DNA from: Planctomycetota bacterium
Lineage (GTDB): Bacteria; Planctomycetota; PLA2
Reading direction: 5' to 3'
Assembly (NCBI GenBank): GCA_021776785.1
Contig: JAJFFF010000001.1
Location: forward strand, 187,129-251,128
Length of the DNA: 64,000 nucleotides
Position numbers and translations under genes: made by a program. The notes beneath the pieces were generated by a model. That model was not told the DNA's origin and did not search any database. It saw only the letters and a program-made list of their open reading frames with translations. Positions 1 to 64,000 of this stretch are shown here, in pieces (position 1 is the stretch's first letter; each line of letters begins with the position of its first letter).

Positions 1-802
1 AGATGTCGTACTTCTTGAGCCCCAATGCGTTCATGCGCGAATCCGCCGGAACGCGTCGGATCACAAGACCCGCGTCCGTCGGGATCTCAAGATGATGACG
101 CAACTCCGCGCTCGGCGCCGAAACCAGAGGGCGCGCTCCACTACGAACGAGCATCGCGCCGGGATCTCCCGGCCGCACGAACTCAACAAACACCGAGCCG
201 GATTCCTTGAGGAACGGATGGCGTTTGAACAGCTCGCCGAGTGATCCCTGATCCGTCGACGACGCCGACGTTGTGCTGTTCGGGGTGCTCGTCTTCGACT
301 CCAACTTGAGTTCGTAGCGACCGCCGCCGAGGCTCCGCAACTCGTAGCGAATGCTTTTTCCTTTTTCGCGAGCCGTACCGCGAATCGTCTCCCGTGAGCC
401 ACGGTCCGGAACCAGGATCTGAATCGCCGCGCCGCCGAAGCCGGGGAGCCCGGTGAATCCGCCGAGGCCGCCTAACCTCGTGGGGGCGCCGTCGGGGTTG
501 CCCCCGAGGCCGATTTCCATGAACATGCGGTTGCCCTTGAGCAACGTGCGCAGGGATTCGCGTGCCGCGGTCCGCGTTTTCGGATCTTTGTCGTCCAACT
601 GCTGGAGCAGCGACTGCAGCTTGGTCACGAATTCCTTTTGCTGCTCTAAGGCGGCGACACCAACCCGCACCTTAGGCGACGGGTCGTCGTTCGCATCGGC
701 CTTGGCCGCGTTGCGCTCGGCTTCCGTTGCGTCGTCGGTTCCGTCGCCCTGCGCCCAAACCGGCGCGCAAAAAACGCCCAAGGTCAAAACGCTGAGCGCC
801 AT
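1..802 (-). CDS. secreted/periplasmic hypothetical protein (5' part in window; 3' end beyond window start)
   Basis: Hand translation of the minus strand from the ATG at 802..800 gives MALSVLTLGVFCAPVWAQGDGTDD..., a signal-peptide-like N-terminus, and the frame stays open toward position 1. It is not in the ORF track because no stop falls in the window. It lies directly downstream of the anti-sigma gene (stop 817-819). Confidence 0.4.
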   Translation of the reverse strand, partial: MALSVLTLGVFCAPVWAQGDGTDDATEAERNAAKADANDDPSPKVRVGVAALEQQKEFVTKLQSLLQQLDDKDPKTRTAARESLRTLLKGNRMFMEIGLGGNPDGAPTRLGGLGGFTGLPGFGGAAIQILVPDRGSRETIRGTAREKGKSIRYELRSLGGGRYELKLESKTSTPNSTTSASSTDQGSLGELFKRHPFLKESGSVFVEFVRPGDPGAMLVRSGARPLVSAPSAELRHHLEIPTDAGLVIRRVPADSRMNALGLKKYDI

Positions 803-816
803 GAGGAATCGCACCA

Positions 817-1689
817 TTAGTCCTTCTCCTGCACGACCAATTGAATGTCGTGCCGTTCGCGTAACTCCGCGAGCGTTCCTTCATCCCGCACCATGCGCGG
901 CTTGCGTTCGGTTTGATCGAATAATTCGAGACGGTAGCGCTTCGCGCTGATCTTGATCAGCCGCACGCTCTGCGCGTTCGCCGGAAGGTAGCGCGTGGAC
1001 ACCGAGCCGCGCAGGGAGTTGCGCGCAATCGATGAAATCGCGATCGACAAAATGCCCGGATCGCTGACCTCTTCGAACGCCACCTCGAGACTGACCAGCG
1101 CATGCGACAACTCGCGCGCGCGCTCGCGCATCGGCGGACGCCGCTCCGCCCAAGCGGCAAGACGCGGCCGAAGCGGACCGACGCGCTCGCGAATCCCGAC
1201 GAGTTCTGTCTGCAACTGAGCGAACGGTGCGGCCGGATCGAGATTGCTCGCTTTGGTGAGCATCGCTTCGGTCGTCTCGATGGGGTCGCGGCTGTGGGCG
1301 ATCCACTGCGTGTCGCCGCTCGGGCTCACGTCCCCGTCCCGGGTGCGGTCCGCACTTGTCTCCAACGCGGCGCGTCCGGAGCGTTGGGCCAGCCAGTAGA
1401 CCGCCCCGTGGGACAGAGCGAGCAACGCGACGGCGGCCGCGGCGATGCCTACGCGGCGCCACCGCGGCGACCGCGACGGCGCCATCGGAGGACCGGCCCG
1501 AAGATCCGCGCCGCTGAACTCGGCCCGCGCCATCGGCAGCGTCTCCGAGAGGGCTTGGAGCCGCCGCAACGCATCCAACTGGGCCGCCAGGGCGGGTTCG
1601 CTCTCAAGGCGTGTACGCAGAGCTGCCGCCTCGTCCGGCGGGAGCCGGCCGTCAAGCAGAAGGGACAGAAACCAATCGTCACGCGACAT
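817..1689 (-). CDS. membrane-anchored anti-sigma factor (N-terminal anti-sigma domain, one TM helix, periplasmic C-terminal domain)
   Basis: The in-frame ATG at 1689 (MSRDDWFLSLLLDGRLPPDEAAALRTRLESEP...) overlaps the sigma gene stop as TAATG. A hydrophobic segment RRVGIAAAAVALLALSHGAVYWLA follows. The long 448-aa ORF in the track is an upstream frame extension. Confidence 0.6.
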   Translation of the reverse strand: MSRDDWFLSLLLDGRLPPDEAAALRTRLESEPALAAQLDALRRLQALSETLPMARAEFSGADLRAGPPMAPSRSPRWRRVGIAAAAVALLALSHGAVYWLAQRSGRAALETSADRTRDGDVSPSGDTQWIAHSRDPIETTEAMLTKASNLDPAAPFAQLQTELVGIRERVGPLRPRLAAWAERRPPMRERARELSHALVSLEVAFEEVSDPGILSIAISSIARNSLRGSVSTRYLPANAQSVRLIKISAKRYRLELFDQTERKPRMVRDEGTLAELRERHDIQLVVQEKD

Positions 1690-2276
1690 TACAACCACTC
1701 TCTCATACGCTCCACGAGGCGCTTGCGCGCCCGGGCGAGCCGTGTACTGACGGTTTTTGCGGGGCAACCGCAGATTTTTGACGCTTCGTCGTAGGTGAGC
1801 CCGCGCACGGAGCAGAGCACGTAGGCGTCGCGAAACTTCTCGGGGAGGGCGGCGATCGCGTCCCGCAGCGCCGCTTCCCCCTCCGAGAGCTGGGCCTCGG
1901 CGGCCGGCTGCGGGAGGGGGTTGGGGCCAAACCGGCGCTCGGTGGCGGCCACGGTCTGGTAGCGCGTGCGCGTGCTCTCGCGGCGGTGTCGGTCGTGGCA
2001 CAGGTTGCGCGCGACCGTGCAGATCCAAGCCGCGAACGGTCGCTGCGGATCGTACGCGTCGGGCCGTCGATAGAACCGGAGAAACACCTCCTGTCCAACA
2101 TCCTCGGCCGCGTGCCGATCGCCGGTCAGAAGCCACGCGAGATTGACGATGCGATCGCGCCACCGTCCGACCAACAAGTCGAACGCGGCGCGATCACCCT
2201 CGATCGTGCGCGAGGCCAGCGATTCGTCCGTAACGGCAGAGTCCATCGTGGACCCTACGCGTGCCGGTAATGCCAT
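1689..2276 (-). CDS. ECF (sigma-70 family, group 4) RNA polymerase sigma factor
   Basis: Region-2 and region-4 signatures are present: AAEDVGQEVFLRFYRR...FAAWICTVARNL and LPEKFRDAYVLCSVRGLTYDEASKICGCPAKTVSTRLARARKRL. The stop is translationally coupled to the anti-sigma gene. Confidence 0.85.
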   Translation of the reverse strand: MALPARVGSTMDSAVTDESLASRTIEGDRAAFDLLVGRWRDRIVNLAWLLTGDRHAAEDVGQEVFLRFYRRPDAYDPQRPFAAWICTVARNLCHDRHRRESTRTRYQTVAATERRFGPNPLPQPAAEAQLSEGEAALRDAIAALPEKFRDAYVLCSVRGLTYDEASKICGCPAKTVSTRLARARKRLVERMREWL

Positions 2277-2297
2277 GCTCCCGCTAACTCTCCGACA

Positions 2298-3188
2298 CTA
2301 CTTGTCGAGTCGGTTCAAAATTTCGTCGAGTTTGCGTTCGACGCGCGCGTTCGCATCGCCGGGCATCGTTGTGTGAGCGGCCATCATCTCTTCGAGAATC
2401 GAGAGGCGGTGCTCGTGATACGCCATCCGCTTTTTGTTGCGCTGGACTTGCGCCTGCTTAAGCGCGTGCCGCTCGCGCTCCGCCCACCCGGCGAGCGTCT
2501 TGGGTGCACGCACCTGAATGCGGCGCGCTGTGCCTTTGTTCAGCTGGTTGCGACGGGCCATCGCCCGGCGCCGCAACTCCGCGATCTCGCGTTCGAGCTT
2601 GTCCACGCGGCTGTGCGTCTTGTTGGCACGCTCGTGCATCGACTTACGCCGCGCCTCTTCTTCGCGTCGGCGCACATGCGCGCGCTCCATTTCGCGTTTG
2701 CGCTCCATGTCTTTTTTGCGCGCACCATCGGGGCGCGGAACATCGGGGCGATCGGGGCGCGCGACCAGACGTGCGCCGAGGCGCAACCGACCGACCATGG
2801 ACCCGTCACCGCGTCGCAGCGCGTAGGCCACCATCGCGCCGGCCTTGTGCTTTTGAATGGCTTTGACCAAGTCATCCGCCGTCTTCAGCTCCACATCCCC
2901 AAAGTGGGTGAGGACATCGCCGGCGCGGAAGCCGGCTTTGGCCGCCGCCGTGTTGGCGTGGACTTGCGCAAGGACAACGCCCTGCGTGACGCTCGCATCG
3001 ATGTCTTTAAACATCGCGCGGGTTTGCGCGTCCAGCGGCGCGACGCTCACGCCTAGGTACGGCGAGGCAGCCGCCGTGACCACCGCCTTGTCGGCGGCGA
3101 CGTCCTCAAACGACTGCGCCGGTGCAGCGGTTGTCAACACGAGGATGGCCAACCAATGAATAGGGCGGAAAGGAATGGTCGTAGGCAT
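2298..3188 (-). CDS. secreted PDZ-domain protein with basic coiled-coil C-terminal region
   Basis: N-terminal signal peptide MPTTIPFRPIHWLAILVLTTAAPAQS. PDZ-like core GVVLAQVHANTAAAKAGFRAGDVLTHFGDVEL. It sits immediately upstream of the sigma/anti-sigma pair on the same strand. Confidence 0.65.
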   Translation of the reverse strand: MPTTIPFRPIHWLAILVLTTAAPAQSFEDVAADKAVVTAAASPYLGVSVAPLDAQTRAMFKDIDASVTQGVVLAQVHANTAAAKAGFRAGDVLTHFGDVELKTADDLVKAIQKHKAGAMVAYALRRGDGSMVGRLRLGARLVARPDRPDVPRPDGARKKDMERKREMERAHVRRREEEARRKSMHERANKTHSRVDKLEREIAELRRRAMARRNQLNKGTARRIQVRAPKTLAGWAERERHALKQAQVQRNKKRMAYHEHRLSILEEMMAAHTTMPGDANARVERKLDEILNRLDK

Positions 3189-3332
3189 GATCGTCTCCGG
3201 TCGTTCGCCGACGGGAACTCCGTCCGCGGCGGCTACACTCGAGTTCTCGGGCTCTTCTTCACTACGAAATGTAGTCAGGAGAGCGCGACACCGCCTCCAA
3301 AATTCTCTGGCCGCGCGCTACACTCCGGCTTC

Positions 3333-5015
3333 GTGACGATTTCACTAAGGGTAAAACGGGGCGACGAACCGGCTCGGCAGGTCGATTTCGACCAGGTCAA
3401 GGTCATGGTGGGGTCGAACCCGCGCTGTGACCTCACGATCGAGGATCCGGGCGTCGATCCCGAGCAGTGCCTGGTCATTGCGCGCGGCGAGAGTGTCGAG
3501 ATCATCGACATCGGGGCGACCGGCGGCGTTTTGCTGAACGGAAAGCCGGTCCGCCACGCCGTCTTGGACGGCGGCGACGAAGTGTGGGTCGGGGGCACGG
3601 TGTTTTCTGTCGTCGGGAGCGACGAGGAGGCCGTGTCGTTTACGGAGTCGGTGTCCACGGTGCGCGCCGAGCTCGACACGAAACAGGAAGGAGCCGGCGC
3701 GGCGACCAAGCCGCGTCCTCAGCGTTCCGTGGGCGAGCCCGTGCTGCGCACACGCAAACCGGCGAAGGCAGCGGACACGCAGGGTCAGGTGTTTGCCCTC
3801 CTGCATCAGGTGCAGCGGCTGATCCAGTCGATCGGCACCAACGAGAACATTTTCGAGGCGATCCTCGACACCGTGTTTGCGACCGTGCCGGTGCGGCGTG
3901 CGTTTATCGGGTTGCTACGTCCCGCCGGCGATCTTTCGATCAAGGCGCACCGCAGCCGCGAAGTGGGACATACGGCCGGCGAACGCATCGAAGTCAGTCG
4001 CACGTTGGTCGGGCGCGTCATCGAGTCCGGTCGTGCGGTGCTCACATCGGACGCGGAAGCGGACGGCGACTTCAGTGCTGTGCAATCGATTCAACGGTTG
4101 CGCATCAAAGCGGCGCTCTGTGTCCCGCTCGTGATCGAGGACAAAGTCATCGGCATCCTGTACGGCGACAACCGCGAAAAGCCGGGCAGTCTGACGCGCG
4201 ACCATCTTTCGATTGTTTCCGCGTTGAGCAGCGTGGCGGCGGTGGCCGTGGAGCAGTTCCGACTGCTTGACGAATACAACGCGAAGGTCAAGATCGACCA
4301 AGCGCTCGCCATTGCGCAGTCCATTCAACGGAACTTCTTGCCGGATCGACCGCCGGCGATCGCGGGCCTCGACGTCTGGGGTCAAAGCGACAGTTGCGAC
4401 GAGACGGGCGGCGACTACTTCGACTACTTCACGCTCAAAGACGGCGCCTTGCGCGTTGTGATCGCGGATGTGACCGGCCACGGGGTCGGCCCGGCGCTGC
4501 TCATGGCGTCGGCGCGTTCGGCGTTGCGCGTGCTCGTCGATGCCGAACCGGATCTCGAGAAACTCGCCGACCGGCTCAACAACTTGATCGCGTCCGACGT
4601 CAACGACGGTCGCTTCATCACGTTGTTTATCGGCGACATGACGCCGACATCGTTTCGCCCGTTGGGCGCGGGCCACACGCCGCCGATTTGGTTTCGCGCC
4701 ACATCTCGAACCTTCCATCACGTGGCGAGTCTCGGTCCGCCGCTCGGCATCTTGCCCGGCATTCACTATCGGTGCGGTACCACGCTGCCGGTCGTCTCGG
4801 GCGATGTGATCTGCTTTTCAACCGACGGCATCATGGAGGCCATGAACGGCGCCCGGGAGCTGTTCGGAATCGAGCGGATCGAGCAGGTGATCGCGCGCCA
4901 CGCGGGTGAAAGTGCGGCCACGATCGGCGAGGCGATCCTCAGCGCCGTCGATGATTATGTGCAGGGAACGCCGCTTCACGACGACGCCACGCTGGTGATC
5001 GTGAAGATTCTATAG
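3333..5015 (+). CDS. FHA-GAF-PP2C (SpoIIE/RsbU-type) serine phosphatase
   Basis: FHA fold: VTISLRVKRGDE...VMVGSNPRCDLTIEDPGVDPEQCLVIARG...LLNGKPV. A GAF-like middle region follows. PP2C/SpoIIE motifs: GGDYFDYF...ADVTGHGVGPALLMA...FSTDGIMEA. The track ORF starts at 3156, but the real start is more likely GTG 3333 or ATG 3405, after the convergent PDZ gene. Confidence 0.75.
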   Translation: MTISLRVKRGDEPARQVDFDQVKVMVGSNPRCDLTIEDPGVDPEQCLVIARGESVEIIDIGATGGVLLNGKPVRHAVLDGGDEVWVGGTVFSVVGSDEEAVSFTESVSTVRAELDTKQEGAGAATKPRPQRSVGEPVLRTRKPAKAADTQGQVFALLHQVQRLIQSIGTNENIFEAILDTVFATVPVRRAFIGLLRPAGDLSIKAHRSREVGHTAGERIEVSRTLVGRVIESGRAVLTSDAEADGDFSAVQSIQRLRIKAALCVPLVIEDKVIGILYGDNREKPGSLTRDHLSIVSALSSVAAVAVEQFRLLDEYNAKVKIDQALAIAQSIQRNFLPDRPPAIAGLDVWGQSDSCDETGGDYFDYFTLKDGALRVVIADVTGHGVGPALLMASARSALRVLVDAEPDLEKLADRLNNLIASDVNDGRFITLFIGDMTPTSFRPLGAGHTPPIWFRATSRTFHHVASLGPPLGILPGIHYRCGTTLPVVSGDVICFSTDGIMEAMNGARELFGIERIEQVIARHAGESAATIGEAILSAVDDYVQGTPLHDDATLVIVKIL

Positions 5016-5065
5016 CCAGGCCCCGGGACGACGCTCTGGGCAACCGTTAAGATGGGCGGTTCGCC

Positions 5066-7165
5066 ATGGCACAAAACCAGACTTCCCGCGGTGGATCGAC
5101 CCGCCGCCGAGCCAAGACCGTGACACCCTCTGAGAAGCGCAACCAAGCCTCGCCGTCGCATCCCGTCGCGCACTACCCCGGCCACGCGGAGGTCTATCGC
5201 TTGATGACCTTGACGCGCCTGATCGACGACGAAGCGCCGAACTTTTTGCGCAAGGCGTTGGGCTGGTCGTACCACGCCCCGTGTGCCGGCCACGAAGCGA
5301 TTCAGCTGGCGTTGGGTTGCAGTTTTCGCGCGAGCCACGACTACCTGTTTCCGTACTACCGTGACTTGGCGACGTGCCTTGCCGCGGGCATGACGCCGAC
5401 CGAGATCATCTGGAACGGATTGTCGAAAGCGAACGATGTTGCCGGCGGCGGTCGGCACATGTCGAACCACTTCGCCAAGCCGTCGATTCACGTCCAGAAC
5501 GTGTCGAGTTGTGTCTCCAACCACAGCCAGCACGCGGCTGGGTTGGCGCGCGCGGTCAAGCACTACGGTTCCGATGCGGTTGTGTTCGCCAGCTTCGGCG
5601 AGTCGTCGGCGTCCGAAGGCTATGTATTCGAAGCGATCAACGGTGCCAGCCGCGAGCAGCTGCCGGTTGTGTTTGTCATGCAGGACAACGGCTACGGCAT
5701 CGGCGTGCCGAAACGCGAGCAGAGCGCGAATGCGCGCATCGCGGAGAACTTCAGCGGGATTGCGAATCTAAAGATCGAATACTGCGACGGCCGTGACGTC
5801 GCCGATTGCTTCCGTGCGATGGCGGAGGCCATTGCGTTCGCGCAGTCTGGCGAGGGTTGCGCGATTGTGTACGCCGATTGCGTCCGCATCGGTTCGCATT
5901 CCAACTCTGACGATCACAAGCAGTACCGCAGTCAAGAGGAACTCGATGCCGCGCGCGAGCGCGACCCGCTGCCGATCTTTCGCGAGACATTGCTCAACGA
6001 AGGGCACATGTCGAAGGACGAGCTCGCCGCCGTCGAGGCGCAAGTGAAAGCAGAGTTCGACCAGGCCGTCATCGACGGGATGGCGGCGGAGCCGGCGGAC
6101 CCGACCACCGTGCTCGAACATCTTTTGCCGCCCGCGTTCGACGCGGTGGAAGAGGCGAGCGACGAAGGACCGACGTGCACGATGCGCGAGGGCATCAACC
6201 GCGCGATGAAGGGTGAGTTTCGCGCCAACCCGGACACGTTTATGTGGGGCCAGGACATGGCCAGCGGGACCAAAGAAGGCATCTTCAAGGTCAGCGACGG
6301 GATGCAGGCGGAGTTCGGGGAGGCGCGTGTGTTCAACGCGCCGATCGCGGAAAACTACATCGTCGGAACGGCGAACGGTTTCTCGCGTTTCGATCCCAAG
6401 ATTCGCGTCGTGATCGAGGGGGCGGAGTTTGCGGACTACATCTGGCCCGCGTTCGATCAGGTAATCGAGCTCAGCCATGAGTACTGGCGGACCAACGGGC
6501 AGTTTTCGCCCAATGTCGTGGTGCGCCTCGCGTCCGGCGGCAACATCGGCGGCGGCCTCTACCACAGTCAAAACATCGAAGGCATTTTGGCGAACATTCC
6601 CGGCATCCGTGTTGTGCAGCCGGCATTCGCCGACGACGCGGCGGGACTGTTTCGCACAGCGATTCGCAGCCAGGGCGTCACGTTCTTTTTGGAGCCGAAG
6701 TTCCTTTACAACCAGCCGCGCACGCGGACCAACGTTCCGGATGACTTCGTCGTTCCGTTCGGAAGTGCGCGTTTGCGGCGCGAAGGCACCGATCTCTCGA
6801 TCGTGAGTTACGGGACGGGCGTGCATCACGCGATCGCCGCTGCGAACAAAGCCGAGGAGGAAGACGGCCTGTCCGTGGAAGTTCTCGATCTTCGTTCCAT
6901 CAACCCGCTCGACATGGACTCGATCGTCAAGACCGTGAACAAGACCAACCGTGTTCTCGTCGCCCACGAGGACAAATTGTTCGGCGGCTTCGGCGGCGAG
7001 GTCGCAAGCCAGATCGTGGACCGGTGTTTCGACCAACTCGATGCGCCGGTGGCCCGCGTCGGACAGGACTACATTCCGACACCGTTCGCCCGAAACCTGG
7101 AAGCGGCGATGCAGTTGAATGCGGACCGCGTCCTGAAAGCGATCCGCGACCTCGCCTCCTACTAG
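5066..7165 (+). CDS. 2-oxoacid dehydrogenase E1 component with fused alpha and beta subunits (TPP-dependent; pyruvate/acetoin/branched-chain type)
   Basis: The alpha part shows the TPP-binding pattern (YRDLATCLAAG, GESSASEGYVFEAINGAS, VVFVMQDNGYGIG). The beta part shows transketolase-like pyrimidine-binding and C-terminal domains (VFNAPIAENYIVGTANG, GGNIGGGLYHSQNIEG, GTDLSIVSYGTG). No E2 or E3 gene is adjacent. Confidence 0.85.
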   Translation: MAQNQTSRGGSTRRRAKTVTPSEKRNQASPSHPVAHYPGHAEVYRLMTLTRLIDDEAPNFLRKALGWSYHAPCAGHEAIQLALGCSFRASHDYLFPYYRDLATCLAAGMTPTEIIWNGLSKANDVAGGGRHMSNHFAKPSIHVQNVSSCVSNHSQHAAGLARAVKHYGSDAVVFASFGESSASEGYVFEAINGASREQLPVVFVMQDNGYGIGVPKREQSANARIAENFSGIANLKIEYCDGRDVADCFRAMAEAIAFAQSGEGCAIVYADCVRIGSHSNSDDHKQYRSQEELDAARERDPLPIFRETLLNEGHMSKDELAAVEAQVKAEFDQAVIDGMAAEPADPTTVLEHLLPPAFDAVEEASDEGPTCTMREGINRAMKGEFRANPDTFMWGQDMASGTKEGIFKVSDGMQAEFGEARVFNAPIAENYIVGTANGFSRFDPKIRVVIEGAEFADYIWPAFDQVIELSHEYWRTNGQFSPNVVVRLASGGNIGGGLYHSQNIEGILANIPGIRVVQPAFADDAAGLFRTAIRSQGVTFFLEPKFLYNQPRTRTNVPDDFVVPFGSARLRREGTDLSIVSYGTGVHHAIAAANKAEEEDGLSVEVLDLRSINPLDMDSIVKTVNKTNRVLVAHEDKLFGGFGGEVASQIVDRCFDQLDAPVARVGQDYIPTPFARNLEAAMQLNADRVLKAIRDLASY

Positions 7166-7222
7166 TTTTTGAGCCACAAACGGCGAAGCACGCACACCGG
7201 CCCTGTGCTAGGTTGATTCGTA

Positions 7223-7860
7223 TGGCCAAGCAGCCGAAGCTCGATGCGCTTGTGTTGTGTCAATCGATCGGCACCGACGAGCACCGAACGCGTTGGGATC
7301 TTCAGGGCGTGATTCGCGGTCGACTCGAAAGCACCGAGTTCCCGCTGCGCCTCCCCAGCCTCGGCGTCTACCTCGCGCTCACGGGCATGCACGGCGAGTA
7401 TGAGTTTGCGCTCGAGATCGTGGAACTCGCGACCGACCGGGTGATCACCGGCACGCGCATGAACGACGCCGTGCGAATCGACGATCCGCTCACGGCTTTC
7501 ACCGAGTGCATTCCGCTGCCGGCCGTCGTGCTCGAAAATCGCGGTCGCTACGCGTGCCGCCTGCTGGTGAATGGGGCTCTTTTTCACGAATCGACTTTCG
7601 ACGTGGATTGGCCCAAACCCGCCCAAGCGCAGGGGAGCATGAGTCCGACCAGTTTCGCCCGCGTGATCGAGCGCTTGAAGGCGAAGGAACCGGGTCTTTT
7701 AGACGCGAAGCTCGCCGAGATCTGTGGCGTCGATCCACAAGTCATCGAGGCGATGCAGAGGTCGTTTGAAGGGCTTGACCCTCAACTCGGCCAGGAGGTG
7801 CTCAGCCGGCTGTGCCACCACTACCGCCTGCGGCCGGAAGAGTTCTTCGAGGCCCACTAA
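7223..7860 (+). CDS. hypothetical protein (~212 aa), function unknown
   Basis: The ORF-track frame has an internal ATG at 7223 (MAKQPKLDALVLCQSIG...) after the E1 stop. I recognise no family. A T-rich hairpin follows it. Confidence 0.45.
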
Positions 7861-7972
7861 ACGCGTCGGCTGGCGTGGCGTTCGTTTCAGCATGGAGCGC
7901 GCGGGAGCCTCGCTCGCACGAACAAATTAGCGCGACGCGACACAGTAAAACTGGTCGCGCCGCGAAAAGCAG

Positions 7973-8012
7973 CCGGGGAGGCCGGTCCCCAGCCTTTGTT
8001 TGTTCGTTGTTT
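7973..8012 (+). terminator. candidate intrinsic terminator
   Basis: A short GC hairpin (GGGGA GGCCGG TCCCC) is followed by a T-rich run (cctttgtttgttcgttgtttgtgttgtg) between convergent genes. Confidence 0.35.
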
Positions 8013-8035
8013 GTGTTGTGGGTGCGGCTGCGCCG

Positions 8036-8260
8036 CTACTTGGAACTCGTCTTGCGCTTTTTGCGCGCGGGCGGCTTCGGCGGGGGCGGGCATTCGCACC
8101 ACCCCTCCAAATGACCGCAGTCGAGGCAGGTTTCGTAACGCTCGTGGTCGCAAACGACACAGCGAAACACGCCTTCTTCATCCTTGTAAGCCGTCGCGCC
8201 GCACTCTTCGCAGCGCCGCTTGGGCAAGGTCATAAGGCGTCGGTAGTTGATTTCATCCAT
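8036..8260 (-). CDS. small double Zn-ribbon protein with Lys-rich C-terminal tail
   Basis: Four Cys pairs (CEEC, CVVC, CLDC, CEC) in 74 aa, with a KKRKTSSK tail. A perfect TATAAT -10 box lies ~50 bp upstream on the same strand. Confidence 0.55.
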   Translation of the reverse strand: MDEINYRRLMTLPKRRCEECGATAYKDEEGVFRCVVCDHERYETCLDCGHLEGWCECPPPPKPPARKKRKTSSK

Positions 8261-8316
8261 AGATTGCCACTGGCAGCTTGGCTGCCTCCGGATGGAGGAT
8301 CCATCCGCAATCCATC

Positions 8317-8322
8317 ATTATA
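8317..8322 (-). promoter_or_regulatory. candidate -10 box (TATAAT) for the Zn-ribbon gene
   Basis: attata on the plus strand equals TATAAT on the minus strand, ~50 nt upstream of the ATG at 8260. There is no convincing -35 element. Confidence 0.3.
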
Positions 8323-8341
8323 CCACGACGTTGATTGTGAC

Positions 8342-9250
8342 TTAATCGCTTATGGCTAAACGGGTTACGTCCTTGGCCTTGGCGGCCTGGCGGGCCGCCG
8401 CCTTGTCGCCGGCCCGCTGATAGGCCGCGCTGAGGCCGCCATAGTGACGGATCGGGTCCAATCCGGTGTTCCAACACAGCTTGGCGCGGCACACGGGGCA
8501 TAAGACGGCGGGGCGTCGGTCGGACTCGCCGAGCGTGCGGACGCCGTTCATCAGGCATTTGTAGAAGATGCAGTGCGCCATCGAGAGCATGTGGCCCGAT
8601 TCATGGAGCGCGAGCGTCAGGACGCGGCGCAGATAGCGGGGGTCTTTGGCGCTACCCAGCCGTGATGTGCTCATGACGCCGACGCGAAGCCGAAAATGCG
8701 CCCAGCCAAAGGTCGGCCCGTGCTTGGTCAGGTGCAGATCGCGATCCGTCACGCCCAACACAAACACGCCGTCTTGCGGGAGTGCGGTGCGCAGCGCGGG
8801 CACCAGCTGCAAGATGTCGAAGCGGCGGCCCCCCGGGCGATACGCACGTTTCGGCATCGCCTGCGGCTTTAAGACCTTCACGTCCAAGCCGTAAAACGCG
8901 CGCATGACTTGGGCGAGTTTGGAAAGCAGCTTCTTATCCGACGGCGGCTGCGTGAGGAGGGGCAGCACGTAGATCTTTTTTCGGACGCGATCGGGACGCG
9001 TGGGTCCCACTTCGCGGTACTCGCGAAACGTCTGGCCGTCCTCGGGAAACACGTCCAACCACTCGCCGACCTTCGGCGCGGGGAGCGTTTGCCAGAAGTG
9101 GCCCGGTGCGGGGACGTCGGGTCGCTTTTCGGCGGCCCAGAGCGCCCAAGGCCAGGCCAGCGGCAACACGAGGAGGGCCAGGACGGTCCCCACGACCGCG
9201 CGGGGCCGCCAACGGCCCGTCCGGGGCGACGTTTTGGTGTTCCGATGCAC
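8342..9250 (-). CDS. archaemetzincin-like zinc metalloprotease (peptidase M54 family)
   Basis: HESGHMLSMAHC...C...C then CPVC matches the archaemetzincin HExxHxxGxxHC plus Cys4 signature. There is an N-terminal TM/signal segment. Confidence 0.7.
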   Translation of the reverse strand: MHRNTKTSPRTGRWRPRAVVGTVLALLVLPLAWPWALWAAEKRPDVPAPGHFWQTLPAPKVGEWLDVFPEDGQTFREYREVGPTRPDRVRKKIYVLPLLTQPPSDKKLLSKLAQVMRAFYGLDVKVLKPQAMPKRAYRPGGRRFDILQLVPALRTALPQDGVFVLGVTDRDLHLTKHGPTFGWAHFRLRVGVMSTSRLGSAKDPRYLRRVLTLALHESGHMLSMAHCIFYKCLMNGVRTLGESDRRPAVLCPVCRAKLCWNTGLDPIRHYGGLSAAYQRAGDKAAARQAAKAKDVTRLAISD

Positions 9251-9532
9251 ATGCGCGTTCTAGCACACGTCGCCGCTACCGTCTTTGCAATCCAGCAGCC
9301 CATTGAAAAAGTCACATGGGCTACGAGCGGGCCTCGAAGCCGATCTCTGCGTCTCGAATCCTCGCTGTAGCGTTGCTACAGCTGCGGTTCGCTCCTTGAT
9401 CTCGACTCCGATTCCTCGCTCTCGCGACTCCAAGCACTTCTTCAACGGCCCGCTAGACGTCCGTCGAAAAGTCGGCGCCGGGGACCAGCGACGCCCGGGG
9501 GCACTTGTTCGACCGGCTGTTAGGTTGAGCGC

Positions 9533-10636
9533 GTGGCGTTCCAAACTTGCCCTCGCTGTCGCGCGTTGCTCACGCCGGGCACCAAAGTCTGCCCCTACTG
9601 CGAGACGGATCAGGGTGCGGCGCTCGCGCCGACGCCGCAAGCGGACGCGCACAAGACCATGACGCTGGCGATGGGGGTCATCGGCGTCTGCGTGTTTTTG
9701 TACTTCGCCATGGTCGCCCTCGAACCCGAGCCGACCCGTGCCGAGGGAATGCAACAACCGTCGCCCGAGGCCGTTCGTATTTTCGGCCTCTACGACTCCA
9801 GCATGGCGCGCGGCTGCGGCCAATGGTGGCGCATGTTCACCGCCATGTTCCTTCACCTAAGCCTTATGCACCTGCTGATGAACATGGTGGCGATGTACAT
9901 CCTCGCGCCGATCGCGGCGCAGACGTTTGGGGCGGCGCGCGCGGTCGTGATCTACCTGGTCGCCGGCGCCGTTGTGGGGCTCGTGAACCACATGTACGGC
10001 CAAAACTGGGCGGGCGCGTCCGGCGCGATCGGCGGCCTCATCGGCGCGTGTGCCATGTACGGACACCGGCGCGGTCTGTTGGAACTCAAGCAGCGGATGA
10101 TGATGTGGATCGTGATCATCTTCGCGTTCGGCATGTTTTTCGAAAACGTCGATCACTTGGGCCACTTCGTCGGCATCACCGTCGGTGTCGGCATCGGGTA
10201 TGCCGCGTCCAACGTTCGTGCGCGGGGCAGCCGCCGTGACCGATTGTGGCACAGCAGTGCGTTGGCTTTGACGGTTGGAGTGGTCGCCATCGGCGCCGTG
10301 TATCTCGTGCCCAGCGTGTGGCGCGGCACGCAGTACGGAGCTGTCGGTCGCTACCAAGCCGAGTCCGAGCGCGTGTTTCGCCTCGCGAAGACCGCCATCC
10401 GAAATCCAGCCGGGAACAAGAAGGACGCGGCGCCGTTCGATGACGAGTCCGTCAAAGATTCACCGCGCGGCGCGGATGAGTTGCGCGACGCGCTCTTAGA
10501 CCTGATCGCGCGTGTGCGCGCGGACGCCGGCGCGCGCGACACGCTTACAGCGTGGACGAAAGCCGACGCGCTCTTCCGCACCTGGCGCAATACGTTGTTT
10601 TGCCAGTACTGCTATCGAAAGAACAAAGGCTCATGA
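9533..10636 (+). CDS. rhomboid family intramembrane serine protease with N-terminal Zn-ribbon
   Basis: N-terminal CPRC...CPYC. Multi-TM core with the catalytic GASGAIGGLIG motif (Gx-S-G) and a downstream His (MYGH). Confidence 0.8.
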   Translation: MAFQTCPRCRALLTPGTKVCPYCETDQGAALAPTPQADAHKTMTLAMGVIGVCVFLYFAMVALEPEPTRAEGMQQPSPEAVRIFGLYDSSMARGCGQWWRMFTAMFLHLSLMHLLMNMVAMYILAPIAAQTFGAARAVVIYLVAGAVVGLVNHMYGQNWAGASGAIGGLIGACAMYGHRRGLLELKQRMMMWIVIIFAFGMFFENVDHLGHFVGITVGVGIGYAASNVRARGSRRDRLWHSSALALTVGVVAIGAVYLVPSVWRGTQYGAVGRYQAESERVFRLAKTAIRNPAGNKKDAAPFDDESVKDSPRGADELRDALLDLIARVRADAGARDTLTAWTKADALFRTWRNTLFCQYCYRKNKGS

Positions 10637-10992
10637 ACGACCGCCCTATCTACGATTTCAACTCTTGGTTGGGCCTCAAGCTCAACGACGACGGGGTGAC
10701 CGTGGAACTCGACGCCCGCGCTCCGGAGCACCAAATCGGTAATGGCATGGTCCATTTGGGGGTCATAACGACCCTGGGAGAGGTCGCGGCCGCCCATGCG
10801 GCGGGCGTCGCCGTCATTCCGACCGCGGTGACCGCGAATCTTTTACGGCCCGCCGGAATCGGCCGTTTAACCGCAAAAGGCGAGGTTTTGAGCCGTGGCA
10901 AGCGACTTTGCACCGCCGAAGGCCGCGTCGAGGCCGGCGGAAAACTCGTCGCAAAGGTCACGGTCACCTTTGTTGTCGTGCCTTCGGCATGA
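10633..10992 (+). CDS. PaaI/4HBT hotdog-fold thioesterase
   Basis: MNDRPIYDFNSWLGLKL...MVHLGVITTLGEVAAAHA... is typical of PaaI-type thioesterases. The ATG at 10633 overlaps the rhomboid stop as ATGA. The track ORF starts earlier, at 10552. Confidence 0.75.
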   Translation: MNDRPIYDFNSWLGLKLNDDGVTVELDARAPEHQIGNGMVHLGVITTLGEVAAAHAAGVAVIPTAVTANLLRPAGIGRLTAKGEVLSRGKRLCTAEGRVEAGGKLVAKVTVTFVVVPSA

Positions 10993-11087
10993 ACTTCGCA
11001 AAACCCCAGTCGATCTGGCCGTATAGCGGGATAGAATCCCCCCGGGCCCAGATCATCCGGGTCTTACCCACCTAGAAAGGAATTTCC

Positions 11088-12155
11088 ATGCGTATCGGAC
11101 TGCGGATGGCGGTCGCCGCCCTTGCGGGCGCACTAGCCCTGTCCACATCAGGTTACGCCCAGTCGCTCGAGGACAAGCTCGAGAAGAAATTGGCGAAAGA
11201 CTTCGTCAAGAACGCGACCTGGGAACTCGACCTCGAAACGGCCAAGAAGAAATCAAAGGAGTCGGGCAAGCCGATCTTCGCGTACTTCACACGTTCGTAC
11301 GCGCCATGACCCCCTTGCAATGCGCTTGAGGGCGGTGCCCTCAACTCCGAAGATTTTAAGAAGTTTTCCAGCAACGTCGTGCTCTACCTGAACATCATGA
11401 CGCGGATTGAAGGCCGCAAAGATGATGCTCTGCTGAGTGAGCTCGCCGATCGTGTCGCCTTCCCCACCATGATGTGGCTCGGCGATGACGGTAAGCGCCT
11501 CGCCGGCCAGTCCGGCCGCGCCGTCGCTGATTTCGAAACGACGGCTGGTCTCCTCACCAAGCGTGCGGAACTGGTCAAAAAAGTTGCCGCTGGCGACAAG
11601 GACGCGAAGACCGAGTTGATGTTCCTCGAGTGCGATCTCGGCATCATCGACTTCGACACGCTCGAAGAGGGCGTGGATGTTTCCAAGCTCACTGCCAAGC
11701 AAAAAGAAACGTTCCAGCGCATGCGCGTCGATGCTGAAATCGACGACCTGCTGGCGATCGTAAGCGCGCGTCACAAGAGCCGCGAGGCTTATGAGACGGC
11801 CGTTCGCACGGCGGGCAAAGAGTTCGCGGCGATGGCGGCCAAGGGCGTCAAGCCGTCGAACAAGAACAAGCGGTTGCAGTACTTCCAGGCGATCTTTAGC
11901 TACGGCATGATCACAAAGGATGCTACGACGGCGACCGTTGGCTTGGACGGGCTCGAAGCCGGTCTTAAGGACAACGAACGCGCGATGACCTGGATTAACA
12001 AACAGCGTCAGGTCTTAAAAGACATGGCCGCCGATGCCGCCGATGAGGCGTGCGGGGATGGCTGTGAAGGTTGCGGCGAAGGCTGCGGCGAAGGTTGCGG
12101 CGAAGGTTGCGGCGACGGTTGCGGCGACGGTTGCGGCGACGGCTGCGGCGGATAG
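11088..12155 (+). CDS. candidate selenoprotein: periplasmic thioredoxin-fold (Thioredoxin_7-like) protein with U-P-P-C redox motif (in-frame TGA at 11307-11309) and C-terminal (GCGD/E)n Cys-rich tail
   Basis: Track ORFs 11088..11309 and 11379..12155 are in the same frame. They are separated only by the TGA at 11307-11309, with 23 stop-free codons between them. Read-through gives ...KPIFAYFTRSYAP-U-PPCNALEGG..., with Sec at the first Cys position of a WCxxC-type motif. A downstream Trx-fold continues (AFPTMMWLGDDGKRL). An 8-bp hairpin with a GGU apical loop lies 17-35 nt after the UGA. There is a signal peptide, and an SD (aaggaa) before the ATG. Confidence 0.6.
12055..12152 (+). repeat. tandem 12-nt coding repeat (ggYtgcggcgaM) x8 encoding GCGE/GCGD units
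   Basis: Direct tandem copies are visible in the sequence. They translate to CGDGCEGCGEGCGEGCGEGCGDGCGDGCGDGCGG at the C-terminus of the Trx-like gene. Confidence 0.85.
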
Positions 12156-12176
12156 CTCAACAGATACGTAAGTACA

Positions 12177-12212
12177 ACCCCGGAGCGTTGCGGCGCTTCG
12201 GGGTTTTTTCGT
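12177..12212 (+). terminator. rho-independent terminator
   Basis: ccccggagcg-ttg-cggcgcttcgggg hairpin (one G-U pair) followed by ttttttc, 20 nt after the stop at 12155. Confidence 0.65.
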
Positions 12213-12286
12213 CTTTGCGGTGGGGCGGACGCAGCAGCCCCCTTGCCGACGGAACTGCGGGCGGTCTTGCCGTGGGATGCCGGCGC

Positions 12287-12562
12287 CTACGAGAACTCGT
12301 GACGTTCTTTGTCGCCTTGGGCGATCGCGTCGCGGTAGTCCTGGCGCCGCTGCGCATACGCGGCCGCGGACTCCTTCAACTGAAATCCGTCGGGGTCTTC
12401 CCAGATGCGCGTGAGGATGGGAACGCACCATCCGCACCCGGTACCCGCATCGAGGCACTGACTCAGGAGCGAGGCGCGGACAGGACGTTCGCGCCGCGCG
12501 TAGTTCACAAGCTTGCGCAACGAAACGCGGTAGCAGTAACAGACGTTTTCGTCCGGGCCCAT
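12287..12562 (-). CDS. bfd: BFD-like [2Fe-2S]-binding domain protein (bacterioferritin-associated ferredoxin-like)
   Basis: VCYCYRVSLRKLVNYARRERPVRASLLSQCLDAGTGCGWCVP matches the C-x-C...C-xx-C BFD-like fold. 91 aa. Confidence 0.7.
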   Translation of the reverse strand: MGPDENVCYCYRVSLRKLVNYARRERPVRASLLSQCLDAGTGCGWCVPILTRIWEDPDGFQLKESAAAYAQRRQDYRDAIAQGDKERHEFS

Positions 12563-12594
12563 GGTGTCAGCCTACCGCATCCCGGTTCCGGTCG

Positions 12595-13347
12595 TTACTT
12601 GGTATCGTCCTTCTTCTTGCGCTTGCGGCGTTCGCGATTCTTGTCTTTGCGTGCTTGCTTTTCTTTGCGGTCGTTTGCTTTGGCCAAGCGCTTGTCGGCC
12701 GCGACGATCGGATTAAACGTCTTTTCGTTTTCGCGCCACCAGGCCAGCCACCCGTCCACGCCGCCCTTGACGTTTTCTTGGGTGGCGTAACGCAGCGCGC
12801 GTTGTGATGCGCCGTGGCGCCAGTTCGCGCGCTTGCCGGCCTTCAGAAACTTCAACAACTCGTCGATCACTTTTTTCGACGGGATGTTCGCCGCCGCTTG
12901 CAGGCGCGCTTCGCTGATTTCTTGGTCCGATGTCGTTTTGATGTTTGCGAGCAACGGCTTCAGCCCCGCCGGGTCGGCGAGGTCGTGCATCGCCTCCACG
13001 AGTTTTAAGCACTCCGGTTTCGACTCTTTCTTTTTCGTGAGCGCGGGAATGCGTTTGCCCATGGCGATCGCAGCCTTCTTGCGATCGGTCTTGCCCGTGC
13101 GCAGCGCCAACGATTCGGCGACCAGCTCGCGCACCGCTTGGTGTTTGTCGGTGAGCGCTTTGATCAACGCGGCCGTGACTTCCTTCTCTTGGACGGTGGC
13201 CGCTTCGCGCGCGCCTTCCAGGCGGATGTTGACTTCTTTGCTGGCGAGCTTTTGCACGGCCGAATCGCGCGGGGAGAAACCCTCCTCCTCGCCGAAGACG
13301 ATCGAAGTCAGGAACGCGACGAAAGCGAGGGAGAACAGCGTACGCAT
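12595..13347 (-). CDS. secreted HEAT/ARM-like repeat protein with Lys/Arg-rich C-terminus
   Basis: Internal ATG at 13347 (MRTLFSLAFVAFLTSIVFG, signal peptide). Repetitive helical A/L/K-rich units follow. The track ORF extends upstream into iscS. Confidence 0.55.
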   Translation of the reverse strand: MRTLFSLAFVAFLTSIVFGEEEGFSPRDSAVQKLASKEVNIRLEGAREAATVQEKEVTAALIKALTDKHQAVRELVAESLALRTGKTDRKKAAIAMGKRIPALTKKKESKPECLKLVEAMHDLADPAGLKPLLANIKTTSDQEISEARLQAAANIPSKKVIDELLKFLKAGKRANWRHGASQRALRYATQENVKGGVDGWLAWWRENEKTFNPIVAADKRLAKANDRKEKQARKDKNRERRKRKKKDDTK

Positions 13348-13408
13348 ACCTACTGAACTCGGATCGGCCGCCAAGGTTTCGGTAGCCGGCGACTCGAACG
13401 GGGGCGCT

Positions 13409-14581
13409 TCAGCGGCGCAGTTGGCGGGCGGCCGCGATGACAAGGTCCGCCGCCGTGGCGATCTCGGTCTCCGTCGTGAATCGGCCCAGGCCGAAGCGGA
13501 GCGAAGATCCGGCGCGGCTGGGGTTTACTCCCATCGCCGCCATGACGTGCGACATCGAAAGCTGGCCCGAGGCGCAGGCCGCCCCGCTCGAAATGGCGAT
13601 CTCGGGGACGGCCATCATGAGCGCTGTGTTTTCCACGCCAGGGATCGAGATGTTGAGGTTGCCCGGGAGCCGACCGTCGGGGTCACCGTTTTCTAATAGA
13701 TCGGGAATCCCGTCCTGGAGCCGGTCGCGCAGACGGTCGCGCAGGCTCGACACGCGGGCGGTCTCCTCGTCCATTTCGAGGCGGCACAGCTCGCACGCCA
13801 TCCCGAGTCCCACGATGCCGGGCACGTTCAGCGTACCCGCGCGCATGCCGCGCTCTTGGCTGCCGCCGAAGTTTTGCGCGACCAGGCGGACGGCCGGGTT
13901 GCGGCGTCGCACGTACAGCGCGCCCGCCCCTTGAGGTCCGTGAATCTTGTGCGCGGTGAGCGAGGCGAGATGGATGGTATCGGTGATCACGTTGAGGGGT
14001 AAACGTCCCACGCCCTGTGTGGCGTCCGAGTGGAGCCAGGCGCCGCACGCTTCCGCGATCGCGCCCAACTCGCGCACCGGTTGCGTCGTCCCGATTTCGT
14101 TGTTCGCCACCATCACCGACAGGAGTGCTGTCTTTTCGTCGGCGGCTGCGCGCGCGGCGTCCACCGAAACGCGTCCGAGAGAATCGACGGGCAAGACGGT
14201 GACCCGGACGCCCGCGGCTCGCAGCGACTCGACCGTGTCGAGCACGGCGGGGTGTTCAATCGGCGACGTGATGATGTGGTCGCGGACATCGCGGCGCGCG
14301 GCGACCGCCCCGCGAATCGCCAGGTTGTTGGATTCGGTCGCGCCCGAGGTGAACACGATTTCCCGGGATTCGGCGCCCAACAGTTGGGCGACCTGCTCGC
14401 GAGCGCGCTCGACGGCTTTTTCCGCATCCCAGCCAAAAACATGCGACCGGCTGGACGCATTGCCGAATTTCTCGCGAAAGTACGGCAGCATCGCGTCGAG
14501 CACCCGGGGGTCCACGGGCGTTGTGGCGTGATTGTCCAGATAGATCGGCATCGGATCGGGGCAGGGGGCGCGGTCGCTCAT
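13409..14581 (-). CDS. iscS: class I cysteine desulfurase (IscS/NifS family, PLP-dependent)
   Basis: IYLDNHATTPVDPRVLDAMLPYF, FTSGATESNNLAIRG and SLTAHKIHGPQGAGALYVRR (PLP lysine motif) are all present. It is divergent from the A-type Fe-S carrier gene. Confidence 0.9.
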   Translation of the reverse strand: MSDRAPCPDPMPIYLDNHATTPVDPRVLDAMLPYFREKFGNASSRSHVFGWDAEKAVERAREQVAQLLGAESREIVFTSGATESNNLAIRGAVAARRDVRDHIITSPIEHPAVLDTVESLRAAGVRVTVLPVDSLGRVSVDAARAAADEKTALLSVMVANNEIGTTQPVRELGAIAEACGAWLHSDATQGVGRLPLNVITDTIHLASLTAHKIHGPQGAGALYVRRRNPAVRLVAQNFGGSQERGMRAGTLNVPGIVGLGMACELCRLEMDEETARVSSLRDRLRDRLQDGIPDLLENGDPDGRLPGNLNISIPGVENTALMMAVPEIAISSGAACASGQLSMSHVMAAMGVNPSRAGSSLRFGLGRFTTETEIATAADLVIAAARQLRR

Positions 14582-14716
14582 TCCCTGGCTCGTCGGATGG
14601 TATCATTGGTGCACAAGAGGCCCGCGCGCCTCTAACTCGTGTTGTTCCAAAGACTTATCGAATCTACAGATTAGGATCGGTTGGCGGAGCGGCCAGGATC
14701 GGAGTCGGAGAGCATT

Positions 14717-15052
14717 ATGCCGAGCATCAGCATCACCGAAAAAGCGGCCGTCAAAGGCAAGGAACTGATCACGTCCCAGGCAGAAGGGATGGAGCAGCCG
14801 GGTCTGCGGGTGCGCGTCATCGGCGGCGGCTGCTCCGGCATGATGTATCAGATGGAGTTCGCCGACGGCCAAGCTGAAGGCGACGAAACGATGGAGCGCG
14901 ACGGCTTTCGGGTCTACATCGACAAGAAGTCGCTCTTTTTCCTCAACGGAAGCGAACTCGACTATCTCGAGGGCCTAACCGGAGCAGGGTTCAAATTCAA
15001 AAACCCCAACGCCACCGGCACCTGCGGCTGCGGCGAATCGTTTAGCGCCTAA
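14717..15052 (+). CDS. A-type iron-sulfur cluster carrier (IscA/ErpA/HesB family)
   Basis: MPSISITEKAAVKGKELI... ends in the conserved C-terminal CGCGESF. It is divergent from the cysteine desulfurase. The track ORF starts at TTG 14681, but the ATG at 14717 fits family N-termini. Confidence 0.8.
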   Translation: MPSISITEKAAVKGKELITSQAEGMEQPGLRVRVIGGGCSGMMYQMEFADGQAEGDETMERDGFRVYIDKKSLFFLNGSELDYLEGLTGAGFKFKNPNATGTCGCGESFSA

Positions 15053-15054
15053 AC

Positions 15055-15553
15055 CAACACCAACGGAACCAGCGGTCGGCGGACCCAGCGCGACGACCGC
15101 CTCAGCGATAAAGCCACCAGCATCCGCGGAGCGCGAGACACGCGCAGCAAGCGTGAGCGGCATTTGCGAACAACCCCAACCGCAAATCGATCGCATTCCT
15201 CTAGCCACTCAACGGCGTCAGCCGGTGAGGAATAAACACAGAACGGCGTCAGCCGGTGAGGAATAAACACTTGCGAACGACCCCAATCACGAAGCGATTG
15301 CGGTCCTCTACCCGCTTCACCGGCGTCAGCCGGTGAGCCATAAACACAGACCGGCGTCAGCCGGTGAGCCATAAACACAGACCGGCGTCAGCCGGTGAGC
15401 CATAAACACTTGCGAACGACCCCAATCGCGAAGCGGTTGCGGTCCTCTACCCGCTTCACCGGCGTCAGCCGGTGAGCCATAAACACAGAACGGCGTCAGC
15501 CGGTGAGCCATAAACATTTGCGGAGGACCCCAATCGCGAAGCGATTGCGGTCC
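15055..15553. repeat. compound REP/BIME-like intergenic repeat array
   Basis: About 7 copies of a 26-27-nt near-palindromic unit (ggcgtcagccggtgagccataaacac), mostly separated by 5-nt linkers. They are interleaved with 3-4 copies of a 51-nt unit (ttgcgaacgaccccaatcgcgaagcgattgcggtcctctacccgcttcacc) containing a CAATCGC-GAA-GCGATTG hairpin. The last copy forms a long GAGGACC..GGTCCTC hairpin abutting the stop of the minus-strand nuoB paralog. It lies between convergent genes. Confidence 0.85.
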
Positions 15554-16084
15554 TCACGCAACAGCGTCTTTGACCTGATCGAGGATCTCTTCGGCGTTTT
15601 TTTCGCCGCTGATCTGGTCTTGGAGCGTCATCAGCGCTTTGAGCACCGCTTCGGGGCGCGGCGGGCAACCGGAGATGTAGAGATCGACGGGGACGACCTC
15701 ATCGATGCCCTGGACCACCGGATACGACCGGAACATGCCGCCACTGCTTGCGCACGCGCCCATAGCGATCACCCATTTGGGCTCCGCCATCTGGTCGTAC
15801 ACGCGGCGCATGACGTCCGCCATCTTGTAGGTGAGCGTGCCGGCCACGACCATCACGTCGGCTTGCCGCGGGCTAAACCGGGCCACTTCGGCGCCGAATC
15901 GCGCCATGTCGAAGCGCGAACACGCGACGGCCATGAATTCGATGGCGCAACAGCTCAGGCCCATCGGCAGCGGCCAAAGTGAGTTCTTGCGGCTCCAGTT
16001 GACCAGCGCATCCAGGCGCGAAACGAAGAACCCGCCCTCGGTCTGCTGGTCGGGGGCATGGACATCGACGGTGGCTTTGCTCAT
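15554..16084 (-). CDS. nuoB: NADH-quinone oxidoreductase subunit B paralog (NuoB/NQO6, 20-kDa Fe-S subunit), monocistronic and head-to-head with nuoA
   Basis: [23 protein letters not shown]..., [14 protein letters not shown] and [13 protein letters not shown] are the N2 cluster ligand motifs. It is highly similar to the NuoB encoded at 16750. Confidence 0.85.
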
Positions 16085-16252
16085 GACGTGGTCAGTATAT
16101 CCTTTGGACCAAACGAGGTCGCGGCAAAGGGCGAACTACAGCCCGGGAAACCGCTCTTTGAGCGGGCATATCTGGAGAGCGGGGAGGCCCGATGGCATAA
16201 TCCCGCGCTCTGGGGCCTAGGGTCCCGTTTTGCCCCTCTCAACCACCCAAAA

Positions 16253-16750
16253 ATGCTCACGGCCTCGACACTATTCCAGGGGTTCGGGAACGTTCTCGTC
16301 TTCGGCGCGTTCGGAGCGATTTTCGTTTGGCTCAACCTCTTCGTCATCGGCAAGCTCCTTTTACGGCGCCCCGAGGCGCCCGACCAAGGCGACAAACGCA
16401 CCACCTATGAGTGCGGCGAACCGACGATTGGCGACGCGTGGATTCGGTTTGATATCCGCTTCTACACGATCAGCTTGATCTTTTTGATCTTCGACATCGA
16501 AGTCGCGTTGCTGTTTCCGTGGGCTGTGGTCTACGACGAATTCATCGCGGCCGGTCACGGCCTTGCGGCGTTTGTCGAGGTCTTGGTGTTTCTCGTCGTG
16601 CTCGGCGTCGGCCTCGCCTATGTCTGGGTGCGGCGCGACATCGAGTGGACGAGCACGCGCCCTGGACGCGCGGTGTCTGAAGAGACGCTCGAAGGCGGCG
16701 TTGTGCGGGAGCCGCCAGTGGCGGCGAGCCCGACGGAGGAAGTGTCGTAA
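16253..16750 (+). CDS. nuoA: NADH-quinone oxidoreductase subunit A
   Basis: [28 protein letters not shown]...[41 protein letters not shown] is the canonical NuoA/ND3 sequence. The internal ATG at 16253 is preferred over the track start at 16058. There is a 40-aa acidic/Pro C-terminal extension. Confidence 0.85.
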
Positions 16751-17841
16751 TGGCCGATCCCAAGACCATTCGTCCCGACACGGCGCGGCCTGGACGCCCG
16801 GCATACATGCCGCCGCCGGAGCGCTTCGATCCCGAGCTCGAACAGACGATTCTGCTCACCAAAGCGGAGTGGTTAATCGACTGGGGACGCAAGTCCGCAC
16901 TCTGGCCGTTGGGTTTTGGTCTCGCTTGCTGCGCGATCGAGATGATCTCGACGGCGATGGTGAAGTACGACATCTCGCGTTTTGGCGCGGAGGTGTTTCG
17001 CGCGACGCCGCGCCAAGCCGACGTGATGATCGTGGCCGGCACCGTGACGCACAAAATGGCGCCGCGCGTGCGTCGCCTTTGGGATCAGATGTCGAAGCCC
17101 AAGTGGGTGATCGCGATGGGTGCTTGCACCGTCGGCGGTGGCCCCTACTTCGTGCATGGCTATCACGTCGTGAAGGGCGTCGATAAGGTCGTGCCCGTCG
17201 ACATCTACTTGCCGGGTTGCCCGCCTCGCCCCGAAGCGTTGCTGGAAGCGGTCATGCGGTTGCAGGAACTCGTCACGTCGCGTTCCAAGCGTCTTAACGA
17301 TCAGGATCCCGACTACACGCCGCCCGAAAAGGGTTCGGTGCAAGCGGTGATGGATGGTTTGAGTCCGGCCGAGCCGTGGCTCACCGACGAGGCGAAGGTC
17401 CACAACGCCAAGAAGCAAGCGGCTGAAGAAGCGGCGGCCAAGAAGAAGGCGGAGGCTGCCGCTGCGAAGAAGGCGGCCGCGGAAGCCAAGAAGAAAGCCG
17501 CAGAAGAAGCCGCCGCGAAAGAAGCGGCGGAGCCCAAAGCCGATGCGCCCAAGGCGGAGCCGAAAGCCGACGCGCCCAAGGCGGAGCCGAAGGCCGACGC
17601 GCCCAAGGCGGAGCCGAAAGCCGACGCGCCCAAGGCGGAGCCGAAGGCCGAAACGCCCAAGGCGGAGCCGAAGGCCGAAACGCCCAAGGCGGAGCCGAAG
17701 GCCGAAGACGCGAAGCCTGCTGCTAAGCCGGACGCGCCCAAAGCGGACGCGCCGAAGCCGGACGCGGCTCCCAAGGATGCGCCCCAAAAAGAGGATCCCA
17801 AGAGCGGCGATCCCAAGAGTGGCGATGGGGGTGACGCATGA
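16750..17841 (+). CDS. nuoB: NADH-quinone oxidoreductase subunit B with ~180-aa Ala/Lys/Pro/Glu low-complexity C-terminal extension
   Basis: The NuoB core ([49 protein letters not shown]) is followed by (AEPKADAPK)n repeats. The start overlaps the nuoA stop. Confidence 0.9.
17534..17710 (+). repeat. tandem 27-nt coding repeat (~6.5 copies) encoding KAEPKADAP units
   Basis: The unit gccgaYgcgcccaaggcggagccgaaR recurs directly in the sequence. The antisense ORFs in the track (GRFGLRLRL...) are artefacts of this repeat. Confidence 0.85.
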
Positions 17842-18302
17842 TGACGCCCGCCGCCGCGCTGCAAGAAGCGCTTCCCGATGCGGTCGTCGAAGTCATTGAA
17901 GACGGCACGCATCCGTTTGTGCGCGTCCAAGGCGAGAAAATCGTCGAGGCCGCGCGCGTGCTGCGCGAAAAGTGCGGCGCCGAGATGTTGCACCAAGTCT
18001 CGGGCATGGACTTTGAAGACCGCTACGAAGTCGTTTACCACTTTGCGCGTCTCGCCAGTCCCGCCGAGTTTTTCTGCCTTAAGGTTTCGCTGCCGCGCGA
18101 CAACCCCCAACTACCGTCGCTCGCGAACGAGTGGCGTGCGGCGAACTGGGGCGAGCGCGAGACATGGGACTTGATGGGGATTCGATTCATCGGCCACCCG
18201 CATCACTACCGCATTTTGTTGTCGGAAGATTGGGTAGGCCACCCGCTGCGTAAGGACTATCAGATGCCGACGAGCTATCACGGCATCGATTGCACGAAGT
18301 GA
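17838..18302 (+). CDS. nuoC: NADH-quinone oxidoreductase subunit C (30-kDa subunit)
   Basis: DRYEVVYHF...[23 protein letters not shown] is the NuoC family signature. It overlaps nuoB (ATGATG). Confidence 0.9.
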
Positions 18303-19483
18303 CCATGGAAACGATCCAGGGAGTCAAACTCAACGAGGGCGAACGCGCCGCGCCGGTTCTGCCGCGCGACATTCAATCGGATGAGCTCGTCTTCAACATG
18401 GGCCCGCAGCACCCGTCCACGCACGGCGTGTTGCGCTTGATGTTGCGGACCGACGGCGAAGTCGTGTTGGAGGCGCAGCCGCTTATCGGCAATCTCCATC
18501 GCTGCTGCGAAAAGATCCTCGAGAACCTGACGTATGTGCAGGGCCTGCCCTATGTCGATCGCATGGACTATCTCGGTGCGATCAACATGGAGATGGGGCT
18601 TGTGCTGCCCGTCGAAAAAGCGGCCGGTGTCGAAGTGCCGAAGCGCGCGCAGTATCTGCGCGTCGTCATGTGCGAATTGAACCGCGTGATCAGTCACCTG
18701 TTTGCGGCCGGCCAGTTCGGTCTCGACATGGGCGCGTTCACACCGTTCCTCTACATGTTCCGCGAGCGCGAAGAGGGCATCAATGTCCTCAACGAGATCA
18801 CGGGTGGGCGGCTGCTTTACCACTACATCCGCTACGGCGGCGTGACGCGCGACGTTCCCAAGGGTTGGATCGAGCGCTGCTTGAAGTGGTGCGATCGCGT
18901 TGACGAACACATGGACGAGTACAACTCGCTCCTTACGTACAACCACATCTTCTTGAATCGCACGTGCGGCGTCGCCGTGCTCGACAAAGAGACGTGCTTG
19001 GACTACGGCGTTACCGGTCCGATTCTGCGCGCCGCCGGCGTGCCGCGCGATCTGCGCAAGGACATGCCTTACTCGTGTTATGAGGACTTCGACTTCGACG
19101 TCCCCGTCGGACCGTTCGAGAAGGGCGTCGCCGGCGATTCCTGGAACCGCCACCGCCAGCGTTTGCGCGAGGCGGAAGAGAGCATCAAGATCATTCGCCA
19201 GGCGTTGAAGAACTTGCCCGAGGGCGAGACGCAACACCCGAAGGTGACGCGCGCGTGGAAAGCGCCTGCCGGTGAGGCTTACGTCGCATCGGAAGCACCG
19301 CGCGGCGAGATCTCTGCGTACTTCGTATCCGACGGCGGCAAGTTCCCGTACCGCATGCGGATGCGCGGCCCGTCGTTTTACAACATCGCCGTTTTGGAGA
19401 CGTGCTCGCGCGGACTCTTAATCGGTGACCTGATCGCGCTCATGGGGAGCGTGGACATTACTTTGGGCGAGGTGGACCGATGA
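18290..19483 (+). CDS. nuoD: NADH-quinone oxidoreductase subunit D (49-kDa subunit)
   Basis: NMGPQHPSTHGVLRL...RMDYLGAINMEMGL...YYNIAVLETCSRGLLIGDLIALMGSVDITLGEVDR is canonical NuoD. Confidence 0.9.
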   Translation: MHEVTMETIQGVKLNEGERAAPVLPRDIQSDELVFNMGPQHPSTHGVLRLMLRTDGEVVLEAQPLIGNLHRCCEKILENLTYVQGLPYVDRMDYLGAINMEMGLVLPVEKAAGVEVPKRAQYLRVVMCELNRVISHLFAAGQFGLDMGAFTPFLYMFREREEGINVLNEITGGRLLYHYIRYGGVTRDVPKGWIERCLKWCDRVDEHMDEYNSLLTYNHIFLNRTCGVAVLDKETCLDYGVTGPILRAAGVPRDLRKDMPYSCYEDFDFDVPVGPFEKGVAGDSWNRHRQRLREAEESIKIIRQALKNLPEGETQHPKVTRAWKAPAGEAYVASEAPRGEISAYFVSDGGKFPYRMRMRGPSFYNIAVLETCSRGLLIGDLIALMGSVDITLGEVDR

Positions 19484-20580
19484 TCCTCGCCGAAGTGGTC
19501 CCGCTGTCCGCCAAGCTCGCCGTCCTCATGGCGGACTTTGTCGGCGCATCGCCGATCTGGATTTTTCATGCGATCGGATCGTTGATCGTGGCGGTCGGTG
19601 TGTTGGCCTTAGTCGTCACACCGGTCGGTCTCGGCGGCGTGTACTTGGAGCGCAAGCTCGCCGGCCGCATGCAAAACCGTAGCGGTCCGAACCGCGTCGG
19701 CCCGTACGGCTTGCTGCAAACGCTCGCCGATGGCGTGAAGCTCCTCGCGAAAGAGGACATTGCGCAGGAAGGCGCGGACCTTCCGCTCTTCCGCATGGCG
19801 CCCTACATCGTGTTCCTGGCGGCGTTCGCTGGGTTTGTGGTGTTGCCCTTTGCGCCAGGAGTGATCGCCGCGGACTTAGATGTCGGCATCTTTTACTTCT
19901 TGGCGCTCATCGGACTCGAGACGATCGGCATCGTCATGGCGGGCTGGTCGTCGAACAACAAGTGGTCGCTGCTTGGTTCCATGCGCGAAGTCGCGCAGGT
20001 CGTGAGCTACGAACTGCCGCTCGGTATTTCCGCGATGGTGCCCGTGATTGCGGCGGGCACGATGTCGGTCTACGGCATCACCGAAGCCCAAAGCGGCCAC
20101 ATCTTCAACTGGTTTCTACTCAAGGACGGCTACTGGGCGATCGTCATGATCCCGTCGTTCTTGGTCTTTTATGTGTCGAGTCTCGCGGCCGCCAAGCGCG
20201 CGCCGTTCGACCTGCCCGAGGCGGAGTCGGAACTCGTTGCCGGATTCCACACCGAGTATTCGGGGATGCGTTTCGGCATGTTCTTCCTGCCTGAATACGC
20301 CGTGATGTTGTCGCTAAGCGGCATCACGACGGCGCTCTTTTTGGGTGGCTGGCACGACCCGTTCGGCATGTCCGGCGAGGGTGGAACGTTTCACAATGTG
20401 TGGTGGTGGGGCCTGATCTGGTTCTTCTTAAAAGCCACGATCTTGTTCCTGTCGCAGATCCTGTTGCGCTGGACGCTGCCGCGTCTGCGCGTCGACCAGG
20501 TGATGTACCTCTGCTACAAGGTTTTGCTGCCCATTTCGATGGTGTGTCTCGTGGTGGCCGCCGCGATGAGGTTGATCTAA
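19480..20580 (+). CDS. nuoH: NADH-quinone oxidoreductase subunit H (ND1)
   Basis: ERKLAGRMQNRSGPNRVGPYGLLQTLADGVKLL... is canonical NuoH, and the protein is multi-TM. It directly follows nuoD, with no nuoEFG between. Confidence 0.9.
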   Translation: MILAEVVPLSAKLAVLMADFVGASPIWIFHAIGSLIVAVGVLALVVTPVGLGGVYLERKLAGRMQNRSGPNRVGPYGLLQTLADGVKLLAKEDIAQEGADLPLFRMAPYIVFLAAFAGFVVLPFAPGVIAADLDVGIFYFLALIGLETIGIVMAGWSSNNKWSLLGSMREVAQVVSYELPLGISAMVPVIAAGTMSVYGITEAQSGHIFNWFLLKDGYWAIVMIPSFLVFYVSSLAAAKRAPFDLPEAESELVAGFHTEYSGMRFGMFFLPEYAVMLSLSGITTALFLGGWHDPFGMSGEGGTFHNVWWWGLIWFFLKATILFLSQILLRWTLPRLRVDQVMYLCYKVLLPISMVCLVVAAAMRLI

Positions 20581-21056
20581 TGCTGAGCTTTCGCCAATGG
20601 GCCGGCAACGTGTGGAACGGTCTTAAGACGACCTTTACCGGGCTGTCGATCACCGTCCCTTACATCTTTCGTAAGCCGTACACGCTGCAATACCCCGAAG
20701 AGGTGCCGGAGATTCCGACGACGGAACGCGGCCTGCACAACTTCGAGGTCGATCTCTGCATCGCCTGCGATCAGTGCGCCAAGATTTGCCCCGTCGATTG
20801 CATCGCGATCGAGGCGGAAGGCAAAGGCAAGTTCGCGCGCATGACGAAGTTCGAAATCGACTACACGAAGTGCCTCTTTTGCGCGCTTTGCTGTGAGCCG
20901 TGCCCGACCGAGTGCATTCACATGGGCCCGACGTTTGATCTTGTCGGGTACACGCGCGAAGAAGTCATCATCAACTACGCGGACCGCGAGAACCCACGGA
21001 CGTTTTCGGACGGCGAAAAGTTGCCGTACGAAATCGTCTCGTTCGCGAGGAAATAA
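20580..21056 (+). CDS. nuoI: NADH-quinone oxidoreductase subunit I (2x[4Fe-4S] ferredoxin-like)
   Basis: CIACDQCAKICP and CLFCALCCEPCP are two CxxCxxCxxxCP motifs. The start overlaps the nuoH stop (TAATG). The track ORF has a spurious N-terminal extension from 20400. Confidence 0.9.
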   Translation: MLSFRQWAGNVWNGLKTTFTGLSITVPYIFRKPYTLQYPEEVPEIPTTERGLHNFEVDLCIACDQCAKICPVDCIAIEAEGKGKFARMTKFEIDYTKCLFCALCCEPCPTECIHMGPTFDLVGYTREEVIINYADRENPRTFSDGEKLPYEIVSFARK

Positions 21057-21059
21057 CGG

Positions 21060-21557
21060 ATGGGTATCGACGCGATCGTCTGGTGGCTGTTTGCCGCTGT
21101 TTCCGTTGTGGGAAGTTTGTTTGCGGTGCTCTCGCCGAGCATCGTGCGGGCTGTGTTCTCGCTTCTGCTCGCGTTCGGCGGAGTCGCCGGCATCTATGCG
21201 GTGGCGGGCGCGGACTTCTTGGCGATTTTGCAAATCGTCGTCTACGTCGGCGGCGTGCTCGTACTGATCGCATTCGGCATTTTGCTGACGGGGCGGACAG
21301 CCCAGGCGTTGGGCGAGCACGAGGTCAAGAACCGCCCGCTCGGCATCTTGATCGCGGCCGGCATCTTCATCGGCCTGCTTGGCGCGCTCATGAAGTCGAG
21401 CTTCAAAATCGGCGGTAACGCCACCAATGAACCGACGACCGAAGCCATCGGCAAGCTCTTGCTCGGCGACTACATCGTCGCGTTCGAGTTCGCATCGGTG
21501 TTCCTGTTGATGGCGCTGATCGGCGCTGCGTACTTGGTGCGAAGGGAAGAGGCATGA
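21060..21557 (+). CDS. nuoJ: NADH-quinone oxidoreductase subunit J (ND6)
   Basis: Hydrophobic ~165-aa protein in the position and size of NuoJ. LAILQIVVYVGGVLVLIAFGILL matches the NuoJ core. Confidence 0.85.
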   Translation: MGIDAIVWWLFAAVSVVGSLFAVLSPSIVRAVFSLLLAFGGVAGIYAVAGADFLAILQIVVYVGGVLVLIAFGILLTGRTAQALGEHEVKNRPLGILIAAGIFIGLLGALMKSSFKIGGNATNEPTTEAIGKLLLGDYIVAFEFASVFLLMALIGAAYLVRREEA

Positions 21558-21859
21558 GTATTGGTCCGTACCACTACCTCGGTCTCGCCGCGGCGCTATT
21601 CGCCATCGGTGTGATCGGTGTCGTCACGCGGCGTAACGCGATCGGCGTACTGATCGGCGTCGAGCTGATGCTCAACGCGGCCAACATCAACCTTGTCGCG
21701 TTCAGTCGCTTCAGCGGCGGGCTCGATGCGCAGATCTTTGCGATCTTCGTCATCGTGATCGCGGCAGCGGAAGCCGCCGTCGCGCTGGCGATCATTTTGC
21801 AACTCTTTGAAAAGCGCAGCGACGTCGATGTGGACCGCGCGCGGACGTTGAGGGGCTAA
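21554..21859 (+). CDS. nuoK: NADH-quinone oxidoreductase subunit K (ND4L)
   Basis: ~100 aa with 3 TM helices. GLAAALFAIGVIGVVTRRNAIGVLIGVELMLNAANINLVAFS is the canonical NuoK sequence. Confidence 0.9.
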   Translation: MSIGPYHYLGLAAALFAIGVIGVVTRRNAIGVLIGVELMLNAANINLVAFSRFSGGLDAQIFAIFVIVIAAAEAAVALAIILQLFEKRSDVDVDRARTLRG

Positions 21860-21863
21860 ACGA

Positions 21864-23873
21864 GTGCAAGTCGATCTTCCTTCTTACGTCCCGTGGATCA
21901 TTTTTGCGCCGGCGATTGCCGCGCTGATCCAGCACTTCCGTGGCGAGAAGTTGCCGCGCAAGGGCGACCTCGTCGTCATCGGCGGCATCTTGGTGTCGGC
22001 GTTTTTGAGCTTCCGCCTCATGTTCGAGTGGGCGGCCCTTGAGCCCGGCCAATACTTCGAGCAGACGTGGTCCTGGTTCACGCTTGCCGGCGGTCATACG
22101 TTCACGATGGGCATCGTGGTCGATGGGTTAACCGCGTCGTTGCTTTGCGTGGTCACACTCGTCGCGACGCTGGTGTTCTGTTTCTCAACGGCCTACATGA
22201 AGGGTGACGAGTACTACCACCGCTTCTTCTTCTGGCTTTCGTTCTTCGCCGTGTCGATGTTGATCCTCACGCTCGCGGACAACTTGCTCATGCTCTTCAT
22301 GGGCTGGGAGCTCGTGGGCCTTTGCTCATACAAGCTGATCGGCTTTTGGAGCAAGGAGATCCCGAACGCGGAGGCGGCCAAGAAAGCGTTCATCACGACG
22401 CGCGTGGGCGACGTCGGCATGCTCATCGGCATGTTGATCCTCTACGCGACATGCGACTCGCTTTCGATCAAGGCCATCTTCGAGGGCGTGCAGGCCGGCA
22501 AGTTCGCCGGTTCCGAGACCGCGCTCACGTGGGCCGGGATCGGCATCTTCTTCGGCGCGGTTGGTAAGTCGGCGCAGTTCCCGCTCCAGATCTGGCTGCC
22601 GGACGCGATGGCGGGTCCGACACCGGTTTCCGCCCTCATCCACGCGGCCACGATGGTCGCGGCGGGCGTATATCTGACGGCGCGAATGTTCCCGATCTTT
22701 ACGCCGGACGCGCTCGGCTTTATCGCCTGGACCGGCGGCATCACGGCGCTCCTGGCGGCATTGGTCGCGTTTACGCAGACCGACATCAAGAAGGTGCTCG
22801 CGTACTCGACGGTGAGTCAGCTCGGGTACATGATCATGGGTGTCGGCGTCGGCGCGCCGTGGGCGGGCATGTTCCACCTCACGACGCACGCGATGTTTAA
22901 GGCGTGCCTGTTCCTGGGTTCGGGTTCGGTCATCCACGCGATGCACCACGCCCAAGACCTAAAGGACATGGGCGGATTGGCCAAAAAGATGCCGATCACG
23001 TTCGCCACGTTCTCCATCGCGACGTTGGCGCTTGCGGGCGCACCGTTTTTCTCGGGCTTTTTGAGCAAGGACGCGATCCTGATCGAAGCGTGGGAGAACG
23101 GGCACGGAGCGCTGTTTTTCATCGGACTCGGCGCCGCGTTCGGCACCGCGTTCTACATGGGCCGCTTGGTCTACCTCTGCTTCTTGGGCAAGCCGCGCAA
23201 CCAGGAGAAGTACGACCACGCGCACGAGTCGCCGTGGGTCATGACGGTGCCGCTGATCATCTTGGCGGCGCTCTCGCTGTCGGTGTTTTACGACGGGTTC
23301 GCGGACAAGTTCTATCGGACGCCCGCGTACGCCGCGGAGTTTCCGATCACGGAGACGAACACGCACGCGTACTGGACGACGGGCCAAAGACCCGACGACT
23401 TCCACGAGGGCCACGGCCCGAGTTGGTTTCACACCGTCGCGATGTTGATGGGGGTGATCGGACTCGGTGTCGGCGGCGCGATCTTTATGTCCGGCAAGCG
23501 CAACGAGAAGACGCGCTTGTTGCCGTCGGGCCTGCACGACCTGGCCGCGGGCAAGTACTACATGGATGAACTCTATCTCGATGGGTTTGTCGCCTCTGCG
23601 AATCGTCTGGCCGACGGCTGCACATGGGTGGACGACAACATCGTCGATGGGTTGGTCAATACATCCGGGAAGGGCGGCCTCGTCTTAGGCGTGGTGAGCG
23701 CGGACGCGGATCAGTTAGTGGTGGACGGCGCCGTCAACTTGACGGCCGCCGCGACACAGGGTGCCGGTGCGGTTGCTTCGACCGCGCAATCGGGACGGGT
23801 ACGTAACTATTTGGCTGCAGCACTCGGCGTTACCGCCGTCGCAGTCGTTCTCTTAGTGTTCGTGATTGGATAA
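21864..23873 (+). CDS. nuoL: NADH-quinone oxidoreductase subunit L (ND5, antiporter-like)
   Basis: 669 aa. MGWELVGLCSYKLIGFW and the TTHAMFKACLFLGSGSVIHAMHHAQDL motif are present. Confidence 0.9.
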   Translation: MQVDLPSYVPWIIFAPAIAALIQHFRGEKLPRKGDLVVIGGILVSAFLSFRLMFEWAALEPGQYFEQTWSWFTLAGGHTFTMGIVVDGLTASLLCVVTLVATLVFCFSTAYMKGDEYYHRFFFWLSFFAVSMLILTLADNLLMLFMGWELVGLCSYKLIGFWSKEIPNAEAAKKAFITTRVGDVGMLIGMLILYATCDSLSIKAIFEGVQAGKFAGSETALTWAGIGIFFGAVGKSAQFPLQIWLPDAMAGPTPVSALIHAATMVAAGVYLTARMFPIFTPDALGFIAWTGGITALLAALVAFTQTDIKKVLAYSTVSQLGYMIMGVGVGAPWAGMFHLTTHAMFKACLFLGSGSVIHAMHHAQDLKDMGGLAKKMPITFATFSIATLALAGAPFFSGFLSKDAILIEAWENGHGALFFIGLGAAFGTAFYMGRLVYLCFLGKPRNQEKYDHAHESPWVMTVPLIILAALSLSVFYDGFADKFYRTPAYAAEFPITETNTHAYWTTGQRPDDFHEGHGPSWFHTVAMLMGVIGLGVGGAIFMSGKRNEKTRLLPSGLHDLAAGKYYMDELYLDGFVASANRLADGCTWVDDNIVDGLVNTSGKGGLVLGVVSADADQLVVDGAVNLTAAATQGAGAVASTAQSGRVRNYLAAALGVTAVAVVLLVFVIG

Positions 23874-23876
23874 GCG

Positions 23877-25436
23877 ATGTCAGCGCTGACCTTTGCCATT
23901 TTTGCCCCGATTGTGGGCATGATCGCCATCCTCTTTGTCAAAAAAGAGGAAGCCGAGAAGGCGAAAACCATTGGTTTTCTCACCTCGCTGGTGATGTTTG
24001 CAGCCTGCACGTATGTCGCGTGGCAGTGCTTCCACATTCCGGAGGGCCAGCAGTACGTTCTGGAATCGAAGGCGCTTTGGATCGACCTCGGCGGGTCGTT
24101 CCAAGTGCACTATCACATCGGCGTGGACGGCTTGTCCGGCATGCTGATCTTCCTGACGGGTTTGCTGTCGGTGTGCGCCGCGCTCGCGTCGTTCACGATC
24201 AAGCAAAGCGTGCGCGGCTACTGGGCGATGTTCCTGTTGCTCCACTGCGGCGTCATCGGAACGTTTGCGTCCTTAGACATGTTCCTGTTCTACGTGTTCT
24301 GGGAGATCATGCTCCTGCCGATGTATTTCCTCATCGGCGTGTGGGGCGGGCCGCGGCGGATCTATGCCGCGATCAAGTTCTTCCTATACACGTTGTTTGG
24401 CTCGATCTTCCTGCTCGCAGGCATCCTGATCGTGTACTTCGCCGTTACGGCGGAGGGTTCCGGATTTACGGGGAACCCATTTAGCATCCCGGACCTAACG
24501 GACTACGCGCTCGCGATGAAGGGGAGCGGAGGCATCCTCCACAACTTCGCGTCGAGCCTGTCGTGGATCCCAACGGCTGTGTTCTGGGGTATGTTCGTCG
24601 CCTTCGCGGTGAAGGTGCCGGTGTTCCCGTTCCACACGTGGTTGCCCGACGCGCACGTTGAAGCGCCGACGCCGATCTCGGTCATCCTGGCCGGCATCCT
24701 GTTGAAGCTCGGCGGCTACGGCATGTTGCGCATCAACTTCCCGCTGTTCCCCGAGGTGTTGGCGGATAGCGCGTTCATCATCGGAACGTTGGGCTGTATC
24801 AGCATCGTGTACGGCGCGCTCGTCGCGATGGCGCAGACTGACTTCAAGAAGATGGTCGCGTACTCGTCCGTGTCGCACATGGGCTTTTGCTTGCTCGGCT
24901 TCGCATCGATGACGAGCGAAGGCATGAACGGCGCGATTCTGCAGCTGTTTAACCACGGCACGATCTCCGGCATGCTGTTCTTGGTGGTCGGCGTCGTGTA
25001 CGAACGCGCGCATCACCGCGACTTAAACCGCTTCGGCGGCTTGATGTGGCGCATGCCTGTGTACGCCACGATTTCGTCGATTGCGATCTTCGCGTCGATC
25101 GGCCTCCCAGGCCTGTCCGGTTTCTGGGGCGAGTTCTTGTCGTTCGCCGGATCGTTTAAGGGCCTCTACAGCGGCGCGAAGATCATCACGGTCATCGCTA
25201 CGCTCGGCCTTGTGTTCACGGCGGCGTACTACTTGCGCGCCATCCAAAAGGTGTTTCTCGGGAAGACCAACCCCGCGTGCGAACAGTTCCCTGACCTGGA
25301 CAAGCGCGAGTTCTGGATGATCATGCCGCTGCTTGTGCCGACGATCTTGTTCGGTATCTATCCGAAGTACTTAATCGAGATCTACCAACCGTTCGTGGAG
25401 AGCTTCATGACCCTGGTGGCTAAGGTCGGAGCGTAG
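23877..25436 (+). CDS. nuoM: NADH-quinone oxidoreductase subunit M (ND4)
   Basis: FYVFWEIMLLPMYFLIGVWGG...HTWLPDAHVEAPTPISVILAGILLKLGGYG is canonical NuoM. Confidence 0.9.
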   Translation: MSALTFAIFAPIVGMIAILFVKKEEAEKAKTIGFLTSLVMFAACTYVAWQCFHIPEGQQYVLESKALWIDLGGSFQVHYHIGVDGLSGMLIFLTGLLSVCAALASFTIKQSVRGYWAMFLLLHCGVIGTFASLDMFLFYVFWEIMLLPMYFLIGVWGGPRRIYAAIKFFLYTLFGSIFLLAGILIVYFAVTAEGSGFTGNPFSIPDLTDYALAMKGSGGILHNFASSLSWIPTAVFWGMFVAFAVKVPVFPFHTWLPDAHVEAPTPISVILAGILLKLGGYGMLRINFPLFPEVLADSAFIIGTLGCISIVYGALVAMAQTDFKKMVAYSSVSHMGFCLLGFASMTSEGMNGAILQLFNHGTISGMLFLVVGVVYERAHHRDLNRFGGLMWRMPVYATISSIAIFASIGLPGLSGFWGEFLSFAGSFKGLYSGAKIITVIATLGLVFTAAYYLRAIQKVFLGKTNPACEQFPDLDKREFWMIMPLLVPTILFGIYPKYLIEIYQPFVESFMTLVAKVGA

Positions 25437-25440
25437 CCCC

Positions 25441-26949
25441 ATGTTGCTCGCGCAGTCTTGGATCCCCGATCTCTCGGCGATCTTCACGCAGTTCGCCGCC
25501 GAAGCGGTGTTGTGCTTGGCGATCCCGGTGATCATTTTGGCCGACGTGTTCGCCGGCCCGGCGCGCCGCGAGAAGGTAGCGGGGCTGATCGGTATGGGGG
25601 CGTTGGTGCTGGCATTCGTGCTCGCACTCATCCAACCCGCCGACGGCGTCATGCTGACGAAGCTTCTGCGCGCGGACGGCTTAGCGAAGGCCTTCCGGCT
25701 GATCGCGATTGCCACCGGCGTGATCGCCGCCGTCGGCGCCATGCGCGGCGAGATTACGAAAGCGCGCACGGAGTTTTACGTGTGCCTGCTCGGCGCCGTC
25801 GTGGGGGCCTGCCTGACCGCGGCCGCCAACGATCTGGCGATGCTGTATCTCGCGATCGAAACGCTTTCGATCGCCGGCTATCTCCTCGCGGGCTTTCGCA
25901 AGGACAACGCCAAGAGCGCCGAGGCTGCCATGAAGTACGTGATCTTCGGCGCGATCGCGTCGGCGATCATGCTCTACGGCATGACGCTTGTGTACGGCTT
26001 TGCCGGCACATCGACGATCGCCACGCCGGAAGGAATGACGTACGCATCCATCGCAAGCGAAGCGGCAACCGCCGCCATGTCGCCCGCGTTCTTGATCGCG
26101 GTCGTCTTGGTGTTCGCCGGTCTCGCCTACAAAATCGCGGCGGCTCCCTTCCAGTTCTGGTGCCCGGACGTTTACGAGGGCGCACCCACTTCGGTCGCGG
26201 CGTTTTTGGCCGTGGCAAGCAAGGGCGCGGGCTTCGCGGTCATCCTGCGCTTTTTCTCAGCCGTGACGAGCGGCGGCGACATGACGGAGACCCTGCAGGC
26301 GGTGCTGCTCATTGTCGCGTTGGTCACGATGACCATCGGCAACCTGGCGGCACTGCGGCAAAACAACGCGAAGCGTCTGCTCGCGTACAGCGCCATCGCG
26401 CACGCGGGATACCTGTTGGTCGGCGTCGCCGTAACCAATCAGGCCGGCGCGACGGCGGTGGTGTTCTACATGATGGTCTACCTGTTTATGACGCTCGGTG
26501 CGTTCTACATGGTGGGCATCGTGGAGAGGCAGACCGGTCGCACCGATATCGACGCCTACACGGGCCTTGGCTTCCGCGCCCCGATGTTCGCAGCGTGCTT
26601 GGCGATCTGCTTGATCAGCTTGACGGGCCTGCCGCCGACGGCCGGTTTCCCGGGCAAGTTCTTCCTGTTCCAGCAGGTATTTGCGCACGCGGGCGAGCAG
26701 CAATCGTCGCTCTTTTTCTGGGGCGGCGTGATTGGGTTGCTCAACGGCGTGATTTCGCTGGGCTACTACACGCGCTTTCTCAAAGTCATGTATCTCTGCG
26801 ACCGTGACCAGATCCCGACGGGAAGTTTCGCGTTTGGCGGCATCGACCGCGGCATGGTGTTGATGCTGACGGCGCCTGTCTTGGTGTTGGGCATCGCGTT
26901 TCAGGGATTGCGTGAACTGGCGGACACGCTGGCGAAGGGGATCTTTTAA
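25441..26949 (+). CDS. nuoN: NADH-quinone oxidoreductase subunit N (ND2)
   Basis: LAMLYLAIETLSIAGYLLAGF...FQFWCPDVYEGAPTSVAAFL is canonical NuoN. Confidence 0.9.
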   Translation: MLLAQSWIPDLSAIFTQFAAEAVLCLAIPVIILADVFAGPARREKVAGLIGMGALVLAFVLALIQPADGVMLTKLLRADGLAKAFRLIAIATGVIAAVGAMRGEITKARTEFYVCLLGAVVGACLTAAANDLAMLYLAIETLSIAGYLLAGFRKDNAKSAEAAMKYVIFGAIASAIMLYGMTLVYGFAGTSTIATPEGMTYASIASEAATAAMSPAFLIAVVLVFAGLAYKIAAAPFQFWCPDVYEGAPTSVAAFLAVASKGAGFAVILRFFSAVTSGGDMTETLQAVLLIVALVTMTIGNLAALRQNNAKRLLAYSAIAHAGYLLVGVAVTNQAGATAVVFYMMVYLFMTLGAFYMVGIVERQTGRTDIDAYTGLGFRAPMFAACLAICLISLTGLPPTAGFPGKFFLFQQVFAHAGEQQSSLFFWGGVIGLLNGVISLGYYTRFLKVMYLCDRDQIPTGSFAFGGIDRGMVLMLTAPVLVLGIAFQGLRELADTLAKGIF

Positions 26950-27455
26950 TGCTCGACCACGAAGCGAAGATCTCGGTCCTGAATCGGACACTTCATCACA
27001 CCGTGAACTCGGTGCTGCAATACGTCGAAGTTTCGACGCCCTATATTCCGGCGGGATTTGAGGATCGATACGAAGCGGTGAAACTTCTCCGCGACGAGGA
27101 AATCGCGAGCGCCAACAAGTTGGTCGACATGATCAACGGGCTGGACGGCGTTCCGTCGGTCGGCGTCTTTCCGTATTGGAACGTCGACCTGAACTATCTC
27201 GATTTTCGTTTCATGGCGGAGTTCGCCGCGCAGCACATCGCGAAAGCGATCGCCGTTTTGGAGCGTGACCTGGCAACCGTTGGCCGCGACGCCGAGTTGG
27301 TGGCGCTCCTGGGCGACGTCTTGAAGCAACGACGCGTCCATCACGACGCTTTGCTGGTTGCCAGTGGTGCCGCCGACGAAATCGCTGCCGAAGCCGCTGC
27401 CGAGGCCGCCCAAAAATCGACCGACGAAGCCAAAACCGCTGACGCGGCGGAGTAG
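26949..27455 (+). CDS. hypothetical protein translationally coupled to nuoN (168 aa, helical, Ala/Glu-rich C-terminus)
   Basis: The ATG overlaps the nuoN stop (TAATG). I recognise no family. Confidence 0.5.
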   Translation: MLDHEAKISVLNRTLHHTVNSVLQYVEVSTPYIPAGFEDRYEAVKLLRDEEIASANKLVDMINGLDGVPSVGVFPYWNVDLNYLDFRFMAEFAAQHIAKAIAVLERDLATVGRDAELVALLGDVLKQRRVHHDALLVASGAADEIAAEAAAEAAQKSTDEAKTADAAE

Positions 27456-27521
27456 CGCGTTCCGCGCGCGGTGACCGGAATCGGCGGCGCTGTTTCCGGG
27501 CGATCGGGTTACGATGCCGAC

Positions 27522-28253
27522 GTGCTTCGATGGGCGATTTTCTTGGCTGTGTTGGGTGGCGCGTCCGGTTGCGGCGACGAGCCCGCTCCGACGCCTTCGG
27601 TGGACGCTTCCGCGTGGCAGGAGCAGCGCGACCGCATGGTTGCGACCACGATTGCTACGCGCGGTGTGAAGGACGAAGCCGTGTTGGCCGCGATGCGATC
27701 GGTTCCGCGGCATGCGTTTGTGCCGGAGTCGCATCGGCAGCACGCGTACGACGATCGCCCGCTTCCCATCGGCGACGGACAGACGATCAGCCAACCGTTT
27801 CTCGTTGCGATCATGGCGCAGGAGGCGCACATCGAGCCCGGCGACAAGGTGTTGGAGGTCGGGACCGGGTCCGGCTACAGCGCGGCGGTGTTGTCGAAGC
27901 TGGCGAAAAACGTGTGCACGATCGAAATCGTGCAGTCGCTCGGTGAGCAAGCCGCGGCGCGCCTTAAAGAACTCGGGTTTTCCAACGTCGCCGTTCGCAT
28001 CGGCGATGGCTACCAGGGTTGGGCGGAAGAGGGGCCGTTTGACGCGATCATCGTGACGGCGGCGTCGCCCGAAGTGCCCGAACCGCTCAAGCAACAGCTC
28101 AAGGTCGGTGGTCGGCTCGTGATTCCGGTCGGCACCAACGTGCAACACCTGCGCGTCATCACGTGCCATCTCGATGGGTTTCGCGAGGAGCCGCTCTTTC
28201 GCGTGCGGCTGGGCCCAATGACCGGCGAAGCAGCGAAGGCCGAGGACCGCTGA
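27522..28253 (+). CDS. pcm: protein-L-isoaspartate O-methyltransferase, lipoprotein form
   Basis: Pcm motifs are present (GDGQTISQPFLVAIMAQ, VLEVGTGSGYSAAVLSKLA, RLVIPVG). GTG 27522 gives MLRWAIFLAVLGGASGC, a lipobox-like signal. The track ORF starts at 27471. Confidence 0.8.
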   Translation: MLRWAIFLAVLGGASGCGDEPAPTPSVDASAWQEQRDRMVATTIATRGVKDEAVLAAMRSVPRHAFVPESHRQHAYDDRPLPIGDGQTISQPFLVAIMAQEAHIEPGDKVLEVGTGSGYSAAVLSKLAKNVCTIEIVQSLGEQAAARLKELGFSNVAVRIGDGYQGWAEEGPFDAIIVTAASPEVPEPLKQQLKVGGRLVIPVGTNVQHLRVITCHLDGFREEPLFRVRLGPMTGEAAKAEDR

Positions 28254-28301
28254 CGCGACGTAGCGCGGCTCTGCTCACACGAACCTGCTAGCGGGAACGT
28301 G

Positions 28302-29207
28302 TCAGTTCTGCGCGGACGCAGCGGCGTCGCGGCGGGCCGCCGCGTAGATCGGCCGAATCTTGGCGGTCGCGATCGCTGCTTGTGCACGAAGCTCTTCGCT
28401 CGGGTCGGACTGTGCGCCGTGCAGCGTTGGCAGCGCGGCGGTGGCGCGCGCGCCGTAGTCTCCCAACAAGATGGCCGCTTCGACGCGCACGTCGTCGTCT
28501 TCGGACGAGGCGAGGCACGAGATCAACGCCCAGATCGCGGCGTCTTGATACATGCCGATGCTGCGGAGGGCATCCGCGCACGCGAGAGCCAGAAACGGAT
28601 CGTCGCGGTGGAGCTCGTCGCGAAGCGCGGCGGCAATGGGGCGCGCGTCGCGACCATACATCGAAAGCGCGTCCGCGACGCAACAACCGAGTTCGCCACC
28701 CTCGTCGGTCAACATCGCGGCGAGCGGTTCCAACGCTTCGGGAGCGCCGGTTCGGCCGAGCGCCCAGATCGCGCGGCGCCGCACGTCATCGGCGTCTTGG
28801 TCCGCGATGCGCAATAGGTCGGACACGGCCAGCGTCGCCGCCGGACCGATCGCGCCCAACGCGCGACACGCCAGCAAGCGGACGGCGTCGCGCTCGTCCG
28901 TCAAACAGATCATCAGATCCGGAACCGCGACCACGCCGACGGCGCCGAGCGCGTCCGCGGCGTCGCACGCGAGATCTTGGTCGCGGCCCTTGAGCACGCC
29001 GATCAGCGCGGGCAACGCCGGGCGTGCACTCTCGCCGAGGCCCTCAAGCACAAACATCGCGTCGCGCTGCAAGCGGGGGCTGCCCTGGGCGACCGCATCC
29101 GCGAGGTCGGCAGCGGCGATGGCCGCCTTTGGTCCCATGGAACGGAGCCTGTCCCTCGCGTCTTGGTCTCCGCGCCAGAGACGCTCTAACAAAGCTTCAA
29201 TTTTCAC
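28302..29207 (-). CDS. HEAT-repeat (PBS-lyase-type) protein
   Basis: Recurrent ~30-aa units of the form D..VR..A..ALG.IG...A.P.L...L.D. Confidence 0.65.
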   Translation of the reverse strand: MKIEALLERLWRGDQDARDRLRSMGPKAAIAAADLADAVAQGSPRLQRDAMFVLEGLGESARPALPALIGVLKGRDQDLACDAADALGAVGVVAVPDLMICLTDERDAVRLLACRALGAIGPAATLAVSDLLRIADQDADDVRRRAIWALGRTGAPEALEPLAAMLTDEGGELGCCVADALSMYGRDARPIAAALRDELHRDDPFLALACADALRSIGMYQDAAIWALISCLASSEDDDVRVEAAILLGDYGARATAALPTLHGAQSDPSEELRAQAAIATAKIRPIYAAARRDAAASAQN

Positions 29208-29519
29208 CGCAGCCCTAACCTACATGGCTTTGGTGACGGATGCCGCTATGACCGCAACATGGTTCCGCGGGAAAGTGCGGCGGCGTTTAACGCTCACGAC
29301 ACGCGCGCGGGCGCGGTCGTTGCAAGCGGCCGCGATGGGCCGTTTCATGGGTGAAATCGAGGGAGTTGAGCTGAGTTTTCGTGCCACCGGGACAAAATCG
29401 GAAAAAAGTACCGCGAATGTGGCGGACTCCGCGGCAAAACGTCGTTGATGCCAGTGGTTGTGGGTGGGTAGCCCTGCTTTGCCGTCATTTACCCGTGGGG
29501 AGCCCACTCGCCCAGGGTT

Positions 29520-29730
29520 GATTATTTTGAAAGTGCCGAAACACGTCTAACTGGATTGGTCGCAGCGCCGGTGGAGAGCCTTTGGGATTGGTCTCTCCGC
29601 CGGATCCCTGTCTGTGGTCCGAATTCCCGTTTCCATCGAGACCTATCGAGAGGTGGGTAACACCGACGTGCCGAAGCCTTTCAAAGCAACCTGCGAGGGC
29701 CCGGCCTTTGGGCCGGGCTTTCGTTTTTTC
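29520..29730 (+). ncRNA. candidate small RNA ending in an intrinsic terminator (no family assigned)
   Basis: It lies in a 737-bp gap with no credible CDS. Paired segments are visible (ccggtggagag/ctctccgccgg). A strong plus-oriented terminator closes it at 29697-29730, with no plus-strand CDS upstream. Confidence 0.2.
29697..29730 (+). terminator. rho-independent terminator
   Basis: gggcccggcc-tttg-ggccgggc hairpin followed immediately by tttcgttttttc. Confidence 0.65.
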
Positions 29731-29944
29731 AGCGCACGTTGCGCAAGCCCCTTTGGCCCAACATCTGACGAAGCAGGCATGCCCTTGGATGTGCGTCGTC
29801 GCCTCTGGCGGCTTGTGTGCGTGTTCACTGGTGGCGCGTCGTAGTTAGACGCTCGGGCGGTTTGCATGCCCCTCGGATGATGCGGATGTGCTTGCGATGC
29901 GAGGCGTACGGCTCACGCTTTCGGTCCGTGACTGCGGCTCGCCG

Positions 29945-31012
29945 CTAGTCGCCCACCGCGCCCGTGAGGCCCCGGGCCCCGGCCCCAGCAACAAGCGCGG
30001 CCCAGGCTAGTTTGGCCGTACCGTCGTGGTTGCGCAGTCCGATCGTCGCTAAAAAACCGCGGAACGCGGGCGCGGTTGATCCGTAGTACACGGTGAACGT
30101 GTCCACAGTCGCTTCCGACCAGTCGTGGAGGTGTTCGAATGCGATGTGCGAGATCGTTGTCTTGTGGTCATCCCATGCGGCGAACACCGCGACGACGAAA
30201 TCGCGTTGCATGGTTTCGCTGCTCCCGGTGTCGGGACTTGAGGGGTAGCCGCACTCTTGGATGATCACTTCGCGTCCCGGATACGCCGCCGTGATGGCGT
30301 CGAAATCAGAACCGACGACGCTTGGGGCGCGTACCAAGCCGTTCGCCGCGAGTGGGTAATACGTTACCGAGACGAAGTCCGTCACCTCGTTCAACGTTGC
30401 GATGCGTGCTTGGCTCGCGCCGATGAGTTCGTTGAACTGCGCGGTTACGCCGACGGCGAGTCCGGGTCGCAACGTCCGTGCGTGTGCGCGCGCCGCCATG
30501 AGAAACGTGCGGTACGCAGCGTAGTCTTCCTCCGTCTGCAACACGCTCGCCACCTCGTTGCCGATGGCTAGCGCGGGAATGTCGACGTCGGGCATGCGCG
30601 CGAACAAAAAGTCCAAGAGCTTGGCGAAACGCTGGATCATGACGGGGTCGTCCCACGCCACGTTTTGTAGATCCGCGGGCACCTCGCGCCGCACCGTGTT
30701 GATCGGTCGCAGTGTGAGATACAACGGAATCCCGCGCGCCGGGTAGTAGATGTTGGCGATATCGGGGAACGTCGCGTCGTACGTCTCAGGCGCACCCTCG
30801 AGACCGCTCCAATCCAGATGCAGATGAAGCGCCCGCGCACCCGCGCTCACCGCGAGATTGACCGCGGCATCGAAGTCGCCGTCGGACGCTTCCGACGCAT
30901 GGATGCCGAGCACGCGCCAGTCCGGCCCTGCTCCGGGTGCGTTGCTTCCGCCTCCGCATCCCGCCAACACGAGAAGCGAAATCAAGCCGAGGCGCGCAGC
31001 GTGCGTGATCAT
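29945..31012 (-). CDS. lipoprotein, putative clan GH-A (TIM-barrel) glycoside hydrolase
   Basis: The ATG at 31012 gives MITHAARLGLISLLVLAGCGGG (lipobox). The AIGNEV motif resembles the conserved N-E acid/base of GH-A families. Confidence 0.5.
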   Translation of the reverse strand: MITHAARLGLISLLVLAGCGGGSNAPGAGPDWRVLGIHASEASDGDFDAAVNLAVSAGARALHLHLDWSGLEGAPETYDATFPDIANIYYPARGIPLYLTLRPINTVRREVPADLQNVAWDDPVMIQRFAKLLDFLFARMPDVDIPALAIGNEVASVLQTEEDYAAYRTFLMAARAHARTLRPGLAVGVTAQFNELIGASQARIATLNEVTDFVSVTYYPLAANGLVRAPSVVGSDFDAITAAYPGREVIIQECGYPSSPDTGSSETMQRDFVVAVFAAWDDHKTTISHIAFEHLHDWSEATVDTFTVYYGSTAPAFRGFLATIGLRNHDGTAKLAWAALVAGAGARGLTGAVGD

Positions 31013-31157
31013 GGCCGCCGTTTTCGCAAAGGCCGTTCCGCGGTCAACCCCGTTGCGAACGCAAAGATGCCGGGCGCCGCTGTGCACAACCCATACAAAC
31101 TGTGCGCGATGCGCAGGAAGGACCGCCCCGGTTTGAAACGAGGCGGTTTGACCTTCC

Positions 31158-31463
31158 TTACATCAGCCCGAGCTGTAGCTTGGCTGCTTCGCTGAGCTTG
31201 GTCTGATCCCAGGGCGGATCCCAAACCAGGTCAACGGCGGCGGTGTCGACGCCTTCGACGGCGAGGACTTTTTGTTCGACTTCGCCGGGCAGCGTGCCCG
31301 CCACCGGACACGCCGGCGACGTCAGCGTCATCTTCACGTACGCGTGGTCATCGGCATCGACCTTGACCTCGTAGATCAAGCCCAAGTCGTAGATGTTGAC
31401 CGGAATTTCTGGGTCAAACACCGTTTGCAGCGCCGCGATGATGCGTTCTTTTGTGGATTCCAT
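31158..31463 (-). CDS. sufT: Fe-S cluster assembly protein SufT (DUF59/MIP18 family)
   Basis: IYDLGLIYEVKVDADDHAYVKMTLTSPACPVAG matches DUF59. It is the last gene of the suf operon. Confidence 0.75.
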   Translation of the reverse strand: MESTKERIIAALQTVFDPEIPVNIYDLGLIYEVKVDADDHAYVKMTLTSPACPVAGTLPGEVEQKVLAVEGVDTAAVDLVWDPPWDQTKLSEAAKLQLGLM

Positions 31464-31478
31464 CGTTTCGTCTCTCTT

Positions 31479-31922
31479 CTACTCCGTGGTCGCGACTTTG
31501 TCTTCGCCCTTGAGCGCGGCGAGCAGTGTGTGCCACGACAGCGTCGCACACTTTACGCGCATCGGGAACTCTCGCACGCCGGAGAACACGGCCAATTTTT
31601 CCAAACTTTCGTGGGGCTCGACCGGCTTCGTGACCAACTCGCGAAAGTGGCCAAACAGCTCTTTGGTCTGCGCCACGGTCATGCCCTTGACCATTTGCGT
31701 CAGCAGCGACGCCGATGCCGTGGAGATCGCACATCCCTGCCCCTGAAACGAGACGTCCGCGATGGTTTCGCCGTCCATCGTCACGAACATGTGAATGCGA
31801 TCGCCGCAAAGAGGGTTGTGCCCATCGGCTTCGCGCTGCGCGTTTTCGATCACACGAAAGTTCCGCGGCTTGCGCCCGTGGTCCAGAATCAACTGCTGGT
31901 ACAGATCGCGCAGTTCGCTCAT
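31479..31922 (-). CDS. sufU: SufU/IscU-like Fe-S scaffold / sulfurtransferase (NifU N-terminal fold)
   Basis: NPLCGDRIHMF, FQGQGCAISTASASL and VKCATLSWH are present. The internal ATG at 31922 overlaps the sufS stop. Confidence 0.8.
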   Translation of the reverse strand: MSELRDLYQQLILDHGRKPRNFRVIENAQREADGHNPLCGDRIHMFVTMDGETIADVSFQGQGCAISTASASLLTQMVKGMTVAQTKELFGHFRELVTKPVEPHESLEKLAVFSGVREFPMRVKCATLSWHTLLAALKGEDKVATTE

Positions 31923-33157
31923 GCGCCAAACAACTCCCGCACCTGGGCCATACCCGCCGCCAATGCGGCGACTTCTTCGTGCGTGTTGTAGAGCGCAAAC
32001 GACGCGCGCGCCGTCGCGTGGACGCCGAAGCTCTCCAGCAACGGTTGCGCGCAATGGTGGCCAGTTCGTATGGCGACGCGAGCTTGGTCCAGGATCGTGC
32101 CGATGTCGTGTGGGTGCACACCATCCATGACGAACGCGACGACGGCCGCTTTGTGGGCTGCGGTCCCGATCAGGCGGACATCATCCCATTGACGTAGCCG
32201 GGCGGTCGCGTCGTCATGCAGCGCACGCTCGTGAAGCGCCGCCCCGTCGAGGTCGATGGTCTTCATCCATTCGAGCGCCGCGCCGAGGCCGACGGCGCCC
32301 GCTATGTTGGGCGTCCCGGCTTCGAACTTATAGGGCAGGTCGTTCCAGACGGTGTTGGTCAGCGACACCAGTTTGATCATGTCGCCGCCGCCTTGATAGG
32401 GCGGCATGTCGTCCAGTAACTCCTGTTTCCCGTAAAGCACGCCGATACCAGTCGGGCCGAAGACTTTGTGGCCGCTAAACGCAAAGAAGTCGGCGCCCAA
32501 CGCCTGCACATCGACGCGCTGGTGCGGCATCGCCTGCGCCCCGTCCACCAAAACGGCGACGCCGCGCTCATGCGCAAGGCGGACGATCTCGGCAACCGGG
32601 TTGATCGTACCGATCGCGTTGGACGTATGCACCACCGACACAAACTTCGTGCGTTCGGTGAGCAATGCGCGCCACGCGTCGAGGTCGAGCTCGCCCTGCG
32701 GCGTGACGGGCGCGACGCGAACGACCGCCCCCGTCTGCTCCGCGACCATCTGCCACGGCACAAAGTTGGAGTGGTGCTCCATCTGCGTGATCAGGATTTC
32801 GTCGCCGGCGCCCAACAGCGGTCGCACATAACTCTGCGCGACCAAGTTGACCGACTCGGTGGTCCCGCGCGTGAACACGATCTCACAACGATCATGGGCG
32901 TGGATGTAGCGCTGAACGATGTCCCGCGCGTTTTCGTAGCGCCGCGTGGCCTCCGCGCTTAGGCGGTGGACGCCGCGGTGCACGTTGGACGTAGCGTCGC
33001 GATACAGGTCCAGGACCGCATCCAGCACACACTGCGGCTTTTGCGCCGTCGCCGCGTTGTCGAGATACGCGAGCGGCGGCTCCGTACCCGATGAGCGGGC
33101 AAAAAACGGGAAGTCGTTGCGAATCGCATCGACAGAAAATCCGGTGGCCTGAGACAT
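31919..33157 (-). CDS. sufS: class II cysteine desulfurase SufS
   Basis: AYLDNAATAQKP, FSGHKVFGPTGIGVLYGK and RTGHHCAQPLL (active-site Cys loop) are present. The start is at ATG 33157; the track ORF has a 147-aa spurious N-terminal extension. Confidence 0.9.
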   Translation of the reverse strand: MSQATGFSVDAIRNDFPFFARSSGTEPPLAYLDNAATAQKPQCVLDAVLDLYRDATSNVHRGVHRLSAEATRRYENARDIVQRYIHAHDRCEIVFTRGTTESVNLVAQSYVRPLLGAGDEILITQMEHHSNFVPWQMVAEQTGAVVRVAPVTPQGELDLDAWRALLTERTKFVSVVHTSNAIGTINPVAEIVRLAHERGVAVLVDGAQAMPHQRVDVQALGADFFAFSGHKVFGPTGIGVLYGKQELLDDMPPYQGGGDMIKLVSLTNTVWNDLPYKFEAGTPNIAGAVGLGAALEWMKTIDLDGAALHERALHDDATARLRQWDDVRLIGTAAHKAAVVAFVMDGVHPHDIGTILDQARVAIRTGHHCAQPLLESFGVHATARASFALYNTHEEVAALAAGMAQVRELFGA

Positions 33158-33183
33158 GGGGAAGCGCGCGAGGCGCTGCGGGA

Positions 33184-34452
33184 CTAATCGATTTCGTCCG
33201 GCAGACGCTCCGCGATCAAGTTGTTGATGTGTTCTCGGACGGGCTCGATCTCGATTTGATTGGTGACTTCGCTCGCGAAGGCGCGAACCAAGAGCTTGCG
33301 AGCTTCCGGCGCTCGTACGCCGCGCGCACGCAGATAAAACAGCGCGTCCTCGTCGAGCTGACCGATCGTCGCGCCGTGCGTGCACTTCACGTCGTCGGCG
33401 TAGATCTCCAACTGCGGCTTGGAGTCCGCGACCGCCTCGTTGCTGAGCAGTAAGTTTGAGCTCGACTGCTTGGCGTCGGTCTTTTGCGCGTCGGGGAACA
33501 CGTGGATGTATCCGCTGAACACGCTGCTCGACTGATCGCCGAGGATGCCCTTGTACAGCTCGTGGCTGTCGCAGTGCGGCTTCCGGTGCTCCAGCCACGT
33601 GTGATTGTCAACGTGTTGCGCGTCTCTCGTCAATGAAACGCCGTTGAGCGTCGTGACAATCCCTTCGCCGTCGAGCGCGGCGCGCAGGTTGTTGCGGACA
33701 AGGCGCCCGCCGACGGTCGCGACCGAATTCGTCAACCGCGAATCGCGATCCTGGTGGATGTGCGTCGCCGTAACGTGAAGTGCGTGGTCATTTTCGGTCT
33801 GCAAGCGATGGTGAACGAAGCTCGCGTTGGCGCCGACGATTGTTTCCGTCACCGAGTTGGTGAAGTGCGCTGCCTCGCCGTGCGAGACGTACTGTTCCAC
33901 CAATGTCGCTTCCGCGCCGTCGTCGATCATGAAGAGGTTGCGCGGATAAACCGACTTTTCGGTGCCCACATAGAGCACGTAGAGCGGTTCTTCGATGCGC
34001 GTGCCTTTGGGCACATGGAGAAACGCACCGTCTTCTAGAAACGCCGTGTTGAGGGCGGTGAACGGCTGCGTTTCGGCATCCGCGAACTTCGCCAGACGCG
34101 CGCCGACCAAGTCGGGGTTTTGTTCCAGCGCGTCTTTCAGGCTTAGGAAGGTCACGCCGCTCGGAACGTGCGACAGATCCGCGCGGAAGTGGCCGTCCAC
34201 AAACACGAGTCCGCGGCCGAGGCCGAGTGACTGGGCGTCGGCCGACGCCAACAGGTTGGTCGTGGGGCGTCCCAGCGGCAACGTGAGGTTGGCGATGGGA
34301 GACACATCGGTGTACGCCCATTCCTCCTCGCGGCGCGTCGGGAAGCCGAGCGCGCGGAAGCGATCGATGGCGCGACGCCGCAGCGTCTGCACGGCATCGT
34401 CGCGCCCATCCGCGAACTCATTAAACTTGGTAGCAAAATGCTCGGTGTTCAT
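33184..34452 (-). CDS. sufD: Fe-S cluster assembly protein SufD
   Basis: Between sufC and sufS. C-terminal SufB/D beta-helix signature (LLLSNEAVADSKPQLEIYADDVKCTHGATIGQLDEDALFYLRARG). Confidence 0.85.
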   Translation of the reverse strand: MNTEHFATKFNEFADGRDDAVQTLRRRAIDRFRALGFPTRREEEWAYTDVSPIANLTLPLGRPTTNLLASADAQSLGLGRGLVFVDGHFRADLSHVPSGVTFLSLKDALEQNPDLVGARLAKFADAETQPFTALNTAFLEDGAFLHVPKGTRIEEPLYVLYVGTEKSVYPRNLFMIDDGAEATLVEQYVSHGEAAHFTNSVTETIVGANASFVHHRLQTENDHALHVTATHIHQDRDSRLTNSVATVGGRLVRNNLRAALDGEGIVTTLNGVSLTRDAQHVDNHTWLEHRKPHCDSHELYKGILGDQSSSVFSGYIHVFPDAQKTDAKQSSSNLLLSNEAVADSKPQLEIYADDVKCTHGATIGQLDEDALFYLRARGVRAPEARKLLVRAFASEVTNQIEIEPVREHINNLIAERLPDEID

Positions 34453-34464
34453 CGGTTCTCGCTT

Positions 34465-35223
34465 TTAGCTAGCCGCTCCGGCGAGCTCTTCGACCCAGCC
34501 GTAGCCCTTTTCTTCGAGCTCCAGCGCCAACTCCTTGCCGCCCGACTTCACGATGCGGCCTTGGTGCAACACGTGCACGTGATCCGGCACGATGTAGTTC
34601 AGCAAACGCTGGTAGTGGGTGATGACTAAGAATCCGCGATCCTTGTTGCGGAGACGGTTGACGCCGTCGGCGACGACGCGCAGCGCGTCGATGTCGAGGC
34701 CGGAATCCGTTTCGTCCAAGACGGCGAGCTTCGGATCGAGCACGGCCATCTGGAAGATCTCGTTGCGCTTCTTTTCGCCGCCCGAGAAACCCTCGTTAAC
34801 CGCACGCGACAAGAACTTCTCGTCCATATCGAGCTCTTTGGCTTTCGCCTTCGCGAGCTTTAGGAAATCGATCGCGTCCAGTTCTTCCAAGCCGCGCGCC
34901 TCGCGCACGGCGTTTACGCCCGCGCGCAGGAAGTAGCTGTTGGACACACCCGGAATCTCGACGGGGTACTGGAACGCCAAGAACAGGCCGGCGTGCGCCC
35001 GCGCGTCGGGAGCCATGTCGAGCAGGTCCTGGCCCAAGAAGTCGACGCTGCCTTCCGTGACTTCGTATTGGTCGCGTCCCGCCAGAACGCTGGCGAGGGT
35101 GCTCTTGCCGGACCCGTTCGGGCCCATGATGGCGTGCACTTCGCCCGCGTCGATGGAAAGGTTAATGCCGCGGAGGATCTCTGTGTCCTCGATACCGGCG
35201 TGCAAGTTGCTGATCTTGAGCAT
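34465..35223 (-). CDS. sufC: Fe-S cluster assembly ATPase SufC
   Basis: Walker A (GPNGSGKST), ABC signature (FSGGEKKR), Walker B ([12 protein letters not shown]) and the H-loop are all present. The start at 35223 is 3 nt after the sufB stop. Confidence 0.9.
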
Positions 35224-35225
35224 GA

Positions 35226-36674
35226 CTACCCTACGCTCCCTTCGAGGCTGATCCCCAGGAGCTTTTGTGCCTCGACCGCGAACTCCATCGGGAGCTCGCG
35301 GAAAACCTCTTTGCAAAATCCATTCACGATCATCGAGACGGCGTCTTCTTCCGAGATGCCGCGCTGCGCGCAGTAAAACATCTGGTCTTCGCCGATCTTG
35401 CTGGTCGTGGCTTCGTGTTCGACCTGTCCGGTCTTGTTGCGGACTTCGATGTAAGGAAACGTGTGCGCTCCGCACTTGTCGCCGATCAACATCGAATCGC
35501 ACTGACTGTAGTTCCGCGCGTTCTCCGCCTTGGGCATGATCTTCACGAGCCCGCGGTAAGTGTTTTGCGCTTTACCCGCGGAGATGCCCTTCGACACGAT
35601 CACACTGCGCGTGTTCTTGCCGATGTGGATCATCTTCGTGCCCGTGTCCGCCTGCTGGTAGTTGTTCGTGAGCGCAACCGAGTAGAACTCGCCGACGCTC
35701 TCGTCGCCCTGCAGGATGCAGCTCGGGTACTTCCAGGTGACTGCGGAACCGGTTTCAACCTGCGTCCAAGAGATCTTGCTCTTGAATCCGCGGCATGCAC
35801 CGCGCTTCGTAACGAAGTTGAAGATGCCGCCCTTGCCGTTCTTGTCACCGGGATACCAGTTCTGGACGGTGGAGTACTTGATCTGGGCGTTGTCGAGCGC
35901 CACGAGTTCGACAACGGCGGCATGCAGTTGGTTCTCGTCGCGCATGGGGGCTGTGCACCCCTCGAGATAGCTCACGTACGCGCCTTCTTCGGCGATGATG
36001 AGCGTGCGCTCAAACTGTCCCGTGTTGGCCGCGTTGATGCGGAAGTACGTGGACAACTCCATGGGGCAACGAACGCCCTTCGGGATGTAGACAAACGACC
36101 CGTCGGTGAACACGGCGCTGTTGAGCGCCGCAAAGAAGTTGTCGTTGCGCGGTACGACCGAGCCCACGTACTTCTTCACTAGTTCGGGGTGCTCGCGCAC
36201 GGCCTCGCCGAACGAGCAGAAGATGATGCCCTTCTCTTCGAGCGCGCCCTTAAACGTTGTGGCGACGGACACACTGTCAAACACCGCGTCCACGGCGACG
36301 CCCGCGAGCATCTTTTGTTCCGTGAGCGGGATGCCGAGTTTTTCATACGTAGCGAGCAGCTCGGGATCGACTTCGTCCAAGCTCTTCGGCGCGTTCGTTG
36401 TTTTCGGCGCGGAGTAGTAACACGCCGCTTGGTAGTCGATGGGCTCGTATTGGAGCTGAGCCCAATGGTGGGGCTCCTTCATCTTCTTCCACGCGGCGAA
36501 CGCTTCTAAGCGCCACTGCAGCATCCACTCGGGCTCTTCTTTTTTGGCCGAGATAAAGCGAATGGTCCCTTCGTCAAGCCCGACCGGAGCGGCGTCCGCT
36601 TCGATGTCGGTGACAAAGCCCCATTTGTAATCTTGATCGATCCGCTCTTGGATCGCGTCGTCGGTTGTCGACAT
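35226..36674 (-). CDS. sufB: Fe-S cluster assembly scaffold SufB
   Basis: 482 aa from ATG 36674 ([27 protein letters not shown]...). C-terminal ...[37 protein letters not shown]. Confidence 0.9.
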
Positions 36675-36679
36675 ACCTA

Positions 36680-37117
36680 CTAAACCTCCGCCGTCCGAGA
36701 CGAGAACGACATACCCGACGCCATCTCCGAGAGGGGGATGGCATCGAGCGCGTTTCGAACGGCCTGATTGATTCGTTGCCAGTTGGCGCGCGCCGGACAC
36801 GTTTTCTCGATGCCGCACGGGTCCGCTTCCAAGTCCAAGCACTCCGTGATCGCAATCGGCCCTTCCAGGGCGCACACGATCTCACGCACGGAGATGTTTT
36901 TGGGTTCGCGCGCGAGTGCGTAGCCGCCCTTGACGCCGCGATGCGATGTCAAAAGGTCCGCACGAGCGAGCGCTTTTAAGATCTTGCTCGTGGTCGGAAG
37001 CGGCAAGTTCACCATCTGCGCTAAGTCCCGCGCGTTGTGCACGGCGCTTCGCTCCTTCACCGCAAAATGGGTGAGGATGACGATGGCGTAGTCGGTTTGC
37101 TTGGTGATGCGCAGCAT
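36680..37117 (-). CDS. Rrf2-family transcriptional regulator (IscR/SufR-like, probable Fe-S sensing)
   Basis: The wHTH ([19 protein letters not shown]...) is followed by three clustered Cys ([16 protein letters not shown]). It is the first gene of the suf operon. Confidence 0.8.
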
Positions 37118-37387
37118 GAGTCGAATTCCGGCCCCAAAACCGCCCGTCAGCTCTCTCATGCTGACCCTCGCAGAAGTCGGCGAGGAAAAGAGGATGCTTT
37201 GGGTCCCGTTTCCAAGGGAACCCTATCAGGACCGCTCGAACCGTCAAATTATCGAGGGGCTTGTCGTCCCGACTTCCGAGAAGTCTAATTTCGATAAGTC
37301 CATGACCACAAAGTAGTTATGGAATTAGGACTGGTTAATTCCTCTTTTTGGGGCGCGGGCTTTTCGGGGGATTTCGCGCGGGCGGAT

Positions 37388-38479
37388 CTAGACGCCGGAC
37401 GACCACTCCAGCTGGAACTGTTTCGGGCCGTTTCCGGAGAGTTCATCGACGCGCGCTTTCACGCGGTCGGCGATATCGCCAAACGCCTTCGACGTAGCGC
37501 TCTCGGGGGCTGCGATGACGATCGGTTGACCGGTGTCGCCGCCCGGCGGCACGGCCGGATCGAGAGGGAGTTTGCCGAGCAGCGGAAGGCCGTATTGCTC
37601 GGCGGCTTTTTCGCCGGCGCCGCTCATGAAAATGTCGGTGATCTCACCGCACTTCGGGCACGCAAAGCCCGCCATGTTTTCCACGACGCCGATCACCGGC
37701 ACCTTCACGGCTTTAAACATCTCGATCGCTTTCAACACGTCGAGGAGCGCCACATCTTGCGGCGTGGTCACGACTACCGCGCCATCGAGCGGCACCGTTT
37801 GGCTCAGGCTCAACACCGCGTCGCCGGTGCCCGGCGGGAGATCGACAATCAAGTAGTCGAGTTCGCCCCACGCTACGCCCATCAGGAGCTGCTGCACCAT
37901 CTTGCCGACCATCGGTCCGCGCCAGACGACCGCGGCTTGATCCTTCGGCATGAGGAACGCGATCGAAATGACCGAGATGCCGTGCGTGTCCGCCGGGATC
38001 ACGCGCTGCTGCGCATCGCCGCGCGCTTTGTGACCGATGGTGCCGGTCATGATCGCCGCGCTCGGGCCGTAGATGTCGGCGTCGAGGAGCCCGACCTTGT
38101 GGCCCTTCTGCGCGAGAGCGACCGCCATGTTGACCGAGACCGTGGACTTGCCAACGCCGCCCTTGCCCGCGCCGACGGCGACGATGTGACGAATCGACTC
38201 CTTGAGTGCGGCGCCCGCCGCTTGCGGCGTGGGCGCGCCGCCCGTCCCTTCCCCGGCTTGTTGCGGGGGCTCGGCGAACGAGACAAAGACGTCCTTCACG
38301 CCTTCGATGGCCTTGATCTTCTCTTTGACGCGCCCGGCGAAGGCGGGTTTCTCCGCCAACGGAATCCGCATTTGCACGGTGATGAGAACTTTGCCGGCCG
38401 TTTCCTTAAACCCCGCGATTAGGTTCGGGGCGACGATGCCCTTGAGCGCGGCAGCGACCGCATCCAGTGTGATTGACAT
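37388..38479 (-). CDS. apbC: Fe-S cluster carrier ATPase ApbC/Mrp (NBP35 family)
   Basis: N-terminal DUF59-like domain, deviant Walker A (GKGGVGKSTVSVN) and CPKCG cluster motif. The ATG at 38479 overlaps the upstream stop. Confidence 0.85.
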   Translation of the reverse strand: MSITLDAVAAALKGIVAPNLIAGFKETAGKVLITVQMRIPLAEKPAFAGRVKEKIKAIEGVKDVFVSFAEPPQQAGEGTGGAPTPQAAGAALKESIRHIVAVGAGKGGVGKSTVSVNMAVALAQKGHKVGLLDADIYGPSAAIMTGTIGHKARGDAQQRVIPADTHGISVISIAFLMPKDQAAVVWRGPMVGKMVQQLLMGVAWGELDYLIVDLPPGTGDAVLSLSQTVPLDGAVVVTTPQDVALLDVLKAIEMFKAVKVPVIGVVENMAGFACPKCGEITDIFMSGAGEKAAEQYGLPLLGKLPLDPAVPPGGDTGQPIVIAAPESATSKAFGDIADRVKARVDELSGNGPKQFQLEWSSGV

Positions 38480-39312
38480 CAGACGGAAATCTCCTCGGTG
38501 ATCGCGAAGTCGCGGTCGCCACGATGAACGCGGCACGCGGTGGTCTTCGGGTCGTGTTCGAAAAACAAGATCCACTCCTCGTCCGCAGCGCGGCCGACCC
38601 ACGTCAGCTTTTCTTCCACGGTCTTGAGCGGTTCATTGTCGTACGCCATGACGTACGGCGTGCGTAGGTGCGACGTGGTCGGAACCAGGTCGGCGGTGTA
38701 GAGCAACGACTGCGCGCCGTCGCTCACTTTGACAAGTTGCATGGCGGGCGTGTGCCCGTCCACGGGAAGCACTTCGATGCCGTCGGCGATCTCGGCGCGG
38801 CCGTCGATCAATTCGAGGCGATCCTCGCGATACAGCGGCATGAAGTCGTCGGGCCGAAAACTGCCGCCGTCTTTCAGACTCGGCTCGCGCGCCCACTCGA
38901 ACTGACGACGTTGCACGTGATAGCGCGCGTTCGGAAAGACCGCGTTGCCGTCGGCGCGCGTCGATCCGCCGCCGTGGTCAAAATGCAGGTGTGTCAGCAA
39001 CACGTCGGTAATCGTTGCGGGATCAAACCCGGCGGCTTGCAGCGCGACGTCGGGAAGCATGGTTCCTTGCAGGTTGTAGATGCCGTTCAGCTTGTCGCTG
39101 AACTTGTCTCCGATGCCCGTGTCCACCAGCCATGTGCGGTCCGGCCCCTCGATGAGGAGAAGGCGCATCGCGAGTTCGATCCGGTTGCGTTCGTCAGGCG
39201 GATTGGACCGCTCCCAAAGCGGGCGCGGCACAATTCCCAGCATCGCGCCGCCGTCGAGGCCAAAAAGCCCGCTGGGGATGGAGTGAACGCGATATTTTCC
39301 GATCTGAAGCAC
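38479..39312 (-). CDS. MBL-fold metallo-hydrolase
   Basis: THLHFDHGGG (HxHxDH) with downstream His/Asp ligands. Confidence 0.75.
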   Translation of the reverse strand: MLQIGKYRVHSIPSGLFGLDGGAMLGIVPRPLWERSNPPDERNRIELAMRLLLIEGPDRTWLVDTGIGDKFSDKLNGIYNLQGTMLPDVALQAAGFDPATITDVLLTHLHFDHGGGSTRADGNAVFPNARYHVQRRQFEWAREPSLKDGGSFRPDDFMPLYREDRLELIDGRAEIADGIEVLPVDGHTPAMQLVKVSDGAQSLLYTADLVPTTSHLRTPYVMAYDNEPLKTVEEKLTWVGRAADEEWILFFEHDPKTTACRVHRGDRDFAITEEISV

Positions 39313-39450
39313 AGCCCTTCATTTTGACGGTCCGGCCAAGGTCTCGCCACGGCTGCCGGAGGCGCCAAGTCCCGCCCAAAATCCGACGGCGTCCTACAGG
39401 GGAAGCTCAGCCCTCCGAAAACAAAGCGGCGGGCGGCGGAGATCGCGCCG

Positions 39451-40326
39451 TTGGGGACTTCCTTGAAGATTACGCGGCGGAGATTTTTGCACGGCGTCGG
39501 TGGGGGCATCGTGGCGGGCGCGGCCTATGCGGTCGGCGTGGAGCCCTCGTGGCTCGACGTGACAGAGCGCGCCCTGGCGGTGCCCGATTTGCCGCGTGCG
39601 TTCGACGGATACCGGATCGCGCACCTGAGCGACCTCCACCTCGGCGGCGGCGTGCCGGCGTCCTTGCTGGAGCGAGCCGTCCGCGCCGCGACCGCGTTCG
39701 AGCCGGACCTGGTTGTGGTGACCGGCGACGTGGTGGATGACGGCGGCCCCGATGCGCCGCTTGCCGACGTGACCGCGGTGCTCGGCGAGTGCCACGGCAA
39801 GGACGGTGTCTTGTGCACGCTCGGCAACCATGACACAACCTCGTTTCGCGAAGGCGGGCAGTTGTGTGAGCACGCGGTGGCGCGCCTTCGCGCGGCGATC
39901 GAAGGCGGCGGCGCCGACCTGTTGCGCAATCGCTTTGTTCGCGTGCGGCGCGGTCGTGACGCGTTGCGGGTGGTCGGGTTGGGCGACCTGTGGAGCGGTG
40001 ATTTCGAACCGGCGACGACGCGCGTGCACGAGCCCGATGGCGTGACGGTGGCGTTGTCGCACAACCCGGACACAGCACCCGAATTGGCGCGGCGCGGTGC
40101 CAAGATCATCCTGTCGGGGCACACTCACGGCGGGCAGGTGTGCGTCCCGTTTTACGGGCCGCCTTGGATTCCCTTGCGGCATCCGGAGTACCTCGCGGGG
40201 CGTTTTGACGTCGGTGCCGCGCAGCTCTACGTCAACCGCGGCTTGGGGTTCTCGCATCGCGTGCGTTTCCGGGCGCGGCCAGAAACGACGCTGCTTACAC
40301 TGCGCCGAGCCAACCGTCCCGCATGA
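39451..40326 (+). CDS. Tat-secreted calcineurin-like metallophosphoesterase
   Basis: Twin-arginine motif (TRRRFLHG). Phosphoesterase motifs GDVVDDG, GNHD, GHTHGG. Confidence 0.75.
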   Translation: MGTSLKITRRRFLHGVGGGIVAGAAYAVGVEPSWLDVTERALAVPDLPRAFDGYRIAHLSDLHLGGGVPASLLERAVRAATAFEPDLVVVTGDVVDDGGPDAPLADVTAVLGECHGKDGVLCTLGNHDTTSFREGGQLCEHAVARLRAAIEGGGADLLRNRFVRVRRGRDALRVVGLGDLWSGDFEPATTRVHEPDGVTVALSHNPDTAPELARRGAKIILSGHTHGGQVCVPFYGPPWIPLRHPEYLAGRFDVGAAQLYVNRGLGFSHRVRFRARPETTLLTLRRANRPA

Positions 40327-41032
40327 CGGGAACCACGGCCAGCGCATTCCACGCGCTTGCCAAGGCTACGTCTTCGGCGAACCCGCGTTCTCTCAGCTCG
40401 CGCCCGCTCGCGCATTCCGCCATGACGTCCTCCAACCGGTTGCGCTGACTCCAAAACGCGGCCTCGCAGACGGCGGCCTCCGGCGACCGCGTGCCCGGTA
40501 ACTTCGCGATCACCGCGCCCGCGCCGAGATAGTCTTCAAGGCTGACGCGCAACGTGTCGTCTTGCCAGCGTTCCCCGCACGCGAGCACCGTGATGGTTGT
40601 GCCGCCCGCGCCGGCGTGGCGTGCCGCCGCATCGGCGTTGACCAGGCCCGCGACGATGAGTGCCGGGACGCTCGGCGCGGCGGCACAACACGTGGCGCCG
40701 TTGGGCGAAGCCAAAACGATCCGTGCGCCGCGGGGCGCGTTCCGCATGGACACGGGCGATAGCGAGAACCCATCCGGTTGGTTCTGCGCTTCCTCCCGCG
40801 AGACCGCACCGATCGCCCCTTCCCGGGCGGTCACAGCCACTCGATCCTCATCCCAGGCGCAGGGGCGCACCGTGGCGCCGGCGGCGACCGCGTAGGCGAC
40901 CGCCGACGAAAAGCTCAACACGTCCACGACGATGAGAACGTCTTTTTCGGCAGCGGCCGCGAGCGCTCCGCGGCGGCCCCAGCGGAGGCGCACGTCAAAC
41001 CCGTGCTGCCCTGTCCAAATCGGATCGCCCAT
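40295..41032 (-). CDS. 2-phosphosulfolactate phosphatase (ComB)-like protein
   Basis: LIVVDVLSFSSAVAYAVAAGA...GERWQDDTLRVSLEDYLGAGAVI resembles the ComB family. Start taken at the internal ATG 41032. Confidence 0.45.
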   Translation of the reverse strand: MGDPIWTGQHGFDVRLRWGRRGALAAAAEKDVLIVVDVLSFSSAVAYAVAAGATVRPCAWDEDRVAVTAREGAIGAVSREEAQNQPDGFSLSPVSMRNAPRGARIVLASPNGATCCAAAPSVPALIVAGLVNADAAARHAGAGGTTITVLACGERWQDDTLRVSLEDYLGAGAVIAKLPGTRSPEAAVCEAAFWSQRNRLEDVMAECASGRELRERGFAEDVALASAWNALAVVPVMRDGWLGAV

Positions 41033-41168
41033 CGGGGTAGCGTATCCGCAAACCCGCGCCATCCGGACCGGAATTGAGGGTTGGAAACGCGGCGCTCCTG
41101 TCCGACTTAGATTCTTGCGCTGCGCGGGACCTCCCGAGGCGCTGGTGATAGTCTGTGGGGTCCTCCAC

Positions 41169-44100
41169 ATGACGAAAAGCCGAGCTGCGGGGCGCAACCC
41201 GCGCGACTATTTTTATGGCGACGTGATGCGCCTCCCTCCGGGGACGCGCAACCCCGATCACTACACGCTGTTGGGCCTTCGTTTTTTTGAGGATGACCAC
41301 GACACGATCCTGCGCGGCTCGCTCGAACGCATTCGCCTTCTGGAGACGTGTCAGGTGGACCCGCGGCCGGGCTATCGCAAGATGGCGGAACGTCTTTTGG
41401 TCGAAGTCCGTGACGCGCAACTCACGCTTCTCGACTCGAAAAAACGCAGCGACTACGACGCCGCGTTGATCGGTCGCCAGGAACTGGCGCGCAAGGAGCA
41501 AGGGATCGACGAAGATGTGCAGCTGCCCGTCGGCTCGATGTTTCACGATCGGTATCGCATCCTGCGGGAGGTGCGCGTAGGCGGGCTCGGTTCGGTGTAC
41601 GAAGCGATGGATCGCAACCTGCGTGCGAAGGTCCATATAAGCGTGCTGCGACCGTCGCTTTCGCGCGATCGTTCGTTGCGTCGCCCCATCGAGAACGAAG
41701 CGCGCAAGGGGGTCACGACGCAACACGCGAACCTGCTGCGTCTGGATGAGATTGGCGACGCGGGCGGCGTGTTCTTTGTCCGCAGCCGCGCGCACGAGTC
41801 CAAGAGTCTGCGGCAAGTGTTGGAGCTGCAGGAGTCCGGGCGGTTGGATGCGGACGAGGTTTGGCGTATTGGACGGGAAGTGTTGGCGGCATTGCGGCCG
41901 ATTCACGACATCGGTGGCGCGCACGGTCGGCTGCGACTGGACAACGTGCTGATCGGTGGCGACGGAAGCGTTCTCGTGTCCGACGCATTTATCGCGCGCG
42001 CCGTCGCCGACGCGATTGCGCAGCAACCGGGACCGGAGGCGACTCCGGCGGGCGACATCGCGGCGTTGGGGGTCTTGCTTTATCGGCTCTTGACCGGCAA
42101 GCAATTCCGGCGGGACGACGGCGCCGCCGCGTATCCCGAAGAGACGCCGTCGCGCTTGATCGAGGCGATGGGGGCCCTGCTCGCGCCGGACGCGCGCCGC
42201 CCGACCGATGCGAAGGCGGCGGCGGGATGGTTCGTCGAAACGCCCGAGCTGCCTGACGGCAAAGAGATTCCGTGGAAGTGGGTCGCGATCGCGGCGAGTG
42301 TGGTCGCTCTCATACTCATGCCGTTTGCATTTCGTTCGGGCGGCGACAACGCCAACGGCGGCGACGAGTCGTCGGCTCTCGAGGCGCGAAGCTGGCGATC
42401 GCTTGCCGAGGGGCGCTACGAAGCGGTCATCGCGTCTCTGCAAGGCCAACACGATCGGGCGCTGGTGGTCGCGCTTGCACGCGCGTACGAGTCCGCGGCG
42501 AGAGACGATGAAGCGAGGGGCAACGTGTGGCGGGCGCAGCAACGCCTTGCGCACGCGCAGAAGCTGGAGCCGAATTCCCGACGCGAGCGCGCCTACGCGC
42601 GCGTTGCGGCGATCGCGCAGTCCAAGTTGGACGCACTTGTATTGCCGGACGACAAGCCCCGGCAAGAAGCGGTGTTCTCGTTGGATGTGCGCGCTGCGCA
42701 CCTAGCGATCGTCCGCCTCGGCGGCGAGGAACTCGATCTCACCAGCGGGGTCGCGTCCAAGCGGTTGTCCCTGGGCGAGGGCGAGCATCGTCTGGCGTGC
42801 GAGCTTGTCGATGTGGCCGGCAACAAGCGGACGGAGACGGTCGTCTTCGCGGTGGATCGCACTCCGCCCAGCATTGTCATCGAGTCGCCGGAAGATGGCG
42901 CGCGACTGACCAAGCAGACGATTCCGGTCGTGCTTCGCGTGAAGGAGAAGCATCCGCGTGAGCATTTGCGGGTCCAGGCCGTGCCTGTGGCTTGGACCGG
43001 GGCCGCGATCAAAACGTCGGTGACGTTTAAGGACGGCAATCACTCGGTTGTCGTGGAGGCGACCGATGCGGCTGGCAACATCGCCACCGCCACCGCGCGC
43101 GTCATCGTTGACACGCTGGGGCCTAAGATTCAACTCACGACACGGCGCGTTGTCACCAAGAGTGGCCGCGCGGAGATCGTCGGGCGCGTCACCGGTCGCG
43201 TGAGCGCTCTTCGCATTGACGGCCGCAACGTCTCTTACGACGCCGACGGGTCGTTTACGCATGCACTGGACGTGATGCGTGATCGGACGATCAAAGTCGA
43301 AGCGCAAAGCGCGTCGGGCCTGACCGATGCGGCCGACGTCGTGATTTTGTTCGATCAGATCGCACCGCAGATTGCTGCGAACCCGCGCCGCACCGACAAA
43401 GATGGGCTCGTCCTGTACGGGTCGCGTGAGATCGCGGCCAAGGAAGTGGCCGTCGGACTTCGGGTCAAAGACAAAACGGAACTTCGCTTTGAAACCAAGC
43501 ACGGTCGCATTGCAAACGGAAGTTGGTTCGTGCCCACGCGCGGCGGGCGCCATCGCGCCAAACTCACCGTCATCGACGAAGCCGGGTGGCGTTCGAGCTT
43601 GGAGATTGAACTCGAAGGACGCGCAGGGAGACCGAAGCTGCAGGTGAAGTGTGCGCTCGACGAGGGGTTCGTTTCCGACCGCGATGTTGTTTTGGACATT
43701 GATTCCGACGGACCGGTGCTGGTGCAGGGGCAACAACGGCGAGCCGGTCGCATCCGGTTGCCGCTCAAGGAGGGCTCCGTGTCGGTCTCCGTCGTCCGGC
43801 GCGATCGGTACGGAAACGAGGCGGAGTGGAAGCGCGAGTTCCATGTCGATCGCACGCCGCCCGAGCTCAAGTTGCTCGGGGGCAGCGAGTTCGGCATGGT
43901 GAACCAAAAGATCCGTTTTCGCGCGAACGAGCCGCTCCGCGAAGTTCGTTGCGTCGGCAAAGTGTTTTCGGCCAACTCCAACGACGTCGAGGTGGACGCT
44001 GAATTGGGTCCCGGCAAACGTACGATTTCCGTGTTGGCGCGCGACCGCGCCGGTAATCAGTCGAGGACGAAGTTCAACATCGAAGTCGTGAACCACGTCC

Positions 44101-44714
44101 TGCGCTTGGGCGGCAAGGGAGCGGTGAAGATCCCTTTTCCGGCCAAGCTGTCGATGTCGAAGTTCACCATCGAGTGCTGGGTGCGCGGTACCGCACCGGT
44201 GCGCACGATGGTGATCTTGAGCAACTATTTCGACGGCGGGGCGGCGCTCGTGTGGTCGCACAACGCCAGCGGCCCTTACGCGGTGTGGCTCGATCCGGTC
44301 CACGGACGTCAGACGATCGAGCACGCGCGGCCGTGGCGGTGGGACGAGTGGACGCACTTGGCGCTTTGCGGCGACGGGCGCAAAGTACGATTCTTCGTCG
44401 ATGGAAGCTTGCAGGGTTCGTTCGTTTCGCGCACGCCGTGGAAGCCGAGCTCGAAAGGGTTTCTCGTCGGCGGCGACCCGGACGCGCGCCGCGTGGCCCG
44501 TAACCACTTTGCGGGCGAAGTCGACGAAGTGCGCATCTCCTCGTCGGCCCGTTACACGCGCGCGTTTACGCCGCAACGGCATTTCAAGACCGACGACAAG
44601 ACCCACGTCCTGTTGCGTTTCGATTCCGGTGACAAACGCCAATTGCGAGACGCGTCCGGCAACGGCCGCCACGGCGAAGTCGTTGGTGAAGTGCAAACCG
44701 TGCGTTCGCCCTAA
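41169..44714 (+). CDS. large transmembrane protein: cytoplasmic degenerate Ser/Thr kinase-like (pseudokinase) domain, one TM helix, extracellular bacterial Ig-like repeats, C-terminal LamG/concanavalin-A-like domain
   Basis: Kinase-like core with a Gly-rich loop (VGGLGSVYEA) and Lys (AKVHISVL). The catalytic loop HGRLRLDN lacks the HRD Asp, and DAF replaces DFG. TM helix WKWVAIAASVVALILMPFAF. Repeated VD.AGN..T..V.F.VD.T.P Ig-like units. The LamG-like C-terminus has FTIECWVR...WTHLALCGDG...FFVDGSL...FAGEVDEVRIS. Confidence 0.65.
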   Translation: MTKSRAAGRNPRDYFYGDVMRLPPGTRNPDHYTLLGLRFFEDDHDTILRGSLERIRLLETCQVDPRPGYRKMAERLLVEVRDAQLTLLDSKKRSDYDAALIGRQELARKEQGIDEDVQLPVGSMFHDRYRILREVRVGGLGSVYEAMDRNLRAKVHISVLRPSLSRDRSLRRPIENEARKGVTTQHANLLRLDEIGDAGGVFFVRSRAHESKSLRQVLELQESGRLDADEVWRIGREVLAALRPIHDIGGAHGRLRLDNVLIGGDGSVLVSDAFIARAVADAIAQQPGPEATPAGDIAALGVLLYRLLTGKQFRRDDGAAAYPEETPSRLIEAMGALLAPDARRPTDAKAAAGWFVETPELPDGKEIPWKWVAIAASVVALILMPFAFRSGGDNANGGDESSALEARSWRSLAEGRYEAVIASLQGQHDRALVVALARAYESAARDDEARGNVWRAQQRLAHAQKLEPNSRRERAYARVAAIAQSKLDALVLPDDKPRQEAVFSLDVRAAHLAIVRLGGEELDLTSGVASKRLSLGEGEHRLACELVDVAGNKRTETVVFAVDRTPPSIVIESPEDGARLTKQTIPVVLRVKEKHPREHLRVQAVPVAWTGAAIKTSVTFKDGNHSVVVEATDAAGNIATATARVIVDTLGPKIQLTTRRVVTKSGRAEIVGRVTGRVSALRIDGRNVSYDADGSFTHALDVMRDRTIKVEAQSASGLTDAADVVILFDQIAPQIAANPRRTDKDGLVLYGSREIAAKEVAVGLRVKDKTELRFETKHGRIANGSWFVPTRGGRHRAKLTVIDEAGWRSSLEIELEGRAGRPKLQVKCALDEGFVSDRDVVLDIDSDGPVLVQGQQRRAGRIRLPLKEGSVSVSVVRRDRYGNEAEWKREFHVDRTPPELKLLGGSEFGMVNQKIRFRANEPLREVRCVGKVFSANSNDVEVDAELGPGKRTISVLARDRAGNQSRTKFNIEVVNHVLRLGGKGAVKIPFPAKLSMSKFTIECWVRGTAPVRTMVILSNYFDGGAALVWSHNASGPYAVWLDPVHGRQTIEHARPWRWDEWTHLALCGDGRKVRFFVDGSLQGSFVSRTPWKPSSKGFLVGGDPDARRVARNHFAGEVDEVRISSSARYTRAFTPQRHFKTDDKTHVLLRFDSGDKRQLRDASGNGRHGEVVGEVQTVRSP

Positions 44715-44731
44715 GCGCCGCGTTTCACGGC

Positions 44732-45550
44732 CTAGTACGCGCGGTTGTCCGCAAGCGTGCGCGCGTAGCGCAACCCCGCCGACGTCTGAGACGGATACCA
44801 ACTCAGTCGCTCTCCATCGACCAGGAGCGCGCGGCGGCCTTCGCGGAGGGCGTATGCGTCCGGTGCGAGCGCCGCGGCCTCGGGAAACAGATCGAGATCG
44901 CGCGGGAACCTAAACGCGAACGGTTCGCTGGAGAAAAGGACCAGGTCGGCGTTTGTGTCCGCGACTTGTTTAGGCGTGAGGGTTGGATAGCGGCGCTGCT
45001 CCGGCGCGAGCGCGTTTTGCATGCCCGCGCATGTCAGGAGCTGGGAGATATACGTGTCGTGCGCCGCGGCCATCCACGGGTCTCTCCAGATGAGGTAGAG
45101 AAAACGCGGCGCGTTCGGTTGTCGCGCTGGTGCGCGCGCGAGTTGCTCACCGAGTTCGCCGGCCAGGCGCGCGGCCTCGGTCGCCGCACCGAGCGCCGTT
45201 CCAAGATCGCGCCAAAGAGCGGGCACCTCGTGCGGAGACTCGGGGTTGGTGAGGCAGACCGGAAAAGACCGCGCGAGATCCTCGATGTGTGCGCGCTGGT
45301 TTTCTTCCTTGTTGGCCAACACGAGGTCGGGTTGCAGCGCGCGAATCGCAGCGACGTCTGGGTTTTTTGTGCCGCGTACGGTCGGCACGGCGTCCACCGC
45401 GCCGGAAGGGCGGATGCAAAACTTGGTGCGCGCGACCAGCGCGGCACCCGCGCCCAGTTGAAAGACCGCTTCCGTTAAGGAGGGAACAAGGGAGACGACA
45501 CGTTGTGCGGTGCCGCGCTGCGGCGGCCCGAGCCAAGTCGTATCGGCCAT
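44732..45550 (-). CDS. TroA/BtuF-like periplasmic-binding-fold protein (cobalamin/Fe3+-siderophore family) with no detectable signal peptide
   Basis: VVSLVPSLTEAVFQLGAG...VG..KNPDVAAIRALQPDLVLA is typical of BtuF/FhuD-type PBPs. No signal peptide precedes either candidate start. Confidence 0.55.
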   Translation of the reverse strand: MADTTWLGPPQRGTAQRVVSLVPSLTEAVFQLGAGAALVARTKFCIRPSGAVDAVPTVRGTKNPDVAAIRALQPDLVLANKEENQRAHIEDLARSFPVCLTNPESPHEVPALWRDLGTALGAATEAARLAGELGEQLARAPARQPNAPRFLYLIWRDPWMAAAHDTYISQLLTCAGMQNALAPEQRRYPTLTPKQVADTNADLVLFSSEPFAFRFPRDLDLFPEAAALAPDAYALREGRRALLVDGERLSWYPSQTSAGLRYARTLADNRAY

Positions 45551-45607
45551 GCCGCGATGATAGCGGGGTTTGTAAATGGCCCAACAATCGCGGACCATGG
45601 GCACGGT

Positions 45608-46123
45608 ATGAGGTTGGTGTATTTGTTGCGTCACGGCATCGCGATCGATCGGACCCATCCCGATTGCCCGCGCGATTCAAAACGGGCACTGACGGCCAAG
45701 GGCCACCGCCGCACCGTCGATGCCGTGCGCGGACTTGCGACCATGGGCGTGACGGCGACCGCCATGGCGGCGAGCCAGTATGCGCGCGCCATGGAAACCG
45801 CGACGATAGCCCAGCGTGGTTTGGGGTTATCCGCGGAGATCCAAGCGTGGCCGGACCTTGAGCCGTCGGGCGCCGTCGCGGCCACGGCGCGTCGCCTGAT
45901 GGCGAGCACGGACGGACCGATTTTAGTGGTCGGGCATGCGCCGCATCTCGATCACGTGATCGCCACGCTCACCCAGGCGCGCGTCCGCCTCAAAAAAGCT
46001 GGCGCCGCGTGCGTTGACCTCGATGACCGCCGTCTGGTGTGGCTCATGGAGCCGCGCGCTTTGCGCAAGCTCGGCACGCGGTCGTCCAACCAGGAGAGCG
46101 AATCGAATGAGGCGCCCGTTTGA
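45608..46123 (+). CDS. sixA: phosphohistidine phosphatase SixA (histidine phosphatase superfamily)
   Basis: MRLVYLLRHGIAID carries the RHG catalytic motif. ~170 aa. The stop overlaps the ppx start. Confidence 0.7.
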   Translation: MRLVYLLRHGIAIDRTHPDCPRDSKRALTAKGHRRTVDAVRGLATMGVTATAMAASQYARAMETATIAQRGLGLSAEIQAWPDLEPSGAVAATARRLMASTDGPILVVGHAPHLDHVIATLTQARVRLKKAGAACVDLDDRRLVWLMEPRALRKLGTRSSNQESESNEAPV

Positions 46124-47613
46124 GCGAAAAACAAGTACCGCCCGCGCCGCTGGCGGCCGTCGATCTCGGCTCCAATAGCTTCCACCTGGTTGTTGCGCGC
46201 TTTGTGAAAGGCGAGACAGAGGTCGTGGACCGACTGCGAGAACAGGTGCAACTGGCGGCAGGATTGGACGAGAAGCATCACCTGCAGAAACGCGTCCGGA
46301 AGCGCGCGCTCGCCGCGCTTGAACGATTCCGTGAGCGCCTGCGCGGCGTGCCGCGTGCACGGTTGCGCGCGGTCGGCACGAACACGTTTCGAAAAGTTCG
46401 CGACGGCGGTCGCTTTCGTGTGGATGCTGAGGCGGCGCTCGGCTGCCCGATCGAAATTCTGAGTGGCCCGGAAGAGGCGCGATTGATTTTTCACGGCGTC
46501 GCGCACTCGATGCCGCCCGAGGACGGCGACATGCTTGTCGTCGACATCGGGGGGGGCAGCACCGAGTGCATTCTCGGCGCGGGCTTTGACGCGCGCCTCG
46601 TCCAGAGCGTGCAGCTGGGATGCGTGAGTCACACGCAGCGCTTTTTTGCGGACGGCGTCATGAAACGTTCGCGGTTTCGCGAAGCGATCATGGCGGCCCG
46701 TGTGTCGTTGCGCGACGTGGAGCGTCAATTCAGCGAACGCGAATGGACTCGTGTCGTGGGGGCGTCCGGCACGATCCGCGCAGCACTCCAGGTGGCGCGC
46801 GAGTGCGGGTGGGCCGATCGCACACTCGGGCGTGACAGTCTCAACGAACTCCAGGAGGCGTTGATCGACGCGCGCCATGTCGAAGACCTCGATCTTCCTG
46901 GGCTCAAGTCGGAGCGCGCGTCGGTCCTGGCAGGCGGCGTGGCCGTGTTGCGGGCGGTGTTCGATGCGCTCCACATCGAAGCGATGCAAGTCGCATCGGG
47001 TGCGCTGCGCGAAGGGATTCTGTACGACCTCGTCGGGCGGTTGGGCCATGACGATGTTCGCGATCGATCGATCGAGAAGCTGCAGCGCCGTTTCGATGTT
47101 GATCTAACGCAGGCGCAACGCGTCCGCACGACCGCATTGGAAATCCTGAGCGAGGTTGCGCGTCCGTGGAGGCTCGACAAGGAGTGGGCCACGTCCTATC
47201 TGTCTTGGGCGAGTTCACTCCACGAGATCGGACTCGCCATCTCGTATGTGAAACATCAAAAGCACGGGGCGTATCTGATCGGCGAGTCTGAGCTCTCCGG
47301 TTTTTCCCGCGACGACCGCCAAGTGCTGGCGGCGATGGTCGCGTGTCACCGCGGGCCGTCGCGCCACGAGCTGTTTTTAGAACTTCCCAAACGCGTGGCG
47401 CGCGCCACACGGCGCATGACGGCAATCTTGCGCTTGGCTGTCCGCATGCGGCGCGGGCGCGGCGGTGGCTTACCCGCTTTCTCGGTTGACGCCGGCCGCG
47501 ATCGTATTGGGTTGGATCTGGTGGACGGATTCGCAGCGCACCCGCTTCTACAACGCGACCTGCAAAAAGAGGTTGGTCGACTCCAACAGCTTGGCGTCGT
47601 GTTGGAGATCTGA
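46120..47613 (+). CDS. ppx: exopolyphosphatase / guanosine pentaphosphate phosphohydrolase (Ppx/GppA)
   Basis: AAVDLGSNSFHLVVARF...AVGTNTFR...VVDIGGGSTE is the ASKHA fold of the Ppx/GppA N-domain. A C-terminal HD-like domain follows. Confidence 0.85.
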   Translation: MSEKQVPPAPLAAVDLGSNSFHLVVARFVKGETEVVDRLREQVQLAAGLDEKHHLQKRVRKRALAALERFRERLRGVPRARLRAVGTNTFRKVRDGGRFRVDAEAALGCPIEILSGPEEARLIFHGVAHSMPPEDGDMLVVDIGGGSTECILGAGFDARLVQSVQLGCVSHTQRFFADGVMKRSRFREAIMAARVSLRDVERQFSEREWTRVVGASGTIRAALQVARECGWADRTLGRDSLNELQEALIDARHVEDLDLPGLKSERASVLAGGVAVLRAVFDALHIEAMQVASGALREGILYDLVGRLGHDDVRDRSIEKLQRRFDVDLTQAQRVRTTALEILSEVARPWRLDKEWATSYLSWASSLHEIGLAISYVKHQKHGAYLIGESELSGFSRDDRQVLAAMVACHRGPSRHELFLELPKRVARATRRMTAILRLAVRMRRGRGGGLPAFSVDAGRDRIGLDLVDGFAAHPLLQRDLQKEVGRLQQLGVVLEI

Positions 47614-47634
47614 CGCTAGCCGGAGCGGTCGCGC

Positions 47635-48396
47635 CTACTCGCAATCCAAACCGGCGAAGATGTCTTCGACCGGCGTCGCGCGCGGCTCCCCGAAAAACTC
47701 AAAGCACTCCACGTGCGGGCGCGGCACGAGCATCGATGTTTCCGGACCTTCGGGAAAAAGCGTCACGATCGCGTCGTGAATGCGCAGGCACCGCTCCTTG
47801 GTATCGACCTCGGACGGTGTCAGCGTCAATACGCAGTGCATTTGGTCGCGGGGTGTTCCAAACATCAGGCGCGGCTTCGCTCGTTCCACGACGTCGGGTC
47901 CGTACGCGAGCATCGCGAATCGAATGTCGCGATCTAACAGCGCGTGCCGGATCGCCCAATGGGCCGCGATGTGGTCGGCATGCGCATTGATACCGCGCGG
48001 GTCGTGCCCGACCAACACCTGTGGGTTCAAGCTATCGATGACTTCCGTGATCGTGCGGGCGACGGCGCGCAGGTCGTGGCGCGCCAATCCGGAGTCCGGA
48101 AACGTGCCCGGCAAGAGTGCGTCAAGGCGGACTTCACGCTGTACGCGCTCGAGCCGTTCATAGCGCACGGCGGCGACTTCGTCCGGAGTGATTCCACGCT
48201 GCGGGCCCATCGACGACGCCTCGCCGCGCGTGAGACACAAAAACACAGTCGCTGTGTCCTCGTCTTTCCCGTAGCGCGCAAGGAGACCCGCGCATCCGTA
48301 CGATTCATCATCGGGGTGCGGGAGTACAACGAGGAGGCGGCGCTTGCGTTCTCGCAATCGCGTCAGGGCATCGGTCCACGGCATGGTGTGGACCAT
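47635..48396 (-). CDS. PIG-L/LmbE family N-acetylglucosaminyl deacetylase (MshB/BshB-like)
   Basis: LLVVLPHPDDESYGCAGLLAR (HPDDE zinc motif) with a downstream HxDH. Confidence 0.75.
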   Translation of the reverse strand: MVHTMPWTDALTRLRERKRRLLVVLPHPDDESYGCAGLLARYGKDEDTATVFLCLTRGEASSMGPQRGITPDEVAAVRYERLERVQREVRLDALLPGTFPDSGLARHDLRAVARTITEVIDSLNPQVLVGHDPRGINAHADHIAAHWAIRHALLDRDIRFAMLAYGPDVVERAKPRLMFGTPRDQMHCVLTLTPSEVDTKERCLRIHDAIVTLFPEGPETSMLVPRPHVECFEFFGEPRATPVEDIFAGLDCE

Positions 48397-48418
48397 TATT
48401 CACGATGCGCTCGACAAC

Positions 48419-49330
48419 CTAGCGCGAGACGAGTGTCTGCGCCCACCGTGCAAACTGACGGAGGTCGGAGAAATACTCGATGCCGCGCGGCCCGCGCCGC
48501 GTGCCGCGCGCTCCCACACCGCCGACGACCAACTCGCATGCCGCGGGCAAACTCTGACGGAGCAGAGCCAGCTGGCGATCGGTTTCGATGCCGGCGGACG
48601 AGAGTGAAACGCCGATGCCGACGGCCTTGGCGTCGCATTCCTGCGTGGCGGCGACGGTCTCCGCGATCGGTGTGCAGCGTCCGAGAATATGCGGACGTAC
48701 TCCAACCGTTGTGGCTGCGACCGCACACATCTGCACCCCGAGCCCGTGTTCCTCATCCGGAAGCGTTGCGAGAACGATCGTCGGAGACTTGAATGAGACT
48801 TCGAACTCGCTGCGCAACCGGCGCAAAAAGTCCTGCATCACTTCGGTCACGAAATGCTCGTGCCGAATCTTTAATGTTCCGTCGCGCCAGAGCGCCCCGA
48901 CGCGCGTGAGCAACGGTGCGACTCGCTGATCGAGAAGACGAACAGCTCCCATCGAACGATAGGCGTCTCGAAGCAGCCCGACCAGAGTGATCGCGTCATA
49001 CGTGCGGACCATCTGCACCATCGCCTGGATTTCAGGAGTACTGCTCGACGGTTCCGGATCGGGTTCGCGGGCGACGAGGGCGGCCAGCTCTTCGTCGGAA
49101 GAGCGCACAACTTTCCCCGGGCGGTTGCCGCGCTGCAGAGCCTCCGCAACGCGTCGCAACCACGCGAGGTGATCGTCGTTGTAGCGCCGATGGCCGGACG
49201 GGAGCCGGATCGGAACCGGCTTGCCGTAGCGCCGCTCCCAAACTCGAATCGTGTCCGAGGAGATCCCTGTCGCTTTGGCAAGTTGCCCAATCGACATCAA
49301 GTCAGCGGTGTTCACTTCTGTACTGTCCAT
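48419..49330 (-). CDS. MerR-family regulator with C-terminal cobalamin-binding domain (CarH/LitR-like light-responsive repressor)
   Basis: N-terminal MerR HTH (MSIGQLAKATGISSDTIRVWERRYG). C-terminal B12-binding domain with the DxHxxG motif (LPDEEHGLGVQM). The start is ambiguous: ATG 49330 or 49297. It is divergent from the ybgA-like/photolyase operon. Confidence 0.75.
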   Translation of the reverse strand: MDSTEVNTADLMSIGQLAKATGISSDTIRVWERRYGKPVPIRLPSGHRRYNDDHLAWLRRVAEALQRGNRPGKVVRSSDEELAALVAREPDPEPSSSTPEIQAMVQMVRTYDAITLVGLLRDAYRSMGAVRLLDQRVAPLLTRVGALWRDGTLKIRHEHFVTEVMQDFLRRLRSEFEVSFKSPTIVLATLPDEEHGLGVQMCAVAATTVGVRPHILGRCTPIAETVAATQECDAKAVGIGVSLSSAGIETDRQLALLRQSLPAACELVVGGVGARGTRRGPRGIEYFSDLRQFARWAQTLVSR

Positions 49331-49395
49331 TAATTTCCATGATTGTCCAATAAAAAACATAGACATAGGGCCTGGAGACCGGAACATGACTCGTC
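49300..49395. promoter_or_regulatory. AT-rich divergent promoter/operator region between the CarH-like gene and the YbgA-photolyase operon
   Basis: It contains tgtccattaatttccatgattgtccaataaaaaacatagacatag, which stands out against a ~68% GC background. TGTCCA occurs twice as a direct repeat. Confidence 0.4.
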
Positions 49396-50361
49396 ATGGG
49401 TCTGCAAGTCTCTGGACGACCGCGGTTGGGAATCAGCAGTTGTCTGCTCGGCGAAAAAGTTCGCTTCAACGGTGGTCACAAGCGGGACCGGTACCTCACC
49501 GACACTTTGGGCGCGTTGTGCGACTGGGTCATGGTGTGTCCGGAAGTCGAACTCGGCCTCGGTTCGCCGCGCGAGACGCTCCGTCTGGTCGGTGACCCCA
49601 CGCAGCCGCGGCTACATGAGCCGGCGACCGACATCGATCGGACGCGCGCGATGCATCGGTTTGCCGGTGACCGCGCGCGGGCGTTACGCGTCGAGGGCTT
49701 GCACGGGTTCGTGTTCAAAAAAGACTCCCCAACGTGCGGGATGGCGCGCGTGAAGGTTTGGCACGAGAGCGGCGGCGGATCGGAACGCAAAGGTGTCGGC
49801 CTGTTCGCCGCCGCAGTCATGAAAGCGTTTCCGCTCCTCCCTTGTGAAGAGGAGGGGCGGCTCCATGACATGCCGTTGCGCGAGAACTTTATCGAGCGCG
49901 TGTTTTGCTACCAGCGGTGGCGCGATTCGTTTGACAAGCGCGTGCGTCGCGGAAACTTGGTTGCGTTTCACACGGCGCACAAGCTGACGCTCATGGCGCA
50001 CTCGCCGGTGCGCTACCGAGAACTTGGTCGCATCGTCGCCGCGCTCGGAACGCGTCCGTTGCGTGAAGACATCGATGCGTACGGAGAACAGTTCATGGAA
50101 GCACTTCGACTGCTGGCGACGCGCCGCAAGCACACCAACGTCTTGCAGCACATCGCCGGATACTTCAAACGAAAGATCGACTCCGATGATCGTACCGAAC
50201 TCGCCGGTTGCATCGAGGACTACCACGCGGGAAGCGTGCCGTTGATCGTCCCGCTCACGTTGGTCCGTCATCACCTGCGCCGCCATCCCGACGCCTGGTT
50301 GGAGTGCCAGACTTATCTTCACCCGTACCCGGCGGAGCTCATGCTTCGTAACCACGTATGA
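49396..50361 (+). CDS. DUF523 (TudS-like) + DUF1722 (YbgA-like) fusion protein
   Basis: N-terminal LGISSCLLGEKVRFNGGHK is the DUF523 Cys-rich signature. The C-terminal half resembles YbgA, the gene found upstream of phr in E. coli. It overlaps the photolyase start. Confidence 0.7.
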   Translation: MGLQVSGRPRLGISSCLLGEKVRFNGGHKRDRYLTDTLGALCDWVMVCPEVELGLGSPRETLRLVGDPTQPRLHEPATDIDRTRAMHRFAGDRARALRVEGLHGFVFKKDSPTCGMARVKVWHESGGGSERKGVGLFAAAVMKAFPLLPCEEEGRLHDMPLRENFIERVFCYQRWRDSFDKRVRRGNLVAFHTAHKLTLMAHSPVRYRELGRIVAALGTRPLREDIDAYGEQFMEALRLLATRRKHTNVLQHIAGYFKRKIDSDDRTELAGCIEDYHAGSVPLIVPLTLVRHHLRRHPDAWLECQTYLHPYPAELMLRNHV

Positions 50362-51764
50362 GCCGTTCAACACCGCCTGCGCGCGTGCGCGTCGTACAGG
50401 ATGCGCCGCTCCGGCCGACCGGGGATTTCGTACTGTATTGGATGATCGCGACGCGCCGCACGACGTCGAACTTTGCGCTTGATCGTGCGGTGGAGCACGC
50501 CGCGGCGCTCAAGAAACCGATCGTCGTGCTCGAGCCGCTCCGCGCGGGGTACCGCTGGCGCAGCGACCGGATCGATACGACGCTCGTCGCCGGAATGTCC
50601 GACAACGCGCGTCGCTTCGCGGGCGAGCCCGTGGCGTATTACCCCTATGTCGAGCCCGAGGCCGGTGCGGGCCAGGGGCTGCTCGCAGCGCTGGCGGAGC
50701 GCGCCTGCGTTGTCATCACGGATGACTTCCCGTGCATATTTTTGCCGCGCATGGTGCGCGCGGCCGGCGAGCAGCTGTCGGTGCGGTTAGAAGCCGTCGA
50801 TTCCAACGGAATCGTGCCGATGCGATCGACGCCGGATGCGTTTCCCACGGCGTACTCGTTCCGGCGGTACTTGCATCGGAATCTCTCGCCGTACTTGGGC
50901 GAGGCGCCCTATGCTCGCCAACGTGTGGCCGGCGTGGCTCCGCGCATCGAGCTGCCGCCCGCGGTCGTGAAGCGGTGGCCCCTCGCGTCGCTGGAATCCG
51001 TGCCGCCGCGCGGCGCTACCGCGGCGCAGCAAACGCTCGTCGACTTTTTAGCGCGCTTGGATCGTTACGGCGATGATCGCAACTCGCCGGAAAACGACGC
51101 GACGAGCGGCCTCTCCTCGGCCCTTCACTTCGGCCACATCTCACCGCATGAGATCTTTCACGAACTCGCGGACCAAGAGGATTGGACGCCCGACGATCTG
51201 GCGGACACCGTCAAGGGCAACCGCGCGGGTTGGTGGGGGATGAGCGAATCCGCGGAGGGGTTCCTCGACCAGCTCATTACGTGGCGCGAGCTCGGCTACA
51301 ACATGTGCGTGCACCGACCGGACGACTACGACCGATACGAGTCACTCCCGTCTTGGGCGCAAGTAACACTTGAGGCGCATGCCGGAGACGAACGCGAGTT
51401 TGTGTACACGCTCGAGCAATTCGACACGGCGCAGACGCACGATCCGATCTGGAACGCGGCCCAAACGCAACTCCGCCGCGAGGGGCGCATTCACAACTAC
51501 CTGCGCATGCTCTGGGGCAAAAAGATCCTGGAGTGGACGGCGTCCCCGCGCGACGCGCTCGCCGTGATGATCGAGCTCAACAACAAGTACGCGCTCGACG
51601 GCCGCAACCCAAACTCGTACAGCGGGATCTTTTGGTGCCTGGGTCGGTACGACCGCGCCTGGGGTCCGGAGCGTCCGATCTTCGGCAAGATTCGCTACAT
51701 GAGCTCGGACAACACGCGGCGCAAGTACAAGCTCAAGAGCTACTTGGAAGCGTACAGCTCCTGA
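50358..51764 (+). CDS. phr: deoxyribodipyrimidine photolyase, class II CPD type
   Basis: FVLYWMIATRRTTSNFAL is the class II N-terminal signature. The C-terminal FAD-binding region has RMLWGKKILEW...GIFWCLGRYDRAWGPERPIFGKIRYMS. Confidence 0.85.
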   Translation: MSRSTPPARVRVVQDAPLRPTGDFVLYWMIATRRTTSNFALDRAVEHAAALKKPIVVLEPLRAGYRWRSDRIDTTLVAGMSDNARRFAGEPVAYYPYVEPEAGAGQGLLAALAERACVVITDDFPCIFLPRMVRAAGEQLSVRLEAVDSNGIVPMRSTPDAFPTAYSFRRYLHRNLSPYLGEAPYARQRVAGVAPRIELPPAVVKRWPLASLESVPPRGATAAQQTLVDFLARLDRYGDDRNSPENDATSGLSSALHFGHISPHEIFHELADQEDWTPDDLADTVKGNRAGWWGMSESAEGFLDQLITWRELGYNMCVHRPDDYDRYESLPSWAQVTLEAHAGDEREFVYTLEQFDTAQTHDPIWNAAQTQLRREGRIHNYLRMLWGKKILEWTASPRDALAVMIELNNKYALDGRNPNSYSGIFWCLGRYDRAWGPERPIFGKIRYMSSDNTRRKYKLKSYLEAYSS

Positions 51765-52210
51765 AAGTTGGGGAGGTCCGCGACCGTTTTGTAGTTGTAC
51801 GAGCGGACGACCTGGCCCTGTTCGAGCAGCACTGCGCCCGGCATCTGCCACGGATCCCCGACGGGTTTTCCGGCCCCGTAGCCGGCGAAGATCGCCTTGA
51901 GGCCGCGCCACCAAATCTTTGGATGCAGGATGAGTGAGATCGGGTTGCCGCGTTTCAGTTCGAATTCGCGGTAGATGTTTTTGTCAGGGTCGCTGAAACG
52001 TGCAACATCATCGAGCTTGTATTTCGCGAATAGCTCCCGCGCTTGCTCGTCGGTTCCGAGATGAACGAGGGCGAGACGCACACCGTGCGCCTCCATCGCG
52101 GGACGTTGCGCGGCGAGTGTCGCCAGCGTCTCGCGACAAAACGTTCAGCCGAGGTGGCGCAAGAAGACCGCCAAGACAGGGCCGTCTTCCGACATTTTTT
52201 GAAGTGTCAT
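51740..52210 (-). CDS. candidate selenoprotein: PRXL2/SelU-like (AhpC-TSA_2 family) thioredoxin-fold protein with G-U-T-F-C motif (in-frame TGA at 52147..52145)
   Basis: The track ORF 51740..52096 starts at an internal Met. The frame stays open upstream through one TGA to the ATG at 52210, which overlaps the cfa-like stop (ATGA). Translation gives [52 protein letters not shown]... The Sec sits where PRXL2-family proteins have the first Cys of CxxC (compare the human PRXL2A 'RRPGCFLCRE' segment). A 6-bp hairpin (UGUCGC...GCGACA) lies 6 nt after the UGA. Confidence 0.6.
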
Positions 52211-53241
52211 GCATTTCTCCGGAATCGATAGTGGGCAACGTGCCACTCCTGGCCGTCGCGGTAGCCGAACAGTTCCGCGCACGCCAAAAAAAACATGCGC
52301 CATCGCGCGAACCAGCGCGCCGCCGAATTCGCGCCGTAGCAGTCGGCGAAAACAGGCATTACGCGTTCGCGTTCGCGGTCAAGGTTGCGCAACCAGTGTT
52401 CCGACGTCTTTTGGTAGTGAATTCCGTTGACGAACCACCGATCCTCGAGCGCGAGGTCGCGATCGAAGCTCGGGAGCAGGTCGTAGTCCGGCATGAGACC
52501 GCCCGAAAAGAAGTGACGGCCCATCCAGTTGCTCGGGCCATCCGTCTCGAACGGATACGTGAACTGCTTGTGGCAAAACACGTGCACGAACAACCGGCCG
52601 TCCGGACGCAGCCACGACGCTACGCGTTGCATCAACGTTTGGTAGTTACGGACGTGTTCAAACATCTCGACGCTGACGACGCGGTCAAACACCTGTCCGG
52701 GTTCGAACGCGTTGACGTCGGCGGTCCGCACGTCGATCGACGTGACCCCGCGCGCTTCGATAAATCGGCGCTGTGGCGCGGAGTTGGAAACGGACACGAC
52801 GCGGCAGTTCGGAAAGTGCTCCGCGATGTAGAGGGAGAGCGATCCCCAGCCACAGCCGAGATCCAACACGTCCATCCCGTCCTCGATGCCCGCGCGTTCA
52901 CAAGTCAGGGCGAGCATCGCTTCCTCCGCTTCGTCCAGCGTGTGCACACCGTCCGGGTAGTAGCACGAGCTGTATTTCAGCCGCTTTCCCAGCGCGCACT
53001 GGAAAAACTGCGAGGGCACTTCGTAGTGCTGCTCGTTGGCCTTTTCGGGAACGAGCGCCACGGGGCTTGCTTTGAGGCCGCGCACGAACGCTGCGCGCTC
53101 GCCGGGGGTGCGTCCGAGCTCATCCGATAGACGTTCGCGGATCAGCCGGCGAATGCCCCAGCGCAACATCGGTGTCGGGACGAGGCTCCGCTCGGCGAGG
53201 GATAGACCGATGGCGCTCACGCGTCCTCCTTGGGAGGCCAT
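52207..53241 (-). CDS. cyclopropane-fatty-acyl-phospholipid synthase family SAM-dependent methyltransferase (second, divergent paralog)
   Basis: [24 protein letters not shown]...[17 protein letters not shown] is the Cfa/mycolic-acid synthase fold. The start is uncertain (ATG 53241 or 53169). The track ORF extends to 53424. Confidence 0.75.
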
Positions 53242-53987
53242 GGGAAAAACACGCTCGTTGTTTCCTGGTAGCGGCGGTAGTCTTCGCCGCGACTCTTGAG
53301 CGCTTGTTTTTCCGTGTACGGGATGCCGGTTAGGCGGAACAAGAACAGAAACATCAGAACCGGGCCGAGCCAAGTCAATAGGTGTCCGCCGCCGATACAC
53401 ACGTACGCGAACCAGTGGGTCCACTCAAAAAAGTAGTTGGGATGCCGTGAGTAGCGCCAGAGTCCCGCGCGACAGGTCTTGCCTGGATGTTGCCGGCGCC
53501 AGCGCGCGAGTTGCTGGTCTGCGACCATTTCCCCGGCTACCGCGATCACGGCGACGGCAGCGCCAACGTAGTCCCATCCGTCGAGCGGACCGGCGCGCCC
53601 CATGGCTGCATAGAACACGAGCGAAAACAGGACGGCGACAACGGCCTGCCCTTGGTAGAACACGAAGAAGTACAGCGGCGCGCGCTCGCCCCAGTGCTCG
53701 CGCATTGCGCGGTAGCGACCGTCTTCTTTAGCCTCGCCGCGGACGCGGTTCCAAAAGAGGTGCAAAAACAAGCGTCCGGCCCAGGCAGCGGCGATTACCG
53801 CTACGAGTGTGCGGCGCGCGAGCTCACCTTCACGAAGCGCGGCGTAGAGTACGGCCAACGCGCCGAGGGCGAACGCCCAAGCGGCATCCACGCTTGTGGC
53901 GTTCCTGGTTCGGAGTTGGCGCGCCCAAAGCGCGGCCATGCCCAAGCCAACGCCCAACAGCCCCCAGAGAGGCAGGAGCCAACTCAT
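53217..53987 (-). CDS. DUF1295 family membrane protein (steroid 5-alpha-reductase/ICMT-like fold)
   Basis: Multi-TM protein. [21 protein letters not shown] is the DUF1295 signature. The ATG at 53987 overlaps the cfa stop (ATGA). Confidence 0.7.
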
Positions 53988-55243
53988 CGCAGTCTTCCCG
54001 CGAGCGATGATTCGGGGCGCTCCCATACGAGGTGCTGGGTACCGATGAACCGCTCGTCGAATCCGCCCTCGCAATACGCGAGGTAAAACTCCCACATCCG
54101 CAGAAACAACTCGTTGTAGCCCAGTGCGCGGATCGCCTCGATGTGCGTATGAAAGTTCCGGCGCCACCGGCGCAACGTTTCGCCGTAGCTCGGCGTTAAG
54201 TCAAACACCTGCGTCGGAGCGAGGTCCGTGCGCTTCGCGGCCGCTTGCATCAGGACCGTGACAGATGGAATGCAGCTCCCAGGGAAGATGAATTTCTTGA
54301 TGAAATCCACGTCGTTTTTGCACTCGTCAAAGTAGCGGTCGCGGACCGTGATGGATTGCAAGAGCATCGCGCCGTCCCGTCGGAGAAGTTGCTCGCAGGT
54401 TTCGAAAAACGTCGCGTAGTAGCGGTGGCCAACCGCTTCAATCATTTCGATCGACACGATTTTGTCGTACGTCCCCGAGAGATCTCGGTAGTCGCGCAGC
54501 AAGACCGTGACGCGATCCGAGAGACCCGCGGCTTCCACGCGCGCTTTCGCGAGGTGGAGCTGCTGTTCAGAAATCGTCGTTGTCGTCACGCGGCAACCAT
54601 GGCGTTGCGCCGCGTGGATCGCGAAGCCACCCCAGCCGGTTCCGATCTCCAGCACATGGTCGTCTTTGCCGATCTGCAGCGCGTCGCCGACGCGGTCGTT
54701 CTTGTTGCGCTGCGCCTCCGCGAGCGATTCACGCGCGTCTTCGAACAACGCGCACGAGTACGTCATCGATTCGTCCAGAACGAGCCGGAAGAAGTCGTTG
54801 CCGATGTCGTAATGCGCAGCGATGTTGCGTTTGGCGCCGCGTCGCGTGTTGCGTCGCAGCGTGTGCGCCGCGCGCAAGAGCGGTTGGACCAAGCGCGCAG
54901 CGCCTCTCTCCATTCCGTTCATTACGTCACGGTTCGCGACAAACGCTCGGACGAGCGCGGTGAGGTTGTCGACGTCCCAGAGCTTCTCGAAGTACGCCTC
55001 GGCCGCCGCGTTGTGTCCCCCGCGCACGACGCGACCGTAAAACGCCGCGTCGTGGACGGTCACAGCCGCCGTGCGTTCCGCCGGAGCGTCGGCCGAGCCG
55101 AACGTCGTGGTACCGTCCGGATCGGTCCACACGATGTGGCAATCACGAAGCGCGTCCAAGCGCCGGAGGAACGCTCGTCGCGCCCAGCTTCCCAGCAAGC
55201 GGACGTGCTGTATCTCGTGTTCGCGTAAGACGGCGGATTTCAT
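53984..55243 (-). CDS. cfa: cyclopropane-fatty-acyl-phospholipid synthase (Cfa-type lipid methyltransferase)
   Basis: AHYDIGNDFFRLVLDESMTYSCALFE, VLEIGTGWGGFAIHAAQRHGCRVTTTTIS and YDKIVSIEMIEAVG are present. The start is at ATG 55243; the track ORF carries a 199-aa spurious extension. Confidence 0.85.
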   Translation of the reverse strand: MKSAVLREHEIQHVRLLGSWARRAFLRRLDALRDCHIVWTDPDGTTTFGSADAPAERTAAVTVHDAAFYGRVVRGGHNAAAEAYFEKLWDVDNLTALVRAFVANRDVMNGMERGAARLVQPLLRAAHTLRRNTRRGAKRNIAAHYDIGNDFFRLVLDESMTYSCALFEDARESLAEAQRNKNDRVGDALQIGKDDHVLEIGTGWGGFAIHAAQRHGCRVTTTTISEQQLHLAKARVEAAGLSDRVTVLLRDYRDLSGTYDKIVSIEMIEAVGHRYYATFFETCEQLLRRDGAMLLQSITVRDRYFDECKNDVDFIKKFIFPGSCIPSVTVLMQAAAKRTDLAPTQVFDLTPSYGETLRRWRRNFHTHIEAIRALGYNELFLRMWEFYLAYCEGGFDERFIGTQHLVWERPESSLAGRLR

Positions 55244-55968
55244 CGAACGGTCCTCGGATGCGGGATGAAAGGAACGCGCTTCAGGCGTAACCGAAGCGCT
55301 TGCCAGTAAATCGCTGCGGTGATACGCAGCGTCAGGAAAGGCCACCGAACAAGCGCCCGCGCGAGCGAGCCGCCCGTGATCGGGCGCCGCTTTAGACTCA
55401 GCGTGGCTTCGAAGTGCGTCGCGTCGTCGCGCACGTTTTCCATATGCACGGCGAGGCTCTCGTCCGGCGTCGAGAACGCCCAGTCGCACCGGTAGTTCAT
55501 GTCGAGGAACGGAGAGACGTGAAACTCCTTGCGGAAGCGGCCGCGCAATCCGTCCAAGACATACGTGTGGCGTTCGTTCCACGGCGTGTTCGTGATCTCG
55601 GCGCACAGCGCCACGACGCGCTTTCCCGCGTCGTCGAAACAGTAGTAGAACGTTACGGGGTTGAAGCAGTAACCGAACAACCGCAGATTCGTCAGCATGC
55701 GGATCGGTCCCGTCGGTCGGACGCCGAGCTTTTTTTCCACGACATCGCGCACGCACTCCGAAAGCGGCTGCTTCGGATGGCCCAGGTAGTCTTTGCGCCG
55801 AAACCACGCGAGGTTGAAACGGCGGGCCGACCAGAGCCAACGGCGGTCAAACACCTGCGGTAGCTCGTCGAGATCGAGATAGAGTTGGTAGAGGCAATAG
55901 CGAAAGGCGTGCGGTTTCGGGATGTGTCGCTCGTGGTCCACGGTGCCTTCGTAGATCGCGCTATGCAT
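55240..55968 (-). CDS. DUF1365 family protein
   Basis: SAIYEGTVDHERHIPKPHAFRYCLYQLYLDLDE... fits DUF1365. This family is typically found with Cfa and FAD amine-oxidase genes. Confidence 0.7.
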   Translation of the reverse strand: MHSAIYEGTVDHERHIPKPHAFRYCLYQLYLDLDELPQVFDRRWLWSARRFNLAWFRRKDYLGHPKQPLSECVRDVVEKKLGVRPTGPIRMLTNLRLFGYCFNPVTFYYCFDDAGKRVVALCAEITNTPWNERHTYVLDGLRGRFRKEFHVSPFLDMNYRCDWAFSTPDESLAVHMENVRDDATHFEATLSLKRRPITGGSLARALVRWPFLTLRITAAIYWQALRLRLKRVPFIPHPRTVR

Positions 55969-57202
55969 GCACCGGCTCCAACGCGCGTACGACGCGCAGA
56001 GCGCTATTCACGCCATCTTCGTGGAAACCGTTGAACCAATACGCCCCGCAGTAGTGCGTGTTGCGAGAACCGCTGATCTCGGACCAGCGCTGCTGGGCGG
56101 CGATGCTTTCCGTGGTGAACAACGGATGATCGTACGTAAAGCGTCGCAGCACCTTGTCGGGTGCGATCGCGCCGGTTCGGTTGAGTGTGACGAGGAACGG
56201 CGCGTGCGACGGCAGCGACTGCAAGATGTTGAGGTTGTAGGTGACTGTGGCGCGAGACGTGTCCGGCTGCACGTGATAGTTCCACGCGGCCCACGCTCGC
56301 CTTACGCGCGGCATCAGCGTTTGATCCGTGTGCAGCACGACGTCGTTGGATTGATAGGGCAGCGCTCTGAGGATGTCTCGCTCGTCCGGCGACGGGTCGC
56401 GGAGCAGCCGCAACGCCGCGTCGCTGTGTGTGGCGAATACGACGTGGTCGAATCGTTGCGACCCCGCGGCCGTCCGTACGTCGACGCCGCTCGCGGTGCG
56501 TGCGACGGCGACGACGGGCGTGGACAGACGAATTCGATCCGTGAACGGGCGCGTGATGGCGTCCACGTAGCGGCGGGACCCACCGCGGACGACGCGCCAC
56601 TGCGGGCGTTCGTCTACCGAGAGCATGCCGTGATTCTGAAAAAAGCTCACGAAGAACCGCAATGGAATTTGCAGAAAGCGCTCCGGATCGGTGGACCACA
56701 CCGCAGAACCCATCGGCACCAGGTAGTGCTCGACGAAACGGCGTCCGTAGCTGCGCTCCTTGAGAAATTCGCCGAGGGTCGCGGGCGCTGACGCGTCCCC
56801 GATCGTCGCCGGCGCTTCGCGGTGAAATCGCAAGATGTCACGGATCATCTTGAGGAACGACGGCCGCATCAGGTTGCGCCGCTGCGCGAACATCGTGTTG
56901 AGCGACGTGCCGTTGTATTCGAGACCGGTCTGTTCGCAGCGCACCGAGAAACTCATCGCGGACGGTTGGGAGGCGACGTCCAACTCGTCTAGAAGCGCGA
57001 TGAAGTTCGGATACGTCCAGTCGTTAAACACGATGAAGCCGGTATCGACGTCGTAGGATCTTCCGTCCTGCGCAACCGTAACGGTGGCCGTGTGACCGCC
57101 GACGTAGTCGTTGGCTTCAAACAGAGTGATGTCGTGGGCCTTGTGCAGGTGGTGCGCGGCGACGAGGCCCGAGATGCCGGTCCCGATGATCGCAATGCTC
57201 AC
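55961..57202 (-). CDS. FAD-dependent oxidoreductase (flavin amine-oxidase/phytoene-desaturase-like)
   Basis: GTG 57202 gives VSIAIIGTGISGLVAAHHL, a Rossmann dinucleotide motif. It overlaps the desaturase stop (GTGA). Confidence 0.8.
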   Translation of the reverse strand: MSIAIIGTGISGLVAAHHLHKAHDITLFEANDYVGGHTATVTVAQDGRSYDVDTGFIVFNDWTYPNFIALLDELDVASQPSAMSFSVRCEQTGLEYNGTSLNTMFAQRRNLMRPSFLKMIRDILRFHREAPATIGDASAPATLGEFLKERSYGRRFVEHYLVPMGSAVWSTDPERFLQIPLRFFVSFFQNHGMLSVDERPQWRVVRGGSRRYVDAITRPFTDRIRLSTPVVAVARTASGVDVRTAAGSQRFDHVVFATHSDAALRLLRDPSPDERDILRALPYQSNDVVLHTDQTLMPRVRRAWAAWNYHVQPDTSRATVTYNLNILQSLPSHAPFLVTLNRTGAIAPDKVLRRFTYDHPLFTTESIAAQQRWSEISGSRNTHYCGAYWFNGFHEDGVNSALRVVRALEPVHA

Positions 57203-58134
57203 CGGCTCGCCTCGCGGACGCGCGGAGGAACGTCGTTGAGGTCGCGAATGATCCCCAGCCACGACAACACGACGAGCCCGTAGTAAGTGATGTCGATCTC
57301 CCACCACCAAAAGCCCTGGCGTACAGAGCCGGGGTAGTGATGGTGGTTGTTGTGCCAACCTTCGCCGAGTGTCAGGACGGCGAGCCAAAAGCTGTTTCTG
57401 CTGTCGTCGTCTGTGTCGTAGCGACGTCGGCCGACGGTGTGGGCGAGCGAGTTGATGGCACTTGTCGCGTGAAACAGAGCGACCGTCGAGATCCCAAACC
57501 CCCAGACCACGAACTGCATGCCGCCCGTCGCGTAGAGAGCGACGACGAGCAATCCCGGCGCAACCGTGTCAAAACGGTCGAGCCAGCGAAGCTCCGGGTA
57601 GCGAGCGAGATCAGGCACCCGGCTCAGATCGGTACGGAAGTTCTTGCGCGACGTGAACCAGCCGACGTGGCTCCAATAAAACCCGTGTTCATGGGGAGAA
57701 TGGACGTCTGCGGCCTCGTCGGAGTGGCGGTGGTGGTGCCGATGATGGGCCGCCCACCAAAGTGGACCCCGCTGCGCGGACATGTTGCCCACGACGGCGA
57801 AACAGAACTGGGCTACGCGCCCGGTCCGAAATGTCCGATGGGAGAAATAGCGGTGATAAAAGCCGGTGATGGCAAACATGCGGACGACGTACAGTCCGAT
57901 GGCGACCCAGAGCGCCGGCCAACTCCAGCCCACCCATAGGACGCCGAAGCAGAGGACATGGAGGAGGACGAACGGGATGCACCGAAGCCAATCGTCCACT
58001 CTGCCCTCGTCGTGCTCGGCCGGTCCCGCCTGGGAGTCGAACCAACGGGCGACCGCGAGCCCGGTTCGTCGCAACGCACTTCGCCTTGCCGTGGGCGCTG
58101 GCAAGCGAGTTCTAGGACGAGTGGAGAGAGGCAT
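57199..58134 (-). CDS. membrane acyl-lipid/acyl-CoA fatty acid desaturase (delta-9-type, di-iron His-box family)
   Basis: Three His boxes are present: HRYFSH, HHRHHHRH, HNNHHH. Multi-TM. The annotated start overlaps the divergent TlpA-like start and may lie further downstream. Confidence 0.85.
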   Translation of the reverse strand: MPLSTRPRTRLPAPTARRSALRRTGLAVARWFDSQAGPAEHDEGRVDDWLRCIPFVLLHVLCFGVLWVGWSWPALWVAIGLYVVRMFAITGFYHRYFSHRTFRTGRVAQFCFAVVGNMSAQRGPLWWAAHHRHHHRHSDEAADVHSPHEHGFYWSHVGWFTSRKNFRTDLSRVPDLARYPELRWLDRFDTVAPGLLVVALYATGGMQFVVWGFGISTVALFHATSAINSLAHTVGRRRYDTDDDSRNSFWLAVLTLGEGWHNNHHHYPGSVRQGFWWWEIDITYYGLVVLSWLGIIRDLNDVPPRVREASR

Positions 58135-59305
58135 GTTCGAGCGAATCTATCGAAATGATGCTGTCGCGTCCCGGCCGCGCCGTACCCTGTGGCGCGTGAA
58201 AACCTGGATTTTGCCGACGATGGCCCTTGCAATCGTCGCAGGGTGTCGTTCGTCGTCAAATGCGCAGCAACGGTTTGAGACTAGTTACGCCGCATACCAA
58301 GCGGATGGATTCAGCGATCGGGAGATGGCCCGTCTTTCGAAACAGGCTGTGGCGGTCGCCGAGAGTGATGGAATCTCTGATGAGGCGCGTTTCGATACGC
58401 TGTTGCGGGCCGCACGAGCCACGTCTGAGGGCGGCTCGTACAAGCGTTCGCGTAGGGCTCGAGGCCGGATTTTCCCCGCGCTCCTCCGGCTTAGCCGCCA
58501 TGACGATCACCGTCTTGCCCAGGTGATTCAGGCTCTGTCCCACCTCGGGAGATTCGATCCGAGCGAGGCGAAAAAAGAAGAACAAGAATATGTCCAATAC
58601 TTGGACAAAGTCGCCGCCGTGGGACCCGTCGAGTGGGTGCAGCCCGCTGTGGCCTGGGCTCGGGCGCATCACCGCGTCGCGCGCGATCTGCATGTCGAGC
58701 CGATCAGCGAAGCCGAGCGTGCGGAGACGCGCGAGTGGATTAAGTTGAGCTACCGCGGTTGCGAACACCTGCCGGACTCGCAGTGGGCGTCCGACGTCCG
58801 CCAGTTCTGCAGCCGTTCGATGAGCCAACTCGACCAGTTGGTCATCGGGCGGCCCGCGCCCGAGATTGCGTCGCGCGATTTCTCGGGGCGTGACCTGCGG
58901 CTATCCGAATACCGCGGCAAGATTGTCGTCGTTTCGTTTTGGGCGACCTGGTGCAAGCCGTGCATGGCCAAGTTCGACGATCAACGCGACCTCGTCAACG
59001 CGATGCAAGGCAAGCCGTTCGCGCTGCTGGGTGTCAACAACGATCGGGATGCAGCGCGTGCGCGGGCTGTGGCAGGCAACGGCAAATTGAACTGGCGCAA
59101 CTTCCGCGACGACCCGGAAGCCGGGGCGGGCGAGTGCGCCGACGCCTTCGCCGTGCGCATGTGGCCGTCCGTTTTCGTCCTCGACGCCGAGGGCGTGGTG
59201 CGCGCGATCAACCCGCGCCGCGACGACCTGTGGGACATCTGCAAATCGCTGGTGGCTGAAGTTGAAGATTCCCACCCGATCGCGGCGGCCGCCGGCAGCG
59301 ACTAG
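58133..59305 (+). CDS. TlpA-like thiol:disulfide oxidoreductase lipoprotein (thioredoxin fold, WCKPC)
   Basis: Lipobox LAIVAGC. Trx motif VVSFWATWCKPCMAKF. The start is uncertain: ATG 58133 gives a long pre-lipobox leader. The track ORF starts at 57866, inside the desaturase gene. Confidence 0.75.
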   Translation: MFERIYRNDAVASRPRRTLWRVKTWILPTMALAIVAGCRSSSNAQQRFETSYAAYQADGFSDREMARLSKQAVAVAESDGISDEARFDTLLRAARATSEGGSYKRSRRARGRIFPALLRLSRHDDHRLAQVIQALSHLGRFDPSEAKKEEQEYVQYLDKVAAVGPVEWVQPAVAWARAHHRVARDLHVEPISEAERAETREWIKLSYRGCEHLPDSQWASDVRQFCSRSMSQLDQLVIGRPAPEIASRDFSGRDLRLSEYRGKIVVVSFWATWCKPCMAKFDDQRDLVNAMQGKPFALLGVNNDRDAARARAVAGNGKLNWRNFRDDPEAGAGECADAFAVRMWPSVFVLDAEGVVRAINPRRDDLWDICKSLVAEVEDSHPIAAAAGSD

Positions 59306-59473
59306 GTCAACGTAACCGAATTTTCTGCAACGCCTTACGGCGTATGGTGCGTCCGCTTTGTCGTCAACGCCCTTGTTTCGGCACACGTTCGACCCGCAGG
59401 CTGAGGCGAAGCGGGCGGAGAAACCGGTTTTGCCGCCTTAACTTCAGCCATACCGCTCCGATACGTCCTTTGC

Positions 59474-61993
59474 ATGAAGTGGGCGCAATGGATCTTGGTT
59501 TTGGCGTTGGGGGCCGTGGCGTCGTGTAGCACGAAGGTCGGCGCCTTCCCCGTCGTCGAAGCGCCGGATCCGGATCCGGAACCGGAACCCCCGGCGCCCG
59601 ATCCCGGCAACAGCCGTGTGTCGGGCCTCGCCGCGGTGAACGGCCCGGATGGCATCGCGTCCGTCACACTGCTGGTGCACGACCCCGAATCGGACCCGGT
59701 GACGGTGCTCTTTGAGTACTCGGTGGCGGGCGTCGAGTGGTTCGCGTGCGGGTTGGTCGATGTGGCCGCCACCACGGCGGCGACGCCGGCCGGAAGCACG
59801 CTCGACGTACAGTGGTACTTAGACGACTTAGGGTTTCGCGGCGTCGGCGGATTCTTGCGCGCCACGCCGACCGACCTCGATGGCGTCGGCACGTCGCAGA
59901 TGATTCCGATCACGAACCCGGACCGGCGCCGCGCACGCGCCGCCGACGTCGAGTTCTACATGATTCACTACGGCGGATTCAGCGACGAGCAGATCCGCGT
60001 GGCCGAAACGTACGACTTGGTCATCCTGCATCCGTTCAGCGGCAATCTGCCCGCGGCGATCGTGCACGACATTGCCGACGGTATCGACCCGAGCGATCCC
60101 GCCGACGACGTCTTGGTGTTGGGTTACATCTCGATCGGCGAAGACCTTCGCACGGTGGGTATCACGGACGAGGAGATGTTGCTCGACCCGCGTTTTGTCG
60201 GCGACGGGACGGGGCCGCGCATCGACCCGCGCGGTCCCGGTTCGGACGGGCAGCGCTTGACGGGGCTCGATCCGCTGGGACTCCCGACGACGGGGCCGAC
60301 CGGTTACGCGTCGTGGTACCTAGACGACAACGACACACACAACTCGCCGACGTACACCGGCGACGGCAAACCGGACCGCAACGTGATCTTCGGCGGGTGC
60401 TTTGTCAACGCGGGCGATCCGAAGTGGTTTGATGCGTTGGACGGTATGGAGTTCGACGGCGTCGACGGCATGCCGGGCATCAAGGAACTCCTCACGGGCT
60501 TTGGGCGCGGGTACGGCTGCGACGGGTTGTTTTTGGACACCATCGACACGTGCGCGCCGAACTCGTTTACCGACGAGACGAGCCCGAACCAATCCGAGTA
60601 CGAATGGACCGCGCAGGGGTTCACGGACTTCATGGAGCTTCTGGACGCGCGCTACCCGCAGCACATCATTTTGCAAAACCGCGGGCTGTTCTTTTTCGAT
60701 CCGCGGCATCCGCACTACGAGGTGTCGCCGCGCGCGTCGATTCACTACCTGAAGTTTGAGAGCTTTCGCCTGAACTCGAACCAGTTCGAGGACTTCGACC
60801 CGTTCTTCTTTCCGGACAACAAGTTCAACGTGGCGCCCAAGCTGATGGCGGAGGCTAACCGCGACGATGGGTTTACCGTTCTCTCGCTCGGCTATGCCGA
60901 GGGGCCGGCGATCGACCTCGCGACTCTAAACGGCGAATCGACGGCCGGGTTAGACACGCTGATCGAAGACATCTTGGAGAACCAGGATCGTGTCGGGTTC
61001 CGCCACTACATCACCGATGGTGGCGTGGCGTTTTCCAACACGTTCGTGCGCGACTTCGCGGACATGGATGATCGCGAGCCGCCGGTTTGGACGAGCACCT
61101 ACAACGCCAACATTCAGCCCTTCCCGACGCCGCCGGGCGCGCCCGCATCGCGGATCGGCGTGCAGCAGGCGGTCGCGGGCACCGATGAAGTTACGGTGCG
61201 ATGGGACGTCGCGCTCGACCTCAATCGCGTGAACTACGTCCTCTACATGAGCGACATCCCGCTCGATTTTGCGGACCTCTCCAGCGCGGATCGTATCGAG
61301 TTGGAGCCCGAAATCGGCGCCGGCTATGCGCAGGGCGTGGGGCCGACGACGTACGCGCATCAGGCCACGATCGGACCGCTCGAACGCGGCTCGACGTTTT
61401 ACTTCTGCATTCGCGCCGTGGATCGCTTGGGGAACGAAGATCAAAACGAGGTCGTGCTGACCGCGCGTCTGCGTGGGTTGGAGACGATCACGATCGACGG
61501 CGAGTTCGATGACTGGGATGACATTCCGCTCGCGATGACCGATCCCGACGACGCGGACTCGTCGTCGGGTCCGAACTGGCGCGAGATCCAAGTCGCCAAC
61601 GATCTCGACAACGTGTACATCCGCTTCACGTCGGAGAACGCGTTCAACTTGGACGGCGGCCCCGGCTTTGGGTTTTCACGGACCCTGATCCTGATCGACA
61701 CCGATGACGATGCGGCGACCGGCTACAGCTTTGGGTCGGTCGGCAGCGAACTCATGGTGTCAGGCGACACGCTGAACCGACAGGAGGACGGGTCGTTTAA
61801 CGCGGGCCAGATTCAGGTGCTCAGCGTGAACCCCGAGACCAATGTCGCGGAGTGCGAGCTTGCGATCCCGATCAGCCGCATTCGCGCCGAATCGCCAGGC
61901 ACGAACCGCATCCGCATCTTGTTCTTAAACGACGAGACGTTCGACACGGCGCCGGACGCTGGCTACCTCGAGTTCGACATCGTCGGCGAGTAA
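59474..61993 (+). CDS. large lipoprotein with GH114-like TIM-barrel glycoside hydrolase domain and C-terminal beta-rich domains
   Basis: Lipobox ALGAVASC. A Pro/Asp/Glu linker follows. YDLVILHPF...VLGYISIGE resembles the GH114 (endo-alpha-1,4-polygalactosaminidase/PelA-like) core. Confidence 0.5.
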   Translation: MKWAQWILVLALGAVASCSTKVGAFPVVEAPDPDPEPEPPAPDPGNSRVSGLAAVNGPDGIASVTLLVHDPESDPVTVLFEYSVAGVEWFACGLVDVAATTAATPAGSTLDVQWYLDDLGFRGVGGFLRATPTDLDGVGTSQMIPITNPDRRRARAADVEFYMIHYGGFSDEQIRVAETYDLVILHPFSGNLPAAIVHDIADGIDPSDPADDVLVLGYISIGEDLRTVGITDEEMLLDPRFVGDGTGPRIDPRGPGSDGQRLTGLDPLGLPTTGPTGYASWYLDDNDTHNSPTYTGDGKPDRNVIFGGCFVNAGDPKWFDALDGMEFDGVDGMPGIKELLTGFGRGYGCDGLFLDTIDTCAPNSFTDETSPNQSEYEWTAQGFTDFMELLDARYPQHIILQNRGLFFFDPRHPHYEVSPRASIHYLKFESFRLNSNQFEDFDPFFFPDNKFNVAPKLMAEANRDDGFTVLSLGYAEGPAIDLATLNGESTAGLDTLIEDILENQDRVGFRHYITDGGVAFSNTFVRDFADMDDREPPVWTSTYNANIQPFPTPPGAPASRIGVQQAVAGTDEVTVRWDVALDLNRVNYVLYMSDIPLDFADLSSADRIELEPEIGAGYAQGVGPTTYAHQATIGPLERGSTFYFCIRAVDRLGNEDQNEVVLTARLRGLETITIDGEFDDWDDIPLAMTDPDDADSSSGPNWREIQVANDLDNVYIRFTSENAFNLDGGPGFGFSRTLILIDTDDDAATGYSFGSVGSELMVSGDTLNRQEDGSFNAGQIQVLSVNPETNVAECELAIPISRIRAESPGTNRIRILFLNDETFDTAPDAGYLEFDIVGE

Positions 61994-62004
61994 TACTATC
62001 GCCG

Positions 62005-62895
62005 CTACGCGGGCTTGGGCGCGCGCCACTCGTATTCGGAGAGGCGCGCGATCTCTTCGCATCCGTGGCGTTGAAACAGCTTCACCATGCCCGCGTTCTC
62101 AGCCGCCGTTCCGCCGTGGTAGGTCTTGCCGCCTTGCGCTGCCATCATCGTGAAGCCGCGCCGGTGAACCCACGTTCCGAGTCCCTTTCCACGCGCTCCT
62201 TGCACGATGCCCATGTAGGTTAGTCGCGACCAACCGTCGCTCGGTGCGACCTGGGCGCATACGAACGCGACGGGCGCGTCGTCGAGATAACCGATCGCGA
62301 CACAATCGTCGCCGTGGGTCAGCTCCGGATCGGCGAGGTACGACTCCAACATCGCGGCCGGGTCGTCGTCGGGCGTGAGCCCGTGCGGATCGCCAGCACA
62401 CGCCGCGGCGTACATGCGCGCCGCTTCCGCGCGACCGACTTCGCCCATGGTCTTCCACTGAATCGGTGTACCTTCGTCGTTGGGCAGCGTCGCCACGTCC
62501 GTCTTGAATTCCAGCCGCTCGCCGAGCGCGGTGAACCCGCTTGCGATCAGGGCTTGTTGGTACGGCGCGAGGGACGGATCGACGCGCGTGCGTGCCGACA
62601 TGCCGATCGCGTTGCGCGCGCACGCACGGACGATCGCCGGACCCACGAGTTCCGCGGCGGCCGCCTCGTCGCCGACCGGTCCCACGAGCTTGTAAAGACC
62701 GCCTCCCAACCCCGCCAGCCGCACCGCCGCGACGATCGACTCTTCGCGCCGCGCCACGAAAAAATCGGCCAGGTCGGTCGCGCCGCTGGCGATGCGTTCG
62801 CGCATTTGTTGGACGCGCTGCACACGCTCCTCGGGCCCGAGTTGTTTTCCGGTCAACGCGACATACGCGTCTAGTTCGTTTCGTCGTAAATGCAC
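62005..62895 (-). CDS. GNAT-family N-acetyltransferase (C-terminal GNAT domain)
   Basis: VAIGYLDDAPVAFVCAQV...GIVQGARGKGLGTWV matches GNAT motifs A and B. Confidence 0.6.
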   Translation of the reverse strand: MHLRRNELDAYVALTGKQLGPEERVQRVQQMRERIASGATDLADFFVARREESIVAAVRLAGLGGGLYKLVGPVGDEAAAAELVGPAIVRACARNAIGMSARTRVDPSLAPYQQALIASGFTALGERLEFKTDVATLPNDEGTPIQWKTMGEVGRAEAARMYAAACAGDPHGLTPDDDPAAMLESYLADPELTHGDDCVAIGYLDDAPVAFVCAQVAPSDGWSRLTYMGIVQGARGKGLGTWVHRRGFTMMAAQGGKTYHGGTAAENAGMVKLFQRHGCEEIARLSEYEWRAPKPA

Positions 62896-62954
62896 AACCG
62901 AAGCGTATCAGGTTGTTTGGGCGTCGTTTGGGTGGACGCCGCTATGATGCGCGG

Positions 62955-63356
62955 ATGGAATTCGGCGAACGAACCCCCGGCGTGGAGTACGAGGAGCGTC
63001 CGGTCGCGTACGGCGTCGCGTTCGACGACGCCGGGCGCGTGCTCTGCGTGTGCGCGCCCGGCAGTTTTTACCTTCCTGGCGGGTGGATTCACGAAGGCGA
63101 GTCCCCGGAGGAGGCGCTGGTCCGTGAGGTCGCGGAGGAGACCGGCTACCGGGTGACCGTGGGGGAGGAAGTGGCGCAGGCGACCCAAGTAGTTCCCGCG
63201 TTCCTCAAGCGCGGTGTGTACTTTCGTATGACGCTTGGTGATCGCGATCCCGAGGGGGCGTTCGATCACCAGCACGTCTGGCTGTCGTTTGACCAAGCGG
63301 CCTCCTCGCTGTCGGAACCCGCACACGCCTGGGCGTTGCAGCAAGTGCCGCGTTGA
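62955..63356 (+). CDS. NUDIX hydrolase
   Basis: Nudix box GGWIHEGESPEEALVREVAEETG. The internal ATG at 62955 is used; the track ORF 62541.. has a spurious Arg-rich extension. Confidence 0.8.
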   Translation: MEFGERTPGVEYEERPVAYGVAFDDAGRVLCVCAPGSFYLPGGWIHEGESPEEALVREVAEETGYRVTVGEEVAQATQVVPAFLKRGVYFRMTLGDRDPEGAFDHQHVWLSFDQAASSLSEPAHAWALQQVPR

Positions 63357-63391
63357 ACGCCCCGTTCCAAGAAACGGGGCGTTCTGTTACG
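63356..63391 (+). terminator. rho-independent terminator
   Basis: Perfect 11-bp hairpin aacgccccgtt-ccaaga-aacggggcgtt followed by ctgtt, directly after the NUDIX stop. Confidence 0.55.
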
Positions 63392-63601
63392 AGGATGTAA
63401 CTCTGGCGACGGGCCCAAACGGCTTGCTGACCGGCATCGCGTTGGTGCAGGCGCACGGCGACCCACACGCATTGCACGGGGCCTGCTCTCGCGAGGCGCG
63501 TATCAACTGACGGTGCGGAGAAAATCGGGTCGCGTGCGGAACCGCGTGACCCCTCACGAATGTCCCGTGCGCGGCTTGCGCGGGTGAGGGCCTAGGAAAA
63601 C

Positions 63602-64000
63602 ATGCGCGTGCGGATTTTGGCAGCGCTCCTGTTTTTTTCGGGAGCGGGAGCTCTCGTGTTGGAGGTCGTGTGGTTTCGCCGCCTCGCCCAAGTGGCGGGG
63701 GCGACATCGGTCGCGCTTGCGGCGGTATTGGCGGCCATCATCGGCGGGATGGCGCTGGGAGCGTTCTTGGGGGGAGGTCATGCGGAGCGATCGCGCGCGC
63801 CGTTGCGGCTCTACGCGTGTCTGGAGTTGTTCATCGCACTGTTTGCGCTGGCGAGCCCGTGGATACTGGACGCGTCCGGAGCCGCGTTTGTCGCATTGAC
63901 GCGCGCGCTCCCGGAGGCGCCGCTGCTCCTCGCGCTTGGACGCTTCGCCCTGGCCGCGCTGATGCTCGCGCCGGCCGCGATTTGCATGGGCGCCACGCTC
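63602..64000 (+). CDS. N-terminal membrane domain of a spermidine-synthase-like (polyamine aminopropyltransferase family) protein, partial
   Basis: LLFFSGAGALVLEVVWFRRLAQVAGATSVALAAVLAAIIGGMALGAFLGG resembles the conserved TM N-terminus of membrane-anchored SpeE-like proteins. The ORF runs off the window end. Confidence 0.4.
   Translation, partial: MRVRILAALLFFSGAGALVLEVVWFRRLAQVAGATSVALAAVLAAIIGGMALGAFLGGGHAERSRAPLRLYACLELFIALFALASPWILDASGAAFVALTRALPEAPLLLALGRFALAALMLAPAAICMGATL

Follow-up and report, generated by a model that had tools for sequence, protein, structure and literature searches.

The question raised by this locus is whether a minus-strand gene interrupted by a single in-frame TGA encodes one selenocysteine-containing redox protein or the shortened product that a gene caller reports. 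The gene lies in a 64,000-nucleotide stretch of DNA from a Planctomycetota bacterium, which was analysed as a whole and is referred to here as the window. Judged from its sequence, the region from 52210 to 51740 very probably encodes one 156-residue thioredoxin-fold oxidoreductase of the SelL-related/PRXL2 family, in which UGA is decoded as selenocysteine (Sec). The features of the locus and of its neighbourhood are collected in Table 1.

Table 1. Features of the predicted selenoprotein gene and of the adjoining genes, with positions counted in the window.
Feature	Position	Strand	Remarks
Predicted SelL-related/PRXL2-type redox protein CDS	51740..52210	minus	156 codons including one UGA; stop 51742..51740
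Start codon ATG	52208..52210	minus	overlaps TGA stop 52207..52209 of upstream CMAS-like gene as ATGA
Shine-Dalgarno-like GGAG	52217..52220	minus	6 nt 5' of ATG 52210
In-frame TGA, proposed Sec codon, residue 22	52145..52147	minus	aligns with invariant first Cys of FLRHxGCTFCRE in full-length homologues
U-T-F-C redox motif codons	52136..52147	minus	TGA is the first position
Candidate SECIS hairpin	52095..52137	minus	+11..+53 from U of UGA: GUCGCG-A-GACGCUG ... C.ACGUC-C-CGCGAU
Shortened ORF as reported by gene caller	51740..52096	minus	118 aa from Met39
Convergent photolyase-related gene	50358..51764	plus	weak PF03441 match; 3' end overlaps 3' end of selenoprotein gene by 25 nt
Second SAM-dependent CMAS-like fatty-acyl methyltransferase	52207..53424	minus	PF02353, E = 1.4e-39; start uncertain
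DUF1295 membrane protein	53217..54167 (ORF limit)	minus	PF06966, E = 1.1e-59; true start probably near 53980
Cyclopropane-fatty-acyl-phospholipid-synthase-like methyltransferase	53984..55240	minus	PF02353, E = 6.5e-82; ORF to 55840, true start probably near 55240
DUF1365 protein	55240..55968	minus	PF07103, E = 9.7e-82
FAD amine-oxidase-like oxidoreductase, UfaD-like at domain level	55961..57388	minus	PF01593, E = 2e-29; true start probably near 57200
Fatty-acid desaturase, probable first operon gene	57199..58134	minus	PF00487, E = 1.6e-19

An earlier note on this DNA had extended the frame upstream to the ATG at 52210..52208 and had named the TGA at 52147..52145 as the only stop on the way. 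Re-reading of the sequence bore out both points: the minus-strand frame is open from that ATG to the stop at 51740, with this TGA as its sole in-frame interruption. The read-through translation quoted in the note was reproduced, and the ATGA overlap with the upstream cfa-like gene was seen as described there. This overlap suggests that translation is coupled to the upstream gene; the same start (MTL...) directly after a methyltransferase gene is found in the related loci L002-L006.

The encoded protein, scored with U replaced by C, matches the NCBIfam family NF040769, "SelL-related redox protein", over residues 3-154 with 129.7 bits against a curated cut-off of 120. It also exceeds the gathering threshold of Pfam PF13911, AhpC-TSA_2 (PRXL2-type), with 43.6 bits against 27, and falls below that of the typical peroxiredoxin family PF00578, AhpC-TSA (24.4 bits against 26). 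The PF13911 and NF040769 cut-offs are thus passed across the UGA, in agreement with the AhpC-TSA_2/PRXL2 fold proposed in the note, and the curated label of the bacterial family is SelL-related and not SelU, as the note had it. The redox motif is of the CxxC/UxxC type and not of the TxxC/TxxU type. Full-length homologues carry an invariant L-R-H-x-G-C-x-x-C at the TGA site, and the TGA column is the first Cys of FLRHxG-C-xFCRE, so that the proposed Sec does align with the first redox Cys, as had been claimed. An AF2 model was made for a Cys homologue, P0002, which is 52% identical to the window protein (pLDDT 95.2). It has a strand at residues 31-35, followed by Cys41, the equivalent of the TGA, and a helix, 42-60, that starts there. 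The top fold match of this model among solved structures is human prostamide/PGF synthase PRXL2B (TM 0.69-0.75), which is likewise the best sequence match among solved structures (E = 1.9e-4, identity about 20%); U22 and C25 align with C44 and C47 of PRXL2B.

Taken by itself, the bare pattern is at chance level, as 18 TGA codons in the window (G+C content 63%) have long flanking open frames and a C three residues away. Chance alone is unlikely here because homology spans the TGA. All six of the readable "truncated" homologues (L001 and L004-L008) have TGA in the same column; two of the six are low-G+C relatives that share about 40% identity. The nearest relatives of the window protein are all TGA forms. 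At least 120 loci with FLRHxG-TGA-xFCRE were obtained from a metagenome scan, nearly all of them with homologous open frames on both sides; among the matches listed, orthologues with an identity of 39% or above number about 23. In Cys-form orthologues the TGA codon is matched by TGC or TGT in 80 of 80 cases, a count that is expected because the pattern used to scan genome contigs contained Cys and returned only Cys forms. At orthologous loci, which the note had proposed to check for Cys or Sec at this position, Cys codons as well as TGA are found. A second gene in the window, encoding a Thioredoxin_7 protein (11088..12155), reads TGA-PPC where its homologues have CPPC, and the note's argument from two UxxC-at-TGA cases in one window stands as well.

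In bacteria, the SECIS element is a stem-loop immediately 3' of the UGA with a small apical loop that typically contains a guanosine (PMC1088965). RNAalifold gives the candidate hairpin at +11..+53 as the consensus structure for the four closest TGA forms, in which 92.3% of cells pair versus 25-60% with slid partners; double compensatory changes were not found among these four. No other 45-nt segment of the gene is more stable. The UGA and the apical loop of this hairpin (around 52117..52119) are some 25-26 nt apart, a spacing that is equal in both candidates of the window; the minimum-energy loop is CAC, without G, and an alternative loop of 8 nt contains G. In a synonymous-codon shuffle test p was 0.053 for the window gene, which is marginal, and at most 0.028 in L004-L006; this test has low power, failing to reach significance even for the other candidate's cleaner hairpin of 8 bp with a GGU loop (p = 0.09-0.31), and 10% of control windows in neighbouring genes reach an equal z. 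The region folds no better than its dinucleotide shuffles (z = -0.8), and folding energy at the site does not differ between TGA-form and Cys-form orthologues (p = 0.31). RNAalifold gave no consensus structure for all of the approximately 22 TGA-form orthologues, so hairpins, if any, appear to differ by clade. Rfam gave nothing relevant, either for the whole window at the gathering threshold or for 52000-52260 at E up to 10. The 6-bp hairpin that the earlier note had pointed to (UGUCGC/GCGACA) does exist in the sequence but is not kept in the closest relatives; it pairs in 70.8% of cells versus 92.3% for the +11..+53 hairpin, poorly so in L005 and L006, and was rejected as a conserved element. 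The SECIS evidence for the +11..+53 hairpin is only suggestive.

A rival reading is that the UGA is passed without selenocysteine, either by near-cognate insertion of Cys or Trp or by reinitiation, with a separate 118-aa product from Met39 working without the redox motif. Gene callers and public records do give a product of 113-118 residues (database entry P0001 is a truncation of 113 aa), and the weakness of the SECIS evidence would fit such a reading. However, the Met39-initiated product would be a thioredoxin fold without strand beta1, the CxxC/UxxC motif and most of helix alpha1, the very portion seen as strand 31-35, Cys41 and helix 42-60 in the P0002 model. No Shine-Dalgarno-like element comparable to that of the upstream start was found before the internal ATG at 52096. 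The note had also raised the possibility that orthologues start at the corresponding Met; Met39 is replaced by Ile in L004-L006, the closest relatives. Recurrence of UGA specifically at a catalytic Cys column is a recognised signature of Sec/Cys pairs (PMC1088965). Finally, TGA is the commonest true stop in the window, where it ends 19 of 45 ordinary genes. Read-through or reinitiation without selenocysteine is therefore improbable. For the same count the genetic code is taken to be standard, and an alternative code in which UGA is read as Trp or Gly was rejected.

It is very improbable, too, that the gene is a pseudogene, dead or dying in the source organism, in which a Cys codon, TGC or TGT, has mutated to TGA. 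A single base change would suffice for this, and decay does occur in the clade, as the L002/L003 lineage has kept the TGA but carries a frameshifting deletion of 31 nt just after the motif; an additional TAG is present in L005. Genes for the Sec machinery (selA, selB, selD and tRNA-Sec) were not found within the 64-kb window. In Planctomycetota, the phylum to which SufD similarity points for the window, published work describes complete sel gene sets along with AhpC/TSA and peroxiredoxin genes in Sec form (PMC4807772). Against decay stand the diverged homologues with TGA in the same column and open flanking frames, the equal pattern in the second gene of the window, and the intact start, Shine-Dalgarno-like element and ATGA coupling. 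In addition, the residues upstream of the TGA are conserved: over the 14 residues that precede U, out of the 21 that lie upstream, identity across 21 orthologues is 61%. An error of one base in sequencing or assembly is next to negligible as an explanation. It is true that the source is a metagenome-assembled genome and that the only second copy, an identical sequence including the TGA in the Logan assembly of SRR15505517 (L001), is weak independent confirmation because the same reads may underlie it. Yet relatives at 59-65% identity, and more distant ones, show TGA in that column too, and these stem from independent samples of other studies.

The predicted selenoprotein gene is the last of an operon of fatty-acid-modification genes (Table 1). 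The same order of six genes is found on the contig carrying P0070, and a methyltransferase gene lies directly upstream of the TGA-form gene on that contig and in L002-L005. The photolyase-related neighbour is also present in L001 and L006, and the regulator adjoining the locus is CarH-like (MerR + B12). UfaD, DUF1365 or CMAS genes occur within 8 kb of 5 of the 80 Cys-form orthologue loci and are absent within that distance from the other 75; the operon link is lineage-specific. The gene set of a furan fatty-acid operon, that is, DUF1365, FAD oxidoreductase and SAM-dependent methylase together, is present at the domain level only. UfaD and UfaO, the O2-dependent furan-ring-forming enzyme that contains DUF1365, have been described (PMC7380195).

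How might such a protein work? The ATGA overlap would couple its translation to that of the methyltransferase gene upstream. The hairpin at 52137..52095, which begins some 10 nt 3' of the UGA, would recruit a SelB-type factor and so allow Sec to be inserted at 52147..52145, and the resulting U-T-F-C redox centre would sit where helix alpha1 has its N-terminus. The selenolate would then attack a peroxide or disulfide substrate, Cys25 would resolve the intermediate as a selenenylsulfide, and a thiol reductant would reduce this in turn. The preferred substrate may be a lipid hydroperoxide or endoperoxide that arises from light or singlet-oxygen damage to unsaturated or furan fatty acids. Such a substrate is suggested, first, by the position of the gene at the end of the desaturase - UfaD-like - DUF1365 (UfaO-like) - CFA-synthase-like - DUF1295 - methyltransferase operon, beside the CarH-like regulator and the photolyase-like gene, and second by its closest solved relative, human PRXL2B, which reduces a fatty-acid endoperoxide. 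Alternatively, the protein may supply reducing equivalents to the enzymes of the operon. The more specific proposal, that the furan/cyclopropane fatty-acid pathway has in the Sec-containing PRXL2-type protein a redox partner dedicated to it, either as the missing reductant of the DUF1365 (UfaO-type) oxygenase or as a reductase of lipid or furan endoperoxides that singlet oxygen produces, is speculative and rather unlikely to be right as it stands. If true, it would make this protein a bacterial counterpart of prostamide/PGF synthase, with selenium giving speed under light stress. The reductant used by UfaO is stated to be unknown (PMC7380195), and a selenium-dependent thiol-type reductase that ends a light-linked fatty-acid operon would be a testable candidate for this gap. 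It speaks against a role in lipid chemistry that, in R. sphaeroides, fatty-acid profiles were not detectably affected by the three remaining genes of the operon, those besides ufaD and ufaO (PMC7380195).

In public records this gene and many similar ones stand as fragments of 105-131 residues without the active site (P0001, P0013, P0021, P0061, P0070, P0075, P0094 and P0095), so that the fold, the function and the selenium-use trait are misjudged. This touches an uncultured lineage of Planctomycetota as well as many soil and freshwater bacteria.

It is well established that thioredoxin-fold UxxC selenoproteins interconvert with Cys forms; the position at the end of this operon is the aspect of some interest. 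Bacterial "Prx-like" UxxC selenoproteins have been described since 2005 (Zhang, Fomenko and Gladyshev, PMC1088965; GOS survey 2008, PMC2398784; 2026 review, PMC13188914), and the window gene therefore adds to a known class. Like the window protein, these are distant relatives of peroxiredoxins whose UxxC motif is thioredoxin-like; they were recognised from Sec/Cys pairs and from a hairpin 3' of the UGA. NF040769 is not listed in the table of the 2026 review, where cd02970 (PRX_like2) has a single entry, with the motif UxxS (PMC13188914). The members of NF040769 share the FLRHxG-[C/U]-xFCRE motif, the length and the fold of the window protein, and their Cys forms are widespread in Acidobacteriota, Planctomycetota and Verrucomicrobiota. 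The window gene differs in having UGA for the first Cys codon, in an N-terminus about 20 residues shorter than that of most members and in its place as the last gene of a fatty-acid-modification operon, a setting that most members do not share.

Among solved structures, human PRXL2B (PDB 9us9, 9usa) is the best relative in both sequence and fold, although it is eukaryotic, has Cys instead of Sec and identity is only about 20%. The vertebrate selenoproteins SelU (PRXL2A group, UxxC) and SelL (UxxU) likewise have a thioredoxin fold and a redox motif that begins with Sec, but unlike the window gene they depend on eukaryotic SECIS elements in the 3'-UTR; SelL has been described as Prx-like and as present in bacteria too (PMC2398784). 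As for the operon, the RSP1091-1087 furan operon of R. sphaeroides has the same domain set (FAD oxidoreductase, DUF1365 and CFA-synthase-like methyltransferase), a likeness drawn from domains alone, and stress genes for light or singlet oxygen, photolyase among them, are associated with both loci (PMC7380195). The two differ in the regulator: the one that adjoins the window locus is CarH-like (MerR + B12), where R. sphaeroides has sigmaE/ChrR. A peroxiredoxin-like gene is unmentioned for the R. sphaeroides operon (PMC7380195), whereas the operon in the window ends with one.

The minus-strand gene 52210..51740 is very probably a genuine selenoprotein gene. As the earlier note had claimed, its frame is open from an ATG at 52210..52208, which forms an ATGA overlap with the TGA stop of the gene upstream, to a stop at 51742..51740, and a TGA at 52147..52145 is the sole interruption. 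This ATG has a GGAG 6 nt upstream (52220..52217), and no GGAG-like element was found 5' of the internal ATG at 52096, the start chosen by gene callers. The same note had raised the possibility that orthologues begin at the corresponding Met39; the nearest relatives of the window protein have Ile there, which goes against a truncated product. TGA ends 19 of the 45 ordinary genes in the window and the genetic code is therefore standard. An open frame around a TGA with a nearby Cys is by itself not above chance, because the window (63% G+C) contains 18 TGA codons that lie between long open frames and have a Cys at a distance of three residues.

Comparison of homologues provides strong evidence that the TGA is decoded. 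The protein search returned eight seemingly truncated homologues (105–131 residues), and in all seven with readable DNA the same column is TGA, with ...PVL.VFLRHxG in frame before it. Full-length homologues (about 180 residues) share an invariant L-R-H-x-G-C-x-x-C, usually FLRHxGCTFCRE, the first Cys of which occupies the TGA column. The selenoprotein interpretation is thus supported by homology across the TGA and by its recurrence, and the proposed position of Sec at the first redox Cys is borne out. Among the related DNA loci, L001 is identical to the window gene, L004, L005 and L006 are 59–65% identical to it, and the low-G+C relatives L007 and L008 about 40%. When metagenome contigs were scanned for the DNA pattern FLRHxG-TGA-xFCRE, at least 120 stretches matched, nearly all of those listed with open, homologous frames on both sides; about 23 of those listed are orthologues of the window protein (at least 39% identity) and about 65 are members of a large soil subfamily, FLRHYGUIFCREHVAQLREHE. 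A neighbour-joining tree, of low resolution, has at least six all-TGA groups among the Cys-form orthologues and places the window protein with L004, L006 and the scan locus L096. The otherwise intact TGA-form orthologue L005 has an in-frame TAG (L005:432..434) 11 codons 3' of the UGA, which may be an error, the contig coverage being only ~1.5x. L002 (1369..1400) and L003, the same sequence in two separate assemblies, keep FLRHFG-TGA-TFCR and then lack 31 nt, which shifts the frame in this related lineage; either the gene is decaying or slippage at a hairpin caused the loss.

The family scoring of the 156-residue product was done with the TGA replaced by Cys. Residues 3–154 match NCBIfam NF040769 "SelL-related redox protein" at 129.7 bits (curated cut-off 120), and Pfam AhpC-TSA_2 (PF13911) scores 43.6 bits against a threshold of 27; the classical peroxiredoxin family PF00578 was not reached (24.4 bits, threshold 26). 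Human prostamide/prostaglandin F synthase (PRXL2B; 9us9) is the top sequence match among solved structures (E = 1.9e-4); its LRRFGCVVCR is aligned with LRHLG-U-TFCR of the window protein. PRXL2B is also the nearest solved fold, followed by PrxQ/BCP and ResA, to the AlphaFold model (pLDDT 95.2) of P0002, a Cys homologue 52% identical to the window protein, so that the PRXL2-type fold suggested earlier holds. The model has a strand at 31–35, Cys41 and a helix at 42–60, all encoded in the window gene 5' of the annotated start; the annotated 118-residue ORF would therefore be without beta1, the redox motif and most of alpha1.

A second candidate for a hidden selenoprotein in the window is 11088..12155 (+), a Thioredoxin_7 protein with a signal peptide and a TGA (11307..11309) within FAYFTRSYAP-U-PPC. 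Its homologues read FAYFTRSYAPCPPC, with CPPC at the position of TGA-PPC, which upholds the weight the earlier note gave to two cases in one window; two Sec/Cys pairs within 64 kb are evidence that the organism uses selenocysteine. A hairpin at 11326..11344 has an 8-bp stem and a GGU loop starting 25 nt after the UGA. At its C-terminal end (12045..12152) this protein has a Cys-rich (G[DE]GC)n repeat, which may bind metal; the homologue P0103 has a similar tail. By SufD similarity the organism is an uncultured member of Planctomycetota: all named best matches are in that phylum, at no more than 61% identity. For Planctomycetota, the literature reports complete sets of sel genes as well as Sec forms of AhpC/TSA, peroxiredoxin and thioredoxin-like genes (PMC4807772); selA, selB, selD and tRNA-Sec were not found within the 64-kb window.

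The SECIS is the weak part of the selenoprotein case, and the candidate hairpin is only suggestive. Rfam gave no match, and the 66 nt 3' of the UGA fold no better than dinucleotide shuffles (z = -0.8). The 6-bp hairpin first proposed is perfect in the window and degraded in L005 and L006 (70.8% of cells paired overall). At +11..+53, counted from the U of UGA (52137..52095), a longer hairpin, GUCGCG-A-GACGCUG ... C.NCGUC-C-CGCGAU, is common to the four closest TGA forms, with 92.3% of cells paired versus 25–60% when the partners are slid; covariation offers no proof of it, since 8 of the 13 pairs are invariant and none has a double change. Against synonymous-codon shuffles, the stability of +9..+54 exceeds expectation in L004 and L006 (p < 0.001) and in L005 (p = 0.028), and in the window the excess is marginal (p = 0.053). 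No other 45-nt segment of the gene is as stable, but 10% of control windows from neighbouring genes reach the same level, and the TGA-form orthologues, taken together, show no better folding there than the Cys-form ones (p = 0.31). The minimum-energy apical loop, CAC, begins 25–26 nt after the UGA, the spacing of the clean UUGAGGGC-GGU-GCCCUCAA hairpin in 11088..12155. Bacterial SECIS elements are described with a loop guanosine (PMC1088965); CAC has none and an alternative 8-nt loop has one. The 31 nt deleted in L002/L003 coincide exactly with what the GUCGCG/CGCGAU stem encloses, an anecdotal fit to hairpin-mediated slippage.

Other hairpins were seen in the superfamily. The very abundant soil subfamily, FLRHYG-U-[IV]FCREHVAQLREHE (L092, L095, L097, L099 and others of L089–L208), has a conserved CGCGC-AGUU-GCGCG hairpin with a loop starting ~25 nt after the UGA. 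Codons +5..+9 after the UGA are conserved at the nucleotide level, as GAG GCG GUC GCC GAG, in an orthologue subclade (L152, L188, L115, L121, L195, L148, L176, L122). A GGC-GGUC-GCC element with tandem G·A flanks is possible there, 17 nt after the UGA, and would be similar to the SECIS loop of E. coli fdhF.

A minus-strand operon ends with the window gene, and a light-related cluster adjoins it.

Genes of the operon, the adjoining light-related cluster (48419..51764) and other features of the window
Feature	Coordinates	Strand	Remark
Fatty-acid desaturase	57199-58134	minus	operon
FAD amine-oxidase-like oxidoreductase	55961-~57200	minus	operon
DUF1365 protein	55240-55968	minus	operon
CFA-synthase-like methyltransferase	53984-~55240	minus	operon
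DUF1295 protein	53217-~53980	minus	operon
Second CMAS-like methyltransferase	52207-53424	minus	operon
Photolyase-related gene	50358-51764	plus	convergent; 25-nt 3' overlap with selenoprotein-candidate gene
DUF523+DUF1722 gene	49396-50361	plus	Cys form with SPTCG
CarH-like MerR + B12-binding regulator	48419-49387	minus	
479-aa protein, C-terminal AhpC-TSA/Redoxin (TlpA-like) domain	57866..59305	plus	divergent from operon; overlaps 5' end of desaturase ORF
SufB/SufD and NUBPL-type ATPase	33184..38602		housekeeping block
Apparent nuo-like run (NADH dehydrogenase)	15554..26949		housekeeping block; from gene sizes and one Oxidored_q6 match
Cysteine desulfurase and Fe-S assembly genes	13409..15052		apart from SufB/SufD block

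Because the 479-aa protein and the desaturase ORF overlap, one of them must have been given a start too far upstream. The same six-gene order is found on the contig with P0070, a fragment entry, and a methyltransferase lies directly upstream of the TGA-form gene in L002–L005, whereas operon-type genes occur within 8 kb of only 5 of 80 Cys-form orthologue loci; the link is thus recurrent but restricted to particular lineages. Over L009–L088 and the TGA-form orthologues, the commonest neighbour is a different FAD amine-oxidase-like oxidoreductase, of 423 aa (24 of 102 loci), and 20 of the 102 have a 152-aa membrane protein that matches nothing in Pfam; both lie ~1–1.7 kb downstream on the strand of the SelL-related gene.

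PRXL2B reduces endoperoxide. By analogy with it, and from the fold and the U-x-x-C centre, we infer a selenolate-based reductase that would act on lipid hydroperoxides or endoperoxides or, alternatively, would serve as redox partner for the enzymes of the fatty-acid operon. In furan fatty-acid synthesis, UfaD is a FAD-type desaturase and UfaO, with a DUF1365 domain, forms the furan ring from O2; according to the same source, what serves UfaO as reductant is not known (PMC7380195). In Rhodobacter, the singlet-oxygen regulon includes furan fatty-acid genes and a photolyase (PMC6852236).

The DUF523+DUF1722 family is listed with Sec forms in a 2026 review (PMC13188914). UxxC thioredoxin-like distant relatives of peroxiredoxins appear in that review too and, earlier, among the bacterial selenoproteins of the Sargasso Sea (PMC1088965) and GOS (PMC2398784) surveys. 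The window family is likened to these published "Prx-like" groups in kind, NF040769 being absent from the table of the review, and the name of this curated model refers to selenoprotein L. In kind, then, the window gene belongs to an already known selenoprotein class and has been mis-annotated as a truncated ORF.

What the first reader, a model, noticed from the sequence alone, without database searches (positions are those of the whole stretch)
51740..58134. Seven-gene lipid-modification operon resembling the singlet-oxygen/furan-fatty-acid machinery, capped by a selenoprotein
Seven minus-strand genes are tightly coupled, each overlapping the next by 3-4 nt (GTGA, ATGA, ATGA...):
- His-box membrane desaturase
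- FAD amine-oxidase-like oxidoreductase
- DUF1365
- Cfa methyltransferase
- DUF1295
- a second, divergent Cfa-like methyltransferase
- the PRXL2-like selenoprotein

The core (FAD oxidoreductase, DUF1365, Cfa-like, DUF1295) matches the conserved cluster that in Rhodobacter sphaeroides (RSP1091-1087, sigmaE/ChrR regulon) participates with UfaM/UfaD/UfaO in making methylated and furan fatty acids. These scavenge singlet oxygen.

This copy adds its own desaturase and a thiol/selenol peroxidase-like protein. It lies directly beside the light-response locus (CarH-like regulator, YbgA-like gene, class II photolyase). In R. sphaeroides the photolyase is in the same singlet-oxygen regulon.

The arrangement suggests a photooxidative-stress island whose products may be unusual acyl chains (methyl-branched, cyclopropane or furan).
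Basis: partly seen in the sequence, partly recalled or inferred. Interest (0 to 1): 0.7.

Follow-up and report, generated by a model that had tools for sequence, protein, structure and literature searches.

The report
Furan-fatty-acid operon ending in a selenoprotein
This is a real seven-gene operon that most likely makes methylated furan fatty acids, which are membrane lipids that quench singlet oxygen; the pathway is a known kind, and what is unusual here is that the operon ends in a selenocysteine redox protein that public annotation has cut short.

Summary
Seven minus-strand genes (51740-58134) are joined by overlapping stop and start codons. Their domain assignments hold: an SCD-type desaturase, an FAD amine-oxidase-like enzyme, DUF1365, a long CMAS methylase, DUF1295, a short CMAS methylase and a PRXL2/SelL-type protein.

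The last gene has an in-frame TGA exactly where homologues carry the first Cys of FLRHxGCTFCRE. A hairpin follows it, and four other metagenomic contigs carry the same TGA.

The FAD enzyme and DUF1365 belong to the UfaD and UfaO families themselves. Only RSP1091 and RSP1090 of the R. sphaeroides operon have counterparts here. The better model is R. palustris ufaD-ufaO-ufaM plus FufM.

The desaturase, DUF1295 and short methylase are not peculiar to this copy. The same six genes recur, often beside MerR/CarH-type regulators. Only the selenoprotein cap is lineage-specific.

Light control by the neighbouring B12-type CarH is plausible but not shown. Function is inferred, not tested. Verdict: a new variant of a known system, of moderate interest.

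The parts
57199..58134 (-). g1: membrane di-iron fatty-acid desaturase of the stearoyl-CoA (delta-9, SCD) type. The start is uncertain: ATG 58134, TTG 58074, or GTG 57999 as in public calls.
   Evidence: Pfam FA_desaturase. The best solved relatives are mouse and human SCD1, E 5e-25, with the His boxes aligned. It is 67% identical to the first gene of the syntenic L097 operon. The conserved RWFD motif lies upstream of GTG 57999.
55961..57202 (-). g2: FAD-dependent amine-oxidase/phytoene-desaturase-like enzyme, UfaD-like.
   Evidence: Pfam Amino_oxidase plus NAD_binding_8. It always lies directly upstream of DUF1365 in related loci. It is 45% identical to the Rhizobium tropici copy that sits next to an ECF sigma factor and ChrR.
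55240..55968 (-). g3: DUF1365 protein, UfaO-like (the furan-ring-forming step).
53984..55243 (-). g4: long CMAS-family SAM methyltransferase. It occupies the position of UfaM in R. palustris.
   Evidence: Pfam CMAS, 276.8 bits. The best solved relatives are bacterial cyclopropane-fatty-acid synthases, and the match includes their N-terminal domain. It scores below the NCBIfam Cfa equivalog cut-off, 268 against 400.
53217..53987 (-). g5: DUF1295 integral membrane protein (steroid-reductase/ICMT superfamily). Its function is unknown.
   Evidence: Pfam DUF1295, 203 bits, with weak Steroid_dh and ICMT matches. It is paired with the short CMAS in R. tropici, L097, L094 and L095. A DUF1295 gene is induced by singlet oxygen in Chlamydomonas (PMC4067076).
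52207..53220 (-). g6: short CMAS-family methyltransferase of the coclaurine-N-methyltransferase/FufM-like branch.
   Evidence: Its best solved relative is plant CNMT 6GKV at 250 bits, against 110 bits for E. coli Cfa. It is 25.5% identical to g4, which parallels the 26% between FufM and UfaM. FufM is 38% identical to the Arabidopsis methyltransferase LIME1 (PMC10940516). g6 is 47% identical to the R. tropici short CMAS.
51740..52210 (-). g7: SelL-related / PRXL2-family thioredoxin-fold selenoprotein with a UxxC motif, 156 aa.
   Evidence: NCBIfam SelL_rel_redox, 129.7 bits against a cut-off of 120. Alignments A1 and A2. A profile of the family hits the prostamide/PGF synthase PRXL2B (9US9) at E 1e-9, with the CxxC motifs aligned.
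52145..52147 (-). In-frame TGA read as selenocysteine.
   Evidence: It aligns with the first, invariant Cys of FLRHxGCTFCRE. The same TGA is present in L087/L088, L089, L090 and L091, with synonymous changes upstream of it.
52091..52141 (-). SECIS-like hairpin starting 6-11 nt after the UGA.
   Evidence: The lower stem GUCGCG/CGCGAU is invariant. The upper stem differs in sequence but stays paired in all four sequences; L091 has z = -3.4.
50358..51764 (+). Class-II-type CPD photolyase, convergent with g7. The two 3' ends overlap by 25 nt.
   Evidence: NCBIfam TIGR00591 phr2, 335 bits, below the cut-off of 550. The same convergent overlap with the selenoprotein gene is seen in L091.
49396..50361 (+). 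TudS-DUF1722 fusion (RudS-type tRNA 4-thiouridine desulfidase).
   Evidence: Pfam 2-thiour_desulf plus DUF1722. RudS is described in PMC11417400.
48419..49387 (-). CarH/LitR-family regulator with a MerR HTH and a B12-binding domain. Its start is probably at 49330.
   Evidence: Pfam MerR_1 plus B12-binding_2. NCBIfam CarH matches over the full length at 106 bits, below the cut-off. The motifs W-x9-EH (W167) and ExHxxG (E212) are present.
49324..49353 (.). Two direct repeats, TGTCCATTAA and TGTCCAATAA, 20 nt apart in the carH/rudS intergenic region. Candidate CarH operator.
58591..58607 (.). Palindrome TGTCCAATACTTGGACA, the only other copy of TGTCCAWTA in the window, 457 nt upstream of ATG 58134. 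Possibly an operator, possibly a coincidence of coding sequence.
   Evidence: 3 copies against 0.17 expected. It lies inside the real tlpA-like gene, and part of the peptide it encodes (QYLD) is conserved in the closest homologue, P0227.
58133..59305 (+). Divergent TlpA/ResA-like thioredoxin lipoprotein. This is context; it is not shown to belong to the system.
   Evidence: Pfam AhpC-TSA and Redoxin; NCBIfam ResA and TlpA, both below cut-off. The N-terminal domain is conserved and the lipobox Cys is invariant.

Best explanation
This is a chromosomal, translationally coupled operon in a bacterium that is probably a member of the Planctomycetota. It most likely builds methylated furan fatty acids (FuFA) on membrane phospholipids as a defence against light-generated singlet oxygen.

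Proposed sequence of steps. None has been tested in this organism.
1. g1, an SCD-type desaturase that needs O2, makes the cis-monoene acyl chain (inferred).
2. g4, the long CMAS enzyme in the UfaM position, adds a methyl group from SAM and shifts the double bond. This is by analogy with R. palustris RPA2569.
3. g2, UfaD-like and FAD-dependent, makes the conjugated diene. The activity has been shown for UfaD.
4. g3, UfaO-like (DUF1365), inserts an oxygen atom from O2 to close the furan ring. The activity has been shown for UfaO.
5. g6, the FufM/CNMT-like short CMAS enzyme, adds a second methyl group to give a dimethyl FuFA (inferred).
6. g5, DUF1295, has an unknown role in the membrane. It is a consistent partner of g6.
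7. g7, a UxxC selenoprotein of the PRXL2/SelL family, supplies thiol/selenol reducing power (inferred). It may do so for the oxygenase step, whose reductant is unknown. Alternatively it may reduce lipid (endo)peroxides formed when FuFA trap singlet oxygen.

Expression is probably tied to light through the adjacent B12-type CarH regulator (inferred).
For: Operon structure: six consecutive stop/start overlaps.

Family identities.

Published biochemistry:
- UfaD is RSP1091, an FAD enzyme.
- UfaO is RSP1090, a DUF1365 protein.
- FufM makes the dimethyl FuFA and is 26% identical to UfaM (PMC7380195).

Synteny:
- L097, a Planctomycetota MAG, has the same six genes in the same order at 59-67% identity, followed by a CarH homologue at 48% identity.
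- L052, from Phycisphaerales, has the same six genes in the same order, with one extra unassigned ORF between CMAS and DUF1295. A MerR/LitR-like gene leads the operon and a Cys-form SelL gene lies 1.6 kb away.
- L094 and L095 carry a permuted set.
- The R. tropici plasmid copy sits next to an ECF sigma factor and ChrR.
- The Legionella copy sits next to a photolyase.

Physiology in other organisms:
- Pseudomonas LitR regulons include phrB, an FAD oxidoreductase and ufaM (PMC9758184).
- The Chlamydomonas singlet-oxygen regulon includes a Cfa, a CNMT-like Cfa, DUF1365 and DUF1295 (PMC4067076).

Selenoprotein:
- The TGA aligns with the catalytic Cys.
- It is conserved in four more metagenomic contigs, and a fifth contig without DNA shows the same truncated gene call.
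- The gene follows the short CMAS wherever upstream sequence is present.
Against: - No direct comparison with the characterised proteins was possible. These are UniProt Q3IYV7, Q3IYV8, Q3J4I7 and Q6NBA4. The AFDB library was unavailable.
- g4 cannot be told apart from a true cyclopropane synthase by these data.
- No lipid data exist for this organism.
- No sigma-E-type or sigma-70-type promoter was found upstream of the operon, and no CarH-box-like repeat lies directly upstream of it.
- The only extra copy of the carH-promoter motif lies inside a real coding region.
- SelL-related proteins are mostly not linked to ufa genes. Only 4 of 80 genome loci show linkage, and the two nearest Cys homologues are elsewhere.
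- No selenocysteine machinery and no tRNA gene lies in the window.
Confidence: 0.65

Rival explanations
1. The operon modifies acyl chains, but the product is not a furan fatty acid. It could be cyclopropane, methyl-branched or conjugated-diene lipids only. In that case DUF1365 and the FAD enzyme would serve another oxidation or signalling role.
For: g4's closest solved relatives are true cyclopropane synthases. The JBC paper itself leaves open that DUF1365 proteins may have other oxidation roles. In R. sphaeroides these genes are also needed for ChrR turnover and signalling (PMC6852236).
Against: The ufaD-ufaO-methylase gene order is the one shown to be sufficient for FuFA in R. palustris. 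DUF1365 proteins are unusually well conserved, about 60% identical across phyla. A FufM-like methylase has no known substrate other than a FuFA.
Confidence: 0.2
2. The selenoprotein is a general thiol-disulfide or peroxide redox protein. It was merely captured at the end of the operon, or belongs functionally with the photolyase side, and has no specific lipid substrate.
For: 76 of 80 genome loci with Cys homologues have no ufa genes within 10 kb. The closest Cys homologues sit in unrelated contexts. SelL homologues are also found next to photolyase genes without visible ufa genes, as in L084.
Against: The start overlaps the stop of the short methylase (ATGA) in the window and in L087, L088 and L089. 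The two genes are also adjacent in L090 and in the JGI 7002-nt contig. Four ufa-linked loci out of 80 is far above my own rough chance estimate of about 0.1. The only solved relative reduces a lipid endoperoxide (plus established knowledge of PRXL2B).
Confidence: 0.3
3. The TGA in g7 is a genuine stop. Under this reading g7 is a pseudogene, or a 21-aa peptide followed by a 113-118-aa N-terminally truncated protein, as in the public annotation.
For: Public gene calls start after the TGA. L087 and L088 carry a 31-nt frame-breaking deletion just after the TGA, and L090 has an extra in-frame TAG. No Sec machinery is visible in the window.
Against: The 21 codons before the TGA encode the conserved [11 protein letters not shown] motif, with synonymous differences between contigs. 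The TGA replaces the invariant catalytic Cys. A truncated product would lack the whole redox motif. A conserved hairpin follows the TGA.
Confidence: 0.05
4. The operon is not under CarH or light control. Its adjacency to the carH-rudS-phr unit would then be only a convergent neighbourhood, with regulation by another factor or constitutive expression.
For: No carH-promoter-type repeat, sigma-E consensus or sigma-70 consensus was found in the 200 nt upstream of g1. The operon's promoter end lies 8.7 kb from carH.
Against: MerR/LitR/CarH-type genes flank the orthologous operons in L097, L052 and L094. L097 shows similar TTGTCC...TTGGACA elements upstream of both its desaturase and its carH. The third TGTCCAWTA copy lies upstream of the operon.
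Confidence: 0.35

Closest known systems
Rhodopseudomonas palustris FuFA genes RPA2571-2570-2569 (ufaD-ufaO-ufaM) and fufM (RPA0924) (Lemke et al. 2020, PMC7380195)
   Same: The gene order is the same: FAD enzyme, DUF1365, CMAS methylase. There is also a second, divergent CMAS methylase about 26% identical to the first.
   Different: Here all the genes lie in one operon, with a dedicated SCD-type desaturase, DUF1295 and a selenoprotein. Sequence identity to the characterised proteins could not be measured.
Rhodobacter (Cereibacter) sphaeroides sigma-E/ChrR regulon operon RSP1091-1087, plus ufaM (RSP2144) and phrA (RSP2143)
   Same: RSP1091 (UfaD) and RSP1090 (UfaO) correspond to g2 and g3. A photolyase belongs to the same stress regulon.
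   Different: RSP1089 is a GPH symporter, RSP1088 is a hypothetical protein and RSP1087 is an SDR, none of which has a counterpart here. Regulation there is by an ECF sigma factor and ChrR; no such promoter or gene was seen near this operon.
Pseudomonas class II LitR light-inducible clusters (PplR1/PmlR1: phrB, litR, rudS, SDR, FAD oxidoreductase, ufaM)
   Same: A MerR/LitR-family regulator, photolyase, RudS and FuFA-type genes are clustered, and they are light-induced.
   Different: The regulator here carries the full B12-binding motifs (W-x9-EH, ExHxxG), so it is class I CarH-like. The ufa operon is convergent to the regulator's unit rather than part of it.
PRXL2 family: fish and invertebrate SelL (UxxU), and human PRXL2B prostamide/PGF synthase (CxxC)
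   Same: Thioredoxin fold. The redox motif is at the same position, and Sec replaces the first Cys. The NCBIfam SelL-related model is passed.
   Different: This is a bacterial UxxC form, shorter at the N-terminus, and it is encoded inside a lipid-modification operon. Its substrate is unknown.
UxxC Prx-like/Trx-like bacterial selenoproteins of marine metagenomes (Zhang and Gladyshev 2008, PMC2398784)
   Same: A thioredoxin-fold selenoprotein with a UxxC motif and many Cys homologues.
   Different: No link to a lipid-modification (FuFA-type) operon appears in the passages of that survey that I read.

Membership tests
UfaO (DUF1365 furan-forming enzyme) | Full-length DUF1365 domain | tested here: met
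   PF07103, 274.6 bits, residues 5-239 of 242.
UfaO (DUF1365 furan-forming enzyme) | Encoded directly downstream of the UfaD-type FAD enzyme | tested here: met
   There is an 8-nt overlap with g2. The same pairing is seen in L092, L093, L094, L095 and L097.
UfaO (DUF1365 furan-forming enzyme) | Orthology to RSP1090/RPA2570, and O2-dependent furan formation | not testable with these tools
afdb50 was unavailable.
UfaD (FAD fatty-acyl desaturase) | NAD/FAD-binding Rossmann domain plus an amine-oxidase/phytoene-desaturase-like domain | tested here: met
   PF13450 and PF01593.
UfaD (FAD fatty-acyl desaturase) | Orthology to RSP1091/RPA2571 | not testable with these tools
   Only bridging evidence is available: 45% identity to the R. 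tropici copy beside ChrR.
UfaM (olefin methylase) | CMAS-family SAM methyltransferase encoded after ufaO, as in R. palustris | tested here: met
   PF02353, 276.8 bits, with an ATGA overlap with g3.
UfaM (olefin methylase) | The product is a methyl-branched trans-olefin rather than a cyclopropane | not testable with these tools
   The closest solved relatives are cyclopropane synthases. g4 scores below the NCBIfam Cfa equivalog cut-off. Neither result decides the question.
FufM (FuFA methylase) | CMAS-family enzyme only distantly related to UfaM (about 26% identity), in the branch that holds plant LIME1/CNMT-like enzymes | tested here: met
   g6 is 25.5% identical to g4. CNMT 6GKV scores 250 bits against 110 bits for Cfa. 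FufM is 38% identical to LIME1. That LIME1 is CNMT-like is from my own knowledge.
FufM (FuFA methylase) | Direct orthology to RPA0924, and methylation of 9M5-FuFA | not testable with these tools
Bacterial selenoprotein | In-frame UGA aligned with Cys in homologues, with conserved coding sequence on both sides | tested here: met
Bacterial selenoprotein | SECIS hairpin immediately downstream of the UGA | tested here: inconclusive
   A hairpin is predicted in all four sequences, and its upper stem varies but stays paired. Only 2 pairs show compensatory changes, the z-score for the window's own copy is -1.7, and no dedicated bSECIS model was run.
Bacterial selenoprotein | selA, selB, selC and selD present in the genome | not testable with these tools
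   There is no tRNA gene in the window, and the rest of the genome was not available.
SelL-related / PRXL2 redox proteins | Passes the curated family model, with the redox motif aligned with the catalytic CxxC | tested here: met
   NF040769, 129.7 bits against a cut-off of 120. The PRXL2B motif LRRFGCVVCR aligns with LRHlGCtfCR.
CarH/LitR class I (AdoB12 photoreceptor-repressor) | MerR HTH plus a B12-binding domain carrying W-x9-EH and ExHxxG | tested here: met
   The NCBIfam CarH model matches over the full length but scores 106 bits against a cut-off of 400.
CarH/LitR regulon membership of the ufa operon | An operator like that of the carH promoter, upstream of the operon | tested here: inconclusive
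   There is none within 200 nt upstream. One copy lies at 58591-58607, inside a coding region.
Sigma-E/ChrR (ECF11) regulon | TGATC-N(15-19)-CGTA promoter upstream of the operon | tested here: not met
   Four matches in the window, none near 58000-58600.

The most novel reading that the evidence does not exclude
The selenoprotein, possibly together with the DUF1295 membrane protein, is the missing redox partner of the furan-fatty-acid system.

One version: it delivers the electrons that the UfaO oxygenase needs. That reductant is explicitly unknown in the 2020 pathway paper.

The other version: like its only solved relative, PRXL2B, which reduces the PGH2 endoperoxide, it reduces the endoperoxide formed when a furan lipid traps singlet oxygen. 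That would open a turnover or repair branch. DUF1295 might then act as an ene-reductase on the resulting enedione, allowing re-cyclisation.
Probability: 0.15. Interest if true: 0.7.

Novelty: new variant of a known kind. Interest (0 to 1): 0.4.

Why it matters
- It places the furan-fatty-acid pathway, so far characterised only in two alphaproteobacteria, in a Planctomycetota-like lineage as a self-contained operon.
- It shows that a dedicated desaturase, DUF1295 and a FufM-like methylase are recurrent but undescribed companions of ufaD and ufaO.
- It offers a concrete candidate, a UxxC selenoprotein of the PRXL2 family, for the unknown reductant or peroxide-handling step of FuFA chemistry.
- It flags two public annotation errors: a selenoprotein truncated at the TGA, and a desaturase start called too far downstream.
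- The practical value is a gene set to test for production of dimethyl furan fatty acids.

Tried and rejected
Searches that found nothing:
- A sigma-70 scan of the operon region gave 0 sites.
- A sigma-E consensus search found nothing near the operon.
- Rfam and tRNA scans of the window found nothing.
- Searching for the carH-promoter repeat directly upstream of g1 found nothing.

Searches that failed or gave too little:
- The metagenome scan gave only 4 loci.
- The afdb50 library was not installed, so UniProt Q3IYV8 and Q6NBA4 could not be reached.
- PMC7515241 and PMC4143029 are not held.

Ideas I dropped:
- From gene sizes I guessed that RSP1089 was a Cfa and RSP1087 a DUF1295 protein. Table 1 of PMC7074977 refuted this.
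- I argued from GC3 that g1 starts at GTG 57999. The conserved RWFD motif overturned this.
- I considered that the 5' third of the tlpA-like ORF is non-coding promoter DNA. Its conserved homologues rule this out.
- I considered that SelL-related proteins are general partners of ufa clusters. Only 4 of 80 loci show linkage, and the nearest Cys homologues are unlinked.
- I considered the region a horizontally acquired island. Its composition does not differ from the flanks.

Full report
**What is in the sequence**

Seven ORFs lie head to tail on the minus strand between 51740 and 58134. When starts are chosen so that each gene begins at the stop of the previous one, the junctions are as follows:
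- g1/g2: GTGA
- g2/g3: ATGCATAG, an 8-nt overlap
- g3/g4: ATGA
- g4/g5: ATGA
- g5/g6: GTGA, preceded by AAGGAGG
- g6/g7: ATGA

Six overlapping junctions in a row indicate a translationally coupled operon. Base composition does not differ from the flanks. The rest of the window carries housekeeping genes such as nuo and suf. This is therefore ordinary chromosome, not a compositional island.

**Family assignments**

| Gene | Assignment | Main evidence |
|---|---|---|
| g1 | SCD-type desaturase | FA_desaturase. The closest solved relatives are mouse and human stearoyl-CoA desaturase 1, E 5e-25, with the His boxes aligned |
| g2 | UfaD-like | NAD_binding_8 plus Amino_oxidase |
| g3 | UfaO-like | DUF1365 over its full length, 275 bits |
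| g4 | long CMAS methylase | 277 bits. The closest solved relatives are bacterial cyclopropane synthases, including their N-terminal domain |
| g5 | DUF1295 | 203 bits, with weak steroid-reductase and ICMT signals |
| g6 | short CMAS methylase | The best solved match is plant coclaurine N-methyltransferase at 250 bits, against 110 bits for E. coli Cfa |
| g7 | SelL-related | AhpC-TSA_2. It passes the curated NCBIfam 'SelL-related redox protein' model, 129.7 bits against 120 |

**The selenoprotein**

From ATG 52210 the frame reads [31 protein letters not shown].... In 11 full-length homologues the corresponding motif FLRHxGCTFCRE is invariant, and the TGA falls on its first Cys.

Several database entries of about 112 aa are the same protein cut at this codon. 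Fetching their contigs showed the same in-frame TGA in L089, L090, L091 and L087/L088. Many synonymous differences lie in the 21 upstream codons.

A hairpin begins 6-11 nt after the UGA in all four intact sequences. Its lower stem GUCGCG/CGCGAU is invariant. Its upper stem differs in sequence yet remains paired. Covariation is thin, with only 2 compensatory pairs, so I call the hairpin SECIS-like rather than proven.

A profile of the family finds one solved relative, the human prostamide/prostaglandin-F synthase PRXL2B, at E 1e-9. The two CxxC motifs align.

The window holds no tRNA gene, and no Sec machinery turned up among the ORFs I scanned. The rest of the genome could not be checked.

I put the selenoprotein reading at about 0.9.

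**What the operon corresponds to**

The 2020 pathway paper (PMC7380195) establishes the following:
- UfaD is RSP1091, an FAD enzyme that makes the conjugated diene.
- UfaO is RSP1090, a 250-aa DUF1365 protein that inserts oxygen from O2 to form the furan.
- In R. palustris, RPA2571 (ufaD), RPA2570 (ufaO) and RPA2569 (ufaM) are necessary and sufficient for the monomethyl furan fatty acid.
- A second methylase, FufM (RPA0924), is 26% identical to UfaM and makes the dimethyl form.

The window's g2-g3-g4 reproduce that gene order. g6 is 25.5% identical to g4. It falls in the CNMT-like branch, to which the plant FufM homologue LIME1 belongs. FufM and LIME1 are 38% identical (PMC10940516). That LIME1 is CNMT-like is from my own knowledge.

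Table 1 of PMC7074977 lists RSP_1089 as a GPH symporter, RSP_1088 as hypothetical and RSP_1087 as an SDR.

I could not compare the window proteins directly with the characterised ones.

**How common the arrangement is**

| Locus | Organism or source | Arrangement |
|---|---|---|
| L097 | Planctomycetota MAG | desaturase-ufaD-ufaO-CMAS-DUF1295-short CMAS in the same order, at 59-67% identity. An epimerase and a CarH homologue (48% identity, both B12 motifs) follow |
| L052 | Phycisphaerales | The same six genes in the same order, with one extra unassigned ORF between CMAS and DUF1295. A MerR/LitR-like gene leads the operon. A Cys-form SelL gene lies 1.6 kb away on the other strand |
| L094, L095 | metagenomic contigs | A permuted set, with DUF2878 and a lipocalin added |
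| L093 | Rhizobium tropici plasmid | DUF1295 plus short CMAS, divergent from ufaD-ufaO-CMAS, beside an ECF sigma factor and ChrR |
| L092 | Legionella plasmid | ufaD-ufaO-cfa-DUF2878-DUF1295 near a photolyase |

In Chlamydomonas, singlet oxygen induces a Cfa, a CNMT-like Cfa, a DUF1365 gene and a DUF1295 gene (PMC4067076).

The desaturase, DUF1295 and the second methylase are therefore recurrent companions of ufaD and ufaO, not additions unique to this copy. Within the library I could search, I found no paper that describes them as part of the pathway.

**Is the selenoprotein functionally tied to the operon?**

In the Sec-bearing clade the selenoprotein gene follows the short methylase wherever upstream sequence is present:
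- It overlaps the methylase stop (ATGA) in the window and in L087, L088 and L089.
- It is adjacent to the methylase in L090.
- It is adjacent in a 7002-nt JGI contig whose DNA was not retrievable. There the selenoprotein shows only as a 112-aa gene call beginning after a gap, so the TGA itself was not seen.
- The L091 contig begins too close to the gene to show what lies upstream.

In L091 the gene is also convergent with, and overlaps, a photolyase that is 70% identical to the window's.

Across 80 genome loci encoding Cys homologues, only four have ufa genes within 10 kb. The two nearest Cys homologues sit in unrelated contexts. More usual neighbours are a small membrane protein (28 loci) and another amine-oxidase-like FAD protein (21 loci).

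Four of 80 is well above my own rough chance estimate of about 0.1. Even so, the family as a whole is a general redox module. It has been recruited into the operon in this lineage.

**Regulation**

The regulator at 48419-49387 has a MerR HTH, a B12-binding domain and both CarH signature motifs: W-x9-EH at W167 and ExHxxG at E212.

It diverges from a TudS-DUF1722 gene and the photolyase. The TudS-DUF1722 gene is now known as RudS, a tRNA s4U desulfidase often found in LitR-controlled operons (PMC11417400).

The short AT-rich intergenic region carries two direct repeats, TGTCCATTAA and TGTCCAATAA, 20 nt apart.

No such element lies in the roughly 200 nt upstream of g1. Nor does a sigma-E or sigma-70 consensus.

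TGTCCAWTA occurs only three times in 64 kb, against 0.17 expected. The third copy is part of the palindrome TGTCCAATACTTGGACA at 58591-58607, 457 nt upstream of g1. That site lies inside a tlpA-like lipoprotein gene. The gene's N-terminal domain is genuinely conserved, and part of the peptide the site encodes (QYLD) is conserved in the closest homologue. The match may therefore be coincidence.

In L097, similar TTGTCC...TTGGACA elements precede both the desaturase and carH.

Pseudomonas LitR regulons include phrB, an FAD oxidoreductase and ufaM (PMC9758184). In R. sphaeroides phrA is in the sigma-E regulon.

Light control is therefore a reasonable inference from comparative context. It is not demonstrated for this operon.

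**Mechanism proposed**

- g1 supplies the cis-olefin. This step is inferred.
- g4 methylates the olefin, by analogy with UfaM.
- g2 desaturates it to the diene, and g3 closes the furan with O2. These activities have been shown for the UfaD and UfaO families, not for these proteins.
- g6 adds the second methyl group. This is inferred from the FufM-like placement.
- g5 has no known role.
- g7 provides selenol/thiol reducing power.

That gap, together with PRXL2B's endoperoxide-reducing chemistry, is the basis of the more novel reading. In it, g7 either feeds UfaO or reduces FuFA-derived endoperoxides. I give that reading a probability of about 0.15.

**Verdict**

The system is a new variant of a known kind: a FuFA operon with a desaturase, a FufM-like methylase, DUF1295 and a Sec-containing PRXL2/SelL cap. 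It is of moderate interest, mainly for the selenoprotein link and for the annotation fixes.

Noticed in passing
This is the RudS type of tRNA 4-thiouridine desulfidase, which has been reported in light-responsive LitR operons.
   Followed up: partly
window 51740-51764; L091 462-489: The selenoprotein gene and the photolyase gene converge, and their 3' ends overlap by 25 nt (28 nt in L091). No room is left for a terminator. The overlap is conserved in a relative whose photolyase is 70% identical.
   Followed up: partly
window 57999-58134: Public gene calls (NCBI, Logan) start the desaturase at GTG 57999, giving 266 aa. A conserved A-x-x-RWFD motif upstream is shared with L097, L094 and L095, so the start is probably ATG 58134 or TTG 58074. 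ATG 58134 and the tlpA-like ATG 58133 share one CATG, back to back.
   Followed up: yes
window 58591-58607: The palindrome TGTCCAATACTTGGACA sits in a locally AT-rich patch built from A/T-ending codons, inside the tlpA-like gene. It matches the repeat in the carH promoter. Whether it is an operator or a coincidence is unresolved.
   Followed up: partly
L087 about 1385; L088 about 520: Two contigs from different samples carry a 31-nt deletion exactly between the two arms of the SECIS-like lower stem. It breaks the frame of the selenoprotein gene, so it is either a pseudogene or a hairpin-induced assembly artefact. L090 has an extra in-frame TAG.
   Followed up: partly
L003-L082 (80 genome loci): Cys-form SelL-related genes often sit just upstream of a small membrane protein with no Pfam match (28 loci) and about 1.2 kb upstream of an amine-oxidase-like FAD protein distinct from UfaD (21 loci). 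At least some carry an N-terminal membrane extension.
   Followed up: partly
window 55240-55968 (model madbea5ac4ad0): DUF1365 is predicted with confidence to be a calycin-like beta-barrel. Its best solved matches are the OlmO spirocyclase, which also forms an O-heterocycle, and nitrobindin. No solved DUF1365 structure appeared among the matches.
   Followed up: partly
window 59474-61993 (+): An 839-aa ORF with a strong coding signature (GC3 0.83) has no Pfam or NCBIfam match.
   Followed up: no
L097 6820-6860 and 14100-14140: In the closest syntenic relative, similar TTGTCC-spacer-TTGGACA/TTGACA elements lie upstream of both the desaturase-led operon and the carH gene. They are a candidate shared operator.
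   Followed up: partly
window 58133-58840 (+): The N-terminal 236 aa of the TlpA-like lipoprotein form a conserved domain with no Pfam match. Only four homologues turned up among 1.8 billion representative proteins.
   Followed up: partly
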